A DNA stretch of 64,000 nt from Deinococcus sp. GTDB lineage: Bacteria; Deinococcota; Deinococci; Deinococcales; Deinococcaceae. The DNA is taken from assembly GCA_965261005.1 (NCBI GenBank), contig OZ253375.1, positions 1,920,001-1,984,000 of the forward strand, in the 5' to 3' direction. This document shows, one piece after another, positions 1 through 64,000 of the stretch. The notes under the pieces were generated by a model. The model ran no database searches, was not told where the DNA came from, and worked only from the letters and a program-made list of their open reading frames with translations. The position numbers were made by a program, and so were the translations under genes. Each line of letters begins with the position of its first letter. Position 1 is the first letter of the stretch.

Positions 1-732
1 GCGGCGGCGCGCCTTTCGCGCGGCGGGCGCCTGCTGTATATCGGGGCCGGAACCAGCGGGCGCCTCGCCCAGCTGGACGCGGCCGAGCTACCGCCCACCT
101 TCTCCTGGCCCAAGGAAAAAGCCGTGGCGCTGCTGGCCGGCGGCCGTGAGGCGATGTGGGCGGCCAAGGAAGGGGCCGAGGACGACCCGGACGCGGCCAG
201 AACCGACCTGATGGGCGCCGAACTCGGCCCGAACGACGTGCTGCTGGCCCTGGCCGCCTCGGGCACGACCCCCTACGCGCTGGCCGGGCTGCGCTACGCG
301 AAGGAGGTGGGCGCGCTGGCCGTCGGCATCGCCAACAACCCCGGCGCGCCCCTGCTGGCGGAGGCCGACGTGGCGCTGCTGCTGGACAGCGGCCCGGAAG
401 TGGTCGGCGGCAGCACCCGCTTGGGGGCCGGCACCGCGCAGAAGATCGCCCTCAACACCTTTTCGAGCGCGGTGATGGTGCGGCTGGGCAAGGTCTACGG
501 CAACCTGATGGTGGACCTACGCGCCAGCAACGCCAAGCTGCGGGCGCGCGCCGAACGTCTGGTGACGCTGGCGGCCGGGGTGGACGCGGCGGCGGCCCGC
601 GCGGCGCTGGCGGCCTGCGACGGGCAGGTGAGCGTGGCGCTCATCAGCCTGCGGCGCGGCGTGGGAGCGGACGAGGCGCGCGCCTTGCTGAAGGCCGCCG
701 GCGGCCACGTCCGGCGCGCCCTGGAGAAATAG
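1..732 (+). CDS. murQ: N-acetylmuramic acid 6-phosphate etherase (5' partial)
   Basis: SIS-domain motifs YIGAGTSGRLA, AASGTTPY, GPEVVGGSTRLGAGTAQKIALN, GKVYGNLMVD; frame open from the window start. Confidence 0.93.
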   Translation, partial: AAARLSRGGRLLYIGAGTSGRLAQLDAAELPPTFSWPKEKAVALLAGGREAMWAAKEGAEDDPDAARTDLMGAELGPNDVLLALAASGTTPYALAGLRYAKEVGALAVGIANNPGAPLLAEADVALLLDSGPEVVGGSTRLGAGTAQKIALNTFSSAVMVRLGKVYGNLMVDLRASNAKLRARAERLVTLAAGVDAAAARAALAACDGQVSVALISLRRGVGADEARALLKAAGGHVRRALEK

Positions 733-1563
733 GTGTACGGGGTCGGCGCCGACGTGGGCGGCACCCACGCGCGGGCGCTGCTGACTGAGCGAGGTGAGCC
801 GCTGGCCGAAGGTCTGGCCCCCGGCGGCAATCTGCGCCAGGTGGGGCCGGCGCAGGTGGTGGCGACCCTCGCGGCGGCGCTGACGGACGCCTTTCACAAG
901 GCCGGCCTCGCTCCCGACCTCGGCGCCTGCCGGGTCCACGCCGGGGTGGCGGGCCTGGCGACGCCGGAGGACGGGGCGGCCCTCGCGGCGACCCCGCACC
1001 CCTTCGCCCGCCTGAGCGCGCAGAGCGACGCCCAGTTGGCGCTGGACGCCTATTTCGGCGGCGAGCCGGGGGCGCTCTTGATCGTCGGGACCGGCTGTTT
1101 GGCCCTGGCGCGGGACGCGGGCGGGCAACTCCATCGGCGGCGCGGCTGGGGCTTTCCCTTGGAGGAGGGGGGCGGCGCGGACTTGGGGCTGCGGGCCTTG
1201 CGGCTGGGCCTGGCCGATTGGGAGCGGGGCGAGGAAAGCGCCCTCGCGGCGGCCTTGCAAACCGAGTTCATCTCCCCGCGCGCCGTGATGGAGTGGACCA
1301 GGGGGCAGACTGGCGGCGGCTACGCCCGCTTCGCGCCGCTGCTGTTTGAGGGGGAGGACGAACGCGCCCAGAAGATCGTCGGGGAATGGCGAAGGTCCTG
1401 CCGCTCGCTGCTTCTCAACCTGCTGCGCGTCAGCGGCGTCCCCGCGCTGGGCACCTGGGGCGGCTTGGCGCAGCATTTGCGCTGGCCTGAAGGGGAGCCG
1501 CTGTGGCAACCGGCGCGGCAGTCACCTCTGGCGTGGGCCGCCCGGCAGAGTGCGCAGAAGTGA
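733..1563 (+). CDS. BadF/BadG/BcrA/BcrD-type sugar kinase (probable GlcNAc/MurNAc kinase)
   Basis: N-terminal GADVGGTH, IVGTG and GWGFPL.EGGG motifs; directly follows murQ. Confidence 0.8.
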   Translation: MYGVGADVGGTHARALLTERGEPLAEGLAPGGNLRQVGPAQVVATLAAALTDAFHKAGLAPDLGACRVHAGVAGLATPEDGAALAATPHPFARLSAQSDAQLALDAYFGGEPGALLIVGTGCLALARDAGGQLHRRRGWGFPLEEGGGADLGLRALRLGLADWERGEESALAAALQTEFISPRAVMEWTRGQTGGGYARFAPLLFEGEDERAQKIVGEWRRSCRSLLLNLLRVSGVPALGTWGGLAQHLRWPEGEPLWQPARQSPLAWAARQSAQK

Positions 1564-1575
1564 TACGGTTCACAT

Positions 1576-2958
1576 TTAGGTGCCAGGTGCGGTTTTGTCT
1601 TCGCTGTCATCCTCAACGATAACAGCAACCATCGCTTCATACCCATCCAGTAGACCTCTTGCGAAAGTCAGGAGGGTTGGGCGCGGGTAAGGTTACAGAG
1701 GGCGGCGATGAGCTGAACCCGAAGGGCAAAGCGACGCCGCCGATGTCGGTAGACGCCCTTGAGCACCCGAAAGACCTTCATGCGACGGATGACGTGTTCG
1801 ATTCCTTGGCGGGTATAGGCCAGCACCCGGTTTTCTCGACGCTGCTCTTTGGTCAACGGCTTGGACTTGGTCGCCTTATGCGTGGTGATGGCGTGCCCGT
1901 GGCTTCTCCACAAACCCTGATACCCCGCATCCCCGATCAGGGCCGTGTCATGAGGAAACCGTACCCCAGACTGCCGAAACAGCTTGAGATCATGGATGGC
2001 TCCAGCACTCGTCGCCGTGCCCAGGATGTGCTGAGTCACGGTACAGATCAGGACTTGGAACTTCAAGGTGTGCCGCTTCTTCTTGCCGCTGTACCAGCGG
2101 CGCTGCTTTTTTTGGGTCGTTCACACGGCACTTCGGACGCATCGACGGCCACGATGCTGTAGACCGTCTGCGCTTGCTGGAACACGCGCTTTCTAGGCAT
2201 CTGGAACTGCTGGCTGGCGATCAGGGCTTCTTCGACACGTTCCACCGTGCGGTGCACCGTGGTCTCATGGACGCCCCAGTCGTCACCCAGGTGCGCGAAG
2301 GTGCGGTACTCGCGCCAGAATTCCAGTGTCATCAGAAGTTGTTCAGCCACCCTGAGCGCGGCTGGACGACCAGATTTCTTCTTCTGTCCTTCTCGCTCGA
2401 TCAGCACCGCTTCCATCTGGGCGAAGGTTTCGGGATACACCCCGGTGCGTCGGCGGAACTGCTTGCGGTTCATCTTCAGTGTCCGTCTCAGGCGATCTCG
2501 CTCCACCCCTTGAGCTTAACCCACGACTTTCGCAAGAGGTCTATTAACTTATGTCTCCGAAATATAGCCATTGTTTTTGGCGCGTAGTCAAAACCCACTG
2601 TTAGATTTGGTTGAGAAGATAATTTGAAAGAGGATGCCGTAGCGCCGTAATCGGTACGCCAAGGCATATCGAAAATCCAGCCGTCACCTAACGCATCTTG
2701 TATTTTTCCGGCTGTGGTCTTCAAGTCCTCATGTGTCACCGTACAAAACTGATGTTTCCCACCTTCGATTATTATGTCCTCTGGGCAATTTACTACTTTC
2801 AAACCTAAGCTTTGCATCTTCGTCTTGATTTCATCAAATAAAGTGTCAATTGTATAGCTTGCAGCCACTTTCTTATACCCTTTGCTATTAATAGCGAAAC
2901 CAACAATTCCGAGAACAGCAATACTACTTAAGACTATCGAAGTAGTACGAACGCTCAT
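1576..2958 (-). pseudogene. Putative immunity protein paralog 3, split by an IS5-family element
   Basis: The 5' part (2958-2543) shares the MPWRTDYG motif with paralogs 1 and 2; the 3' part (1651-1576) resumes in frame as DGYEAMVAVIVEDDSEDKTAPGT*, matching the paralog C-termini. Confidence 0.85.
1652..2542 (-). mobile_element. IS5-family (ISL2/IS1381-like) insertion sequence, copy 1, 891 bp
   Basis: Terminal inverted repeats AGACCTCTTGCGAAAGTC; two overlapping ORFs (2506-2063, 2066-1668) linked by an A7G slippery site; DDE motifs VDASE and GDAGYQG; same sequence as 49462-50352. Confidence 0.92.
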
Positions 2959-2960
2959 AC

Positions 2961-3095
2961 CTATTTTACCTTCCTACCCGGATGCCACATTTCCCAAATT
3001 CTGAGAAGACGAAGCAGAACGTCATGCAGAACTCTGTCTGATAGTTCGACGCCTTTATCTTTCGACATTTTTTTAGAGGAAGCATTGCAAGCAAG
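2961..3095 (-). pseudogene. Orphan variant of the lipase toxin C-terminal ~45 aa
   Basis: Translates to LACNASSKKMSKDKGVELSDRVLHDVLLRLLRIWEMWHPGRKVK*, homologous to the end of 4229-6253. Confidence 0.8.
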
Positions 3096-3112
3096 TAAAA
3101 GGCGAGAGCCTT

Positions 3113-3595
3113 TCATGTGCCAGGATTTTCATTGGTATCCTCTTCGACGAATACACTAACAGCGCCTTTATACTCTTGAGGGATTTGTTGATCTTTATCC
3201 AAAAACTCTTTCGGAGTGTAATCGAATGATACGCTAAGGCTTGGATCATCCTTTACTTTAAAAATTGCCATAGTTGAACCGTAATCTGTCCTCCAAGGCA
3301 TAGAAAATTCGTACTCATCTCCAAGCGCCTGATGAACCTTGAGGGCGAAGGTTTTTAGGTCGTCTTTAACTGCTCCGCAAAATCGATATTTATAATCTTT
3401 GAATATTGAAGTTTCCGGACATGGAATGATTTCGATCCCTATTTCTTGCTTTGCACCGCTGGAGATTCCCTCAAAAACCGTATTTAACGTGTACACTTTT
3501 TTCACCCCCTTCTCCTTTATGCTTTGCGATTCGACTTCATATACAAAGGCACCTGCTAAAGCGATACCAAGAATCAACAGTACGCTCTTATTCAT
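3113..3595 (-). CDS. Putative immunity protein paralog 2 (N-terminal hydrophobic anchor or signal)
   Basis: 160 aa, low GC; shares CPETSIFKDYKY.FCG and YEFSMPWRTDYG with paralog 1. Confidence 0.7.
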   Translation of the reverse strand: MNKSVLLILGIALAGAFVYEVESQSIKEKGVKKVYTLNTVFEGISSGAKQEIGIEIIPCPETSIFKDYKYRFCGAVKDDLKTFALKVHQALGDEYEFSMPWRTDYGSTMAIFKVKDDPSLSVSFDYTPKEFLDKDQQIPQEYKGAVSVFVEEDTNENPGT

Positions 3596-3726
3596 ACTTT
3601 TTTCCAGGGTGCCATTGCTGCCAAATTTGTTTCAATCTTCGGTTCAGGCGAATACGCAATTCCTGTGGTATTTCCACACCCTTATCCTTCGCCATTTTGT
3701 AGAAGGAGGCTTTGTAAGCGAAGGAG
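3588..3726 (-). pseudogene. Orphan variant of the lipase toxin C-terminal ~45 aa
   Basis: Translates to SFAYKASFYKMAKDKGVEIPQELRIRLNRRLKQIWQQWHPGKKYE*; the toxin end is SFAYKASFYKMAKDKGVEIPARTRDSLNRQLLQIWQRWHPGKKR*. Confidence 0.88.
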
Positions 3727-3749
3727 TAAAACAATGTCTATAAAGCTAT

Positions 3750-4232
3750 TTAGATGCCGGGACTGTCAACAGAGTCTTTTTCTATAAAAACACGAACAGC
3801 CCCGATATACTCGTTTGGTATCTGATTTTTCTCGTCCAAAAACTCCTTCGGAACATAGCTAAAAAGCACATTAATTTGCGGGCTTTTTCTAACCCTGAAA
3901 ACTGCGGTGGTGTCACCGTAATCCGTCCTCCAAGGCATGGAAAATTCGTACTCATCTCCGAGCATCTGATGAACTTTGGCGGCGAAACTCTTCAAGTCGT
4001 CTTTAATCGCTCCGCAAAACTGATATTTATAATCTTTAAATATTGACGTTTCTGGACATGGAACGATTTTTACGCCTACTTCTTGCTGGGTGTCCCTAGA
4101 AATTTCATCAAAAACCGTGTCTAAGGTGTACACTCTCCCGGCTCCTTTATCACCCGTGATCTTGGATTCAATCGCGTACACAGTAATACTCGCTAAAGCA
4201 ATACCAGCAGTCAATACCATACCCTTTCTCAT
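3750..4232 (-). CDS. Putative cognate immunity protein paralog 1
   Basis: ATG overlaps the lipase stop (ATGA coupling); hydrophobic N-terminus; MPWRTDYG motif. Confidence 0.7.
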   Translation of the reverse strand: MRKGMVLTAGIALASITVYAIESKITGDKGAGRVYTLDTVFDEISRDTQQEVGVKIVPCPETSIFKDYKYQFCGAIKDDLKSFAAKVHQMLGDEYEFSMPWRTDYGDTTAVFRVRKSPQINVLFSYVPKEFLDEKNQIPNEYIGAVRVFIEKDSVDSPGI

Positions 4233-6253
4233 CGCTTTTTCCCCGGATGCCAGCGCTGCCAAATTTGAAGTAGCTGACGGTTTAAACTGTCGCGTGTACG
4301 AGCGGGTATTTCGACGCCCTTATCCTTTGCCATTTTGTAGAAGGAAGCTTTATAGGCGAAGGAGGGGATGGGCAGGGCGTTGGCGAAGGGATGATCGAAG
4401 TCTTCGGTATAATCGGGCAGTCCCATCTGAATCGCCAAGCGCTTGGCGTTCTCGGAAAGCGGCAAGTGCGCCGCCTCGCCGCTGTTCAGCCACGCCCGCA
4501 CCTTGTCCAGGTCCTTGGGGTCTTCGATCTGCTTGACCCGGTTCTCGACCTCTTCGAGCAAGAGGTTGTAGGCGACGTTGGCTTGGAAGGTGCCGGCGTA
4601 GAGGTCCTTGGTCATGTCCAGCAGCGCCGCCCAGTCCCGCGCCGTCTCCATGCTCAGCCGGGGATCGAAGTCGCTGTGCTCTTGCGCCTCATAGTTCATC
4701 TGGACTTGGGTGCCGGGGTGTTCGGTGTATTGCCGGTCCTTGACGCCGTACTGAAGGATCGCCTTCTGTTGCGCCGTCAGGTTGCCGGGGTCCATGCTGC
4801 CCAGCCAGGCCGTCAGCGGATAGGCGACGTGCGTTTTGGTGGCGAAGTCCGCCCAGTGTCCCGGCCGCAGCGCCGTGCTGCTGGTGAAGCCCGCGTCGTT
4901 CTTGCCCTTCTCCAAGCGGTCGAAGTACTGAATGATCCCTGGCAAAAAGCCGTCCCCGCCGTTCGGCACGATGTCCCCCCGCACCCGGTAGTGGGTGGCG
5001 CCGATCACGTTGTTCGTAAAGCTGTCCCCCGCGTGTGTCCTGTTGTTCTTGGCGACGCTTTGAACATCCTTTTGGTTGACGCCCGCCGACTCGAAGGTGA
5101 CGACCCGGCTGACGCTCCCCTCGAAGCGGGAGGCCACGATCTGCGCCAGGGCGCCGCCCAAGCTGTGCCCGGAAACCCACAGCTTGCCCGTGGCGCTCAG
5201 CTGGGCGGCGTGTTGGACCCACTGCGCGATCAGCGCTTGGTTCTGGTCGAATTGCGGTAAGCCGATGCCGGCGGCGATGCCGTCTCCCACCAAGGTGTCC
5301 AGCCCGCTCTCAATGGCGGCTTGTACGTCCGCCCCCTGCGCTGTGTTGGGCGGTCCCGCCTGTTGGGCGAGCTTTTTGAGGACGGCGGCCCCGTCCACGT
5401 CAAAGCCGATGCCCTCGGTGCCGCGCAGGGCGAGGATGACCTGGGGGTACTTGGCGTTCAGCGCTTCATGCTTGCCGTCCGGCCGGAACACCCGGAACTG
5501 CAACCCCCACTTGCCGAGCACCAACGGTTCGGCCGTGTACCCGAAGGCCGTCAGCAGCTTGGCGGGGTGGGCGCCCTGCTTGTCGTCGTGGTCGCTGAAC
5601 TCGGCGTCGTTCATGTAGGCCAGCCGGACGGTGAGCTGTTCGATAAAGGCGTCATAGGTCAGCCGCTCCCCGTCTATGGGCAGCGGCATGTTGATGGCGC
5701 GCATCAGGTGAACGGCCTTCGCGGTGCCGAGCAGGTCGGTGAGCTTGACGAAGAAGGATTCCTGCTTGTTGTCGTGGCGACCGACGTAGAGCCGGGAGAG
5801 GTCTTTCAGCTTTTCTTCGGGGAGGGCGAGCAGGAGTTGTTTCAGCTTGGCCGGGTTGATCGCCGGCTTGCCGAGCACAAGGGACATGCCGTCGAGGGAA
5901 AAGGCCAGCTCGTACAGCTCTTGTGAAAACTGTTCGGGGCCACCAGACAGGTCCCTGTGGGGATCGAAGTGGAGGAACTTGGTTTGGTTCGCCCGCTCTG
6001 CTGGGGTCAGTGGGTAGGCGTCCAGGCTGGCGAGGGCGTCTTGGTAGCGCGCCTTATAGGCCGTGACCGTCTCCGGTTGGTTCTCCTCGGCGTGCGTCAG
6101 CCTGTCGCGCGCCCGCTTGAGCCGGCTTTTGGCTTCTGCCCGGTCGGAGGCGGCTGTTCTCGGCTGGGGCGGGGCTGCAAAGGCGAGCGGGCGCTCCTGT
6201 TGGGGCCGCTGCTGACCTTGCTGCTGGCGCCGGGACAGGTCGTAGTCGTACAT
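4229..6253 (-). CDS. Class-3-lipase-like alpha/beta hydrolase, putative toxin effector
   Basis: ILALRGTE, nucleophile elbow VSGHSLGGALAQ, VVTFES and GDIVP motifs; Q/P-rich N-terminus; no signal peptide. Confidence 0.8.
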   Translation of the reverse strand: MYDYDLSRRQQQGQQRPQQERPLAFAAPPQPRTAASDRAEAKSRLKRARDRLTHAEENQPETVTAYKARYQDALASLDAYPLTPAERANQTKFLHFDPHRDLSGGPEQFSQELYELAFSLDGMSLVLGKPAINPAKLKQLLLALPEEKLKDLSRLYVGRHDNKQESFFVKLTDLLGTAKAVHLMRAINMPLPIDGERLTYDAFIEQLTVRLAYMNDAEFSDHDDKQGAHPAKLLTAFGYTAEPLVLGKWGLQFRVFRPDGKHEALNAKYPQVILALRGTEGIGFDVDGAAVLKKLAQQAGPPNTAQGADVQAAIESGLDTLVGDGIAAGIGLPQFDQNQALIAQWVQHAAQLSATGKLWVSGHSLGGALAQIVASRFEGSVSRVVTFESAGVNQKDVQSVAKNNRTHAGDSFTNNVIGATHYRVRGDIVPNGGDGFLPGIIQYFDRLEKGKNDAGFTSSTALRPGHWADFATKTHVAYPLTAWLGSMDPGNLTAQQKAILQYGVKDRQYTEHPGTQVQMNYEAQEHSDFDPRLSMETARDWAALLDMTKDLYAGTFQANVAYNLLLEEVENRVKQIEDPKDLDKVRAWLNSGEAAHLPLSENAKRLAIQMGLPDYTEDFDHPFANALPIPSFAYKASFYKMAKDKGVEIPARTRDSLNRQLLQIWQRWHPGKKR

Positions 6254-6439
6254 GCTTGGCCTGAGCTTACCTCACGGGGCTGCGGCGTCCTCGTTATGTT
6301 CTTGGCAGCGTGGAATAGGCCGGTGATAAACACCTCAAAGTTGATACCACACGTCCAGCGTGGCGGCGCGATAGGCAAGCGCTTCTTCGAGCGGTTGCCT
6401 ATCGCGCCGCCCTAACCAGTACTTCATACTGGGGGGCAC

Positions 6440-9400
6440 ATGACCCTTCAAGCGTTGGAGGCTTACGGCCGTGAGGCAAACGGTATCTATCGCTCAGGCT
6501 CAGGCGTCGCGGAAACGTCCTACTACCCGCCGCTGTCCAACCTGCTGAACGCCGTCGGCGCCACCCTCAAGCCCAAGGTGCGCGCGATCATCAACATCGC
6601 CAACCGGGGTGCCGGCATTCCAGACGGCGGCCTGTTCACCCCCGACCAGTTCCAGCGCGGCGAGGGCGAGCCGCAACGCGGCACGCTTCCCTCGCGCGGC
6701 GCCATCGAGGTCAAGGGGACGGGCAAAGAGGTGCGCGCCATCGTTGCCTCTCAGCAGGTCAAGGATTACCTGGGGTTGTACGGCTCCGTTCTGGTCACGA
6801 ACCTGCGCGCCTTTGCCTTGGTGGTGCGGGGCAACGACGGCGGGCCGCGCGTGCTGGAGGAGTACCAGTTGGCCGACTCGGAGGCGGCCTTTTGGCAGGC
6901 CGTCCAGAACCCCCGCGCCCTTGCCGAGCGTCACGCCGAGCCGTTCGGGGAGTACCTGCGCCGGGTGATGCTCCACAAGGCCGAACTCAGCAGCCCGCAA
7001 GAGGTGGCCTGGTTCCTGGCCTCCTACGCCCGTGACGCCCGCTTCCGCCTCACCCACAGCCGCCTGGACGCGCTGGAAAAGGTGCGCGCCGCGCTGAGCG
7101 AAGCCCTGGACCTCAAATTTGAGGGGGACAAGGGCGAGGCGTTCTTCCGCTCCACGCTGGTGCAGACCCTCTTTTACGGGCTGTTTTCGGCCTGGGTGCT
7201 GCATCATCAGGACGGGCGAACGGAGCGCTTCGAGTGGAAGAGCGCCGCTTGGGAGTTGCACTTGCCGCTGATGCAACGCCTCTTTTCCGAACTCGCCAAC
7301 CCGAGCGCCCAGCGCGGCCTCACGCTCTCCGAGGTGCTGGACTGGGCGACGGACACGCTGAACCGCGTGCGAACGGACGAGTTCTTCAAGAAGTTCGAGG
7401 CCGAGCGCGCCGTTCAGTATTTTTACGAGCCGTTTCTGGAAGCCTACGACCCGGACTTGCGGCGCGAGTTCGGCGTGTGGTACACCCCGCCCGAAATCGT
7501 GGAATACATGGTGGAACGGGTGGACCGCGTACTGCGCGAAGAACTGGCCTTGCCGCTGGGATTGGCCGATCCGGGCGTGGTGGTGCTGGACCCCTGTACC
7601 GGCACCGGCTCCTACCTGGCCGAAGTGGTGCGCCGCATTCACCGCACCATGCGCGAGGCCGGCACGCTGGACGCCCTGAGCGGGGACGACTTGAAGCAAG
7701 CCGTGACCTCGCGCCTGTTTGGCTTCGAGCTGATGCCCGCCCCCTACGTGGTCGCCCACCTGCAACTGGGCCTGTTGCTGTCGCGCCTGGGCAGCCCCTT
7801 GGCCGCAAACGAGCGCGCGGGCGTGTACCTGACCAATTCGCTGACCGACTGGGAACCGCACCCCGGCGAGGGTCAGCAGCGGTTGGGTTTTGCCGAACTG
7901 CAAGACGAACACGACGCGGCCGTGAGCATCAAGCGCGACGAACGCATTCTGGTGATCCTGGGCAACCCGCCCTACAACGCCTTCGCGGGCGTGGCCGCCA
8001 AGGAAGAACAGGGGTTTGTGGACGCCTACAAAGCGGGGCTGAACACGACCTGGGGCATCAAGAAGTTCAACCTCGACGATTTGTACGTGCGCTTCTTCCG
8101 CCTGGCCGAGCGGCGCATCACCAAAACCGGGCGCGGCGTGGTGGCGTACATCAGCAACGCCTCGTATCTGAGCGACCCGTCTTTTGTGACCATGCGGCAA
8201 CGGTTCTTGGGCGAATTTGACGCCCTGTGGTTCGACAACCTGAACGGCGACAGCCGCGAAACCGGCAAGCTCACCCCGCAAGGGTTGCCCGACCCCAGCG
8301 TGTTCTCGACGGAATGGAACAAGGCCGGCATTCGCGTGGGCACGGCCGTGGGGCTGATGGTGCGCCGGGCCGGGCGCGCCGAGGTGCCAACCGTCCACTA
8401 CCGTGAGTTTTGGGGCGTGGCGAAGCGGGCCGAACTGCTGGGCAGCTTGGAAACGGGAAGCGCGACTGCATACGCCCCCGCCCAACCCGTCCCGGCCAAC
8501 CGCTACAGCTTCCGCCCGGAAGAGGTCGGGAGCGAGTACAGGGAGTGGGCCAAGCTGACCGAACTGTGCGCCGAGCCGCCGATGAATGGCCTGATGGAAA
8601 AGCGCGGTGGGGCGCTGATGGATTATGACCGGGGCGAGCTGGAACGCCGCATGAAGTTGTATTACGACCGGGGCACGTCCTGGGAAACGCTGGCCGCGTT
8701 GAACACGGGCCTGACGGAAGAGGCGGCGCGTTTTGCGCCGAAGCAAGCCCGCGCGAAGGTACAAGCGGCGGAAGCTTTCGACGCGGGCCGTCTGCTTCGT
8801 TATGTGGTGAGGCCGTTTGATACCCGCTGGGCGTACTACAGTGGCGTTCGCCCGCTCTGGAATGAACCTAGGCCGAAGCTTTGGGCGCAGATGTGGCCGG
8901 GGAATTCGTTTCTTATCAGCCGTCCGGCTGGTGCCACAAGTGAAGAAGGTGCGCCATTCTTCTTCACCTCCCGGCTTGGCGACAACGACTTTTTACGCGG
9001 TCATGCTTATTACTTCCCCCTTCAACTCAAAATCCAGCCGCCCGCCGTTTCACTCTTCAATCCCTCGGCGCCCCAAGAAGCCCGCATCGTCGCCAACCTC
9101 TCCGGGCGTGCCCGCGCCTACCTGCAAGAACTGGGCGCCCCCGATCCCGACGAGAGCGCCGAGACGGCCAAGCTGATCTGGCTTCACGCCCTCGCCATCG
9201 GCTTTTCCCCGGCCTACCTGGGCGAACATGCGGACGGCATCAAGGGGGACTGGCCGCGCGTGCCGCTGCCCGCTTCGCTGGACACGCTGCGAGCTTCCGC
9301 CGCCCTGGGCGAGCGCGTCGCGGCCCTGCTCGACGGCGAGGCGCCTTCTCTACCGCCGGAAGTGGCGGGTGTGGCCGTGATCTCGCGGGTGGGCGGCGGT

Positions 9401-9826
9401 CAGCTCGCCCCCTCGGACTTGAGCGTGACGGCCGGTTGGGGCCACGGCGGCAAGGGCGGCGTGACCATGCCCGGCAAGGGCAAGACGGAAACGCGGGGCA
9501 GCACGCTCGACCCGCGCCTGGGCGCAACGGTGCTGGACGTGTACCTGAACGGGATGGCCTATTGGAAGGACGTGCCGGCCAAAGTCTGGGGCTATACCAT
9601 CGGCGGCTATCAGGTGCTCAAGAAGTGGCTGAGCTACCGCGAAGCGGCCTTGCTGGGGCGCCCCCTGACCAGTGAAGAGGTGCGCGAGGTGCGCGGCATC
9701 GCCCAGCGGCTCGCGGCGCTGGTGCTGCTTGAAGAGGAGCTGGACGCCAATTACCGCGCCGTGCTGGCGGCGACTTGGGCCTGGGCGCCGGGCGAGGGCG
9801 TTATACAAAATGCCGCCCCGGTGTAG
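6440..9826 (+). CDS. Single-chain restriction-modification enzyme (type IIG/IIL-like: nuclease, N6-adenine MTase, ISP-type C-terminal specificity domain)
   Basis: PD...EVK nuclease motif (IPDGG...AIEVK), GVWYTP, LDPCTGTG, ILGNPPY, C-terminal VWGYTIGGYQVLKKWLSYR; no helicase motifs. Confidence 0.85.
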   Translation: MTLQALEAYGREANGIYRSGSGVAETSYYPPLSNLLNAVGATLKPKVRAIINIANRGAGIPDGGLFTPDQFQRGEGEPQRGTLPSRGAIEVKGTGKEVRAIVASQQVKDYLGLYGSVLVTNLRAFALVVRGNDGGPRVLEEYQLADSEAAFWQAVQNPRALAERHAEPFGEYLRRVMLHKAELSSPQEVAWFLASYARDARFRLTHSRLDALEKVRAALSEALDLKFEGDKGEAFFRSTLVQTLFYGLFSAWVLHHQDGRTERFEWKSAAWELHLPLMQRLFSELANPSAQRGLTLSEVLDWATDTLNRVRTDEFFKKFEAERAVQYFYEPFLEAYDPDLRREFGVWYTPPEIVEYMVERVDRVLREELALPLGLADPGVVVLDPCTGTGSYLAEVVRRIHRTMREAGTLDALSGDDLKQAVTSRLFGFELMPAPYVVAHLQLGLLLSRLGSPLAANERAGVYLTNSLTDWEPHPGEGQQRLGFAELQDEHDAAVSIKRDERILVILGNPPYNAFAGVAAKEEQGFVDAYKAGLNTTWGIKKFNLDDLYVRFFRLAERRITKTGRGVVAYISNASYLSDPSFVTMRQRFLGEFDALWFDNLNGDSRETGKLTPQGLPDPSVFSTEWNKAGIRVGTAVGLMVRRAGRAEVPTVHYREFWGVAKRAELLGSLETGSATAYAPAQPVPANRYSFRPEEVGSEYREWAKLTELCAEPPMNGLMEKRGGALMDYDRGELERRMKLYYDRGTSWETLAALNTGLTEEAARFAPKQARAKVQAAEAFDAGRLLRYVVRPFDTRWAYYSGVRPLWNEPRPKLWAQMWPGNSFLISRPAGATSEEGAPFFFTSRLGDNDFLRGHAYYFPLQLKIQPPAVSLFNPSAPQEARIVANLSGRARAYLQELGAPDPDESAETAKLIWLHALAIGFSPAYLGEHADGIKGDWPRVPLPASLDTLRASAALGERVAALLDGEAPSLPPEVAGVAVISRVGGGQLAPSDLSVTAGWGHGGKGGVTMPGKGKTETRGSTLDPRLGATVLDVYLNGMAYWKDVPAKVWGYTIGGYQVLKKWLSYREAALLGRPLTSEEVREVRGIAQRLAALVLLEEELDANYRAVLAATWAWAPGEGVIQNAAPV

Positions 9827-9840
9827 GGGCGGCAGAGAGA

Positions 9841-9860
9841 AAGGGGCCTTGCGGCCCCCG
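9841..9860. terminator. Hairpin after the R-M gene
   Basis: GGGGCC-TTGC-GGCCCC between convergent stop codons. Confidence 0.5.
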
Positions 9861-9864
9861 TCTC

Positions 9865-10090
9865 TCAGTCGGCCGCCTGCTTCAGCTCTTCGGCCGGCTG
9901 GTACTCGGGCAAGGCGAAGAGGCCGTACTCGCCCAAGTCCAGCTCTTTGTGAAGGGTCAAACCCAGCGTGCCGAAGAGAAAGCCGGAGAGGTCGTAAGCC
10001 ATCGCTTCGCGGACCTTCAAAGTCCAGCAGAGGGCGCGGCCACGGGTGACGGTGACGACTTCTACGGGGCTGCCCGTGCCTTCGCAAAGG
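9865..10090 (-). pseudogene. 5'-truncated small hypothetical gene remnant
   Basis: Reads ALCEGTGSPVEVV...EELKQAAD* with typical codon usage and abuts the integrase remnant back-to-back. Confidence 0.4.
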
Positions 10091-10430
10091 GCGCGAGCGC
10101 GCGGCGGCGGGTGAGGCGTGGCAAGATCAGGGCTTTGTCTTCGCCTCTGAGTTGGGCGGCCAGACGGACCCTCGCACCCTGTACGGTTGGTTTAGGGCCA
10201 TTGTGGATAAGGCCGGCGTGCCCACCATCCGCTTTCACGATCTCAGGCACACCGCCGCCTCGCTCATGGTCCGGCAAGGCATCAGCGCCAAGACGGTAAG
10301 CGACCGGCTGGGCCATAAGGACGTGGCCTTTACCCTGCGCGTCTACGCCCATCTCTACGATGACCAAAGAGAAGAGGCGGCCTTTGACCTGAGCGACCTC
10401 TACCCCCTCGCGGCGGGCGGGCCAAACTAG
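10090..10430 (+). pseudogene. C-terminal remnant of a phage/ICE tyrosine integrase
   Basis: AGEAWQDQGFVF...RFHDLRHTAAS...LGHKD...TLRVYAH; N-terminal two-thirds missing; lies next to the tRNA 3' end. Confidence 0.88.
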
Positions 10431-10505
10431 CCCTTTTCGGGCCGGTTGTGACGCGGTTGTGACAATCGGGCCGTTGTGACAGAAAACCAAGAGGCGCTGA
10501 ATGCA

Positions 10506-10531
10506 AAAAACCCCGCCTCACACGGGGTTTT
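10506..10531 (-). terminator. Intrinsic terminator downstream of tRNA-Lys
   Basis: AAAACCCCG...CGGGGTTTT hairpin. Confidence 0.7.
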
Positions 10532-10534
10532 CTC

Positions 10535-10610
<76 letters not shown>

Positions 10611-10623
10611 GTTGGCAGAGGGT

Positions 10624-11894
<1,271 letters not shown>

Positions 11895-12111
11895 GCTGCC
11901 CGCTCTCCAAGGGAGCGTTCAGCGTACCGAGACGCCCGCTGCACAGCAGCGAGCGGCGCAGTACGCTGAACGTGACCAACCTCGTGCTGCCTGTGGGCGG
12001 CCTTGGAGACGCCTCGCGTACTTCCTCAGAGGTTGGTCCCCTCTTGACAAGAGACACCGTTGCTCCGCTAGAAAAATTTCCGACGAGGTCCAGAAATTTT
12101 CGGAATTCGTA

Positions 12112-14382
12112 TCACTTCACCCGCGCCGGAATGGTCAGGCTGCCCGACTGGCCGGGCAACAGCTGGCCGCAGACGGTCACGGCGTCCACGCTGTAGAGCG
12201 GGCGTCCGGTGGTCGCGTCGGTGGTGGGCGTGACGCTGCTGGTAGCGCCGCTGGGGCACTTGAGGGTGGCGTTGCCGTTCGCGAGCAGGTTGGGGGCGAA
12301 CAGGTCGCGTACGAGGCTCTTGGTGGCGTTGGTGTCGCCGGCGTTCGTGAAGGTCAGCACGAATTCCAGCACGTCCTGCGGCTTGCCCTGAATGGTACCG
12401 CTCGACGCCGCGCCGCTCTGGGTCACGTTGCGCACCGTCTTGGCGAGGCTGAGGCTGCTCAGGGCGGCGCGCGTCGTCAGGTCCACGCTGGAGACGTTGT
12501 TGCTGCTGGCCGTGCCGTCGTTGGGGTCGGTGGCGTCCTGGGCGCGTGTCACGGTCGCCGTGTTGGTGATGACCGTGCCGTTCGCAACACCGGTGCTCAC
12601 GGTCGCCACGACGTTCACCACGACCTCGGCGCCTCCGGTCAGGGTGACGGCCGTGTTGACGGCGCCGCTGCCGCCCGTACTGGCGCAGCCGCTCGCGCAG
12701 GTCCAGGTCATGGCGCTGACGCCCGCCGGCAGGGGGTCGGTCAGGGTCGCCGTGAGGGGGCCGGGCGTGCCGGCGCTCAGGTTCTGGGCGCGCAGTTGGT
12801 AGTACACCTTGCGCCCGCTCGCCGCGCCGGTGCTGCTGGTCGTCTTGACCACCCGGATGTCGGCCTGGCGCACCACCACCGCGTTGCCGCTGATAGCCGG
12901 GCTGGAAGGGTAGTAGGCCCAGGTGTCAATGATGTTGTCGTTGCCGAAGCCGGCAGCTGAGCCGTCGCCCCAGCTGTGCGCTGGAGACGCGCTGCTGGAC
13001 ACGACGCCCTTGGGCGTGAACAGCGGGTTGGACGGCGTGTTGCCGAGCAACGGGGGGCTGGTGTTGTCGTTCCAGTACACCCGGCCGGCGTCGCTGTCCA
13101 CGTCCGTGGTGGCAGCCTGGTTTTGGCGGCTGATCCACAAACCCTTAGAATTTTCCACGTCCAGCAGCGGAAAGTGAATCTCGCCGCCGAACAGCTTGAC
13201 GCTGGCGGTGTAGCTGGCCCCCGACACGGGCACCGGGTTGCCCGCCCCGTCGAGGCCGTCCCAAGAGGCGGTGTTGCCTCCCGGCGCGGCGGTGCCGTAC
13301 AGCACGCGGTCGGTTGCGCCGGCCGTCTGGGACAGCGGAATGGTCAGGCGGTAGGCAAAGGGGGTTGTGCCGGGGTTGGTGAAGCTGAAGCTGCCGCCCG
13401 ACAGGTAGCCGTTCGTGGACCCGGCGTAGCCGGCGGTGCCGTCGCGCCCGGTGAAGCTCAGGTTGGTGGGTATGGGCGGCAAGGTAGGCGTGGTCGGACG
13501 CAGCCACTCGCCGCTTGGCGAGGTGGCGGGCAGGGCCGCGCTGGGCGGGTTGAGAAACAGCTTGGCGGTGTACTCGGTTGTGGTGTCGGCGGCGCCCGGA
13601 CTCAGAAAGTTGGTGTTGGTCACGGGCGCGCTTTGATAGCTGGGGGTGTTGGCCGCCGTGCCGTCGCGCAGGCCACGGTTGTTGGCGAAGAAGATGTAAC
13701 CGAACGGGTCAATCAACTGCTTCACCTGATATTGGTAGCCGTCGCGGGTCTGGGCCGTGACGTTCAGGTTGATGGTGATGCCGTTGCCACCCGCGTTGAG
13801 CGCGAAGTACGTGGCGTACACCCGCCCCTTTTGCTCGGCGTTGGCCGAGGACAGCACGCTGACGTCCCACGCGGCGATGGTGGCGTCCGTGGCGGTGGGC
13901 GTGGGCCACGCGGCGCTGGCGAGGGTCGCCGTCGGGTTTTTGTTGCTGGTGGCTGCGGGCGCCAGGAACTCGATACGGTAAAGGGCGGTGCTGGTCGGGG
14001 CGTAGGTGCAGGCGGTGTAGCCGCCCGTGTACGCCAAGCTCGGCCCCAAGTCTTCCTGGGCGCGGGTGGAGATCAGGCCGCAGGTGGTGCCGGTGAAGCT
14101 CGCCAGCGCCGCCGTGCCGGTGAGGGTATAGACGTTGATGGCCGCCGTTCCGAGGCCTATGCCGCTCTGTCCCAGCGCCAGCTTCTCGCCGTTTTGAACG
14201 TAGGCGTAGAGGGTCGTCTTGCGCACGACCCCGGCGGTGACCGCGTTGTTGTTGTAGCCCGTCTCCAAAAAGGCGCGGTAATCGGTTGTTCCCTTGCCCA
14301 GCAAGTCGCGGGTGCCCTCGGCGTGGGCGAGGGAGGGCAGCAGGGCCAGGCCCAGCGCGCACAGCGACAACAAGCGTTTCAT
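12112..14382 (-). CDS. Secreted DUF11-domain protein, putative filament tip/adhesin
   Basis: Signal peptide MKRLLSLCALG...AHA; large beta-rich N-terminal region; one complete and one C-terminally truncated DUF11/Ig-like domain. Confidence 0.7.
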   Translation of the reverse strand: MKRLLSLCALGLALLPSLAHAEGTRDLLGKGTTDYRAFLETGYNNNAVTAGVVRKTTLYAYVQNGEKLALGQSGIGLGTAAINVYTLTGTAALASFTGTTCGLISTRAQEDLGPSLAYTGGYTACTYAPTSTALYRIEFLAPAATSNKNPTATLASAAWPTPTATDATIAAWDVSVLSSANAEQKGRVYATYFALNAGGNGITINLNVTAQTRDGYQYQVKQLIDPFGYIFFANNRGLRDGTAANTPSYQSAPVTNTNFLSPGAADTTTEYTAKLFLNPPSAALPATSPSGEWLRPTTPTLPPIPTNLSFTGRDGTAGYAGSTNGYLSGGSFSFTNPGTTPFAYRLTIPLSQTAGATDRVLYGTAAPGGNTASWDGLDGAGNPVPVSGASYTASVKLFGGEIHFPLLDVENSKGLWISRQNQAATTDVDSDAGRVYWNDNTSPPLLGNTPSNPLFTPKGVVSSSASPAHSWGDGSAAGFGNDNIIDTWAYYPSSPAISGNAVVVRQADIRVVKTTSSTGAASGRKVYYQLRAQNLSAGTPGPLTATLTDPLPAGVSAMTWTCASGCASTGGSGAVNTAVTLTGGAEVVVNVVATVSTGVANGTVITNTATVTRAQDATDPNDGTASSNNVSSVDLTTRAALSSLSLAKTVRNVTQSGAASSGTIQGKPQDVLEFVLTFTNAGDTNATKSLVRDLFAPNLLANGNATLKCPSGATSSVTPTTDATTGRPLYSVDAVTVCGQLLPGQSGSLTIPARVK

Positions 14383-17300
14383 TTGCCACCTCCAAAGCCC
14401 GTACCGCCCAGCAGCAGATCGAGGCGCAGGTACACCCCCGGCTGGGTGGGTTCGGCCGTGAAGCCGCCGAAGCCGCCGAAGTTGTAGCCCAGCGTGAGGC
14501 CGAAGCCCTTCACGGGAACCAAGGTCGCCTCCAGACCCAGGGCGCCCGCGAAGGTGCCGCCGACGGGTTGGTACACACCGCGCAACGCCGCGCCCACGCC
14601 GAGGGAATCGTTCAGCCACAGCCGCCCGCCGGCCGAGCCGGCCAGCGTGAGGCTGCCGGGGTCGCCGCCGCTGACCTTGGCGGCCAGCCCGCCGCGCAGG
14701 TCCCAATTGCGCAGGGAGCGGACGGCGTTCAGCTCGGCGCTGAGGTCGCCCTCCCCCTGCGGGGCGAGGGTGCCCGTGCGGGCGCGGGCGTAGCCCAGCA
14801 GCGACCAGTCATCCGCGCGCACGGCCAGGCCGAAGCCGTAGCGGTGCCCGGCGCCGATGGGCGTCACCTCGCTGAGGCCGTCGAAGCTGAGGGCGCCCCA
14901 AGTGGGCGAGAAGGTGGCGCCGCTGCGCAGGTCCGCCTTCCAGCCCCCCGCCACCTGCGCGGCGTCCGCGCCCAGCGTGAGAACAGCGTTCGTCTCCTTG
15001 TAGGCGAGGTCGAGGCTGGCGCTGGCGAGGCCGGCGTCCACGTTGGCGCGCAGACCCAGCGACAGGCGGTCGTTCAGGGGCCGCCGGGCGTCCACCCCGA
15101 AGCGCGCGCGGCCGTTGTCGCCGCTCGCGCCCGGCAGCTCGTACTGCGCGCTGTAGCTGAGGCCGTCCGCCAAGGTGCCGCCCAGGGTCAGGGCGGTGCG
15201 GTTCGTGGGGACGTCCCCGCCCAGGGTCAGGGTGTTGCTCAGGCCCAGGGCGAACTGCTCGGACAGGCGGTAGGCCAAGCCGAGGGTGGCGCCCGTGTAC
15301 CCGCGCGTCAAATCGTGGCCGAGCGCCAGGTTCACTTGCAGCGGGCCGCCGTCGTAGCTGCCGGCCAGGTTGAGACCGAGTCCCGTGCGGTCGCCGCCAT
15401 AGGCCGACAGCCCGGCGGCCAGCTTGAAGGGGGCGCCCTGATAAGCGAGGCCGACCGTCGCGCTCTCCCCCGCCGTCTCGCCGGCGTGCAGCTCGGCGCT
15501 GCCGCTGGCGCTGAGGGCGTTGCCCAAAACGGTCCCCAGCGGCACGCTGACGCTCACGGCCGCCCCGCTGCCCGCGCCCGAGCCGCCGGGACCGGCGTAG
15601 CCGGCCCCCTCGCTGTGGGCGGTGGCGGTGGCGTTCACGGCCCCCTGGTAGTTGAGGGCGCCCTCGGCGCGCAGGCCCCCGGCGACAGCGACCACGGCCG
15701 TACCGCTGAGGGGACCTTGGCGGCCGGCCACGCGCACGCCCACGGCCACCTGGCCGTTTTCGGAGACGGCGCCCGCGCTGAGGGTGCCGCCCAGCACGTC
15801 CGCGCTCAGGTGGGCGCCGAAGGCGAGGCCGCCCGACCCGCCCAGAACCTGGTAGCGCGCCTCCAAGAGCACATTCAACCCCTCAGGCGTGGTGGCGACC
15901 AGGGAGGCCGCCAGGGTAATCACGCCGGTCTCGGGATCGAGGACGTAGTCGCGGTCGCGCCGCAGCTCGGTGCGGCGCACCTCGGCGCCGTTCAGCGAAA
16001 ATACCAGGTGCAGCCGCTCGGTGTTGGCGCGCGGCACTTGAGACAGCCGCAGCACGCGGGTGCCGTCCGGCACGAAGCGGTCGAGCCGCTCGCCGCCCGC
16101 CTGCGGGGCGAGGTAGCCGCCCAAGCGCACGTTGCCGCGCGTCTCGGCGTAGAGGGCGTCCCCGCTGGGCGGCGTGCCGAAGACCGGGTCCTGCGCCGCG
16201 CCGCGGGCGTACTCGGCCGCGAAGTCGGGGGCCTCGAAGCGCGCCGCCAGGGGGCCGTCCGCCGTCAGCGGGCGCCGGGGCGCGCTGGCGTCGCCGTAGG
16301 CGGGGTAGCGGGTCAGGGGCGTGCTGTCGTCGTGGACGCCGCGCGCGTCGGCCACGGCGGTCAGTTGGCCCGCGCCCAGGGGCGTCTCCAGCGTGCCGCG
16401 CCCGTCCAGAATCGCGCCCGCGCCCGATAAGGTCAGGCTGCCGGTGGCGCTCAGGGCGCCGTGCTGGCCGGCGGCGATGTTCAGCACTTCGGTTTGGGCG
16501 TGGCCGTTCACGCTCAACCTCAGCGTCACCCGGCGGGCGCCCGTCAGCGGGCGCAGCTTGAGGGTGCCCACGCCTTCTCTCAGGGCCACCTGAAAGCCGG
16601 CCTGGTTGGGGTCGGCGTCGGCCTCTTGGGCTTCGGCGCCCCCCTCGATCAGCACGCTCAGCGAGGGCAGCTCGGCGCGCAAACCGGCGGCGTCGCGCAC
16701 CTCGAAGCGCAGCGTCGGAACGGATACACCGTCGGCCGTCAAGTTTTCGCCCCTCACCACGGCGAGCGCCGCCGGGCCGGACACGAGGACGCGCACCTCG
16801 TCGCCGCCCGCGCGCAGCACGTTCTCGCCCGTGCGCAGCGGCACCGCCACGAACTCCAGCCGCGTGAGGCCGCTCACGGGGTCGCTGCCGCGCTTGCCGA
16901 TCTGCCGCGCCGGCACCGGCACGCCGTTGACGGTCAGGGTCTGGTCCGCCCCGCGCGGCAGTTGCACGACCACGTTGCTGCTGCCGCGCCCGCTGATGAC
17001 GCCGCCCGGCAAGGGAAAGCGGATGGGCGCCTCGCGCTCGGTCACGGTCGGAGTCGGGGCGGGCAGATCGGCGAAGCGCACACGGCCCTGCAAAGCCTCC
17101 TCGCGCCCACCGGCGTAGCGCGCGGCCAGGTCAACGGGGGCGGGGGCCGTGGGAACGGTGTCCCCGTCCAAGTTGAAGCGCAGCTCGCCGCTCAGCTTCT
17201 CCAGCGTCCAGTTCTCCAGCGTCCAGGCCAGGCGGCCGTCCGCCAGCACGGCGGGGTCGGGCAGGGGCGTTCCGTTCAGCTGGGCGCTGCCAGCTCGGTA

Positions 17301-19079
17301 CCCGGCGCCGGCGGGAAGGCGCAGGGCCAGCAGCCCCTCTTTGGCGTGGGCGGGCAGCTTGTAGGTCAGGCGCGCGTCGAGGCCACCGCCGACCGCCGTG
17401 AAGCTGACCTTCGCCTCGCCCTGGTTGGGCAGCAGCGGAAAGTCGGCGGGCGTGAGGCCGTAGGCGCTCACGAGCAGGGCGCCCCCCACGCCGAGGTTCC
17501 CCGGACGGGCTTCCGGCGCCCAGACGACGCTGCGCCCGTCCAAGCTGACGGGGTAGCGGCCCGGCGTCAGGTTCTCGAAGTGGTAGCGGCCCTGCGCGTC
17601 GCTCAGCACCTCGCCCACCCCGCCGAGCAGCACGCGCGCCCCGGCCACCGGGAGGTCGCGGTCCGCCGTATATGTACCGTCGCCGTCGTTGTCCACGTAC
17701 ACCCGGCCCAGCACGTCGGCCCGGCCGTTCAGGGTGACTCGGCGCACCTGCACGGCCGCGTCCGCCGGGTTGCTGGTCACGCTGGCGACCTGCCGGCCGT
17801 TCACGCCGAAGCCCTGTGCGCTGACGCGGTTGTCGAGCCGCCCGGAGGCGCCCGCCAACAAGCGCATGCGGTAGCGCAGCACGGCGCCGCCCCCCGGCGC
17901 GAGGTCGCCGATCTGGAACAGCAGCCCCTCCGGCGCGCTTTGGGGATCTGAGGTGGGCGCGCCGTTCAGGGTGGCGCTGCCCGCTTGGTAGCTCAGGTTG
18001 GAATCGGGCTGGTCGGTGACCACCACGCGCCGCACGCCGGCGCTCTGTGAGGGGTTGACCACCTTGACGGTGTAGGCCACCGTGTCGCCGGCCTCGTACT
18101 CACGGCTCTCGGCGCTCTTGCTCAGCAACAGCCCGCTGGAGAAGACCCGCACCGGGGCGGGCGCGCTGCTGACCGGCTCGGGCGTGTCGCCGCTGGTCGC
18201 GCTGGCGACGTTCTCGATCAGGGCGTCGTCGGGGGTCTCCGGCGCCACCCGCGCCGTCAGGCTGACGTGGCGCGTCTCGCCGGCCTCCAGGCGGACGAAG
18301 GTCCAGCTCAGCTTCTGCCCGTCCTGAGTCCCCGGCGCCGGCGTGGCCGACACGAAGTTCAGGCCAGCGGGCAGCGCGTCCGCCAGCGTCACGTTGGTCA
18401 CGGCGCCCGCGTTGGGGTTGGTCACGCTCAGGTCGTAGGTCACCGGGTCGCCCGCCTGCACCTGGGCGTCGCCGGTCACGCTCTTGGCGACCTTGAGCGA
18501 GCGCGCGGCGGTGTCGAGCGTGCTTTCCGCTGAAAGCGGCGCGTCCGCGCAGCCCGATCTCAGCCCGAAGCGGCTCTGCCCGCCGCCGGCGCCCTGCACC
18601 AGCAGCAGCAGCGCCGCGCTTTCGTCGGCCGCCAGGGTCAGGTCGCCGCTCAGCGTCTCGCCGGCGTCCACTTGGCCGTTCCCGTTGCGGTCCACCGCCA
18701 GCGTCAAGCGCCCCCGGAAATCTGAGGGCGCCGCCGCCGTCACCGGAAAGTCGAAGGCGGCGTTGCCCAGGTTCTTCAAGCTGAAGCCCAGCAGGGCGTC
18801 CTCGCCCAACTGGCCCGAGTGCGCCGCCTGACCGGCCGACAGCTCGGCCGCACACACGGCGGCGATGGTGACCTCGACAGGGTTGCTGCGCACCGCGCCG
18901 TCCTCGCTCTCGAAGGTGGCGACGTTGCTGACCCGCGCGCCGGCCGGGGTGCCCGCCGCGCCGGCGGGGGGGCTGAGCAGCGGCAGCAGGGCCAGCAGGC
19001 AGACCAGCAGACGCGCGGGCCGCGTGAAGCTGGCTTGCTGGGCCTGGGCTTGCTGAGCTTGCGAAAACGACCGGAACAT
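14379..19079 (-). CDS. Large DUF11/SdrD-B-repeat protein with a C-terminal outer-membrane beta-barrel-like region (anchor or usher-like)
   Basis: Signal peptide; GTPAG..V.N.A N-terminus; two DUF11 repeats; GRVYVDNDGDG SdrD-B motif; amphipathic beta strands ending GVYLRLDLL. Confidence 0.7.
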   Translation of the reverse strand: MFRSFSQAQQAQAQQASFTRPARLLVCLLALLPLLSPPAGAAGTPAGARVSNVATFESEDGAVRSNPVEVTIAAVCAAELSAGQAAHSGQLGEDALLGFSLKNLGNAAFDFPVTAAAPSDFRGRLTLAVDRNGNGQVDAGETLSGDLTLAADESAALLLLVQGAGGGQSRFGLRSGCADAPLSAESTLDTAARSLKVAKSVTGDAQVQAGDPVTYDLSVTNPNAGAVTNVTLADALPAGLNFVSATPAPGTQDGQKLSWTFVRLEAGETRHVSLTARVAPETPDDALIENVASATSGDTPEPVSSAPAPVRVFSSGLLLSKSAESREYEAGDTVAYTVKVVNPSQSAGVRRVVVTDQPDSNLSYQAGSATLNGAPTSDPQSAPEGLLFQIGDLAPGGGAVLRYRMRLLAGASGRLDNRVSAQGFGVNGRQVASVTSNPADAAVQVRRVTLNGRADVLGRVYVDNDGDGTYTADRDLPVAGARVLLGGVGEVLSDAQGRYHFENLTPGRYPVSLDGRSVVWAPEARPGNLGVGGALLVSAYGLTPADFPLLPNQGEAKVSFTAVGGGLDARLTYKLPAHAKEGLLALRLPAGAGYRAGSAQLNGTPLPDPAVLADGRLAWTLENWTLEKLSGELRFNLDGDTVPTAPAPVDLAARYAGGREEALQGRVRFADLPAPTPTVTEREAPIRFPLPGGVISGRGSSNVVVQLPRGADQTLTVNGVPVPARQIGKRGSDPVSGLTRLEFVAVPLRTGENVLRAGGDEVRVLVSGPAALAVVRGENLTADGVSVPTLRFEVRDAAGLRAELPSLSVLIEGGAEAQEADADPNQAGFQVALREGVGTLKLRPLTGARRVTLRLSVNGHAQTEVLNIAAGQHGALSATGSLTLSGAGAILDGRGTLETPLGAGQLTAVADARGVHDDSTPLTRYPAYGDASAPRRPLTADGPLAARFEAPDFAAEYARGAAQDPVFGTPPSGDALYAETRGNVRLGGYLAPQAGGERLDRFVPDGTRVLRLSQVPRANTERLHLVFSLNGAEVRRTELRRDRDYVLDPETGVITLAASLVATTPEGLNVLLEARYQVLGGSGGLAFGAHLSADVLGGTLSAGAVSENGQVAVGVRVAGRQGPLSGTAVVAVAGGLRAEGALNYQGAVNATATAHSEGAGYAGPGGSGAGSGAAVSVSVPLGTVLGNALSASGSAELHAGETAGESATVGLAYQGAPFKLAAGLSAYGGDRTGLGLNLAGSYDGGPLQVNLALGHDLTRGYTGATLGLAYRLSEQFALGLSNTLTLGGDVPTNRTALTLGGTLADGLSYSAQYELPGASGDNGRARFGVDARRPLNDRLSLGLRANVDAGLASASLDLAYKETNAVLTLGADAAQVAGGWKADLRSGATFSPTWGALSFDGLSEVTPIGAGHRYGFGLAVRADDWSLLGYARARTGTLAPQGEGDLSAELNAVRSLRNWDLRGGLAAKVSGGDPGSLTLAGSAGGRLWLNDSLGVGAALRGVYQPVGGTFAGALGLEATLVPVKGFGLTLGYNFGGFGGFTAEPTQPGVYLRLDLLLGGTGFGGGK

Positions 19080-19183
19080 AACACTCCTTCAAAGGTGAAA
19101 CAAGGCTTCTCGGTGAGCGCTCCCCAAACGGCACGTCTTGAGACCAAACATCTGCTCGGAACTGAACAATTGGAATGGAGGGT

Positions 19184-19205
19184 GGGGCGGGCACAGGCCC
19201 GCCCC
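19184..19205 (-). terminator. Intra-operon GC hairpin after the two major subunit genes
   Basis: GGGGCGGGC-ACAG-GCCCGCCCC, no U-tract. Confidence 0.5.
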
Positions 19206-19209
19206 CAGC

Positions 19210-20664
19210 TCAGTTGCTGCTGCCGGTGTCGCGCACCTTGACCGTGATGATCAGGGTCAGGGTGGCGTTCGGCGCCAAGCTGTCGGCGGCGTCCACGGCG
19301 CCGCTGGCGTTGCTGTCCAGGCCCACGTACACGAAGGGGCCGGAGGTGTCGGCGGTGCTGGTGGCGAGGCCGCTCGGGGCGCTGGCGTTCCAGCTCGCCT
19401 TGTCGAGGCTGTAAAGGACCGTGCCGGCGCTGGCGGCGCCCGAGAGCTTGGCGAACACGGTGTTCACCGGCACGTAGTCCTTGAGGGCGGGGAACTTCAG
19501 GGCGGCCGTGCCGGTGTTCTTGACGGTCACGGTGTAGCGCAGGTACTCGCCGGGTTTGGCGCCCGTGGCGCCGGCGGTGGGGGCGGCGCAGTTCAGGTCG
19601 AGGTGGCAGTTCTCCACGTCCTTGGTGACGGCGGCGGCGCCCCTCACGACCGTCACGCTGTCAGTGGCCGTTTGCGCGTTGCCGGCGCCAATCACGTACT
19701 CGTCGGTGGTGTTGCTGGTGCCCGTGAAGTACACCTTCAGGGCGTCCGTGGCCGCGTCGCCGGCGTTCTTGCCGGAGACGGCGCTGTAGGTCGCCGTGAC
19801 GGTCACGCCGCTGCCGGCCGCGATGGCGCCCCCGCTCAGGTAGCTTTGCAAGGCCGCCGTCAGGGTGGCCGCGCCCGTGCCGCTCCTGGTCCCGTCGCCG
19901 ACGACGTAGCTCACGCCCGCCAGCACGCCGGCGGGGTCGCTCAGGGTGCCCGAGCCGGCCAAGTCGCCGCTGGCAATCGGGGTGTTGCCGGTGTTGGTGA
20001 GGGTGTGCAGGCCGTCCACGGCGCCGGGCGAGGTGACCGTGAGGCTGCGGTCGGGGCTGAAGGTGAGGTTGTGAATGCTGCGGGTGCTGACCTCGTGGAC
20101 GTTGTTGCCGTCCGTCACGGGGTTGGCCGCCGTGCTGCCCGAGGAGGTGGCGGTGGGGTTGACGTAGTAAGCCTGGGCGCCGCCCGCGTTCGCCGGCACC
20201 GCGAACACCGCGATCAGGTTGGCGCTGCCGTCGGCGGGCAGGGCCACCTTGTTGCCCGTGACGGCGGTGCGGTTGCCCGCGCCGTCCACCGTGTAGTAGG
20301 TGACGCCCACGGGGGCGCCCGCGCCGTCGTCGGTCGTGAGGGTGTAGGTGTCGGGGCCGTTGCCGGCGTTGGTGAGGGTGTAATGCAGCTCGGCGTTTTG
20401 GCCGGGGGTGCCGCTCACGACCTCGCCGGGGGTGGCGCGGCTGCCGTCGGCGCCGAGCTGCACGGCGTAGACCTGCGTGACGGTCACGTTGACCTTGTTG
20501 GAGTCCTGGGCCTGGGTGGTGCCGGCGTCGTCGGTGTACTCGAAGGTGCCGGTGTTGGTGATGGTGCTGTTCGCCGGGGCGCCGGCGGCCAAGGCGGCGC
20601 CGGCGAGGGCAAGGAGCGAGGTGAGCAGGGCGGTTTTGAGCTTGTTCGTCTTGAGCTTGGTCAT
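19210..20664 (-). CDS. Secreted DUF11-like beta-sandwich protein, putative filament subunit 2
   Basis: Signal peptide; AGAPANSTITNTGTFEY N-terminus; C-terminal AKPGEYLRYTVTVKN...LKDYVPVNT domain. Confidence 0.72.
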   Translation of the reverse strand: MTKLKTNKLKTALLTSLLALAGAALAAGAPANSTITNTGTFEYTDDAGTTQAQDSNKVNVTVTQVYAVQLGADGSRATPGEVVSGTPGQNAELHYTLTNAGNGPDTYTLTTDDGAGAPVGVTYYTVDGAGNRTAVTGNKVALPADGSANLIAVFAVPANAGGAQAYYVNPTATSSGSTAANPVTDGNNVHEVSTRSIHNLTFSPDRSLTVTSPGAVDGLHTLTNTGNTPIASGDLAGSGTLSDPAGVLAGVSYVVGDGTRSGTGAATLTAALQSYLSGGAIAAGSGVTVTATYSAVSGKNAGDAATDALKVYFTGTSNTTDEYVIGAGNAQTATDSVTVVRGAAAVTKDVENCHLDLNCAAPTAGATGAKPGEYLRYTVTVKNTGTAALKFPALKDYVPVNTVFAKLSGAASAGTVLYSLDKASWNASAPSGLATSTADTSGPFVYVGLDSNASGAVDAADSLAPNATLTLIITVKVRDTGSSN

Positions 20665-20681
20665 GGCGGTCCTTGGGGCGC

Positions 20682-22238
20682 TCAGTTGACGGTCTGGCCG
20701 TCGGCGACGGGGGCGGCGGGCGCGGCGGCGGCGTCGCGCACCTTGACCTTGATGCGCACCAGAATCTGACTGCCGCCGGGCACGCTGTCGGCGGCCGTGA
20801 TGGTGTTGTCGTTGTTGGTGTCCACGCCCACGTACAAGACGGTCGTGCCGGCCGTAAAGGCGCCCAGGGTCGTCGGGTCGGTCTTCCAGGTCGTGCCGTC
20901 GGTGCTGTACAGCACGGTGCCGGTGAAGCCGGTGACGCTCGCGCCAACCGAGTACATGACCGTGTTGGCGGGCAGGGTGTCGCGCAGCTTGACGGCCAGC
21001 AGGTTGCCGGTGCCGGTGTTGTTGGCCTTGAGGTAGTACACGACGTAGTCGCCGGGCTTGGCGTTCACGTCGGTCTGCACCGCGCTGGCCGAGTTGGGGC
21101 AGCTCGCGGGAACCGTCGCGCCGGAGGTGCCGCAGAGGGCTTGCAGCTTCACGAAGCTCGCCACGCCGCGCTGCACGGTGGTCACGTCGGTGATGGTGTT
21201 GCCGCCGTTCGAGGTCGCGGCGTTGTTCTTGACCGTCGTGCTGGTGGTGACGTTCAGCAGCGCCGTCAACACGTCGGTGTTCTTGTCGCCGTCCTGCCGG
21301 CCGGTGGGCGCGGTGACGCTGACCGCCAGGGTGACGACCTCGCCGCTCGCGAGGCTGTTGGCGCCCAGCGCGTTGCTGATGGCGGTCTGCGGGTTGGCAG
21401 CTGCGGCGCCGGTGGTCCCCTTGTAGGTGGCGGTGTAGGAGACGGTAAAAGCGCCCGCAGCCAAGGCGGCGCCGGTCTTGTCGGCGTTGGTGACGGCCTG
21501 GGTGACGTTCAGCTGCGAGGTCGAGACGGGCGCGTTGCCGGTGTTGGTCAGCGTCTCGGTGTAGGTCTTGGTGCCGGTCACGGTGACAAAACCCGTGTTG
21601 CTGGCCGCCAAGCTCAGGTCATAGATCGTGTTGACGGCGATGCGGCCGTAGTTGTTGTTGTCAGTCGGGCCGGCGGGGGCGGCGGTCGTGCCCGTGGCGA
21701 CCGACTTCGCCTGCGGGTTGATGTCGTAGGTGGTGCCGGCCGCCTGGTTCACGGGAATCGGGTACACCGCAAAAAAGGTCTTGCTGGCGTCGGCGGCGAG
21801 GTTGGTGTAGCCGGTGATCAGGGTGTCGCCGGCGTCGTAGGAACCGTTGCCGTTGGTGTCGTCGTAGAACTTGACGTTGGCGGCGGTGACGTTGGCGCTC
21901 TGCGCGAACACGCTCAGCACGTCCGAGTCGCTGCCGTTGCCGGTGTTGGTCAGGCTGTAGGTCAGAACGCCGTATCTGGTGACCGCGCCGGTGCTGGGGT
22001 CCACGGTGTAGGTCTGACCGGGGGTGCCCGCCGTGCCGTCGGGCGTCACCGAGACGCCGTAGACCTGCTGCACCTGGATGTTAACGGTGTTGGAGGTGGC
22101 CGTCTGGGGGCCAGCCGCCGTGTCGTCGGTGCTGTAGTCGAGGGAGCCGGTGTTGGAGATGGTGCTGCCGGCGGGGGCGCCCACCGCGAGGGCGGCGCCG
22201 GAGAGGGCGAGCAGGCCGGTGATCCAAAAACGCTTCAT
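20682..22238 (-). CDS. Secreted DUF11-like beta-sandwich protein, putative filament subunit 1
   Basis: Paralog of 19210-20664; VGAPAGSTISNTGSLDY N-terminus; AKPGDYVVYYLKANN...LRDTLPANT. Confidence 0.72.
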   Translation of the reverse strand: MKRFWITGLLALSGAALAVGAPAGSTISNTGSLDYSTDDTAAGPQTATSNTVNIQVQQVYGVSVTPDGTAGTPGQTYTVDPSTGAVTRYGVLTYSLTNTGNGSDSDVLSVFAQSANVTAANVKFYDDTNGNGSYDAGDTLITGYTNLAADASKTFFAVYPIPVNQAAGTTYDINPQAKSVATGTTAAPAGPTDNNNYGRIAVNTIYDLSLAASNTGFVTVTGTKTYTETLTNTGNAPVSTSQLNVTQAVTNADKTGAALAAGAFTVSYTATYKGTTGAAAANPQTAISNALGANSLASGEVVTLAVSVTAPTGRQDGDKNTDVLTALLNVTTSTTVKNNAATSNGGNTITDVTTVQRGVASFVKLQALCGTSGATVPASCPNSASAVQTDVNAKPGDYVVYYLKANNTGTGNLLAVKLRDTLPANTVMYSVGASVTGFTGTVLYSTDGTTWKTDPTTLGAFTAGTTVLYVGVDTNNDNTITAADSVPGGSQILVRIKVKVRDAAAAPAAPVADGQTVN

Positions 22239-22248
22239 AAGGGTCCTT

Positions 22249-22731
22249 TCACTTCACGCGCACGCGAAAGCGCAGTTTGGGGGCGTCCCCCGGCTCAAGG
22301 GTGGTGAGGGTCCAGCGCACCGCGCGGTACTCGCTGGGGTCGGCGGGCACCTGCTTGACGACCTCCTTGCCGTTTTCGGTGACCTTGACGGTCTTGGTGG
22401 GTTTGGCGCTGAAGCTCTTGCCGTCGAGGCTGTAGCCGAGTTCCGCCCCCTCCACGGCGCCGGCGCTGCCCGCCAAAAACACCGTGTTGGCCGGGACCGG
22501 CACCGTGACGCGGGCGTTCTTGACGGCCCGGTCGGCGTGCGGCTCGGCGCGCTGCTCCAGCACGTCGCCGGGCTTCACCTGCTTGGCCTCGCTCAGCACC
22601 TCGCTGGTCTTGCCGTCCTGGGTGACGGTGGTCACGGCCTCCAAGCTGAGCTTGAGTTCGGGGGCGGCGCCGGCCAAACCGCCCAAACCGAGGGCGAGGA
22701 CAAGGGTGGCTGGGGCAAGTGGTGTTTTCAT
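22249..22731 (-). CDS. Small secreted single DUF11-like domain protein (putative chaperone or cap)
   Basis: GGAGG RBS; signal peptide; VKPGDVLE...PVPANTVF...RWTL..LEPG...LRFRVRVK. Confidence 0.72.
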   Translation of the reverse strand: MKTPLAPATLVLALGLGGLAGAAPELKLSLEAVTTVTQDGKTSEVLSEAKQVKPGDVLEQRAEPHADRAVKNARVTVPVPANTVFLAGSAGAVEGAELGYSLDGKSFSAKPTKTVKVTENGKEVVKQVPADPSEYRAVRWTLTTLEPGDAPKLRFRVRVK

Positions 22732-22784
22732 GTGGCCTCCAGAGAGAAAACAAGCCGGCAGGGCCGGTCCTGAACAGGGACGGT

Positions 22785-22862
22785 CAACGCCGGTCGCACC
22801 ACTCGCTCCACACGCCGCCTTGGTGCCCGCATTGGCCTGACGCGCTTCAACGCCTCGTTGTC
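22785..22862 (-). promoter_or_regulatory. c-di-GMP-II riboswitch
   Basis: Minus strand reads CAACGAGGCGTTGAAG...GCGGGCACC...GGAGCGAGTGGTGCGACCGGCGTTG; hallmark UGAA, GGGCAC/GUGC pseudoknot, GGAG.GAGU and ACCG; P1 CAACG/CGTTG. Confidence 0.82.
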
Positions 22863-22975
22863 TGGACCCGGCCACCACCGCTTCAGCCGGTCTTACAAAA
22901 GCTAAATAAAGTCTTCATACAAACTTCTTACAAAGCTCTGCGACTGAGAACACGCGGCGCTACACTGAGGGCGGC

Positions 22976-23734
22976 ATGACGGCACGGACGGCTCTCCCCG
23001 GCGCGGCCGGGACGTGCATTGTGGTCACCGGCGACCCGCTCGCGGCGGCCACAGCGTCGCCGGGCGCCTTCGTGGCGTGCGAGGCCCCGCACGCGGTCGC
23101 GCCCGGTCAGCGCGCGCTGGCCTACCTGAATGGCCCCGTGAGCGTGAGCGTCACGCGCGATTTCGAGGGCTTCCAGGTGTACGGCGAGGCCGTCGCCCCC
23201 ACCCGCTACCAACCGCGTGAGGTGGCGCGCGCCGTCAGCCACGACCCCGAACCTTGGGAAGCGACCTTCATGCGCGCTCAGCGCTTGGCGGCGCAGCTCA
23301 CGCGCTGGGTGGACGGCGAACTCACGCTGGAGGAGCGGGCGCGCGATCTGGGCGCCCTGGCCCGCTGGCGCCGGGGGCAGGCGCCGCCCGTGGCCGTGAC
23401 GGTGGGCGGCATTGAGCTGTCGTGGTGTCCCCAATTGGCCTGCTGGGCCTGCGTGGATTTGGACACCGGCGAGGTGATCCGCCTGACCGGCGAGGCCCGC
23501 ACGGTCTATGATCTCGCGCTGGCGGGGGCGGGGGCGCTGAGCCTGGCCGGTCAGGCGTGGGCCTACAGCCTGCACGACGGCCGCACCCCCGTCGCGGTGT
23601 GCGCGGAGGGCGGCGGCTACAAGGCGCGCCGGGCGCCCGCCCCCGCACCGGGCGAGATCGTCGCGTACCACCTGGGCGCGCAGCTTTCGAAGGACAGGCG
23701 CCCCAAGGCGACGAAATTCATACGCGCGCCGTGA
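22976..23734 (+). CDS. Hypothetical protein; 3' end possibly altered by the duplicated hydrolase fragment
   Basis: GC3-rich ORF with TACACT -10 element just upstream (leaderless-type). Confidence 0.55.
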   Translation: MTARTALPGAAGTCIVVTGDPLAAATASPGAFVACEAPHAVAPGQRALAYLNGPVSVSVTRDFEGFQVYGEAVAPTRYQPREVARAVSHDPEPWEATFMRAQRLAAQLTRWVDGELTLEERARDLGALARWRRGQAPPVAVTVGGIELSWCPQLACWACVDLDTGEVIRLTGEARTVYDLALAGAGALSLAGQAWAYSLHDGRTPVAVCAEGGGYKARRAPAPAPGEIVAYHLGAQLSKDRRPKATKFIRAP

Positions 23735-23934
23735 AGCGGCTGAACGGCCGCCCACTGCTGATGGTGAATGGCCGGCACGACCCGGTGATCCGCCCCGAGC
23801 AGGCCCAGCGGCTCTTCGACGCGGCGGGGGAACCGAGGGAGCTGCGCTGGTGGGACGCCGGCCACGCCCTGCCCCCGGCGGCCGTGGACGAGGCGGCGGC
23901 CTGGCTGGCGGCCCGCCTCGGCGGCGTCCGGTGA
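23723..23934 (+). pseudogene. 3' fragment of an alpha/beta hydrolase; 199-bp inverted duplicate of 45583-45781
   Basis: RAVKRLNGRPLLMVNGRHD...WWDAGH...AARLG is the same in both copies. Confidence 0.9.
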
Positions 23935-23940
23935 TTGGAT

Positions 23941-24001
23941 TTGACTTCCGCTGCATACCGCGCTATCTTGAATCTATCAGCGGCCGAAAGGCCGCTTTTT
24001 T
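23941..24001 (+). repeat. 61-bp promoter/terminator unit R1
   Basis: TTGACT-17-TATCTT...AGCGGCC-GAAA-GGCCGCTTTTT. Confidence 0.9.
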
Positions 24002-24091
24002 GTCGCTCTTGTCGTTGCCCCATGTGCCGCGTCCCAACCCCCTTTGGCGCCCGGCACACCACGCCGGCCTCTTCCCGGCGTTCTATAAACC

Positions 24092-24814
24092 ATGATTCCC
24101 GAGCGCGAAAATGATCTGCGCCCGCCCGGCGAGGACAAGGGCCTGTGGCGCGAGACGCTGGAGGCGGGCGCCAGGCTGCTTCAGTCGGCGGCGCCCCTCA
24201 GGGGCTTCGACATCTACGTGGTGGGCTTTCACTGCGCGCGGCAGCGCCCAGAGGAGCAGATGGAGGCGCACCACTACTGCAAGCAGGTGAACGCGGACTT
24301 CTTGCAGTGCGCCATCTTCGACGGCAACACCGAGGGCGCCAACCTGATCGGGGTGGAGTACATCGTCAGCGGGCGCCTGTTCGAATCCCTGCCCGAGGGG
24401 GAAAAGGCGTCATGGCACCCACACAACTACGAGGTGCTGGGCGGCAGCTTGACCGCGCCGGGCTTGCCGGTGATGGCCGAGCAGGCGCTGATGCGGCTGC
24501 TGATCAACAGCTACGGCAAGACCTGGCACCTGTGGCACACCGGGCGCCACGACGGTCAGGGCAGGCCCGCCGACCCCCTGCCGCTGGGAGACGCGACGCT
24601 GATGTGGTCCTTCAACCGCCACGGCGAGGCGGACGCGAGCCTGGTGCAGAGCCGCGCGGCGGCCATGGGGGTGGACGAGGCGCAAAAGGAGCGTGAGCGG
24701 GCGCACCTGGCCGCCCTCGCCGGGCCGCAACAGGGCGTGGACCTGCTGCGCGGCGCCTTTCCGAACACCGACGGCCGGCCGGGGGGCGTTCGGGATATTC
24801 GAGACACGGAATGA
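24092..24814 (+). CDS. DUF1264/OBAP-family protein
   Basis: GFHCA..P..QMEAHHYC, QCAIFD...ANLIGVEYIVS, WHPHNYEV, YGKTWHLW. Confidence 0.85.
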   Translation: MIPERENDLRPPGEDKGLWRETLEAGARLLQSAAPLRGFDIYVVGFHCARQRPEEQMEAHHYCKQVNADFLQCAIFDGNTEGANLIGVEYIVSGRLFESLPEGEKASWHPHNYEVLGGSLTAPGLPVMAEQALMRLLINSYGKTWHLWHTGRHDGQGRPADPLPLGDATLMWSFNRHGEADASLVQSRAAAMGVDEAQKERERAHLAALAGPQQGVDLLRGAFPNTDGRPGGVRDIRDTE

Positions 24815-24820
24815 TTGCAG

Positions 24821-24881
24821 TTGACTTCCGCTGTATACCGCGCTACACTTTAGAAATCAGCGGCCGAAATGGGCCGCTTTT
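24821..24881 (+). repeat. 61-bp promoter/terminator unit R2
   Basis: TTGACT-17-TACACT-TTAGAAATCAGCGGCC...GGCCGCTTTT. Confidence 0.9.
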
Positions 24882-24902
24882 CTCTTGCCTCCAAAGGTGG
24901 GC

Positions 24903-25490
24903 CTACTCGAAGCCGCGCTCCAGAAACCTCTGCACGTTGGCGGGACTGGGAGCGCCCAGGAACTCGGCCAGGGTCTCTAGCGGGACGCCGCGCTCGTGAA
25001 GATTCTTGGCGCACGACCAGCGCAAGTCGGCGACGGTGAACTCGGTGCCGGCCAGCTCGCGCGTTTCCCGGCTGACCTTGCGGACCACGTGGTTCACCTG
25101 TTCCGGCGTGATGGGCGCCTGTTCGCCGGGGCGGCGGGGCAGCAGCGGGTCGCCGGGCTGGCGCGGGGCGTTGCGGTCGTGGCGCAGGTACGCTTTCAGC
25201 GCCCGCGCGAGGTCGGGGTGCAAGTCCACCTCGTCCCACCCGTCTGCCGTGCCCTGGCGCAGCACCCGCAGGGTTTCTCCCGGCAAATCGAGGTCGCCGG
25301 CTCTCAGGGCGCTCACCTGCCGGGGGCGCAACCCCTGAAGGCCCAGCAAGCCGATCACCAACCCGTCGCGCCGTGGGCCGCAGGCGTGCATAATCTCCAG
25401 AATTTGCGGCTCTTGCAGCCGGTTCCGTTGGGATGGATTGGGCTGGACCGACTTGGGCTGGACCGAGTTGGGTTGGGCCGGGTTCGGCAT
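24903..25490 (-). CDS. Stand-alone tyrosine-recombinase catalytic-domain homolog with a degenerate active site
   Basis: AGGAGG RBS; box I GLRPRQVSALRAGDLD; box II VADLRWS...LGAPS..NVQRF, where H-x-x-R, LGH and Tyr are expected. Confidence 0.8.
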   Translation of the reverse strand: MPNPAQPNSVQPKSVQPNPSQRNRLQEPQILEIMHACGPRRDGLVIGLLGLQGLRPRQVSALRAGDLDLPGETLRVLRQGTADGWDEVDLHPDLARALKAYLRHDRNAPRQPGDPLLPRRPGEQAPITPEQVNHVVRKVSRETRELAGTEFTVADLRWSCAKNLHERGVPLETLAEFLGAPSPANVQRFLERGFE

Positions 25491-25549
25491 GGGGCCTCCT
25501 GTTGGCCTCCAGTCTGCCATCCCTGAGAACTCGCGTCCAACGGATACGT

Positions 25550-25610
25550 TTGACTTTCCGTGCATACCGCGCTACACTTTAGAAATCAGCGGCCACTTGG
25601 GCCGCTTTTT
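25550..25610 (+). repeat. 61-bp promoter/terminator unit R3
   Basis: TTGACT-17-TACACT-TTAGAAATCAGCGGCCACTTGGGCCGCTTTTT. Confidence 0.9.
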
Positions 25611-25648
25611 CGTTGAACTTGGTTCGTTGAGATGATGTGCCGGCCCGC

Positions 25649-27478
25649 CTACTTCACCACGGGCTGCTTGACGACCTGTTTCGCGCCCTTCTGGGTCCAG
25701 CCGACCAGCCAGCCGAGGGTGGACGGGTAGCTGACGTTGCCGTTCCAGACGTAGTTGACCAAGCCGCGCCGGGTGATCAGCAGCTCGCGGCGCAGGTACA
25801 GCGGAATCGAGGGCAACTCGCTGGCGAACTGTTCTTGCATGCCCGCGAAGATGGCGCGCCGCTTTGCCGGGTCGGTTTCCGAGCGCGCCTGGCTCCACAG
25901 CTTATCGTAGGTCGCGTTGCACCAGCCACCCACGTTGTTGCCGGCGTAGCCGTTGGCGGCGCTGGGCACGTTGTCGTTTTTCTGCGGGGTGGCCGGGTCG
26001 TCGCAGTAAAACTCGTTGCCGCCTTCCAAGAGCGGCACCCCGCCGCCGGCCGCCTCGAACAGGCCGGTCCAAGACCCCTCGGAGGTGTGCGGAAAGTAGT
26101 CCTGCGCGAACACCACCGAGGCGGGCGCGTTGTTGATCTTCACGCCGATGCCGACCTTTTGCAAATTGTCCTTGATGAAGAGTTGGTTGCGCTCGCGCAC
26201 CGCGTTGCCGGCGGTGGTGACGTACTCCAGCACGAACTTGACGGTGCGGCCGTTCACGCTGCGCTGCAAGACGCCGTCCGCGCCCGGTTTCCAGCCCAGC
26301 GCCGCCAGCAGTTGGCGCGCCTTGGCGGGATTGTAGGCGTAGGCATCCGCCATCACCGGCGAGTAGGCCGGCGAGTTGGGGTTCACGAAGGTGTTGACCA
26401 CCCTGACCGTGCCGCCCAGTAAGTCCTCGGCGATGCTCTTGCGGTCGATGGCGTACAGCAGCGCTTGGCGGGTCCTGGGGTCGTTCAGCTGGAGGTCGCT
26501 GACGGCCTGCACATTCCCGAACTTGTTGACGATCAAGTTCTCGAAGGCGGTGCCCTCCAGCAGCGACACGCTGTAGACGTTCTTCGCGTTGTCGCGCAGC
26601 AGCTTGAGGGTGGCGGGCGAGTTGGCGAGGCCAATGCTGGAGGTCGCGTCAACCTGCCCGGCCAGCAGGGCGGTTTGCAGGGTGTTGGTGTTGCCGATAA
26701 AGCGGTAGACGACGCGCTGCACGCCGTTCGGGTTCTTTTGCCAGTAGGTCGGGTTGCGGACCATGCTCAGGCTTTGGCCGGGGGTCCAGCGCTCGAAGCG
26801 GAAGGGGCCGCTCACGACCGGCGGGCCACCTTGGCTGGTGGCGACGGGGGCGCCCAACAGTTCCTTTTGGACGATGTCCTGCTGCTGCGCGGGGGTCTTG
26901 CCGGACAAGTCGGCCTTGACCCGCGTCCACAGCGGCCCCCACACCTGCGCGGGCAAGTTGGCGACGCCGTCGGGCCGCACGCCCTTTTGATAGAAGATGT
27001 TGATGGGCGCGTAGGTCACCTCGAAGTTCTTGGCGTCGGTGACCTTGAAATCTGTGGGAAAGTTGGCGCGCGACAAGACCGGCACCCGCTTGTCGCCGGC
27101 GATCTCGTAGAACAGGCGAAAGTCCTCGCTGGTGATGGGCCGCCCGTCGCTCCAGGTGATGTCTGGCTTGAGGGTCCAGCGCACCGTCATGGAGGTGGGG
27201 AAGCCGCTCGCGTCGCGAACGATCTTGACCCGGCCGTTGGCCTCGCTGGGCAGCTCGGCGGCCATGTCGGGATGGTACTTGCCGCCGAGGTCGAGATAGG
27301 TCAGGTCGCGGTACATCCAGCCCATCACCTCGCGGGTGACGCTCTGGCTGTTGACCAGGTATTCCAGCGCCGAAGGCTCCTGGCTGGCGCCGATGGTCAG
27401 CGAGTTGTCGCTCGGTCCCGCGTGCGCGGAAAAGCCGCAGGCGAGCAAAAGGGTCAGGCTGATGGCTGCTCTTTTCAT
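25649..27478 (-). CDS. Peptide/nickel ABC transporter substrate-binding protein (family 5)
   Basis: Signal peptide; LKPDITWSDGRPITSED, SGPFRF, RQALLYAIDR. Confidence 0.9.
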   Translation of the reverse strand: MKRAAISLTLLLACGFSAHAGPSDNSLTIGASQEPSALEYLVNSQSVTREVMGWMYRDLTYLDLGGKYHPDMAAELPSEANGRVKIVRDASGFPTSMTVRWTLKPDITWSDGRPITSEDFRLFYEIAGDKRVPVLSRANFPTDFKVTDAKNFEVTYAPINIFYQKGVRPDGVANLPAQVWGPLWTRVKADLSGKTPAQQQDIVQKELLGAPVATSQGGPPVVSGPFRFERWTPGQSLSMVRNPTYWQKNPNGVQRVVYRFIGNTNTLQTALLAGQVDATSSIGLANSPATLKLLRDNAKNVYSVSLLEGTAFENLIVNKFGNVQAVSDLQLNDPRTRQALLYAIDRKSIAEDLLGGTVRVVNTFVNPNSPAYSPVMADAYAYNPAKARQLLAALGWKPGADGVLQRSVNGRTVKFVLEYVTTAGNAVRERNQLFIKDNLQKVGIGVKINNAPASVVFAQDYFPHTSEGSWTGLFEAAGGGVPLLEGGNEFYCDDPATPQKNDNVPSAANGYAGNNVGGWCNATYDKLWSQARSETDPAKRRAIFAGMQEQFASELPSIPLYLRRELLITRRGLVNYVWNGNVSYPSTLGWLVGWTQKGAKQVVKQPVVK

Positions 27479-27641
27479 GTCTCCTCCGCGGGGCAGGATA
27501 CCCAAGCGCCCGGGGCCGAAGCGCGCGTTTTGCTGCTATTAAAAAATCCCCAAAGCTTTCCGGAGAACACATAAACTTGGCGTGATGAGCCGTCCGTTTT
27601 CCTTACAGTGCCCCGGTTTTCGGCCTGCTATAAGGGCCGGG

Positions 27642-28829
27642 ATGTTGATCTACACGCTCAGGCGCGTCCTCGCGATGGTGCCGATTCTGCTGGTGGTCTC
27701 GCTGCTGGTCTTCGCGTTGATTCAGCTTCAGCCCGGCGACTTCGTGGACGAGCTGCGGCTCAGCAACCCCAACGTCACCGCCCAGGAGGTACGTGACCTG
27801 CGCCGCGCCTACGGCCTCGACTTGCCGTGGTACGTGCAGTACGGCAAGTGGCTCGGCCGCGCGGTGCAGGGGGACTTCGGCATCTCCAGAAAGCAGTACG
27901 TGCCGGCCGCCCAATTCGTGGTGGAGCAGCGCCTCGGCAACACCCTCTGGCTGGGCGCGAGCGCCTTTGTGGTGTCGCTGCTGATCGGCTTGCCGCTGGG
28001 CATTCTCTCGGCGGTGCGGCAATACAGCCTGCTCGACTACCTGACCACCTTTTTCGCCTTTGTGGGCTTTTCCCTACCGGTCTTTTGGTTCGGCCTGATG
28101 CTCTTGATCGTCTTCAGCGTGAATTTCAAGGTGCTGCCGGCGGGCGGTCTGTCCAGCACCGGGGCCAGCCCGCTGGTTGCCACGGCGGCCACCTTCGACG
28201 CGACCGGCCCGGTGAAGGCCGTGCGGACAAAGGACGGCCGCACGGTCGTCACGGTGGAGGTCTACGACGCGGCGGCGGCGCGGGCGCGGGACCGCGCCTA
28301 CACCCTGCCCCCCGGCGCCAGCAGCGCTGTGCGCGCCGGCGACTACGTGTCGGCCGGCCAGCCGCTCGGGCGCCGCGCGACCTTGGGCAGCTGGCTCAGT
28401 TACGCCCTCGATAGGGCGCGCTACCTGGTGCTGCCCACCCTGGCCCTCTCGGTGATTCAGATCGCCACTTGGACGCGCTTTATGCGCGCCTCGCTGCTGG
28501 AGGTCATCCCCCAGGACTTCGTGCGCACCGCGCGGGCCAAAGGCGTGCCCCGGCGGCGGGTCATCTCCAAGCACGCCCTCAGAAACGCGCTGATCCCGGT
28601 GCTGACCTTGATCGGCTTGTCGCTGCCGGGGCTGGTGAACGGCGCCGTCATCACCGAGACGGTCTTCAATTACCCTGGCATGGGCCTCGCGCTCTACCAA
28701 AGCATTCTCGACAAGGACTACAACCCGGCCATGGTGATCCTGCTGCTGCTGGCCCTGATCACCCTGCTGGCCAACTTGCTGACCGACCTCGCCTACGCCC
28801 TGTTCGATCCCCGGATTCGCTACAGCTGA
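27642..28829 (+). CDS. Peptide ABC transporter permease (OppB/DppB-like) with an inserted extracytoplasmic domain
   Basis: YGLDLPWYVQYGKWL, DFVRTARAKG EAA loop, DPRIRY. Confidence 0.9.
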   Translation: MLIYTLRRVLAMVPILLVVSLLVFALIQLQPGDFVDELRLSNPNVTAQEVRDLRRAYGLDLPWYVQYGKWLGRAVQGDFGISRKQYVPAAQFVVEQRLGNTLWLGASAFVVSLLIGLPLGILSAVRQYSLLDYLTTFFAFVGFSLPVFWFGLMLLIVFSVNFKVLPAGGLSSTGASPLVATAATFDATGPVKAVRTKDGRTVVTVEVYDAAAARARDRAYTLPPGASSAVRAGDYVSAGQPLGRRATLGSWLSYALDRARYLVLPTLALSVIQIATWTRFMRASLLEVIPQDFVRTARAKGVPRRRVISKHALRNALIPVLTLIGLSLPGLVNGAVITETVFNYPGMGLALYQSILDKDYNPAMVILLLLALITLLANLLTDLAYALFDPRIRYS

Positions 28830-30013
28830 TGGCCGTCAAGACGCCCGCCCGCCCGGCGACCTCGCGGAACAGCTCGACGGCGGCGCTGGTCCTGCGCCGC
28901 TTTCTGCGGCACCGGCTGGCGGCGGCGGGCCTCATCACGCTGCTCCTGCTGGTGCTGCTGTCCGTCTTCGCGCCGCTGATCGCCCCCTACGCCCCGGCGC
29001 GCATCGACGCCGGCAACGTGTACGCCGCGCCCAGCGCGCGGCACCTGATGGGCACCGACGCCTTGGGGCGCGACATCTTCAGCCGCCTTTTGTACGCCGG
29101 TCGGGTCAGTTTGACGGTCGGCCTGACGGTGGCCCTGCTGTCCGCCCTGATCGGCGCCGGGCTGGGCCTGATCGCCGGCTTTTACAGCGGCCGGCCGCTG
29201 CTGCTGGCGGTGGGGCCGGGTTCGCCCCGGTGGGCGGCGGCGCGCCAAGCGGAGGGGCGCGGCTTTTGGGTCAAAAACGTGCTGCGCTGGCTGTTCTGGG
29301 GGGCGGCGGCGCTGTTCGCGCTGCGCGTCGGCGCCCAATTCGCCGCCAGCGTGGACGGCGCTTACCAAATGCTCAGCTGGGCGCTGGGCGGCCTCGCGGC
29401 GGCGCTGATCGTATGGGGCGCCTTTTTCAGGTCCATTCGGGTGGATGTGGACTCGCTGATCTCGCGCGCCATCGACATTCTGCTGGCGATTCCCTCGCTG
29501 CCCTTTTTGCTGATTCTGGCCGGCTTGTTCGCCAACCCGGGCGTCGGCGTCGGCCCGGCGCTCGACCGGCTGCTCGGCCCGGCGCGCTCGGTGGCCGTGA
29601 TCGTCTTCGTGCTGACGCTGTTCGGCTGGCTGGCGATGGCCCGCATCGTGCGCGGAACGGTGCTGGGTTTGCGCGCGGCGGAGTTCGGCGAGGCGGCCGT
29701 CGGCCTCGGGGCCAGCGACGCCCGCGTGATGCTGCGCCACCTGCTGCCCAACGCCGTCGCGCCGATATTCGTGCAGCTGACCCTCGACCTCGGGCACGCC
29801 ATCGTGGCCGAGGCCGCGCTGAGTTTTTTGGGCCTGGGCATTCAGGAACCGACGCCCAGCTGGGGCAACATGCTCACGGGCGCCCAGGAAGCCATCTTTC
29901 AGCAGCCCACCGCCGTGTTCTGGCCGGGCCTGTTTATCCTGCTGACCACCTTGTCGGTCAACTACCTGGGGGACGGCCTGCGCGACGCCATTGACCCGCG
30001 CAGCCGGCTGTAA
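28829..30013 (+). CDS. Peptide ABC transporter permease (OppC/DppC-like) with extra TM insertion
   Basis: [52 protein letters not shown]. Confidence 0.9.
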
Positions 30014-30084
30014 CGGAGAGTCAAGCCAGCGTCGCGCTTTGGGCCAGCGCACGGACGCCTGCCCGTCTTCGCTATCCTGAACCC

Positions 30085-30854
30085 GTGTACGCGCCGCCGC
30101 CCGGCTTTTTGCGCCTGCGCCTCGCGGCGCAGTGGGACGGCCGGGACTTCGTGGGCTGGCAAAGTCAGGCGCGCGGGCGCAGCGTGCAGGACACCCTCCA
30201 CGGGGCGCTGCTGGAATTTATGGAGGCCGCCCGCCCGGTGGCGGCGGGGCGCACCGACGCGGGGGTGCACGCGCTGCGAATGCCGCTGCATGTGGACGTG
30301 AAAGAGGGCAGCTTGAAGCCGCCGCTGGGCCGGCTGAACCGCGCCCTGAACGGCGTTCTGTCGCCCGACCTGGCGATTCTGAGCGCCGAAGCGGCCCCGC
30401 CCGGCTTTCACGCCCGCTTCTCGTGTTCCTCGCGCTCCTATCTGTACCGGATTCTGCGCAGCGAGGTCCGCTTTCCTTTAGAAGAGAACCGGGCGCTGCG
30501 CGTCGCCGGGCCGCTAGACGTGGGGGCCATGCGGAAGGCCGCCGCAGGATTGATCGGCCGCCACGACTTCGCCGCCTTCGCCACCCGTGAGGAGCGCCAA
30601 ACCGTGCGCGAGCTGTTCTGGCTGGAATTGCGCGAGGTTGGCCCCATTCTGGAGCTTCACCTGAGCGGCGAGAGCTTTCTGCGCCACATGGTCCGCGCCG
30701 TCGTCGGCACGCTGCTACTGGTGGGCGCGGGCAAGCTGGGGCCGGAAGAGGTGGCGGTCATTCTGGCGGCCGGGCAGCGTGAACGGGCCGGGGCCAACGT
30801 CCCCGCGCACGGGCTGTACTTCGCGGGGGCGGGCTACGGCGATACACTGCCCCG

Positions 30855-30858
<4 letters not shown>
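30085..30858 (+). CDS. truA: tRNA pseudouridine(38-40) synthase
   Basis: [22 protein letters not shown]. Confidence 0.93.
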
Positions 30859-32489
<1,631 letters not shown>

Positions 32490-32535
32490 AAAGAAGCCCA
32501 CTTCCCCTCTCACCCCCATCCGCTAGCATTCCCCC

Positions 32536-33951
32536 ATGCCGCGCCCGCCCAAGCTGCGCTACGACCGGGGCACGCTCACCTTGCCGAGCTTGCCGGAGTC
32601 GCTGGCGCCCCTGTTCGTGTGGGACGACCGGGCGCAGACCTTCCGGGCGCCCGCGTGGCGCTACCGCGAGGTGGCGGAGACGCTGCGAAGCGGCAACGTC
32701 CCCTTCGAGGACGCGGCGCGCGGCTTTTCGCCCCTGGGGCTCAGCTTTGCGCGAGAGATCGAACCGTACCTGCACCAGCGCGAAGCTTTAACAGAATGGA
32801 AGCGCGCTGGGCGGCGCGGCGTGGTGGTGCTGCCGACGGGGGCGGGCAAGACGCTGGTGGCGCAGCTCGCCATGCGTGACACGCCGCGCAGCACCCTGAT
32901 CTGCGTGCCGACGCTCGACTTGATGCACCAATGGTACGCGGGCCTCCTCGCCGCCTTTCCCGACGCCAGCGTGGGCCTCCTCGGCGGCGGCTCCAAGGAC
33001 GAGACGCCCATCCTGATCTCCACCTACGACAGCGCGGCCATTCACGCCGAGCGGCTGGGCGACCAGTTCGCGCTGATCGTCTTCGACGAGTGCCACCACC
33101 TGCCCAGCGACTTCAACCGCGTGATTGCCGAGTACGCCGTGGCCCCTTACCGCCTCGGCCTGAGCGCCACCCCCCGGCGCGGCGACGGGCGCGAGCGCGA
33201 TTTGCTGGAGCTGATCGGCCCGACCGTCTATGAAAAGCGGCCCGAGGATTTGCGCGGCCACACCCTGGCCCCCTACCGCGAGGTGCGGGTGATGGTGCGC
33301 CTCAGCGAGGGGGAGCAGAAGAAGTACGCCGCCCTGATCGAGACGCGCAACCGCTTTCTGGCGAAGAGCGGCATTGACATGCGCTCGCTGGACGGTTGGA
33401 AGAAGTTCATCCTGGCCTCGGGCAGCCCCGAGGGGCGGCGGGCCATGCTGGCGCACCGCGAGGCGCGCTTACTGGCCTACGGCACCGAGGGCAAGCTGCG
33501 CGTGCTGGAGGAACTGCTAGCCCAGCACCCACAGGAGCGCACCCTGATCTTCACCGACGACAACGCGACCGTCTACCGCGTCTCGCACGAGTTCCTGATC
33601 CCGGCCATCACCCACCAAACGCCCGTCAAGGAGCGCCACGCGCTGCTGGAGGCTTTTCGGGGCGGCGAGTACCGGGTCCTCGTGACCAGCCGCGTTCTCA
33701 ACGAGGGCGTGGACGTGCCCGAGGCCAGCGTGGCGGTCGTGCTGTCAGGCACGGCGACCGAGCGCGAGCACGTGCAACGCCTGGGCCGAATCCTGCGCCG
33801 CGCCGAGGGCAAGCAGGCCGTCCTGTACGAGGTCGTGACCGAGGGCACCTCCGAGGAAGGGGTAAGCCGGCGCCGGCGCGGGGAAGTTAAGCCGGCCCAG
33901 CCCAGGGTGCCCAGCTTTGAAATCGTCGAGACGGCTTGGGAAAATCTCTAA
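32536..33951 (+). CDS. XPB/Rad25-like SF2 helicase
   Basis: LPTGAGKT, FDECHH, LSATP, QRLGRILR. Confidence 0.88.
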   Translation: MPRPPKLRYDRGTLTLPSLPESLAPLFVWDDRAQTFRAPAWRYREVAETLRSGNVPFEDAARGFSPLGLSFAREIEPYLHQREALTEWKRAGRRGVVVLPTGAGKTLVAQLAMRDTPRSTLICVPTLDLMHQWYAGLLAAFPDASVGLLGGGSKDETPILISTYDSAAIHAERLGDQFALIVFDECHHLPSDFNRVIAEYAVAPYRLGLSATPRRGDGRERDLLELIGPTVYEKRPEDLRGHTLAPYREVRVMVRLSEGEQKKYAALIETRNRFLAKSGIDMRSLDGWKKFILASGSPEGRRAMLAHREARLLAYGTEGKLRVLEELLAQHPQERTLIFTDDNATVYRVSHEFLIPAITHQTPVKERHALLEAFRGGEYRVLVTSRVLNEGVDVPEASVAVVLSGTATEREHVQRLGRILRRAEGKQAVLYEVVTEGTSEEGVSRRRRGEVKPAQPRVPSFEIVETAWENL

Positions 33952-35177
33952 TGTTGCCGACCGAACTGCTGATGTTCCGCGTCGAGGCGGGCTTGGTGAA
34001 GCCCAAGCGCCTCGCCAGGAGCGCGCGGGTGCTGAGCCTGGCGCAGAGCTTGATTGACCTGTTCACGGCCAATATTGGCGAGCGGCGGCGCACCATCGGG
34101 GAACACCTCGCCGCGCTGGAGGGGAACGAGCACAAGGTGGTGCGCGGTCTCGCCCACCTGCTGATGAACGGCCACGCCACCTTCGAGGCGCGCAGCCCGC
34201 TGGAGCCGGGGTTGCTGCGCCACAAGGTCTTCGCGCTGGCCCAGCAAGGCGTGCCCAGCCGGGGACGCCGGGCGGCCATTCTGGAGGAGGCGGCGCGCAG
34301 CCTGGGCAACATTGGGGCCGAGGACGTGCTGAGTGGCCTCTACGCCGACCTGCCCGAAAACCAGGTGCTGAGCGCCTTTGAGCCGCCCCTGCCGGAGGAC
34401 TTGATAGACCGCTACAACCTGGCGCAGGCGCAGGGGGTGCTGTACCGCGCCTTTGAGCTGGTCATCACCGCGCGCCGAAACGAGCCGGCGCGCTACAAGC
34501 AGCTTTTCTCGTACCTCAAGCTGTTCGGTTTGATGGCGACGGTGGAGGGCGACGCCGACTACGGCTTCACCCTGACCCTCGACGGCCCGACCAGCATTCT
34601 GCGGCCCTCGACGCGCTACGGCCTGGCGATGGCGAAGTTTCTCCCCGCGCTGTTGCACGTGACGCAGTGGGACCTGACCGCCACCCTGCGGCCGCGCAAG
34701 GACCTCGCCTGGGTGGACCCCGGGGAGGAGGAGTGGCGCTTTGAATTGACCAGCGAGAGCGGCTTGGTGTCACACTACGCCGTGCCCGACACCTTCGACA
34801 GCGCCCTGGAGGCCGCCTTCGCCGAGCGCTTCGAGAAGCTGCACCCCGTTTGGGCGCTGGAGCGCGAGGTGGACCTGGTGCCCGTTCCTGGGGGGGCCAT
34901 CATCCCCGACTTCCGCTTGGTCCACCCCGACGGGCGCAGCGCCCTCCTGGAGATCGTGGGCTACTGGCGCCCCGAGTACCTGAGAAAAAAGTTCGCCCTA
35001 CTCAAGCGCAGCGGGCGCAGCGACGTGATTCTGGCCGTCAGCGAGCGGCTGAACTTAGAAAAGGCGGGCGTGGACGTGGGGGAGTTTGGCGAGCGGGTGC
35101 TGTTTTTCAAGGGCGCCCTGCCGCCGAAAGAGGTGCTGTCCCTGGCCGAGCGGGTGGCGGTGCAGGCGGCGGCCTAG
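33951..35177 (+). CDS. DUF790/Bax1-family nuclease
   Basis: RYNLAQAQG.LY, LDGP.S...STRYG, FDSALE, IPDF...LEIVGYWRPEYL. Confidence 0.85.
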   Translation: MLPTELLMFRVEAGLVKPKRLARSARVLSLAQSLIDLFTANIGERRRTIGEHLAALEGNEHKVVRGLAHLLMNGHATFEARSPLEPGLLRHKVFALAQQGVPSRGRRAAILEEAARSLGNIGAEDVLSGLYADLPENQVLSAFEPPLPEDLIDRYNLAQAQGVLYRAFELVITARRNEPARYKQLFSYLKLFGLMATVEGDADYGFTLTLDGPTSILRPSTRYGLAMAKFLPALLHVTQWDLTATLRPRKDLAWVDPGEEEWRFELTSESGLVSHYAVPDTFDSALEAAFAERFEKLHPVWALEREVDLVPVPGGAIIPDFRLVHPDGRSALLEIVGYWRPEYLRKKFALLKRSGRSDVILAVSERLNLEKAGVDVGEFGERVLFFKGALPPKEVLSLAERVAVQAAA

Positions 35178-36364
35178 ATTGGCTTCTCCCGAACCCGCCA
35201 GGCCAGTCCCAGAATCACCAGGCTCGCCACACCCACCAGCGCCAGGGCGAAGCGCAAGCTGCTCAGCTGCGCCACCCCGCCGATGATGGAAGGACCGGCC
35301 AGAAAGCCGAAGTAGCCAATCGTCGTGATGGTCGCCGTGGCCGTCCCGACCGCGCGCGGCGCCGCGTCGCCCGCCAGGGAAAAGGCCGTCGGCGCGACCG
35401 CCGCCAAGCCTAGGCCCACCAGCAGCAGGCCCGCGACCGTCACGGCCACCGAGCCGCTGACCGTGGTCAGGACGGTGCCGAGGGCGCCGGTCAGGCCCGC
35501 CACCATCAGCCAGCTTCGGCGGCTGAATACCCGAAGGGCGCGCCCCGCCGCTAAGCGCCCGAGCAGCATGGCGGCGTGAAACACCGCGACGCCCAGCGCC
35601 CCCACGCCGGCGGCGACGCCAAAGGACCCGCGCAGGTACAGCGCCGACCAGTTCTCCATCGCCCCCTCGCCGAAAAAGGCCATCAGCGTGATGACCGCCA
35701 GCAGCAGCACCGCCCCGTTGCGAAAGGGGGAGCGGGACACGGCGCGGCCGGGTTCGGCGTTGACAGAATCCGCCGGAACAGTGCCCGCCGGAACGTCGCC
35801 GCGCCACACGAGCGCCGCCAGCAGCATCGCGGCCGCCGCCAACCAGTAGAGGCTGCGAAAGGGCACGTCCAGCGCCAGCAGCCCGCCGCTCAGCAGCGCC
35901 CCCAGGGCCGCGAAGCCGCTGAAGCCGGCGTGGAAGTAGGGCAGCACCTTGTAGGACAGCACCTGGTCGCGCCGCCCCTGCTCGTGCCGCACGGCCACGG
36001 CGTTGATGCCCACGTCATACAGCCCCGAGCCGCCGGTGAACAGCAGCAAGAGGGCGACCAGGGTCGCGTAAGCGTGGGTCAGCGACACGCCGATCAGGCC
36101 GAGCGCCAGCGCCAGCGCCGAGGCGATGATCACCGGGCGGGCGCCCAGGCGGTCGGCCAGCCGCCCGCCCAGCAGCATCACCGGAATGGACGCCAGCGCC
36201 CCGCCAGACAGCGCCAAGCCCAGCGCGCCGGACGACAGCTGCAAATCGAGGGCCAAATTGGCGAGCAGCACCTGCCACACGCCGTACATCAAACCAAACG
36301 CCGCGAAGGCTGACAGGATCAGGAAGAACGGGCCACGCGGCGCGGACTCGGTTGAACTCGACAT
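35174..36364 (-). CDS. MFS transporter
   Basis: About 12 hydrophobic segments; GRLADRLGAR motif A. Confidence 0.88.
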   Translation of the reverse strand: MSSSTESAPRGPFFLILSAFAAFGLMYGVWQVLLANLALDLQLSSGALGLALSGGALASIPVMLLGGRLADRLGARPVIIASALALALGLIGVSLTHAYATLVALLLLFTGGSGLYDVGINAVAVRHEQGRRDQVLSYKVLPYFHAGFSGFAALGALLSGGLLALDVPFRSLYWLAAAAMLLAALVWRGDVPAGTVPADSVNAEPGRAVSRSPFRNGAVLLLAVITLMAFFGEGAMENWSALYLRGSFGVAAGVGALGVAVFHAAMLLGRLAAGRALRVFSRRSWLMVAGLTGALGTVLTTVSGSVAVTVAGLLLVGLGLAAVAPTAFSLAGDAAPRAVGTATATITTIGYFGFLAGPSIIGGVAQLSSLRFALALVGVASLVILGLAWRVREKPI

Positions 36365-36401
36365 ACAGCCTCCATCAGCTTGATCCATCAGATTGATCTT
36401 G

Positions 36402-36417
36402 TGTAAATCGATTTACA
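36402..36417. promoter_or_regulatory. LacI-family operator
   Basis: Perfect palindrome TGTAAATCGATTTACA with central CG, between the divergent MFS and LacI genes. Confidence 0.8.
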
Positions 36418-36445
36418 TCCTACCAGACCCGTATGATTCGGAAAC

Positions 36446-37534
36446 GTGAGCGATCCCGATAAGCCCAAGCGCCGCGCCCTGCTGCGGGACGTGGCGGGCG
36501 CGCTGGGTGTGTCGCCGGCGACCGTCTCGAACGCCTACAACCGGCCCAAGCACGTGTCGCCGGAACTGCGTGAGCGCGTCTTTGAGACCGCGCGGCGGCT
36601 CGGCTACGCCGGACCCAATCCGCTGGCGCGCTCGCTGCGGCGCGGCGAGACGGGGACGCTGGGCCTAGTGTTCGCCGAGCGCCTCTCCTACGCCTTTGAC
36701 GATCCCGCCGCCACCCTGCTGGTGCGCGGCGTGGCGGGCGCCGCCGAGGAGGCCGGGCTGGGGCTGTTGCTGGTGCCCGGCCGGCCTGGTCACGCGCCGG
36801 CTTTATCCGCTGTCCAAAGCGCCGCCGTGGACGGGCTGCTGCTGTATTCCATTGCCGGAGACGACCCGCGCGTGGGGACCGCCTTGGCGCGCGGCTTGCC
36901 CCTGGTGACGGTGGACCAGCCGCGCTTGCCGGACGTTCCCTTGGTGGGCCTCGACGACATGGGGGCGGCCAGAAGCGCGGCCGAACACCTGCTCGCGCTG
37001 GGCCACCGGACCTTCGGGATCGTCTCGTTCCCGCGCTCGCCCGGCGCCCGCGGCGGCTTGATCGGGCCGCGCGCCGCGCTGCGGGGCAGCTTTTCCCTGA
37101 CCCTGGCCCGTTTGCGCGGCTACAGCGAGGCCATCGCGGGCGCCGGGCTGAACCTCACGGGGAGCGCCGTAATGTATGAGTGCCCGGTCAACACGCGCGA
37201 ACACGGCCGCTTGGCTGCCCACGCCATTCTGACGGCCCGGCCGGAGGTCACGGCCATGCTTGCCATGAGCGATCAACTGGCCCTCGGCGCGTGGGAGGCG
37301 GCCCAGCTGCTGGGACGCGGCGTGCCCCACACTCTTTCCATTGTCGGCTTCGACGATTCCCCGATGGCTGCCGCGCGCGACCTCTCCAGCGTGCGTCAGC
37401 CGCTGACTGACAAGGGCGTGGTGGCCGGCCGGCTGCTGCTGGCGCACGTCAGGGGCGAGGCCGTGCCGGGGGTAACCCTGCTCCCGACCGAGGTTGTCGC
37501 CCGCAGTTCTTCGGCTCCCCCGTCAAGGCCATAA
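36446..37534 (+). CDS. LacI-family transcriptional regulator
   Basis: LRDVA..LGVSPATVSNA HTH; SIVGFDD. Confidence 0.93.
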   Translation: MSDPDKPKRRALLRDVAGALGVSPATVSNAYNRPKHVSPELRERVFETARRLGYAGPNPLARSLRRGETGTLGLVFAERLSYAFDDPAATLLVRGVAGAAEEAGLGLLLVPGRPGHAPALSAVQSAAVDGLLLYSIAGDDPRVGTALARGLPLVTVDQPRLPDVPLVGLDDMGAARSAAEHLLALGHRTFGIVSFPRSPGARGGLIGPRAALRGSFSLTLARLRGYSEAIAGAGLNLTGSAVMYECPVNTREHGRLAAHAILTARPEVTAMLAMSDQLALGAWEAAQLLGRGVPHTLSIVGFDDSPMAAARDLSSVRQPLTDKGVVAGRLLLAHVRGEAVPGVTLLPTEVVARSSSAPPSRP

Positions 37535-37587
37535 GGCGGCACATCCCATCAAGCAGATTTTTTGCCGGCCGGCTACCCTTGAGGGGC

Positions 37588-37860
37588 ATGAAACCGAACG
37601 CGCCAAGCTACGGCAAGCGGGTGGACGCCCTGCTGGCGGCGCTGCTGGGCGATCTGGACGCCGATCTGAACGGCCACGCGCTGGCGGGACGCGCCCACCT
37701 CAGCCGTTCGCACACGGCGCGGTTGTTCGCGGCCAAGCTGGGCGAGGCGCCGGGGGCGTTGCGGCGGCGCCTCAAGTTGGAGCGGGCGGCGCACGCCCTG
37801 ACCCGCTCGGCGCTGAGCGTCACGGACATCGCCTTCGACGCCGGCTACGACAGCTTGTCC
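37588..37860 (+). pseudogene. Truncated AraC-family regulator
   Basis: LAGRAHLSRSH..RLF...LERAAHAL...SVTDIAFDAGYDS, then runs into the antisense of marR. Confidence 0.75.
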
Positions 37861-38324
37861 AGCAGCGCGCGCAGCGTCACGCGCTCTCCTGGCGTCAGGG
37901 CCGACAGCAGGCGGGCCTCGTTGGCGATATGCGGGGCGAGCACCCGGTCCACCAGTTCGCGGCCGGGCGACGTGAGCCTGAGCAGCACGGCGCGGCGGTC
38001 GGCGGCGTGTGGCGTGCGCTCGACTAAGCCGCGCGCCTCCAAAGCGTCCACGCGTTTGGTGACAGCAGGCGGGGTGCAGGCCATCCACTCGCCCAGGCGG
38101 GCGAGGGTCAGCCCCTCCGGCGGGGCCGAGCGGCGCAGCGTTGCCAGTACGTCAAAGGCTGGGGGCGTGAGATCGTATTCGGCGAAAAACAGCTCCAGCG
38201 CCCGCCCAAGCTTCGCGCTGGCCCGCTGCACGGCGATCACGGTCAGCATCGGCTCGGGGTCGAGGTCGGGCCGGGCCGCTCCCCAATCGCGCTCAATTTT
38301 TTCCAACAGCGCCCGCGCGTTCAT
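37845..38324 (-). CDS. MarR-family regulator
   Basis: FDVLATLRR, VTKRVDALEARGLVER....DRR. Confidence 0.9.
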   Translation of the reverse strand: MNARALLEKIERDWGAARPDLDPEPMLTVIAVQRASAKLGRALELFFAEYDLTPPAFDVLATLRRSAPPEGLTLARLGEWMACTPPAVTKRVDALEARGLVERTPHAADRRAVLLRLTSPGRELVDRVLAPHIANEARLLSALTPGERVTLRALLDKLS

Positions 38325-38782
38325 TCTCGCGCCCGCTCATGGGCCAGCAGCACAACGGCGCCGAGCAGCAATAGGGCGCCCAGAAGTCCGGTCCAGCGCA
38401 GGTCCCGCTGGGTCTGACCCAACCAGCCGAACGTGTCAATCAAGCGGGCGGCAGCAATCTGACCGAACGTGACCGCCGCCGTGCTGGCCGCTACGCCCAG
38501 CTGACGCGCCGTCAGCAACGTGAAGCTGACAAAGGCGGCGCCGACCGCCCCGCCCAGATAAGCCCACGAAGGCGCGCCGTCCGCAAAGCCGCCGGAGCCG
38601 AACAGCGTGATGCCTAGAAATAAAATGCCCGTGACCAAGGCGCCCACGACGAAGTTGACCAAGCTGGCCACCTGCGCCCCGCCGACGTGCCGCGCGAGTC
38701 GCACGTTCAGGGCAAGCCCCACGGACAACCCCAGGCCCGCCCCCACGCTGCCGAGCAGGGCGACCAGCAGCGTAGCCGTCAT
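38321..38782 (-). CDS. DMT/YdcZ (DUF606) membrane protein
   Basis: WAYLGGAVG, GQI....IDTFGWLG. Confidence 0.82.
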   Translation of the reverse strand: MTATLLVALLGSVGAGLGLSVGLALNVRLARHVGGAQVASLVNFVVGALVTGILFLGITLFGSGGFADGAPSWAYLGGAVGAAFVSFTLLTARQLGVAASTAAVTFGQIAAARLIDTFGWLGQTQRDLRWTGLLGALLLLGAVVLLAHERARE

Positions 38783-39243
38783 GGCAACACCTGTAAGGCC
38801 AGTGCCGTGACCACCAGCGCGGCGACGGCGAGGCGAACGCGGCCAAAGCGGCGGCGCGGCAGGCCCAGCCAGCCGAAGTGGTCGAGTGCCAAGCTGAACA
38901 GCACCTGGGCGGCGATCACCAGCGCCACGGCCAGCCCCGTGCCGAGGGCGCGCGTCAGGACCACACTGCCCAATACGTAGGCGCTGCCCACCGCGCCGCC
39001 CAGTAAGCTCCAAGTGGGGGCGCCCCTCAGCGCGCGCAAACGTGCCACGGCCCGGCCGGAAAGCAGCAGGCCCAAACCCAGCGTGAGCGCCCCAACCGTG
39101 TAGGACACAGTCGCCGTGCCCGCGAGCGAGCCGCTGAAGCGGGCCAGTGCGCCGTTGACAGCGAACTGCACCGGCAACAGTGCGCCAGCCAACGCGGCGA
39201 GCGACAACAGCAGCGGTTTGATACTACGTGTAGGAACGGTCAC
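38779..39243 (-). CDS. DMT/YdcZ (DUF606) membrane protein
   Basis: LPVQFAVNG.L, WSLLGGAVG, LDHFGWLG. Confidence 0.85.
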   Translation of the reverse strand: MTVPTRSIKPLLLSLAALAGALLPVQFAVNGALARFSGSLAGTATVSYTVGALTLGLGLLLSGRAVARLRALRGAPTWSLLGGAVGSAYVLGSVVLTRALGTGLAVALVIAAQVLFSLALDHFGWLGLPRRRFGRVRLAVAALVVTALALQVLP

Positions 39244-39339
39244 GCCGTCTCCTTCTCTGGTTAAATATTAATCAGTGAACTAAACTTGTCAACCTCGGCC
39301 CTGAATTGATCGCGCCTACCCAGTCAGGCAGACGCCGCG

Positions 39340-39618
39340 CCGCCCGGCTACCTACGCAGCGAGGAGATGCTGGCCCACAAGGGCCTGACCGAGGCCAACT
39401 GGCGCGAGGACAGCGACCCCAACTTTCAGGAATCGGAAACGCCGCACTTGGTCGGCCGCGCCGTAGCGCAGCTGGCCGCCGACCCGGGGAGACACCGCTG
39501 GAACGGGCGGGCGCTGGCGTCCTGGACGCTGATGGACGCCTACGGCTTCGCGGACGTGGACGGGCGGCGGCCTCACTGGGGCAGTTGGTTCGAGCGTCTT
39601 GAAGCCGAGCAAAGTTGA
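39340..39618 (+). pseudogene. C-terminal remnant of an SDR oxidoreductase
   Basis: PGYLRSEEML...SETPHLVGRAVAQLAADP...YGFADVDGRRP; N-terminal Rossmann part absent. Confidence 0.65.
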
Positions 39619-39660
39619 CGAGGGCGCCGAGCAAACTCTGTGCGCCCAGATCGAGCTGTT

Positions 39661-39700
39661 CACCCCTCCTTCCTTGAGGGGGAGGGGCCGGGGGTGGGGG
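39661..39700 (-). repeat. REP-like CCCTC...GAGGG hairpin repeat
   Basis: Related to 40813-40852 and 48346-48450. Confidence 0.6.
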
Positions 39701-39818
39701 GTCCCACCGCCAAACCAACGCGCCTCATTCCCACCCAACATCCGGCCCGAATTCTCCAATAGCGTGGGGGACAGCCAGGCGAAGACATGGGCGGGTGGTG
39801 ATAGGCGCTCATCCCCGC

Positions 39819-39850
39819 CTTGACATTTTCTTGACACGGCCGGGTAGACT
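39819..39850 (+). promoter_or_regulatory. Pho-box-like direct repeats and -10 element upstream of phnD
   Basis: CTTGACA twice with an 11-bp period; TAGACT 8 bp before the ATG. Confidence 0.55.
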
Positions 39851-39858
39851 GGCGCGGT

Positions 39859-40737
39859 ATGAAAAAGCACTCTCTCGTGGCCCTCGCCCTGCTGGCGGGC
39901 CTGTCCACCGCCGCCGCCGCGCCCATCAAGGTGCGCATCGGCTACAACCCCACCCAGAATTCCGACCAATTGAACGCCGCCGCCAAGGCTATCGCCAACT
40001 ACATCGAGGACAAGTTCCAGGGCACGGTGGCGGTGGAGACCTTTATTCCCACCGACTACCGCGGCCTGATCGAGGCGATGCGCGCCGGCAAGCTCGACTT
40101 CGCCTTTTTCCCGCCCGACGGCTACGTGCTGGCCCACCAAGACGCGGGCGCCGACGTGCTCCTGAAGAGCGTCCGCAACGGCGGCCCGTACTACTGGTCG
40201 GCCATCGTGGTCCGCAAGGACAGCGGCATCAACAGCCTGTCTGACCTTGAGGGCAAGAGCATGGCCTGGATTGACCCCAACAGCGCCTCGGGCTACACCT
40301 TTCCGCGCGCCGCCATCGTGGGAAAGGGCATCAACCCCGACAAGTTCTTCAGCAAGCAGGTCTACGCCGGCAAGCACGACGCGGCCGTCTTGTCGGTCTT
40401 CAACAAGTCGGTGGACGCCACCGCGACCTTTGCCAACGACGACCAAAACAAGTCCGGCTCTTGGACGCAGTTCCTCAAGCCCGACCAGGCCGCCCAACTC
40501 AAGGCGATCTTTTACACCAAGCCGATTCCCGGCGACACCTTCGCCGTCGCGCCGCAGTTCGAGAAGAAGTACCCGGCCCTGACCAAGGGCATCACCGCCG
40601 CCATGAAGAGCATCAAGGCGCCGCAAAGCGACCTCCTCAAGAACCTCTACACCATCGACTCCATGGTGTCCGCCAAGGACGCCGATTACAACGTGGTGCG
40701 CGACACCCGCAAGGTGCTGGGGCTGGACAACAAGTAG
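39859..40737 (+). CDS. phnD: Phosphonate/phosphite ABC substrate-binding protein
   Basis: DYRGLIEAMRAGKLD, DPNSASGY.FP, GKHDA. Confidence 0.88.
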   Translation: MKKHSLVALALLAGLSTAAAAPIKVRIGYNPTQNSDQLNAAAKAIANYIEDKFQGTVAVETFIPTDYRGLIEAMRAGKLDFAFFPPDGYVLAHQDAGADVLLKSVRNGGPYYWSAIVVRKDSGINSLSDLEGKSMAWIDPNSASGYTFPRAAIVGKGINPDKFFSKQVYAGKHDAAVLSVFNKSVDATATFANDDQNKSGSWTQFLKPDQAAQLKAIFYTKPIPGDTFAVAPQFEKKYPALTKGITAAMKSIKAPQSDLLKNLYTIDSMVSAKDADYNVVRDTRKVLGLDNK

Positions 40738-40812
40738 ATTTCGTACTCGCTCTGCCCCCGGTTCGTCCGGGGGCTTTATCGTGGGGAATGTTGGTCAAGG
40801 TCGCTGGCGGGA

Positions 40813-40852
40813 CCCCTCACCCCCAACCCCTCTCCCGCAGGGGGAGAGGGGA
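40813..40852 (+). repeat. REP-like CCCTCACCCCCAACCCCTCTCCC...GGGAGAGGGG repeat
   Basis: Intergenic palindrome. Confidence 0.65.
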
Positions 40853-40883
40853 GCAAAACAAGAATCTTTCGCCGTGAGGACGC

Positions 40884-41633
40884 ATGATTGAAGTCAAGAA
40901 CCTGGAGAAACGCTTTCCGGACGGCACGCTCGCCTTGTCCAACGTCAACGTCCGTATTCCCGACGGCGACTTCGTGGCGGTGATCGGGCTGTCGGGGGCG
41001 GGCAAGTCCACCTTTTTGCGCTGCCTGAACCGCTTGGTGGACCCCAGCAGCGGCTCAATTACGGTGAACGGGCAGGACGTGGCCCATTTGCGCGGCGCGG
41101 CCATTCAGCGGTACCGCCGCACGGTCGGCTTCGTGTTTCAGCAGTTCAACTTGGTCACGCGCCTGAGCGTACTGGAAAACGTGCTGCACGGCCGGCTGGG
41201 CTACCACGGCACGCTGCGCGGCATGCTGGGCCTGTATCCCCAAGAGGACTACGCCATCGCCCGCGACGCCATCCGCTTGGTCGGCCTTCAGGAAAAGGAG
41301 AACACCCGCGTCAGCAGCCTGTCGGGCGGGCAGCAGCAGCGGGTCGCCATCGCCCGCGCGATGGCCCAGCGCCCGCAGCTGATGCTGGCCGACGAGCCGA
41401 TGGCCAGCCTCGACCCGCGCTTGTCGGACGTGATCCTGGGCATCCTGCGCGAGTACAACCAGGAGCGCGGCGTGACGGTCCTGATCAACATTCACGTCCT
41501 GGAACACGCCCGGCGCTACTGCAAGAGATTCCTCGCCTTTAACAAGGGCGAGCTGATCGCCGACGGCCCGATCGAGGACCTGACGCCGGAACTCGAAGAG
41601 AAGGTCTACGCCGGAAATTTGGAGACCTTGTGA
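40884..41633 (+). CDS. phnC: Phosphonate ABC ATPase
   Basis: GLSGAGKSTFLRCLNRL, LSGGQQQRVAIARA, ADEPMASLDP. Confidence 0.9.
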   Translation: MIEVKNLEKRFPDGTLALSNVNVRIPDGDFVAVIGLSGAGKSTFLRCLNRLVDPSSGSITVNGQDVAHLRGAAIQRYRRTVGFVFQQFNLVTRLSVLENVLHGRLGYHGTLRGMLGLYPQEDYAIARDAIRLVGLQEKENTRVSSLSGGQQQRVAIARAMAQRPQLMLADEPMASLDPRLSDVILGILREYNQERGVTVLINIHVLEHARRYCKRFLAFNKGELIADGPIEDLTPELEEKVYAGNLETL

Positions 41634-43276
41634 TTGTTCTGTTGCTGTACGCCCTGGGCGGCGCCCTGGTCGCCTACCTCGGCTCGCTGGCGCGCGGCAG
41701 CTTGCGGCGCCTGAGCGTCGCGGGGGCGCTGGCCGTGCTGATCGCCGCGCTGACGTTGCCCCTCAGCGCGGGGGCGGGGCTGCGCTCCAGCGATTCGGTG
41801 GACGCCACGGTGCTGGGGTTGCTGCCGGTCTTTCCCGCCTTCGCCCTGGTGCTGGCCGCGCCGGTGGTGGCCCTGCTCGCGCTGCGGCGGGGCGGCCGGG
41901 TGGGCGGTCTGGTCAGCTTGGTCGCCGGCGCCGCCGCGCTGCTGACGCTGACCCTGTGGGTGACGCGCCCGCCGAGCCTGGGCCAACTGCTGCCGGTGCC
42001 CGGCGTGATGGAGATTTTGGTGGGCCTGGCCGTCTTCGCCTTCGTGCAGGTGTTCACGCTGTCGAGCAAGCCGCTGCGGCTGGGCGGCCTGATTCTGGGG
42101 GCGGTGCTGGGGATAGCGGCCAGCGTCTCCCTGCTGTCGCCGGGGGGACGGGCCATCTTTCCGAACACGGCGGGCTATTACCAGCTGATCACGCCGACCA
42201 CGGCCGCGCAGAATACAGCGCTGATCGAGACCTACAACGGAAATTTGGCGGGCCTGAACGAGATTCGCCAGGAGGCCGGGCTGGCCCAGCTCGCCCCCAT
42301 CCGCTCGGTCGAGGACCTGACCGAGCAGGGCTTGCCGCAGGCCATCGCCGAGCGCGGGTTCCGGGCGCTGCGCCCGGCCCAAACGCGCTACGGGGCGCCG
42401 CTGCTCTTCTTCATGGGCGGCCTGCTGCTGACGGCTGGCGCCCTTCAGGCGCGCTTTCCGGGGCTGCAGGAGGCCGGCGATTGGCTGACGGGCGGCGTGA
42501 TCGCGCTCACGCTGAACTTGCTGGTGCCGTCCTTTTACGCGACCAACTTCAACCTCGGCGAGTTGGCGCGCGGGGCGCCCTTTTTGCGCGACTTCGCTTC
42601 CCGCTCGTGGCCGCCCCTGCTCACGCGCGTCAACCCCGACAACCCAAGTGCCAACATCTACCCCCTGCAAGAGGTCCTGAGCCAGATGGCCCTGACCATC
42701 GAGATCGCTCTAGTCGGCACCTTTCTGGCAGCCCTCTTCGCGGTGCCGCTCTCGTTTCTGGCGGCGCGCAACCTGACCGCGCGCAGCCCCTTGATGCGCT
42801 TCTTTTACGGCGTCACGCGCACCTTTTTCAACGTGGACCGCGGCGTGGACACCCTGATCCTGGCGCTGATCTTCGTGGCCGCCGTGGGCTTGGGGCCGTT
42901 CGCGGGCGTGCTGGCGATGGCGATTCACTCGGTCGCCGACCTCGGCAAGCTCTACTCCGAGGCCATCGAGAACGTGGACAGGGGGCCTATCGAGGCGCTG
43001 GAGTCGGTGGGCACCTCGGGCACCAACGTGCTGCGCTGGGCCATTCTGCCGCAGGTCTTGCCGCTCTTCACCTCCTACACGCTCTACCGCTTCGAGATCA
43101 ACTTCCGGGTCTCCATCGTGCTGGGTTTCGTGGGTGCGGGCGGCATCGGCTTTTTCATTCAGGGGGCGATGGCCGCCGGCAACTACAACCAGATGATCAT
43201 CGGCGTGATCGCCATTGTGCTGGTCGTGAACCTGATTGACTTTTTGTCCAGCGAGGTGCGCCGCCGGTTGATCTGA
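41630..43276 (+). CDS. phnE: Phosphonate ABC permease with a long N-terminal membrane extension
   Basis: GLGPFAGVLA, GKLYSEAIE, LYRFEINFR.S.VLG.VGAGGIG. Confidence 0.87.
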   Translation: MIVLLLYALGGALVAYLGSLARGSLRRLSVAGALAVLIAALTLPLSAGAGLRSSDSVDATVLGLLPVFPAFALVLAAPVVALLALRRGGRVGGLVSLVAGAAALLTLTLWVTRPPSLGQLLPVPGVMEILVGLAVFAFVQVFTLSSKPLRLGGLILGAVLGIAASVSLLSPGGRAIFPNTAGYYQLITPTTAAQNTALIETYNGNLAGLNEIRQEAGLAQLAPIRSVEDLTEQGLPQAIAERGFRALRPAQTRYGAPLLFFMGGLLLTAGALQARFPGLQEAGDWLTGGVIALTLNLLVPSFYATNFNLGELARGAPFLRDFASRSWPPLLTRVNPDNPSANIYPLQEVLSQMALTIEIALVGTFLAALFAVPLSFLAARNLTARSPLMRFFYGVTRTFFNVDRGVDTLILALIFVAAVGLGPFAGVLAMAIHSVADLGKLYSEAIENVDRGPIEALESVGTSGTNVLRWAILPQVLPLFTSYTLYRFEINFRVSIVLGFVGAGGIGFFIQGAMAAGNYNQMIIGVIAIVLVVNLIDFLSSEVRRRLI

Positions 43277-43292
43277 GGCTTATGCCCCTGGT

Positions 43293-44585
43293 ATGAGCAT
43301 GTCTCGTGAGGCCCGCGCCATCGCGGTGCAGCCCCAGTGGCGGGTGTCCGACTACCGCACGGAGGCCAGCTTTCGCGCCTGGCTGCGCGGCCAGCTGGAG
43401 ACCGCGAGGCCGCACCTCTCGCCGGACAAACCCAACTTGGTGGTCCTCACCGAACTCAACGGGCTGCCGCTGCTGCTGCGCGGGGCATTCTTCGCGGCGC
43501 GGGCACCGAGTTTTCAAGCGGCCCTGGCCCTGCTGCTGCTGCGCCATTTGCCGGCGGCCATCTGGCTGGCGCGGCGCGAGCGGGTGGGCCTGGCGCGCGG
43601 GCTGCTGCTGGCCCTGGCGCCGGACACGGCGCGGGTGTACCTCGCGGCCTGCCGCGACCTGGCGCGCGAGTACGGCGTGTACCTGGTTTGCGGCAGCGCG
43701 CCGCTGCCCCATTTTGAAGAGCGTGCTGGGCGGTTGGTGATTTCCGGCGGCGCGGTATACAACGGGGCCGTCATCCTCGGGCCGGACGGCCAGCTGATCG
43801 GCGTCGCCGACAAGGTCTACCTCACCCCGGACGAGGGGCCGGGGGCACTCGATTTGTCAGAGGGAAAGTTAACCGACCTGCGGGTTTTCCCGACCCCCGT
43901 GGGCGACCTCGGCGTGGCGACCAGCCTGGACGCCTTCAAAAGCGACCTGATCGCACACCTGGACAACTTGGGAACCACCGTGCTGCTGCAACCCGACGCC
44001 AACGGGGCGGTGTGGACCGACCTGGAGCAGCTGCCCGCGCCGGGAACCGCCACGCCGCGCGACCAGCCCCTCGCGTGGCTGGACAGTTCCTGGGCCGCCG
44101 TGCAGCGCGCCCGCAACATCCGCTACGCCGTCAACCCGATGGTGGTCGGTAACCTGTTCGACGTCGCCTTCGACGGCCAAAGCGCCATCGTGGCGCGGGC
44201 GGGTGAGGCAGAAGAAAAGCGAAGCTACGTGCTGACCGAGCCGCGCGGGGGCTTTCTGGCGCTGGCCCCCTGGGTCGCCGAGGGGCCGCCGGAGCAGCTG
44301 CGCCAAGTTGGCCGCGAATTGGCACCCGGCTCGGGAAGCGGGCGTGAAAACCGCTACCGCAGCGAGGTTTTGGCGGCCGACTTGCGCCTGCCGGCCAGCC
44401 CGGCGCAGAAGCTTCCGCCGCGCCCACACGAAAGAGCTTTGCAAGCTTTTTTATCCGGCAAGGCGACGCTTCGGGCAGAGCCTGGCGTTCGCACGCTGAA
44501 CGTGCTGTGGCCCGCCGTCTGGATTGGCGCGGTGTTGTACGGCTTGGGGCTGCTTTTTTACCGTCATAGTCAAAAGTTGCAGTGA
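43293..44585 (+). CDS. Carbon-nitrogen hydrolase (nitrilase-fold) family protein
   Basis: VVLTE, ADKVYL, ATSLDAF (Ser at the usual Cys position). Confidence 0.72.
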   Translation: MSMSREARAIAVQPQWRVSDYRTEASFRAWLRGQLETARPHLSPDKPNLVVLTELNGLPLLLRGAFFAARAPSFQAALALLLLRHLPAAIWLARRERVGLARGLLLALAPDTARVYLAACRDLAREYGVYLVCGSAPLPHFEERAGRLVISGGAVYNGAVILGPDGQLIGVADKVYLTPDEGPGALDLSEGKLTDLRVFPTPVGDLGVATSLDAFKSDLIAHLDNLGTTVLLQPDANGAVWTDLEQLPAPGTATPRDQPLAWLDSSWAAVQRARNIRYAVNPMVVGNLFDVAFDGQSAIVARAGEAEEKRSYVLTEPRGGFLALAPWVAEGPPEQLRQVGRELAPGSGSGRENRYRSEVLAADLRLPASPAQKLPPRPHERALQAFLSGKATLRAEPGVRTLNVLWPAVWIGAVLYGLGLLFYRHSQKLQ

Positions 44586-44661
44586 CGCGGCGGTACAAGT
44601 GGGGGGTAGGAGGGCAGGAAGGGCCTCCGGCCCGGCGAGGACAGCGCGAAATCTAAGCCTG

Positions 44662-44820
44662 ATACGGATTTCGGAAACTCGGTCAACGAAGTTGACGGAC
44701 TTTCCAGTGGAGCGGAGAGGAAAAGGATACGGGTTTCGCGGTTTGGAGCAACATCGTGGCGGCCGTCTTGCCGAGCCTTGGCGCTGTTAAGGGTGTTGAG
44801 GAAATAAGCGGAATCCGTGT
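44662..44820 (-). repeat. Full copy of the SRE/SNR-like intergenic repeat
   Basis: ATACGGATTTCG...CGGAATCCGTGT ends; internal GTCAAC-GAA-GTTGAC hairpin. Confidence 0.8.
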
Positions 44821-44876
44821 TAGCAAGGTCATCCTGAGCGTGGCCGAGCGGGTGAAGAAAGAGTTGAGCCGCCGTC

Positions 44877-45188
44877 ATGTCCACGCCCGCCGGGTTTTTC
44901 TACACTCTAAGTGTGCGTCAGGACATCGAGACCACTTGGATGGAAGACCTCAGCGCCCGGCAGCGCGAGCGGCTGCGCTGGCTGCGCGACCACAAGTGCC
45001 GCTTCGAGGCTGCCCGGGTCTTGGCGGCGCCCCAAGGCGACCGGCCGGAGACGTTTCTATTGGAAGTCTTTCTCGACAACTACGCGGTGGTGCGCGAGCG
45101 CGGCGAGGATGTGGCCGAGGTGTTTGACCGCGCCGTCGGGCAGATGGGGGCGCTGCTCCGGTTTGAGACCGACGGGAACGTGGAATAG
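44877..45188 (+). CDS. Small hypothetical protein, paralog of the next gene (start may be GTG at ~44912)
   Basis: W.EDLS..Q..RLRWLRDHKC..EA. Confidence 0.7.
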   Translation: MSTPAGFFYTLSVRQDIETTWMEDLSARQRERLRWLRDHKCRFEAARVLAAPQGDRPETFLLEVFLDNYAVVRERGEDVAEVFDRAVGQMGALLRFETDGNVE

Positions 45189-45194
45189 TCGGGC

Positions 45195-45473
45195 ATGCCC
45201 TCTGATATTGCCCAAATTTGGACCGACGCCCTCAGCGAGGCGCAACTGCGCCAGCTTCAGTGGCTGCGCGACCGCAAGTGCTTGGTCGAGGCGCAGCTGG
45301 CCCCGGCCGACCCGCTGCGCGACCAGCCCGAGGAGGTCATGCTCGAAGTCGTGGTGGACAAGCACGCCATCGTCAAGATTCGCGGCGGCGACATCCCCGA
45401 GATGTTCGACAAGGCGTTCATGGCAGCGCAGAACCTCTTCAATTACGTCAACCAGCGCGAGGACCGGCTGTAG
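45195..45473 (+). CDS. Small hypothetical protein, tandem paralog
   Basis: W.DALSEAQLRQLQWLRDRKC.VEA. Confidence 0.75.
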   Translation: MPSDIAQIWTDALSEAQLRQLQWLRDRKCLVEAQLAPADPLRDQPEEVMLEVVVDKHAIVKIRGGDIPEMFDKAFMAAQNLFNYVNQREDRL

Positions 45474-45486
45474 CCGCGAACCAAAA

Positions 45487-45564
45487 GCAAAACCCGTATC
45501 TTGTTCCCATCCGCTCCGCTGGAAACTCAGTCAACGAAGTTGACTGAGTTTCCAAAATCCGTAT
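45487..45564 (+). repeat. Partial SRE/SNR-like repeat containing an empty IS110 target
   Basis: AAAACCCGTATCTTGTTCCCATCCGCTCCGCT...AATCCGTAT. Confidence 0.8.
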
Positions 45565-46379
45565 CAGCCCTGCCGAATGTTCCCGAGGCGGGCCGCCAGC
45601 CAGGCCGCCGCCTCGTCCACGGCCGCCGGGGGCAGGGCGTGGCCGGCGTCCCACCAGCGCAGCTCCCTCGGTTCCCCCGCCGCGTCGAAGAGCCGCTGGG
45701 CCTGCTCGGGGCGGATCACCGGGTCGTGCCGGCCATTCACCATCAGCAGTGGGCGGCCGTTCAGCCGCTTCACGGCGCGCGGCGGGTCCACCACCGCTCT
45801 CGCCACCCGCGTCAGCGGCGAGTCGGGCAGGTCGCCCCCGGCCGTCAGGACCACCGGCCCGAGGTCCGGCTCGCTGGCCGCCAGCATCACCGCCAAAAAA
45901 GACCCCAGGGAATAGCCCACCACGCCCACGCGCGCCGGGTCCAGCTCGGGCCGCCCCCGCAGCAAGCGCACGCCCAGGGCCGCCTCACGCAGCGCCAGGC
46001 GCCACAGCCGCACGACCTCCAGCGGGTTGCGGGTGTTCTGAAGGTCCAGCGGGTTGCCGCGCGAGCCGTGCATAGGGAGGTCAATGGCGAGGGACGCCAC
46101 GCCGCGCTTGAGCAGGGCGCGGCCCACCGAGTCCGCCATCACCTCTTTGCGGTTGGAAAAGCCGTGCAGCAGCAGCGCGGCCGGCACAGGATCAGAGGGC
46201 ACGGGACCGGAGGCGTCCGGCAATTGAAGCAGGGCGGGCACGGATAGGCTCTCGGCAGAAAAACTCAGGGCGAGCTGCCGGCCGCCGGGAACAGGCTCCT
46301 CGTGGTGGACGGTCTGGGCGACGCTGGGTACCTGAACAGGGTAAACCGGGCAGAGATAGGCAAATGAAAAAGCGGCCAC
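45564..46379 (-). CDS. Alpha/beta hydrolase (start uncertain)
   Basis: LLHGF, GYSLG, GRHD, AGH catalytic triad. Confidence 0.85.
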   Translation of the reverse strand: MAAFSFAYLCPVYPVQVPSVAQTVHHEEPVPGGRQLALSFSAESLSVPALLQLPDASGPVPSDPVPAALLLHGFSNRKEVMADSVGRALLKRGVASLAIDLPMHGSRGNPLDLQNTRNPLEVVRLWRLALREAALGVRLLRGRPELDPARVGVVGYSLGSFLAVMLAASEPDLGPVVLTAGGDLPDSPLTRVARAVVDPPRAVKRLNGRPLLMVNGRHDPVIRPEQAQRLFDAAGEPRELRWWDAGHALPPAAVDEAAAWLAARLGNIRQG

Positions 46380-46427
46380 TTGGGCCGCTGATTTCTAAAC
46401 GTTAGCACGGTATGCACGGAAAGTCAA
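46367..46427 (-). repeat. 61-bp promoter/terminator unit R4
   Basis: TTGACT-17-TAACGT-TTAGAAATCAGCGGCCCAAGTGGCCGCTTTTT. Confidence 0.9.
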
Positions 46428-46456
46428 ACCTATCCGCCGGATATTCGGCGGCGCGC

Positions 46457-47938
46457 TCAGCCCACCACGTCCCCCACCGCCGCCGCCGGTTCGAGCTTTG
46501 GCTCCAGCGCGGGCGAGACGCCCAGGCGGTTGATGCCGTCGAAGGCGGCCACCTTGTAGCACTCGGCCAAGGTGGGGTAGTTGAAAACCGTGTTCACGAA
46601 GTAGTCCACCGTGCCGCCGAAGGCCATCACCGCCTGGCCGATGTGGACCAGCTCGCTGGCCCCCGTGCCGATGATGTGGACGCCCAGCAGCTCGCGGGTG
46701 TCCAGGTGGAAGATCAGCTTGAGGGTCCCCTGCTCGTCGCCGAGGATCTGGCCGCGCGCAATTTCGCGGTACTGGGCCTTGCCGATCTCGTAGGGGACGC
46801 CCGCCTGGGTCAGCTCCTCCTCGTTCTTGCCGACCGTGCTGATCTCGGGAATGGTGTAGATGCCGTAGGGAAACAGCTCCGGCACGCTCTGCGTTACGAC
46901 GCCAAAGGCGTGGCAGGCCGCCAAGCGCCCCTGCTCCATGCTGACGCTCGCGAGGCTGGGAAAGCCGATCACGTCGCCCACCGCGTAGATCGAGTTCACC
47001 CCGGTCTGGTAATGCTCGTTCACCCCGATGTGGCCGCGCTCGTCGGCGCTCAGGCCGGCGGCCTCCAGATTCAGGCTGCCCACGGCGCCCACCCGGCCCA
47101 CCGCGTACAGCACCAGGTCGCTCACGATCTCCTTGCCGCTCGCCAGCTCCACCCGCACCCGCTCGCCGCTCCCGTCCGGCACCTTTTCAACCGCGCGCAC
47201 CGCCTCGCCCAGGCGCAGCGTCATGCGGTTCTGGCGCAGCTGGTAGGCCAGCACGTCGGTGATCTCGTGGTCCACGAACTCCAGCAGGCGGGCGCGCTTG
47301 TCCACCAGCGTCACCCGCGCGCCCAGGGCGGCGAACATGCTGGCGTACTCGCAGCCGATCACGCCGCCGCCGATCACCGTGACGCTGCGCGGCAGGACAC
47401 GCAAGTCGAGGATGTCGTCGCTGATGATGACCTGCCGCCCGTCGAAGGGAATGCCCGCCCCCCGCGCCGCCTGGGTGCCAGTCGCGATCACCACGAAGCG
47501 CGCCGTCACGTCGCGCCAGCCGTCGCCGCGCACGTCGCGCAGCCGGACGGTATTCGGCCCCATAAAGGACGCCTCGGCGTTCAGACTCTCCACCCCATTG
47601 CGGTGGAGCTGGCTGCGCACCACGTCCAACTCGTGCGCCATCACGCTGCCCGTTCGCAGCAGCAGGTCCTGCACCGTGATGTCCTGCTTGACGCTGTAGG
47701 CCGAGCCGTAGAAGCCGCGCTCGGTGTAGCCGCTCAGGTGCAAGATGGCCTCGCGAAAGGTCTTGGACGGAATGGTCCCGGTGTTGATGCACACGCCGCC
47801 CACCACCGCCCGGCGCTCGACCACCGCCACCTTCTTGCCCAGCTTGGCGGCCTGAATTGCGGCCCGCTGCCCGCCGGGGCCGGACCCGATCACCAGCAGG
47901 TCGTAGGTGTACTCCTCGGGCGAAGCGGGCTGGGTCAT
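46457..47938 (-). CDS. sthA: Soluble (Si-specific) NAD(P)+ transhydrogenase
   Basis: GSGPGGQRAA, GGVCINTGTIPSKT (single Cys), GIYTIPEIS, FNYPTLAECYKVAA. Confidence 0.9.
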   Translation of the reverse strand: MTQPASPEEYTYDLLVIGSGPGGQRAAIQAAKLGKKVAVVERRAVVGGVCINTGTIPSKTFREAILHLSGYTERGFYGSAYSVKQDITVQDLLLRTGSVMAHELDVVRSQLHRNGVESLNAEASFMGPNTVRLRDVRGDGWRDVTARFVVIATGTQAARGAGIPFDGRQVIISDDILDLRVLPRSVTVIGGGVIGCEYASMFAALGARVTLVDKRARLLEFVDHEITDVLAYQLRQNRMTLRLGEAVRAVEKVPDGSGERVRVELASGKEIVSDLVLYAVGRVGAVGSLNLEAAGLSADERGHIGVNEHYQTGVNSIYAVGDVIGFPSLASVSMEQGRLAACHAFGVVTQSVPELFPYGIYTIPEISTVGKNEEELTQAGVPYEIGKAQYREIARGQILGDEQGTLKLIFHLDTRELLGVHIIGTGASELVHIGQAVMAFGGTVDYFVNTVFNYPTLAECYKVAAFDGINRLGVSPALEPKLEPAAAVGDVVG

Positions 47939-47980
47939 ACGTCACCTCGGGAATGGGAGGATGGGGCGCCGGAGGGAATG

Positions 47981-48041
47981 AAAAAGCGGCCTGAGTGGCC
48001 GCTGATTTCTAAAGGATAGCGCGGTATGCAGCGGAAGTCAA
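47981..48041 (-). repeat. 61-bp promoter/terminator unit R5
   Basis: TTGACT-17-TATCCT-TTAGAAATCAGCGGCCACTCAGGCCGCTTTTT. Confidence 0.9.
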
Positions 48042-48050
48042 ATGTATTCG

Positions 48051-48279
48051 TTGAAAGCCGGACGAAAGTCAGAATGTTATCCAACAGCACGACGCCTTGC
48101 GAGGCAGAACCGGGGTTGCCTGACCTTTTTGTGCAAAATAAGCAGCATCAGCCCCAGGAGCTGTGAATAAAGGCGTCCGTATTCAGTCAGCTATACATCA
48201 GACTTGCCAATGGATGTAAGCTCTGAATACCCTTCCAGACAGCATTTTTGAGCTTCACTGAGTTTTGTCCGGCTTTCAA
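48051..48279. mobile_element. 229-bp MITE-like element
   Basis: 22-bp TIRs (TTGAAAGCCGGACGAAAGTCAG, 20/22 match) flanked by a 6-bp direct repeat TATTCG. Confidence 0.75.
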
Positions 48280-48345
48280 TATTCGCCGGGTGTTGCAGGG
48301 CAACCGCAAAGTCCCGAAACGAGGGCGAACTTGCCTGCGTAGCTT

Positions 48346-48450
48346 CTCCTCCCCTTGAAGGGGAGGTTGGGAGGGGGGGTAAACGAGTTGACCCACACGC
48401 ACGCCGCAGTACCCCCCTCCCCGGCCCTCCCCCGCAAGGGGGGAGGGAGA
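48346..48450. repeat. Inverted pair of REP-like CCCTCCCC repeats
   Basis: CTCCCC-TTGAA-GGGGAG...CCCCCCTCCCCGGCCCTCCCCC-GCAA-GGGGGGAGGG. Confidence 0.6.
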
Positions 48451-48512
48451 AAGATCAAATGCCGACTTTGCGGTTGTCCTGTACATGTTTCGAGTGCCCG
48501 ATAGGAACGGCC

Positions 48513-48947
48513 TCAGTCGCGCACGGCTCCGGGCATAAGCGCCCGCGCGACCCGTAGCAGGTCGGCGTCGAAGGTCAGGAAGCGCAGCGGCACCGCTTGG
48601 CGGGCTTCGAGCGCCGAGGCCAAGTGCAGCGCGTCCATCGCGCGCAGGCGGGCGGCGCGGTGAGCTTTGAGCAAGTCGCCGGCCAAGCGGGAAACGGAAC
48701 GGCTCACCTCAACGACGCTCAGCGTTTCCCAGTCCGCCTCAAAGGCGCCGACCGCCTCGGCGTGCTCGTCCTCGCTGAAGGTGCCCAACAGCAGGCGGCG
48801 CGCGAACACGCCGCGCACCTCGGCATAGCCGATGGTGCTCACGGCCACCTGCGGCGTCTCCTCCACAGCCCGCACGACCAGTTCACGGCCGTCCTCGTCC
48901 ACATACAGCTTTGCCAGGGCGTTCGCGTCCAGGTAAAGGACCGTCAC
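48513..48947 (-). CDS. vapC: VapC-like PIN-domain toxin
   Basis: [28 protein letters not shown]. Confidence 0.88.
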
Positions 48948-49297
48948 TTCTCGCCGCGACCCTCGGAGATGATCTGCTCGCTGGTCGGCTCGCCCCGCGT
49001 GCCGAGGGGTCGGCCGCTGAAGCGAAAAGTTTTGAGCTTCGAGGGGTCGAGAGCAGGTTGATCTTGCGGGGCGAGGTGAGCGAGGGCGGCGCGTACATCC
49101 TGCTCCCCGGCAATCAGGCTATGGGCCTGTCCGATAAAGTGTCCACGCTCCTCGGCGCTCATGCTGCCGAACCACGTCAGCACGTCCTCCTGGGCGCGCA
49201 CTCGGTAGGTGCGGGTGCCTTCGCCCTCAGCCAAAGGCGTAACTCCTAGCTTCTCGGGGTTAGGGCGCAAGCCCTTGTAGCGACTTAACTTGGTCAT
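48944..49297 (-). CDS. Putative antitoxin
   Basis: Overlaps the vapC start (GTGA); C-terminal SEQIISEGR is typical of VapB tails. Confidence 0.6.
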
Positions 49298-49400
49298 GCT
49301 CGAAATTGTAGCATAACAGTGTGTGACGCGGTGCTCACCTGATGTTTGTAGACCATGCAGAAATCGAATCATGAAGCAGGCTTAGTAATCATCTTTAGTT

Positions 49401-51926
49401 TTAATCGCCAAAAATCGCTGTTTCAAGTTCTTTAAATACGCACATGCCTGGCGTAATCAATAGACCTCTTGCGAAAGTCGTGGGTTAAGCTCAAGGGGTG
49501 GAGCGAGATCGCCTGAGACGGACACTGAAGATGAACCGCAAGCAGTTCCGCCGACGCACCGGGGTGTATCCCGAAACCTTCGCCCAGATGGAAGCGGTGC
49601 TGATCGAGCGAGAAGGACAGAAGAAGAAATCTGGTCGTCCAGCCGCGCTCAGGGTGGCTGAACAACTTCTGATGACACTGGAATTCTGGCGCGAGTACCG
49701 CACCTTCGCGCACCTGGGTGACGACTGGGGCGTCCATGAGACCACGGTGCACCGCACGGTGGAACGTGTCGAAGAAGCCCTGATCGCCAGCCAGCAGTTC
49801 CAGATGCCTAGAAAGCGCGTGTTCCAGCAAGCGCAGACGGTCTACAGCATCGTGGCCGTCGATGCGTCCGAAGTGCCGTGTGAACGACCCAAAAAAAGCA
49901 GCGCCGCTGGTACAGCGGCAAGAAGAAGCGGCACACCTTGAAGTTCCAAGTCCTGATCTGTACCGTGACTCAGCACATCCTGGGCACGGCGACGAGTGCT
50001 GGAGCCATCCATGATCTCAAGCTGTTTCGGCAGTCTGGGGTACGGTTTCCTCATGACACGGCCCTGATCGGGGATGCGGGGTATCAGGGTTTGTGGAGAA
50101 GCCACGGGCACGCCATCACCACGCATAAGGCGACCAAGTCCAAGCCGTTGACCAAAGAGCAGCGTCGAGAAAACCGGGTGCTGGCCTATACCCGCCAAGG
50201 AATCGAACACGTCATCCGTCGCATGAAGGTCTTTCGGGTGCTCAAGGGCGTCTACCGACATCGGCGGCGTCGCTTTGCCCTTCGGGTTCAGCTCATCGCC
50301 GCCCTCTGTAACCTTACCCGCGCCCAACCCTCCTGACTTTCGCAAGAGGTCTAATGGAGCTAAGGTAAACTCGCAAAATGCTTCTTTAGTATTACCTGCT
50401 TGCTTTAATTTGAGTTCGTTTTTTACATGTACAAATAGTGAACCGGATATTGACTTTACATCGTCATCAGTCTTACCTTCTAACGTAATTTTCTGTAGCA
50501 ACTCACTTTTCTTTTGTAAAAACCCATTTACACATTCTATTCTTCCGGAAGTCACGCACAGTTTCTCTATTACTTCATCGTCCCATAGATAATTCTCAAT
50601 GTCACGACGTCCAAGTACTCTACTATCTTGTTTCTTCAAATGCTCGACTTCTATTGGGCTTCTATCATCTAAATCGTATAGACTGAAGGTTTTTATTGAA
50701 TCAAGAATTTGATTCAATGCCATAGTTAATTTTATAGAGTCTGTCTCTACCTGGTTGTTCCCACCTAAAGAGATAAAAGCCACATCTGGATATGTTTCTC
50801 CAAAAATTATCCTATATATTTTAGCATCGAATTCCATGTTTTTCCCAGTCGGTTTAGATATAGGTGCGCCTTCACAAAACACTATTTGGGAGGGTGCTAC
50901 GAGTTCAGCAAGATCATCCAATGCTACTGCGAAGGTTTTTTTCCAAAACTGCTTATTTATCCTTTCCGGCTTCAGAATTACCTGAGAATCGAAATCTTTG
51001 TCTCCAAAATCTAAAAAAACAACCTTTTCAGGAAACTCTTTATATAATATTAACGCCTCGCGCATCATACCAATTGAGTGAGTAGCTATCCACAGTTGGC
51101 AGTTTTCGGGAACTAATTTATACAATTCTCGTAATAACGCAGCTTGAATTCGTGTACTCATATGAGTTTCCGGCTCGTCTACACAGTATACTGTGTTATT
51201 GTAGAAATCTCGTTTTATAACAAAGTCCAATATTAAATCAAATGCTGCTTTCTCGCCTGCTGACAAATTGATGTATTTATACTCAACACTCATACCTTTT
51301 TTGAATAAAAAGGTTCCATCTGAAAATGGATTTCCAAGACTTTCTAAAGTCAAATCCTCAAAAACGTTTCGCATTGACTCTCTTATAATAGATAGCTGCC
51401 TTTCTCTAATCTCAAATTTAGTCATTGAATCGTTATTCGTGTTGTACAACTCTCTTACGGCCTCGCCTACCATTCTCTTATAGTTTCCAGATACCTTACT
51501 CTCATTATTTATTATCAAACTCGGATTTTTTCTTTCGTCAAAAGCACTTTCTACAGGACCAATATTACTAAGAGAGAACTGAGCTTCATTTCTATAAGCT
51601 GTACGTACATAGAATAATTTTAAAGCTTCTTCACTATCGTCATACACATTTGGAGATTCATCGTGAAATTTGAATGTAATCTTGTTAAACTGCTCTTGAT
51701 ATGAACGTGGTAGATTGAAACTACCTACCTTAGCGTGATAATCAGCGAGAAAGCTTCCCGTTCTCATTGCTCTTTGCCAAAAGTTAAATCCTTCAAACAG
51801 TGAAGATTTACCGCTTCCGTTGGGGCCTACTAAGACAACTAACTTTGTTTCTACTGGTATATCTGTAATGGTCAAATCCGTAAATCTTTTGAAATCTAAC
51901 ATCCTAATTTCTTGTACTCTTGCCAT
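49401..51926 (-). pseudogene. Low-GC ABC/AAA ATPase plus TOPRIM-like protein (OLD-like, putative defence), interrupted near the C-terminus by IS5 copy 2
   Basis: GPNGSGKS, LSAGEK, VDEPETH, IATHS, VFCEG, DLDD; native end LITPGMCVFKELETAIFGD* at 49461-49401. Confidence 0.75.
49462..50352 (+). mobile_element. IS5-family insertion sequence, copy 2, 891 bp
   Basis: Same TIRs as copy 1; AAT target duplication; A7G at 49891-49898. Confidence 0.92.
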
Positions 51927-51976
51927 TTTTACTTCCTTCTGGGGTGAGTTTAGTCATGCTCCTCAAATTCCAATTC

Positions 51977-59857
<7,881 letters not shown>

Positions 59858-59943
59858 GAGGGCTTCTCCTGTGGGGAAGAAAAGATCGGGGCCACACGCG
59901 TGGACGCGCGGCGCAGGGTTCACCGGATTGTTCTGGCCGCACT

Positions 59944-59990
59944 GTACTACATCTGGGGGGCGACGCCAAGCCAGGTACAAGATATGGACT
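59944..59990. promoter_or_regulatory. Tandem NrdR-box-like sites upstream of nrdJ
   Basis: GTACTACATCTGGGGG and GTACAAGATATGGACT, 31 bp apart. Confidence 0.65.
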
Positions 59991-60084
59991 TAAGGCCGTG
60001 CGGGAATGCGCCATTAGAACACGCGACCCGTGGAGGCGCAAGGTGAAACTTGGCGCTAGGCTGAAGCGTTCAAAGGGGGCGGGT

Positions 60085-62427
60085 ATGCGCGTGGCGTGGC
60101 GAATTGTGGGCGGGATTTTGGGACTGATCGTGTTGGCGCTGCTTGGGCTGTTCGTCTGGCTGTGGTTCTCGACCCGGCCACAATTGACTGGAACGGCCGA
60201 GCTGCGCGGCCTGACCGGAACCGTGAGCGTCACGCGCGACCGCTGGGGCGTGCCGCATATCGTCGCGCGGGCCAGCGACGCGGACGCCCTGTTCGCGCTG
60301 GGCTACGTCCACGCCCAGGACCGGCTGTGGCAGATGGAGTTTCAGCGCCGCGTCGCGCGCGGGCAGCTGAGCGAGGTGCTGGGATCGGCGGCGCTGGAGC
60401 AGGACAAATTCCTGCGGACCTGGGGCTTTTACCGGGCGGCCGAGCGAGCTTTGCCGGCCCTGAGCGCGCGGACGCGGGGATTGCTCTCGGCTTACACGGC
60501 GGGCGTGAACGCGGGCGTAGAAGCCGGCAAGCTGCCGCTGGAGTTCCGCGTTTTGGGTTTCAAGCCGGGCCGCTGGACCGACGTGGACTCAGTCGCGTGG
60601 CAAAAGCTGATGGCCTTCGACCTCGGCGGCAACTGGGACCAGGAACTGAACGCGCGCCGCATCGTGGACAAGTTGGGCGCGGGCGAGCTGGACACGCTGT
60701 ACCCCCCTTACCCGGCGGGGGCGCCCACCATCCTGAGCGCGCGTGACTTGAGAAAGCAGGATTTCAGCGCGCCGGACTCAGGGGCCGTCCTCTCCCCCGC
60801 CACCCGCGCGGTTCTCTCGCGTCAGGCCGCCGTGGTCGCCAGCCTGGGCTTCGCGCCCGCCCCCGACAAGGGAAGCAACGACTGGGTGGTGTCGGGCCGC
60901 TTCACGGGGAGCGGCAAGCCGCTGCTGGCCGACGACCCGCACCTGGGCTTGCAGGCGCCCATGCTGTGGTATCTGGCCGAGCTGCGCGGGCCGACGCTGC
61001 ACGTCATCGGCGCGACCATTCCGGGGTTGCCAGGGGTGGTGATCGGGCGCAACGACCGGGTCGCTTGGGGCGTGACCAACACCGGGCCGGACGTGCAGGA
61101 CTTGTACCTGGAGCCGCCGGGGAGCGTTTTCAAGACCCGCACCGAGGTCATCAAGGTGAAGGGGCAACCGGACACGCGGCTGACGGTACGGGGGAGCCGC
61201 CACGGCCCGATTATTACGGGGACCGGCGGCGTGAACGTGCAGAACGTGGCGCTGCGCTGGACGGCCCTCGATCCCGGCGACACGACGCTGGACGCCTTTT
61301 TGGGGCTGAATTACGCGCGGAACTGGGGGGACTTCACGACCGCCCTACAAAAGTATGTGACGCCCATGCAGAACTTCGTGTACGCCGACGTGGACGGCAA
61401 CATCGGCTACTACGCGCCCGGCCGGGTGCCCATCCGGCGCGGCTGGAGCGGCGAGCTGCCCGTCTCCGGCGACGGAGAACATGAGTGGGCCGGCTTCATC
61501 CCCTTCGATCAGCTGCCGCACGTCTACAACCCGCCGGAGGGCCTGATCGTGACCGCCAACAACAGGGCGGTGCCGGACAGCTACCCCTATCAGCTGACCA
61601 ACCCGGCCGGCTGGGCGCCCCCCTACCGCGCCGAGCGCATTCTGGAACTATTAAAGGGCAAGACCGGCCTGACCGCGCGGGATATGGCCGCCGTGCAGGG
61701 GGACACCCTCAGCCTGCTGTGGCGGGACTTGAAACCGGCCCTGCTGGCGACCGAGCCGCAGGACGGGCGCGACGGAAAGGCGCTGGACATCTTGCGCGCT
61801 TGGGACGGGCGGCAGGACCTGGACTCGGTCAGCAGCTCCATCTTCGCCGCCTGGTACTCGCGCTTGGCGGGGATGGCGAGCGACGAGCTAGGACAAAGCG
61901 GCCCTTGGAACGAGCCTCTGTTTATCGCGGGGCAGCTTAAAAAGGACGGCAAATACTGCAAGAACGCTCAGGCGAAGATTCCCGGCTGCGCCGCCCTGCT
62001 GAGCGAGACGCTGCACGCGGCGGTCGGGGAGCTGAGCGGCCGATTGGGACAGGACGTGAGCGCCTGGCGCTGGGACAAGCTGCACCGCGCCGCCAGCAAG
62101 CACGGCGCGTTTGGCGGCGTGAGGGCGCTGGCCTGGATTTGGAACCGCTCGGTCGCCTCACCGGGCGGGCTGTACACCGTGAACGTCGGCAGCTACGACC
62201 TGAACAGCTTCGTGCAGGACCACGGCCCCAGCTACCGGCAGGTCGTGGACCTCGCGGAGCCGGACGCCGGCCGCTTCATGGGCACGCTGGGCCAGTCGGG
62301 GAATCCCCTCAGCGCCCACTACGCCGACCAGCAGGCGCTGTGGCAGCGCGGCGGGTCGCTGCCCATGAGCACCAAAGCGCGGGACTGGGGCCGCGTCAGC
62401 GTGTTGGAGCTGACGCCGGCGCGCTGA
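60085..62427 (+). CDS. Penicillin acylase-family Ntn hydrolase
   Basis: RDRWGVPHI, HAQDRLWQM, GSNDWVV, DPHL, GQSG. Confidence 0.92.
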   Translation: MRVAWRIVGGILGLIVLALLGLFVWLWFSTRPQLTGTAELRGLTGTVSVTRDRWGVPHIVARASDADALFALGYVHAQDRLWQMEFQRRVARGQLSEVLGSAALEQDKFLRTWGFYRAAERALPALSARTRGLLSAYTAGVNAGVEAGKLPLEFRVLGFKPGRWTDVDSVAWQKLMAFDLGGNWDQELNARRIVDKLGAGELDTLYPPYPAGAPTILSARDLRKQDFSAPDSGAVLSPATRAVLSRQAAVVASLGFAPAPDKGSNDWVVSGRFTGSGKPLLADDPHLGLQAPMLWYLAELRGPTLHVIGATIPGLPGVVIGRNDRVAWGVTNTGPDVQDLYLEPPGSVFKTRTEVIKVKGQPDTRLTVRGSRHGPIITGTGGVNVQNVALRWTALDPGDTTLDAFLGLNYARNWGDFTTALQKYVTPMQNFVYADVDGNIGYYAPGRVPIRRGWSGELPVSGDGEHEWAGFIPFDQLPHVYNPPEGLIVTANNRAVPDSYPYQLTNPAGWAPPYRAERILELLKGKTGLTARDMAAVQGDTLSLLWRDLKPALLATEPQDGRDGKALDILRAWDGRQDLDSVSSSIFAAWYSRLAGMASDELGQSGPWNEPLFIAGQLKKDGKYCKNAQAKIPGCAALLSETLHAAVGELSGRLGQDVSAWRWDKLHRAASKHGAFGGVRALAWIWNRSVASPGGLYTVNVGSYDLNSFVQDHGPSYRQVVDLAEPDAGRFMGTLGQSGNPLSAHYADQQALWQRGGSLPMSTKARDWGRVSVLELTPAR

Positions 62428-63070
62428 GCCATTCGAGCGCCTCCAGGACCGGGGCGAGCTTTTCCGGGGCGTCCAAGCGGCCCAGCCGCGCCTCGTGGGC
62501 GCGCAGCTGGGCCAGCAGCAAGGGGTCTTGGCGGGCGAGCAAATGTGGTCCCCAGGCCAGGGCCAGGTCGGGCGGCAAGCCGGTATAGGCCGGGTCCGGC
62601 CCCGCAGCCCTGGTCAGCTGCACCACGCCGTAGGTCCAGAAGCCGGGGGCCAGCGCCTCTTCCGTCAGGTGGTAGCCGCTTTTCGCCGCCCAGGCACGCA
62701 GCGGAACCGCCGTATCGTTGGGTTGCAGGACCAGCTGAGGCGGCAAGCCCTCCCCCGCCCGGTTCAGAATGCCCAGGATGGTCCGGGCGCCCAAACCGGT
62801 CAGGCTGGCACTCTCGACCTCACCCCGTTGGATAGGGGCGAATCCATCCCCGAGGCGGACTTCAACTTGGCGGGACAAACCGGCGCGCTCGACGCTGGCG
62901 CGCGCCACCTCGCGGGGGCCGGGGGTCTTTTCTATAATCAACACCCGCTTCACCCGGCCTTCTGCGAGCAGGGCGACGGGCAGCCGGGCGTGGTCGCTTC
63001 CGATGTCGGCGTGGGTGTCGGCCTGGACAAACTCCAGCGCGGCTCGCAAACGGGCGTCCAGCTTCGGCAC
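62396..63070 (-). CDS. trmK: tRNA (adenine22-N1)-methyltransferase
   Basis: ADIGSDHARLP, RLGDGF, LVLQPN. Confidence 0.85.
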   Translation of the reverse strand: MPKLDARLRAALEFVQADTHADIGSDHARLPVALLAEGRVKRVLIIEKTPGPREVARASVERAGLSRQVEVRLGDGFAPIQRGEVESASLTGLGARTILGILNRAGEGLPPQLVLQPNDTAVPLRAWAAKSGYHLTEEALAPGFWTYGVVQLTRAAGPDPAYTGLPPDLALAWGPHLLARQDPLLLAQLRAHEARLGRLDAPEKLAPVLEALEWLSAPASAPTR

Positions 63071-63193
63071 GCTTCAGGCTAGCGCGGTTCCTTTTGAGCG
63101 GCTAGAATGGCCTTCATGCCGTTCGCCCCCGCCTATTCGAGCCGCCGCCAGGTGGACGGCTAGGCTTTGGCCCATCGTTCGGACTTCGGCGGC

Positions 63194-63218
63194 GCGCTCA
63201 AGGGAGCGCGCTTTTTTT
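63194..63218 (+). terminator. Terminator-like hairpin in the tyrS leader
   Basis: GCGCGCTC-AAGG-GAGCGCGC-TTTTTTT. Confidence 0.6.
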
Positions 63219-63239
63219 GTACTTGTCTTGTGGACCTAA

Positions 63240-64000
<761 letters not shown>

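Follow-up and report, generated by a model that had tools for sequence, protein, structure and literature searches.

The engineered pairs SpyTag/SpyCatcher and SnoopTag/SnoopCatcher, derived from Gram-positive adhesin domains, divide an isopeptide domain of the CnaB type into a peptide and a shortened domain, which reconstitute and ligate spontaneously. In chaperone-usher pili (type 1/P), a tip adhesin that offers only a groove is followed by shaft subunits with both a donor and a groove, and a donor-only last subunit is placed at a large outer-membrane barrel.

The closest precedents for the locus described here are BsaA of C. perfringens and the threads of Sulfolobus acidocaldarius, where, in other folds, an autocatalytic isopeptide is described as following the insertion of a donor strand. 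For BsaA, a member of the TasA family, the preprint describes a mutant-supported 'donor-strand exchange and lock' (N35, K74, E56), in which the donor brings an N-terminal Asn, the acceptor a Lys and a catalytic acid, and an intermolecular isopeptide forms autocatalytically after insertion, with no sortase (bioRxiv 10.1101/2024.11.04.621531). On these accounts, 'exchange and lock' is so far supported only for this clostridial protein and proposed for the archaeal threads (Saci_0406), whose report describes donor-strand complementation with proposed intermolecular isopeptides in a very stable extremophile fibre (PMC9715654). The domain family of the present locus, CLIPPER/DUF11 (PF01345), is known from single-chain fibrillar adhesins that form diderm surface stalks, and the isopeptide triad reported for the crystal structure 9IFR is K715/D748/N806; there the domain is complete in one chain with an intramolecular bond, and some DUF11 domains are described as having no isopeptide bond (PMC12617251).

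Results

Organization and distribution of the operon

The window analysed, a stretch of 64,000 nucleotides from a Deinococcus sp., carries five ORFs on the minus strand, at the coordinates that an initial annotation had assigned to them, and all features described below lie on that strand. The first gene of the operon encodes a small protein (22731-22249, 160 aa) and is followed by shaft B (22238-20682, 518 aa), shaft A (20664-19210, 484 aa), a barrel protein consisting of a base part X fused to a barrel part Y (19079-14379, 1566 aa) and the tip (14382-12112, 756 aa). The gaps are 10 nt between the small-protein and shaft B genes and 17 nt between the two shaft genes, and the ORF coordinates indicate that an ATGA overlap joins the barrel and tip genes. 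A promoter and terminator scan of the operon returned sites no more numerous than in shuffled sequences. Among the sequencing runs listed for it there was no RNA run, and the two DNA runs came from a single study. The gene order small protein, shaft(s), X, Y, tip is kept in 11 Deinococcaceae loci, and the order small protein, shaft, X, Y in four of five loci of other Deinococcota families; this operon type is phylum-wide in the Deinococcota and was found in most of the genomes sampled there.

TIGR01451 matches all four large proteins. Whole-protein Pfam searches at E up to 0.01 left both shafts and the small protein without a match, the DUF11 domains of the shafts becoming detectable by Pfam once they were cut out. 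Across the five proteins, all families matched at this limit belonged to the DUF11 group or to Ig-like domains, with no TasA/camelysin-type family among them. PDB sequence searches with the shaft alignment and with the whole tip gave no match. The initial annotation had proposed assembly independent of sortase, and this agrees with the genome, which at 92% completeness had no match to sortase (PF04203), usher (PF00577) or PapD-like periplasmic chaperone (PF00345); the latter two families were likewise missing from the five proteins, while the chaperone family was matched in control genomes.

C-terminal domains that stop short of the last two strands

Complete DUF11 domains of the operon reach position 112 (tip) and 105 (barrel protein) of the 114 positions in the Pfam profile. 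The C-terminal domains, in contrast, end earlier: that of shaft A (residues 338-484, nt 19213-19653) matches positions 7-88 with 26.9 bits, above the PF01345 gathering score of 24.6 bits, whereas those of shaft B (residues 354-518, nt 20685-21179; positions 10-95, E 7e-4, 20.3 bits) and of the tip (residues 636-756, nt 12115-12477; positions 14-84, 20.9 bits) score below it. The chains terminate as ...IPARVK in the tip, ...ITVKVRDTGSSN in shaft A, ...IKVKVRD followed by 16 further residues in shaft B and ...RFRVRVK in the small protein; the acceptors thus stop at most 17 residues past the last strand (shaft B having a 17-aa tail), with neither an LPXTG motif nor a hydrophobic tail. Those of the two shafts and the tip retain a Lys and an Asp, namely K348 and D396 together with the pair C353/C359 in shaft A, FVK and LRDTLP in shaft B, and LAK and VRDLF in the tip. 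Pairwise BLAST of an acceptor against a complete domain was uninformative. As had been claimed from the sequence at the outset, the last domain of four proteins, a DUF11/CLIPPER domain, is cut short, at profile position 84-95 of 114 (83-88 in relatives of the small protein); it does not form a complete seven- to nine-strand CLIPPER domain within a single chain.

N-terminal hairpins that match the missing strands

Both shafts and the 1566-aa barrel protein carry, directly after the signal peptide, donor strands with an Asn, the mature N-termini being GAPANSTITNTGTFEY...SNKVNVTV and GAPAGSTISNTGSLDY...SNTVNIQV in the two shafts and GTPAGARVSNVATFE...SNPVEVTI in the barrel protein. The hairpins comprise residues 27-66 of shaft A (nt 20467-20586, with N37), 19-60 of shaft B (nt 22059-22184) and 42-80 of X (nt 18840-18956). 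When N-terminal pieces were placed on a custom DUF11 profile, 32 of 34 mapped to the segment of the last two strands (positions 96-127 of 128), as compared with 21 of 340 shuffles (6%) and 8 of 167 other signal-peptide N-termini of the genome, two of these eight being the operon's own shafts. The bit scores barely exceed those of shuffles (median 4.5 versus 2.1), so that the donor signal rests on position and conservation and not on score. A loose donor motif occurred 10 times in 15395 genome frames, only three times after a signal peptide, and all three are in this operon. When a donor was compared with a complete domain by pairwise BLAST, the correct strands were aligned, though the match is weak when taken alone (E 0.061), and the 40-aa donors by themselves matched no Pfam family.

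The low profile scores and the position of the motif directly behind the signal peptide of each secreted partner would also fit a signal for export or sorting that is recognized by the barrel or by some other machine; the C-terminal domains would then be divergent complete Ig domains, and the proteins separate surface adhesins or envelope components; residues 32-113 of shaft A indeed give a sub-threshold match to NCBIfam 'choice-of-anchor T' (28.8 bits, cut-off 70). We regard this as quite improbable: shuffles reach the last two strands in only 6% of cases, the acceptor matches end where the donors start, the predicted complex described below outscores its controls, and the tip, which would need the same export signal, has no such motif. 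The proposal that the N-termini carry the hairpin missing from the C-terminal domains, with its Asn, was borne out in silico.

A Lys/Asp/Asn triad divided between chains

The acceptor Lys is kept in all 33 domains of 13 operons and the acceptor Asp in 32 of them, the remaining domain having Glu, in line with the conservation predicted for the acceptor side; on the donor side, 18/18 shafts and 16/16 X proteins have the Asn. In an alignment of 18 shaft sequences with a mean identity of 50%, N37, K348 and D396 of shaft A belong to only 36 invariant columns, and C353 and C359 are invariant as well. In an alignment with PDB 9IFR (E 0.0038), the three residues of the first complete X domain fall opposite a Lys, an Asp and an Asn, and their spacing fits, by our count to within one residue, that of K715/D748/N806 (PMC12617251). 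The triad of first-strand Lys, catalytic Asp and penultimate-strand Asn is present, but divided between chains.

The small protein (22249..22731), in which a signal peptide is visible, consists of one truncated acceptor domain like that of DUF11/CLIPPER and is kept in 10 of 12 related loci. An alignment of nine sequences has no invariant K or D, the triad Lys and Asp both being absent in 9/9 as had been noted for the present protein, and the C-terminus always reads ...R[IV]RV[NK]. Alignment with the shaft acceptor by hhalign (67.5%, E 5e-5) places a Val opposite D396. Among more distant relatives, 18/18 match Pfam DUF11 above the gathering score, and where such a match extends to the C-terminus it stops at 83-88/114. 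Look-alike clusters of ~160-aa proteins in the Atlas (score 0.94), commonest in Pseudomonadota, have DUF11 on 33-43% of members and are taken as a lead only.

Complementation in trans could be real and nevertheless non-covalent, with Lys, Asp and Asn serving folding or hydrogen bonding. Published work lends this some substance, as some DUF11 domains have no isopeptide bond (PMC12617251) and BsaA N35A oligomers stay SDS-stable without the bond (10.1101/2024.11.04.621531). However, the triad seen in the CLIPPER crystal structure is kept across 13 operons with a single Asp to Glu difference in 33 acceptors, and Lys and Asp are absent together in 9/9 small proteins, which fold stability alone hardly explains; the non-covalent reading is accordingly considered unlikely.

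Base, barrel and tip

X (17358..19079, residues 1-574 of the 1566-aa ORF) has a signal peptide and, behind its hairpin, two complete DUF11 domains and one SdrD_B/CarboxypepD_reg-like domain, and it holds no acceptor. This part accounts for the Pfam DUF11 match of the barrel protein (1.1e-28, two stretches, 100.2 bits) and also matches the TIGR04226 isopeptide domain (54 bits, cut-off 30). Y (14379..17357, residues 575-1566) begins with Ig-like domains and continues into a beta-barrel, which an AlphaFold2 (AF2) model based on 12 sequences (pLDDT 72.9, pTM 0.50) places at residues ~1069-1558 (nt ~14406-15875), with about 32 long strands. In structural comparison its best matches are without exception outer-membrane barrels (PiuA, Z 16.3; FimD, Z 15.2; PapC, Z 14.4; porins), and the Foldseek list also includes LptD and Deinococcus SlpA, so that Y models as a large outer-membrane barrel. 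The match to the FimD usher (Z 15.2, rmsd 12.2, 319 aligned residues) is no better than that to TonB-dependent receptors (Z 16.3). A classical autotransporter (type Va) was rejected, as the C-terminal ~1000 residues of the barrel protein matched no Pfam family at E up to 0.01, the autotransporter beta-domain included, and the number of long modelled strands far exceeds 12.

In 11/11 related Deinococcaceae operons X (about 600 aa) and Y are separate genes, and the Y proteins of these relatives bear their own signal peptide; the in-frame fusion is found in this genome only and argues that X and Y touch. The description of the outer-membrane anchor as donor-only therefore holds for the base, while the single-chain anchor is a peculiarity of the present genome.

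The tip consists of a head of ~480 aa after the signal peptide, belonging to no named family, a complete DUF11 domain (residues 508-633; piece 508-645, nt 12448-12861; 43.8 bits) and the C-terminal acceptor, and it has no donor hairpin. Ten genes downstream of the barrel gene were read in the relatives, two of which (L038 and L043) look unrelated; all eight operon-linked tips have the acceptor and no donor. The polarity put forward initially, with an acceptor-only tip and a donor-only base, thus extends to the relatives, and it implies pairing in trans for at least these two proteins.

Predicted pairing of the shaft A acceptor and hairpin

Shaft A has two Ig-like middle domains between hairpin and acceptor, and shaft B likewise has Ig-like domains in this position. 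The AF2 monomer of shaft A (pLDDT 81.6) has a middle domain resembling Gram-positive pilin domains (BcpA, Z 7.9); Foldseek and VIA searches with the model gave generic multi-Ig and pilin matches only. Structure prediction of acceptor and hairpin had been suggested as a check on the initial proposal, and for shaft A residues 338-484 with shaft A residues 27-66 it gave a median ipSAE of 0.72 (runs 0.69, 0.77 and 0.72) as against 0.00 for the best of three controls. This mark was reached by 116 of 157 complexes of solved structure and by 2 of 215 mismatched pairs, counts that apply only roughly here since our own alignment was used. Contacts agreed between runs to at least 95%, with a partner pLDDT of at least 76. 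The interface comprises the K348 strand (346-350) and the D396 strand (389-397) on the acceptor side and residues 35-45, with N37, and 52-64 on the donor side, strand 389-397 running antiparallel to donor residues 39-44; K348-N37 is absent among the 25 contact pairs listed. The model indicates a fit of the two pieces into a single domain, which is distinct from binding in the cell, and its score may reflect the likeness of a split domain to solved complete Ig/CLIPPER folds.

This prediction supports insertion of a two-strand hairpin and would be the same in cis and in trans. Each shaft has one donor and one acceptor, and in the AF2 monomer of shaft A the N-terminal strands have a pLDDT of about 80-89, which implies that they are packed against something. 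The shafts might therefore complement themselves, the hairpin closing the C-terminal domain of its own chain, possibly with an intramolecular isopeptide; only tip and X would then pair in trans, and the product would be a short tip-X-Y adhesin with closed shaft monomers and no polymer. Against such closure, the hairpin continues directly into the strand that opens domain 1 (…NVTVTQVYAV…), like the last strand in tandem DUF11 arrays, which puts it and the C-terminal domain at opposite ends of the rod. Furthermore, two conserved shaft paralogues with acceptor-only and donor-only partners are what a polar polymer needs and would otherwise be superfluous, and chaperone-usher pilins folded as monomers are also commonly modelled self-complemented. 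Self-closing shafts thus appear to us a rather poor prospect.

Discussion

The product of the operon is probably a surface fibre that assembles itself, bears an adhesin at its tip and arises by complementation of split CLIPPER (DUF11) domains between chains. The acceptors (tip, shaft A, shaft B) end in a CLIPPER domain devoid of its last two beta-strands, and the donors (shaft A, shaft B, X) start, after signal-peptide cleavage, with these two strands as a hairpin. Entry of the donor hairpin into the acceptor of the next-more-distal subunit would complete the Ig-like fold and give a fixed polarity from tip through shafts to X, the donor-only end held by the large outer-membrane barrel Y, to which it is fused in this genome. 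Insertion would set the donor Asn beside the first-strand Lys and the catalytic Asp of the acceptor, and a Lys-Asn isopeptide probably forms autocatalytically, as within complete CLIPPER domains, making the junction covalent with no sortase. For the small protein, the most likely role is that of a chaperone in the periplasm, or of a cap that forms no covalent link, binding donor hairpins reversibly. While the split, its conservation, the logic of the polarity and the predicted fit are results of the analysis, we infer that the shafts pair in trans and that the junctions are covalent, and likewise the length of the fibre, its route of export and the function of the small protein. The predictions of the initial annotation that were checked in silico came out as expected, and as a whole its interpretation is partly supported.

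More tentatively, and less likely than not, this could be a class of diderm pili that is phylum-wide, probably shared between phyla and independent of sortase, chaperone-usher machinery and ATP, based on a natural SpyTag/SpyCatcher-like split of CLIPPER domains. The small protein, devoid of Lys and Asp, would hold the hairpins reversibly in the periplasm, the irreversible Lys-Asn bond that forms once a hairpin passes to a true acceptor would drive an ordered, one-way exchange of donors, and the ~30-strand Y would be wide enough for the folded, crosslinked fibre and would hold its donor-only base.

If the proposed assembly is correct, two-membrane bacteria have a further route to a pilus, with completed, self-ligating adhesin domains as its junctions, and 'donor-strand exchange and lock' extends to diderms and to a surface domain that is very common. 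It would account for a conserved operon in most of the Deinococcota genomes sampled and would provide natural, thermostable SpyTag/SpyCatcher-like ligation pairs with a partner logic of tip, shaft, base and non-ligating decoy. It would also pose a concrete export problem, the passage of a crosslinked fibre through the outer membrane via a ~30-strand barrel. No published split DUF11/CLIPPER fibre was found in the literature searched, whose coverage left subscription journals mostly outside. A proteomics table for D. radiodurans lists one DUF11 protein.

Several known systems were set aside. Sortase-assembled pili are at variance with a genome devoid of PF04203 matches and with C-termini having neither LPXTG nor a hydrophobic tail. 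In haloarchaeal tafi the 'DUF11' match is to DUF1102 proteins, and donor-strand exchange is modelled there with no isopeptide; the Litorilinea grappling-hook protein is one 6596-aa chain of DUF11 repeats.

The threads of S. acidocaldarius differ in being archaeal and in their chemistry, the N-terminal amine of Asp24 bonding Asn57 of subunit n+2 (PMC9715654), and as described there they have neither a Pfam domain nor tip, base or barrel partners. BsaA, as described in its preprint, differs in fold and family; it forms a homopolymer in a monoderm, undergoes SipW processing and donates one disordered strand, whereas the operon would use a two-strand hairpin in a heteropolymer with tip and base, in a diderm envelope with a giant barrel; the likeness is best taken as an analogy of mechanism, not of family. 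With chaperone-usher pili the operon would share the logic of polarity and growth that needs no ATP, but its donor would be a hairpin of two strands from a CnaA-like domain, the junction is likely to be locked covalently, and the accessory protein would offer a groove instead of a strand. With the CLIPPER adhesins it shares the family and the same triad in the same strands, but the last two strands and the Asn have moved to the N-terminus of a partner, so that the putative bond would join two chains. In comparison with the SpyTag/SpyCatcher pairs, the operon would thus represent a natural split that serves assembly.

Operon organization and split DUF11 domains

The operon is encoded on the minus strand and comprises, in order, the genes for a small protein (22731-22249, 160 aa), shaft B (22238-20682, 518 aa), shaft A (20664-19210, 484 aa), the barrel protein (19079-14379, 1566 aa) and the tip (14382-12112, 756 aa). 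The first three intergenic gaps measure 10, 17 and 130 nt, the barrel and tip genes overlap in an ATGA, and all five products carry signal-peptide-like N-termini. The closest homologues bear Deinococcus names. Pfam DUF11 was matched by the tip at residues 508-633 (profile 1-112 of 114) and twice by the barrel protein (best match 195-304, profile 2-105); shaft A, shaft B and the small protein, searched whole against Pfam, gave no match. Of the NCBIfam models, the DUF11-type repeat TIGR01451 was found in all four large proteins and the isopeptide-forming fimbrial domain TIGR04226 in the barrel protein (54 bits, cut-off 30). DUF11 has recently been renamed CLIPPER, which PMC12617251 describes as a CnaA-like domain with an intramolecular, Asp-catalysed Lys-Asn isopeptide bond (K715/D748/N806 in crystal structure 9IFR).

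When the C-terminal domains were excised and compared with the 114-position DUF11 profile, the match ended at position 88 in shaft A (26.9 bits), 95 in shaft B and 84 in the tip, and 6, 17 and 0 residues, respectively, remain between the final matched strand and the chain end. At their mature N-termini, shaft A, shaft B and the barrel protein resemble the missing piece (G.PAG..I.N.[AG].[FL]...SN.V.[VI]), the counterpart stretch in the complete tip domain being ...VANGTVITNTATV...SSNNVSSVDL. The initial annotation had described exactly such a division, with C-terminal domains ending early and the two strands at the mature N-termini of the two subunits and the large barrel protein, and this observation was confirmed. 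By BLAST, the shaft A donor aligned with positions 97-129 of the complete tip domain at an E-value of 0.061, and because this pairwise similarity is weak, a DUF11 profile of length 128 was built from 60 complete domains, three of them taken from the window and the remaining 57 from 18 generic DUF11 proteins. The N-terminal pieces of 18 shafts and 16 base proteins were placed on the last segment of this profile (start at 96-102 and end at 107 or later, of 128) in 32 of 34 cases, compared with 21 of 340 shuffles and 8 of 167 N-termini of other signal-peptide proteins in this genome, two of these eight being the operon's own shafts. The bit scores themselves are low, with medians of 4.5 for the N-terminal pieces and 2.1 for the shuffles. 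Genome-wide, a loose donor motif occurred 10 times in 15395 frames, and only three times behind a signal peptide, all three in this operon. A motif in that position might also be a sorting signal; set beside its placement on the end of the domain profile, we regard this as very improbable.

The B-type shafts, here and in loci L033-L044, extend 14-28 residues past the last acceptor strand (e.g. …APVADGQTVN, …TITRDDSGL and …VTDSQAIN), and the tail of shaft B in the window lies at 20685-20735. A-type shafts and tips mostly have 0-12 residues there, the exception being the L042 tip with 29.

Conservation of the Lys/Asp/Asn triad

Three residues of shaft A, namely N37, K348 and D396, do not vary among 18 shaft homologues with a mean column identity of 50%. 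In a set of 33 acceptors (3 from the window, 28 from 12 loci and 2 from one more shaft pair) the Lys column held K throughout and the Asp column D in 32 sequences and E in one, and the donor Asn was present in all 16 base proteins, three of which come from other families of the phylum. One complete domain in the barrel protein aligned with 9IFR (E 0.0038) such that the VAK Lys, LAD Asp and IEN Asn stood opposite Lys, Asp and Asn of the structure, with triad spacings, counted in the printed alignment, of 34 and 91 vs 33 and 91 for K715/D748/N806, and thus within one residue. C353 and C359 of shaft A are likewise invariant in the 18 shaft homologues and probably form a disulfide; they lie in a loop behind the Lys strand (window 19590-19610), which in this and the equivalent shaft acceptor domains is an insertion between the Lys strand and the strand that follows.

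The small protein had been annotated as an acceptor-type domain without Lys and Asp, and this assignment stands. No Lys or Asp is invariant among nine orthologues, every one of which ends in ...R[IV]RV[NK], and profile-profile comparison aligned residues 49-108 with the shaft acceptor domain (67.5% probability, E 5e-5), with Val opposite D396. All 18 distant relatives that had been picked for having a precomputed DUF11 match scored above the Pfam gathering score, and in the three whose match reaches the C-terminus, the last profile position covered is 83-88 of 114. The small protein is therefore this truncated domain again, minus its reactive residues, and might reversibly hold or cap donor hairpins.

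Predicted fit of the hairpin and probable pairing between chains

The initial annotation had suggested structure prediction of acceptor domains with N-terminal peptides, and in the case run, shaft A with itself, the hairpin is predicted to fit. The complex of residues 338-484 and 27-66, modelled from slices of the 18-row alignment, reached a median ipSAE of 0.72 (runs 0.69, 0.77 and 0.72), vs 0.00 for the best of three controls. Among solved complexes, 116 of 157 attain this mark, and among mismatched pairs 2 of 215, counts that are only a rough guide here because the alignment was our own. Contact agreement between runs was at least 95% and partner pLDDT at least 76, and the interface comprised 346-350 (with K348), 389-397 (with D396, antiparallel to donor 39-44), donor 35-45 (with N37) and donor 52-64. 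As the complex is a split domain, its high score may reflect resemblance to complete Ig/CLIPPER folds of solved structure. The models show that the acceptor and hairpin pieces of shaft A can make one domain, and do not bear on whether they bind in the cell, pair in trans or form a bond. The 25 contact pairs listed for the complex did not include K348-N37. The junctions might also be non-covalent; with Lys and Asn invariant on the two sides, we consider this unlikely.

In the AF2 model of the shaft A monomer (pLDDT 81.6, pTM 0.52), the N-terminal strands have a pLDDT of ~80-89, and fold searches with this model did not reveal where they pack. The argument for pairing in trans is genetic, and lies in which protein sequences carry a donor and which an acceptor. 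The tip has an acceptor and no donor, as annotated, and the same was seen in relatives, where eight of ten genes downstream of the barrel look operon-linked and all eight, with three head types, are acceptor-only (those of L038 and L043 look unrelated). The base protein combines a donor with complete DUF11 domains and lacks a truncated C-terminal domain; tip and base protein can therefore be completed only by another chain. In the shafts, the hairpin continues directly into the first strand of domain 1, like the last strand of a repeat in tandem arrays, and would therefore sit at the end of the rod opposite to the subunit's own acceptor. Shafts that complement themselves would agree with the fit of two pieces of one chain; this geometry and the single-element ends make it a rather doubtful arrangement.

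Base protein and barrel

In all 11 related Deinococcaceae loci, the base protein X (about 560-660 aa) ends at a stop and a separate gene for the barrel Y (1017-1360 aa) starts -10 to +160 nt from X with its own signal peptide. In the window, and in this genome only, X (residues 1-574) and Y (575-1566) form one in-frame ORF with no stop, signal peptide or linker between them; compared with L033-L043, ~60 residues (signal peptide and linker) are missing in frame at the junction (window 17300-17400). Such a natural fusion suggests that X and Y touch each other. The outer-membrane anchor had been annotated as a donor-only protein, a description that fits only the fusion of this genome; in all 11 relatives the donor lies in X and the barrel is encoded separately.

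A model of Y (residues 575-1566, 12 sequences; pLDDT 72.9, pTM 0.50) contains Ig-like domains followed by ~32 long strands. Its best structural matches were outer-membrane barrels, namely PiuA (Z 16.3, rmsd 7.5, 292 aligned), the FimD usher (Z 15.2), PapC (Z 14.4) and porins, and LptD and Deinococcus SlpA were among the Foldseek matches. The model thus supports a large outer-membrane barrel and does not support identity as an usher.

Many X proteins (L038-L043, L051, L053 and L055) end in a short conserved motif, …TDP.[LV]… or …DP[EN].RWRYP, right before the Y start, which is possibly the part engaging Y. In the closest relative, L036, the mature N-terminus of Y (about 9150-9330) reads …QETSTPITNTGAPQ… and is like the first donor strand, a likeness that may be due to chance or to a vestigial donor.

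Distribution and genomic setting

The shaft profile matched in 114 of 125 Deinococcaceae genomes (E <= 1e-10), many matches being to other DUF11 proteins, about 950-1100 aa long, and gave no match in two of the three other genomes of the window's genus. The order small protein, shaft B, shaft A, X, Y was found in 11 of 12 loci fetched, the twelfth being interrupted by a contig end; only two of these loci have the window-type tip, and the others have different tips. The small-protein profile matched in 254 of 301 genomes sampled over the phylum, in all five families, including G273, a genome flagged unpublished. Four of the five loci fetched from other families consist of the small protein, one shaft (donor and acceptor, 890-1030 aa), X with a donor and Y (1380-1860 aa), with an acceptor-ended tip-like gene after Y in two of the four and, in a third, upstream of the small gene; in the fifth locus the small protein, X and Y are recognisable and one stretch is ambiguous. 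Many Deinococcaceae genomes (G003-G120) have one to four copies of the small-protein gene, and extra proteins of 950-1100 aa matching the N-terminal or C-terminal half of the shaft profile, which suggests that one genome may contain several paralogous systems.

On one side of the operon lies a phage-integrase-family gene (24903-25565); on the other are an IS110-family transposase (10725-11894), an integrase fragment (10152-10430) and a Type ISP restriction-modification enzyme (6440-9826). These genes, the patchy presence in the genus and a homologue in D. aetherius labelled plasmid-borne indicate that the operon may lie on a mobile island. The G+C content is about 70%; the stretches 2001-4000 and 50001-52000, at 0.46 and 0.40 vs about 0.68 elsewhere, are possibly foreign DNA.

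Comparison with known systems

Sortase, usher and PapD_N families had no match in the 92%-complete genome, although control genomes matched; LPXTG was absent from the C-termini of the operon proteins, and TasA-type and autotransporter families had no Pfam match in the five. Taken together, we judge it moderately likely that the operon encodes a polar, adhesin-tipped fibre whose subunits are joined by a split CLIPPER domain completed in trans. From sequence and models, a Lys-Asn isopeptide would probably lock this fibre, which would be seated on the large outer-membrane barrel.

In the available text of PMC12617251, the CLIPPER bond is described solely as intramolecular, within single chains. 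No description of a split DUF11/CLIPPER fibre was found in the full-text literature, including a 2026 review, a body in which subscription journals are mostly uncovered. Donor-strand complementation with an isopeptide lock is known in two systems: C. perfringens BsaA, with donor N35 and acceptor K74 and E56, where Ala mutants lose oligomers (bioRxiv 10.1101/2024.11.04.621531), and the Sulfolobus threads, for which a bond of the Asp24 amine to Asn57 is proposed (PMC9715654). The fibre proposed here would likewise be donor-strand complemented and isopeptide-locked, but it differs from both in its fold and its diderm envelope.

Follow-up and report, generated by a model that had tools for sequence, protein, structure and literature searches.

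A predicted non-catalytic, stand-alone tyrosine-recombinase domain conserved in a small Deinococcus-like lineage

An open reading frame at nt 24903-25490 (minus strand) of the window, that is, the whole 64-kb stretch of Deinococcus DNA analysed here, encoded a protein of 195 aa that is, on balance, probably a domesticated, non-catalytic recombinase domain, kept by selection in one small Deinococcus-like lineage and still a site-specific DNA binder. Such a protein would sit on DNA non-covalently, contacting it through its retained arginines, a conserved helix (residues 129-142) and a basic N-terminal linker, and could have a regulatory or architectural role at a specific site that has been conserved in its hosts. 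The promoter-plus-terminator units neighbouring the gene, proposed as its ligand in the first-pass annotation of this DNA, are probably not that target.

The open frame (P0001), taken from the list of ORFs and characterized with Pfam, an alignment to XerA, AlphaFold2 (AF2) and Foldseek, was intact as described previously, with an ATG start codon at nt 25488-25490, a TAG stop codon at nt 24903-24905 and a strong ribosome binding site, AGGAGG, read from the sequence at nt 25495-25500, 4 nt before the ATG, all on the minus strand. A longer frame of 220 aa starting at nt 25565 was considered and rejected, as it lacked a comparable ribosome binding site and the homologues start even later. The intergenic DNA upstream of the gene comprises only 160 nt, and a search of the gene's own strand yielded no promoter-like site for it. 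The protein matched the Pfam family PF00589 (Phage_integrase) with an E value of 4.5e-14 (53 bits, cut-off 27.1) over residues 24-189, corresponding to profile positions 2-165 of 172; with a score above the curated cut-off and a catalytic-domain fold, it belongs to the PF00589 superfamily. The AF2 model, computed with the family alignment as input, had a mean pLDDT of 85.2 and a pTM of 0.79 and showed the usual order of helices and the beta-hairpin. When the model was compared with the PDB by Foldseek, the best match was XerA (5hxy; E value 8.6e-8, TMq 0.68), followed by IntI (the integron integrase), Tn1549 Int, XerD, Cre, XerH and lambda Int, with a Foldseek probability of 1.00 to XerA, IntI, XerD and Cre. 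The predicted fold, that of a tyrosine-recombinase catalytic domain, is not in doubt. The best curated-family matches were Xer equivalogs of NCBIfam, all far below their cut-offs (XerA 51.7 bits versus 220, XerC 27 versus 335, XerD 22.6 versus 330, and XerS 25.7 versus 267); PHROGs matches were to generic integrase families only, and a PADLOC scan gave no defence-family match. Since the Pfam match begins at residue 24, the N-terminus holds no core-binding domain, only a short Q-P-rich repeat (QPNSV/QPKSV/QPNPS, residues 6-20, codons at nt 25431-25475, minus strand), in agreement with the earlier description. This repeat, read from the translation, was present only in this genome in the family alignment and had a pLDDT of about 50 in the AF2 model, and is probably disordered.

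Active-site columns were read from three alignments: a pairwise one with XerA (4a8e), one that included active relatives, and an HMM alignment of 160 proteins. The residues listed in the first-pass annotation, namely GLRP and the box II Arg retained but ADLR, LGA and QRF in place of the other active-site motifs, were all borne out by alignment. R55, the box I Arg in G53-L54-R55-P56 (codon at nt 25326-25328), was invariant in the family; A154-D155-L156-R157 (nt 25020-25031) occupied the place of HxxR, with the His replaced by Ala in 11/11 members and the Arg kept; A180 of L178-G179-A180 (nt 24951-24953) was at the position of the second His, which is still His in 7/11 members; and F189 of Q187-R188-F189 (nt 24924-24926), as also seen from its codon, was at the position of the nucleophilic Tyr and was Phe in 11/11 members. 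All these codons lie on the minus strand. Two further losses were found beyond those first described: the alignments gave no counterpart of the beta-hairpin Lys, and the C-terminal helix, which docks on the neighbouring protomer in active enzymes, was absent, the protein ending 6 residues past F189 where aligned active relatives run 15 or more further. Hence, only R55 and R157 were left of the six active-site residues (Arg-Lys-His-Arg-His/Trp-Tyr), and the core-binding domain that forms a clamp with the catalytic domain was missing as well. Among 148 relatives outside the family, the first Arg was R in 144, the first His was H in 109, the second Arg was R in 144, and the second His was H in 139; the Tyr column held Y in 91, with 48 sequences unaligned there. 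Judged by its residues, the 195-aa protein is not an active tyrosine recombinase and would be unable to catalyse strand exchange. Replacement of Tyr by Phe is the classical way to abolish cleavage by recombinases while preserving binding.

A word-indexed search identified 11 homologues of 109-189 aa sharing 55% to 86% identity, two of which were named by source as from Deinococcus peraridilitoris and D. pimensis; P0002 and P0003 were at 83-86%. The segment FTVADLRW, with Ala for the first His, and the C-terminal RFLERGF[D/E], with Phe for Tyr, were common to all 10 other full-length members; further stretches that were invariant or nearly so in the family were ITPEQVNHVVRKVSRE, YxRxDRNAPR, and GLQGLRPRQ. 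The first of these forms the helix of residues 129-142 (codons at nt 25065-25106, minus strand), nearly invariant in the family alignment, and aligns with the helix preceding HxxR in recombinases. If the losses were simple decay, close homologues might be expected to keep the Tyr and the His; they do not, Ala and Phe being present in all full-length members. Of the three changes whose conservation was in question, those of the first His and the Tyr have thus proved to be family-wide, while that of the second His has not: the LGH-to-LGA change, as read from the alignment, is one of this gene's sub-branch only. When 1.84 billion representatives were searched exhaustively with the profile, two family representatives scored below 1e-30; the next match was an ordinary full-length recombinase at 1.5e-15. 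This gap gives the family a sharp boundary, and no member that was longer or fused was seen among these representatives.

The losses could also be read as those of a decaying integrase remnant without present function, in which case the catalytic residues and both flanking domains would simply have gone; a further integrase fragment (nt 10116-10361) lies beside a tRNA gene in the same window, a 199-bp perfect inverted duplicate speaks for recent local rearrangement, and the gene is absent from the sister genome G116. This reading is nevertheless very improbable. Open frames were intact at full length in every family copy readable end to end, the same substitutions recurred in 11/11 members, the invariant blocks persisted in spite of the overall divergence, and the strong ribosome binding site was kept both in this genome (G000) and in a related one (G114). 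Moreover, estimates by the method of Nei and Gojobori for three copies (G000, G114 and one metagenome) gave a dN of about 0.33, a dS of 1.1-1.3 and a dN/dS of 0.25-0.30, a ratio that comes from few, distant pairs with dS near saturation and is therefore an overestimate, if anything. Two DNA runs were from the same organism, with contigs breaking at units, and offered no variation useful for selection tests. In a third genome (G115, a D. pimensis-like draft), the gene appeared split into two pieces about 2 kb apart, as if by an insertion; this was rejected, as both junctions are N runs with ends overlapping by about 30 nt, and the split is a scaffolding artefact. The N runs (locus L023, nt 6593-6688 and 8449-8548; G115:C41) enclose an unrelated 1.8-kb piece with an acyltransferase-like gene. 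Taken together, the sequence comparisons support the view that the losses are not simple decay and that the substitutions and new motifs are held by purifying selection.

A profile search of 125 Deinococcaceae genomes (E value ≤ 1e-10) matched four: G000, G114, G115, and one with a weak match to an ordinary integrase frame of 528 aa. The family was thus present in three of the four genomes of one Deinococcus-like genus, including this one, in addition to a few metagenome sequences, and is known from these three species genomes and metagenome sequences only; the 111 genomes of the main genus contained no family member, only one weak match to an ordinary integrase. In G116, the fourth genome of the small genus, truA was present and no trace of the gene was seen beside it. 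No relatives were detected on plasmids or phages at an E value of 1e-8. The gene is a chromosomal singleton whose neighbours change: genes for a DUF1264 protein and a family-5 solute-binding protein (SBP_bac_5) in G000, and a Macro-domain gene and truA in G114; G115 and two metagenome contigs seem, by eye, to have a common upstream gene of unknown family. The truA gene, which adjoins it in G114, is 4.6 kb away in G000, and dnaA is located at 44 kb in G000 (G000:C1:1989355-1989840, just past the end of the window) and at 65 kb in G114 (G114:C1:1939377-1939862). As cumulative GC skew gave too weak a signal to locate the origin, dnaA was used instead. The origin-proximal position in both genomes is most simply explained by conserved regional synteny, and the proximity of truA and dnaA makes the gene look as if it had been passed down vertically within a region near the origin that rearranges slowly.

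An origin of the gene from a genomic island was rejected, the GC content of its region (0.67) being ordinary for the window. Elsewhere in the window, nt 2000-5000 and 50000-52000 had a low GC content (0.36-0.57 versus about 0.68), and in the former a repeat of about 630 bp occurred three times in tandem. The integrase fragment at nt 10116-10361 (plus strand) was C-terminal, covering profile positions 89-170 within a frame of 124 aa, and the tRNA gene beside it (nt 10538-10610, minus strand) is placed as at an old island integration site. A c-di-GMP-II riboswitch (nt 22779-22866, minus strand; 50.7 bits, cut-off 40) heads a minus-strand run of large repetitive genes without Pfam match (nt 19210-22238), which look like genes for secreted proteins. 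The 199-bp inverted duplicate, 100% identical at nt 23723-23921 (plus strand) and 45583-45781 (minus strand), copies the 3′-end of an alpha/beta-hydrolase gene (nt 45567-46379, minus strand), abuts one of the units described below (R1) and brackets about 21.7 kb including the dead recombinase gene; it points to a recent rearrangement or gene conversion. A near-perfect palindrome of 34 nt, GGAAACTC.GTCAACGAAGTTGAC.GAGTTTCCA, occurred in two copies (nt 44673-44706 and 45521-45554) that were 91% identical and 848 nt apart, one of them just past the 3′-end of the hydrolase gene.

The units consist of 61 bp, with TTGACT, a 17-nt spacer, TAnnnT, about 7 nt, ATCAG, a GC hairpin and a T-run in succession; 11 full copies were present in the genome. 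The five in the window were R1 (nt 23941-24001), R2 (nt 24821-24881) and R3 (nt 25550-25610) on the plus strand and two further ones (nt 46367-46427 and 47981-48041) on the minus strand. R2, with TTGACT-17-TACACT and the terminator hairpin, lies 22 nt beyond the stop codon of the gene, and R3 lies 60 nt upstream of its start, pointing away from it. This geometry had been noted before and taken for a feedback layout, in which R2 would fire antisense to the gene; the geometry stands, but a terminator follows directly after each promoter, so that R2 need not give antisense RNA. The RNA of a unit would be only about 25-30 nt long. No Rfam family matched the unit at gathering thresholds, and text searches of the literature retrieved no relevant account of its sequence.

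A covariance model built from 16 copies detected the unit in 124 of the 125 Deinococcaceae genomes, including 111/111 of the main genus, with 1-31 matches each; copies were also seen at loci L006-L008, L026, L027, and L028-L057. In an alignment of 34 copies from five other genomes, conservation extended to both promoter hexamers, to the spacer TGCATACCGCGC and to ATCA; the hairpin covaried, with 92% of cells paired versus 69% in shuffles and both sides changing in 5/7 pairs, although fitting the alignment to the covariance model biases it towards the structure. The inverted arms TGACTTCC/AGAAATCA, 24 nt apart in the unit and suggested previously as a ligand, were not conserved in copies from other genomes, nor was the stretch that separates the -10 element from ATCA and includes one of the two arms. 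No cognate recombination site, with inverted arms around a crossover region of 6-8 bp, was identified in the sequences inspected.

That the dead domain binds the spacer or the arms of the units and sets their firing or read-through, in the manner of phage Q-type factors and with R2 and R3 as feedback on its own gene, draws on several observations: the gene has a unit on either side and another at a distance of 0.9 kb, 5/11 of the genome's copies fall within the window, and the spacer is so unusually conserved that some protein may well bind it. This reading is improbable. The unit is nearly universal and the gene rare, being found in three of four genomes of one genus and virtually absent from the 111 genomes of the main one, and therefore the gene cannot be the unit's obligate partner; G116, with as many as 31 unit matches, lacks the gene. 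Searched with filters off, the 16 kb around the gene in G114 and G115 and two metagenome contigs (L024 and L025) contained no full unit, so that the expected co-occurrence of gene and unit failed at all four other loci. Furthermore, the spacer is identical in genomes with and without the gene, and local clusters of units, with some copies about 150 nt apart, also occur in genomes that lack it. The gene might instead be a lineage-specific add-on, binding the promoter spacer of the units in its own hosts and tuning termination or read-through; this is distinctly improbable, and if true, it would make the protein the first bacterial transcription factor derived from a stand-alone tyrosine-recombinase catalytic domain. 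R2 and R3 are probably mere neighbours of the gene; the way they flank it is most readily explained as a chance local outcome in a rearranged region rich in units, and the unit has its own, Deinococcaceae-wide biology.

For the favoured reading, a domesticated domain that binds a site other than the units, the sequence offers several indications. Thirteen positions hold Lys or Arg in 45% or more of the relatives; the family has retained 11 of these, ten without variation, and has lost only the two in the hairpin. The helix preceding HxxR, with which the helix of residues 129-142 aligns, enters the major groove in Cre-type complexes, and its near-invariance is as expected for recognition of one common site by all members. 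The retained arginines, which hold the scissile phosphate in active enzymes, the basic positions and this helix make DNA binding plausible. Across the 11 members, the domain carries a net charge of -3 to +5, whereas 136 ordinary relatives have a median of +8 and only 15% of them are at or below +3, a reduction that weakens the case for strong DNA affinity; the pI of the whole protein ranges from 6.0 to 10.4 across the family. Lacking a core-binding domain, the protein cannot close around DNA in the usual clamp. Inspection by eye of the upstream regions of four loci revealed no common motif.

In the main rival reading, the protein partners or modulates a host tyrosine recombinase, of Xer type or an integrase, without itself being catalytic, occupying a half-site or docking on the enzyme and thereby blocking or directing recombination. 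The best curated matches, XerA, XerC, XerS and XerD, however far below their cut-offs, are compatible with this, as are the at least three full-length recombinase genes in the host and the reduced net charge, which suits a protein partner as well as DNA. The C-terminal region contacts neighbouring protomers in recombinases, and the tail RFLERGF[D/E] is invariant, which fits the DNA-binding reading equally. Against such a role, no recombinase gene adjoins the dead gene at any locus seen, the genome contains no close paralogue, and the C-terminal helix normally used for protomer docking is missing; a partner role is regarded as unlikely, less so than the other alternatives considered here.

The domesticated, DNA-binding reading can be set beside several known systems. 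FimB and FimE are active invertases of about 200 aa that have hardly any N-terminal domain and act on defined inverted-repeat sites; the 195-aa protein is similar in size and in its missing N-terminal domain but is predicted to be inert. With XerA (4a8e and 5hxy), its nearest solved relative, it shares the fold, both arginines, the helix before HxxR and 11/13 basic positions, and differs in having no Tyr, first His, hairpin Lys, core-binding domain or C-terminal helix. The structure of Ndc10 is said to have been reported by Perriches and Singleton in 2012. Ndc10/Cbf2, Gcr1, and DUF3504 proteins are described as Crypton-derived, conserved and functional DNA- or chromatin-binding modules that have lost the catalytic Tyr (Kojima & Jurka 2011, PMC3212892). 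These are eukaryotic and multi-domain and have lost the second Arg, whereas the present protein is bacterial and stand-alone and keeps both. TnsF of Tn6022-like Tn7 transposons, according to Faure et al. 2023 (PMC10293859), uses an inactivated tyrosine-recombinase domain as a DNA target selector; it measures about 500 aa, combines N-terminal zinc fingers with tandem core-binding-like domains, and is carried in a transposon with TnsABC/TniQ. The present protein resembles it in being bacterial and in having kept an inactivated tyrosine-recombinase domain, but consists of the catalytic domain only, with no zinc-finger N-terminus or tandem core-binding-like domains, and is chromosomal, with no Tn7-type or other transposon genes among the neighbours scanned. 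TnsF, Ndc10, and DUF3504 are thus precedents for dead recombinase domains, and none of them is encoded by a bacterial chromosome as a catalytic domain on its own. Literature searches retrieved no published family of dead, stand-alone recombinase domains in Deinococcus.

These findings uncouple the gene from the units, which are far more widespread and still unexplained in Deinococcaceae. They also indicate that the database names given to this family, 'site-specific integrase' and 'XerD', are misleading, as its members are predicted to be incapable of strand exchange. A free-standing version, reduced to the catalytic domain and apparently kept by selection in bacterial chromosomes, would show in compact, natural form how an enzyme can become a binding module, and the dead domain could provide a minimal scaffold for studying DNA recognition by recombinases without the chemistry.
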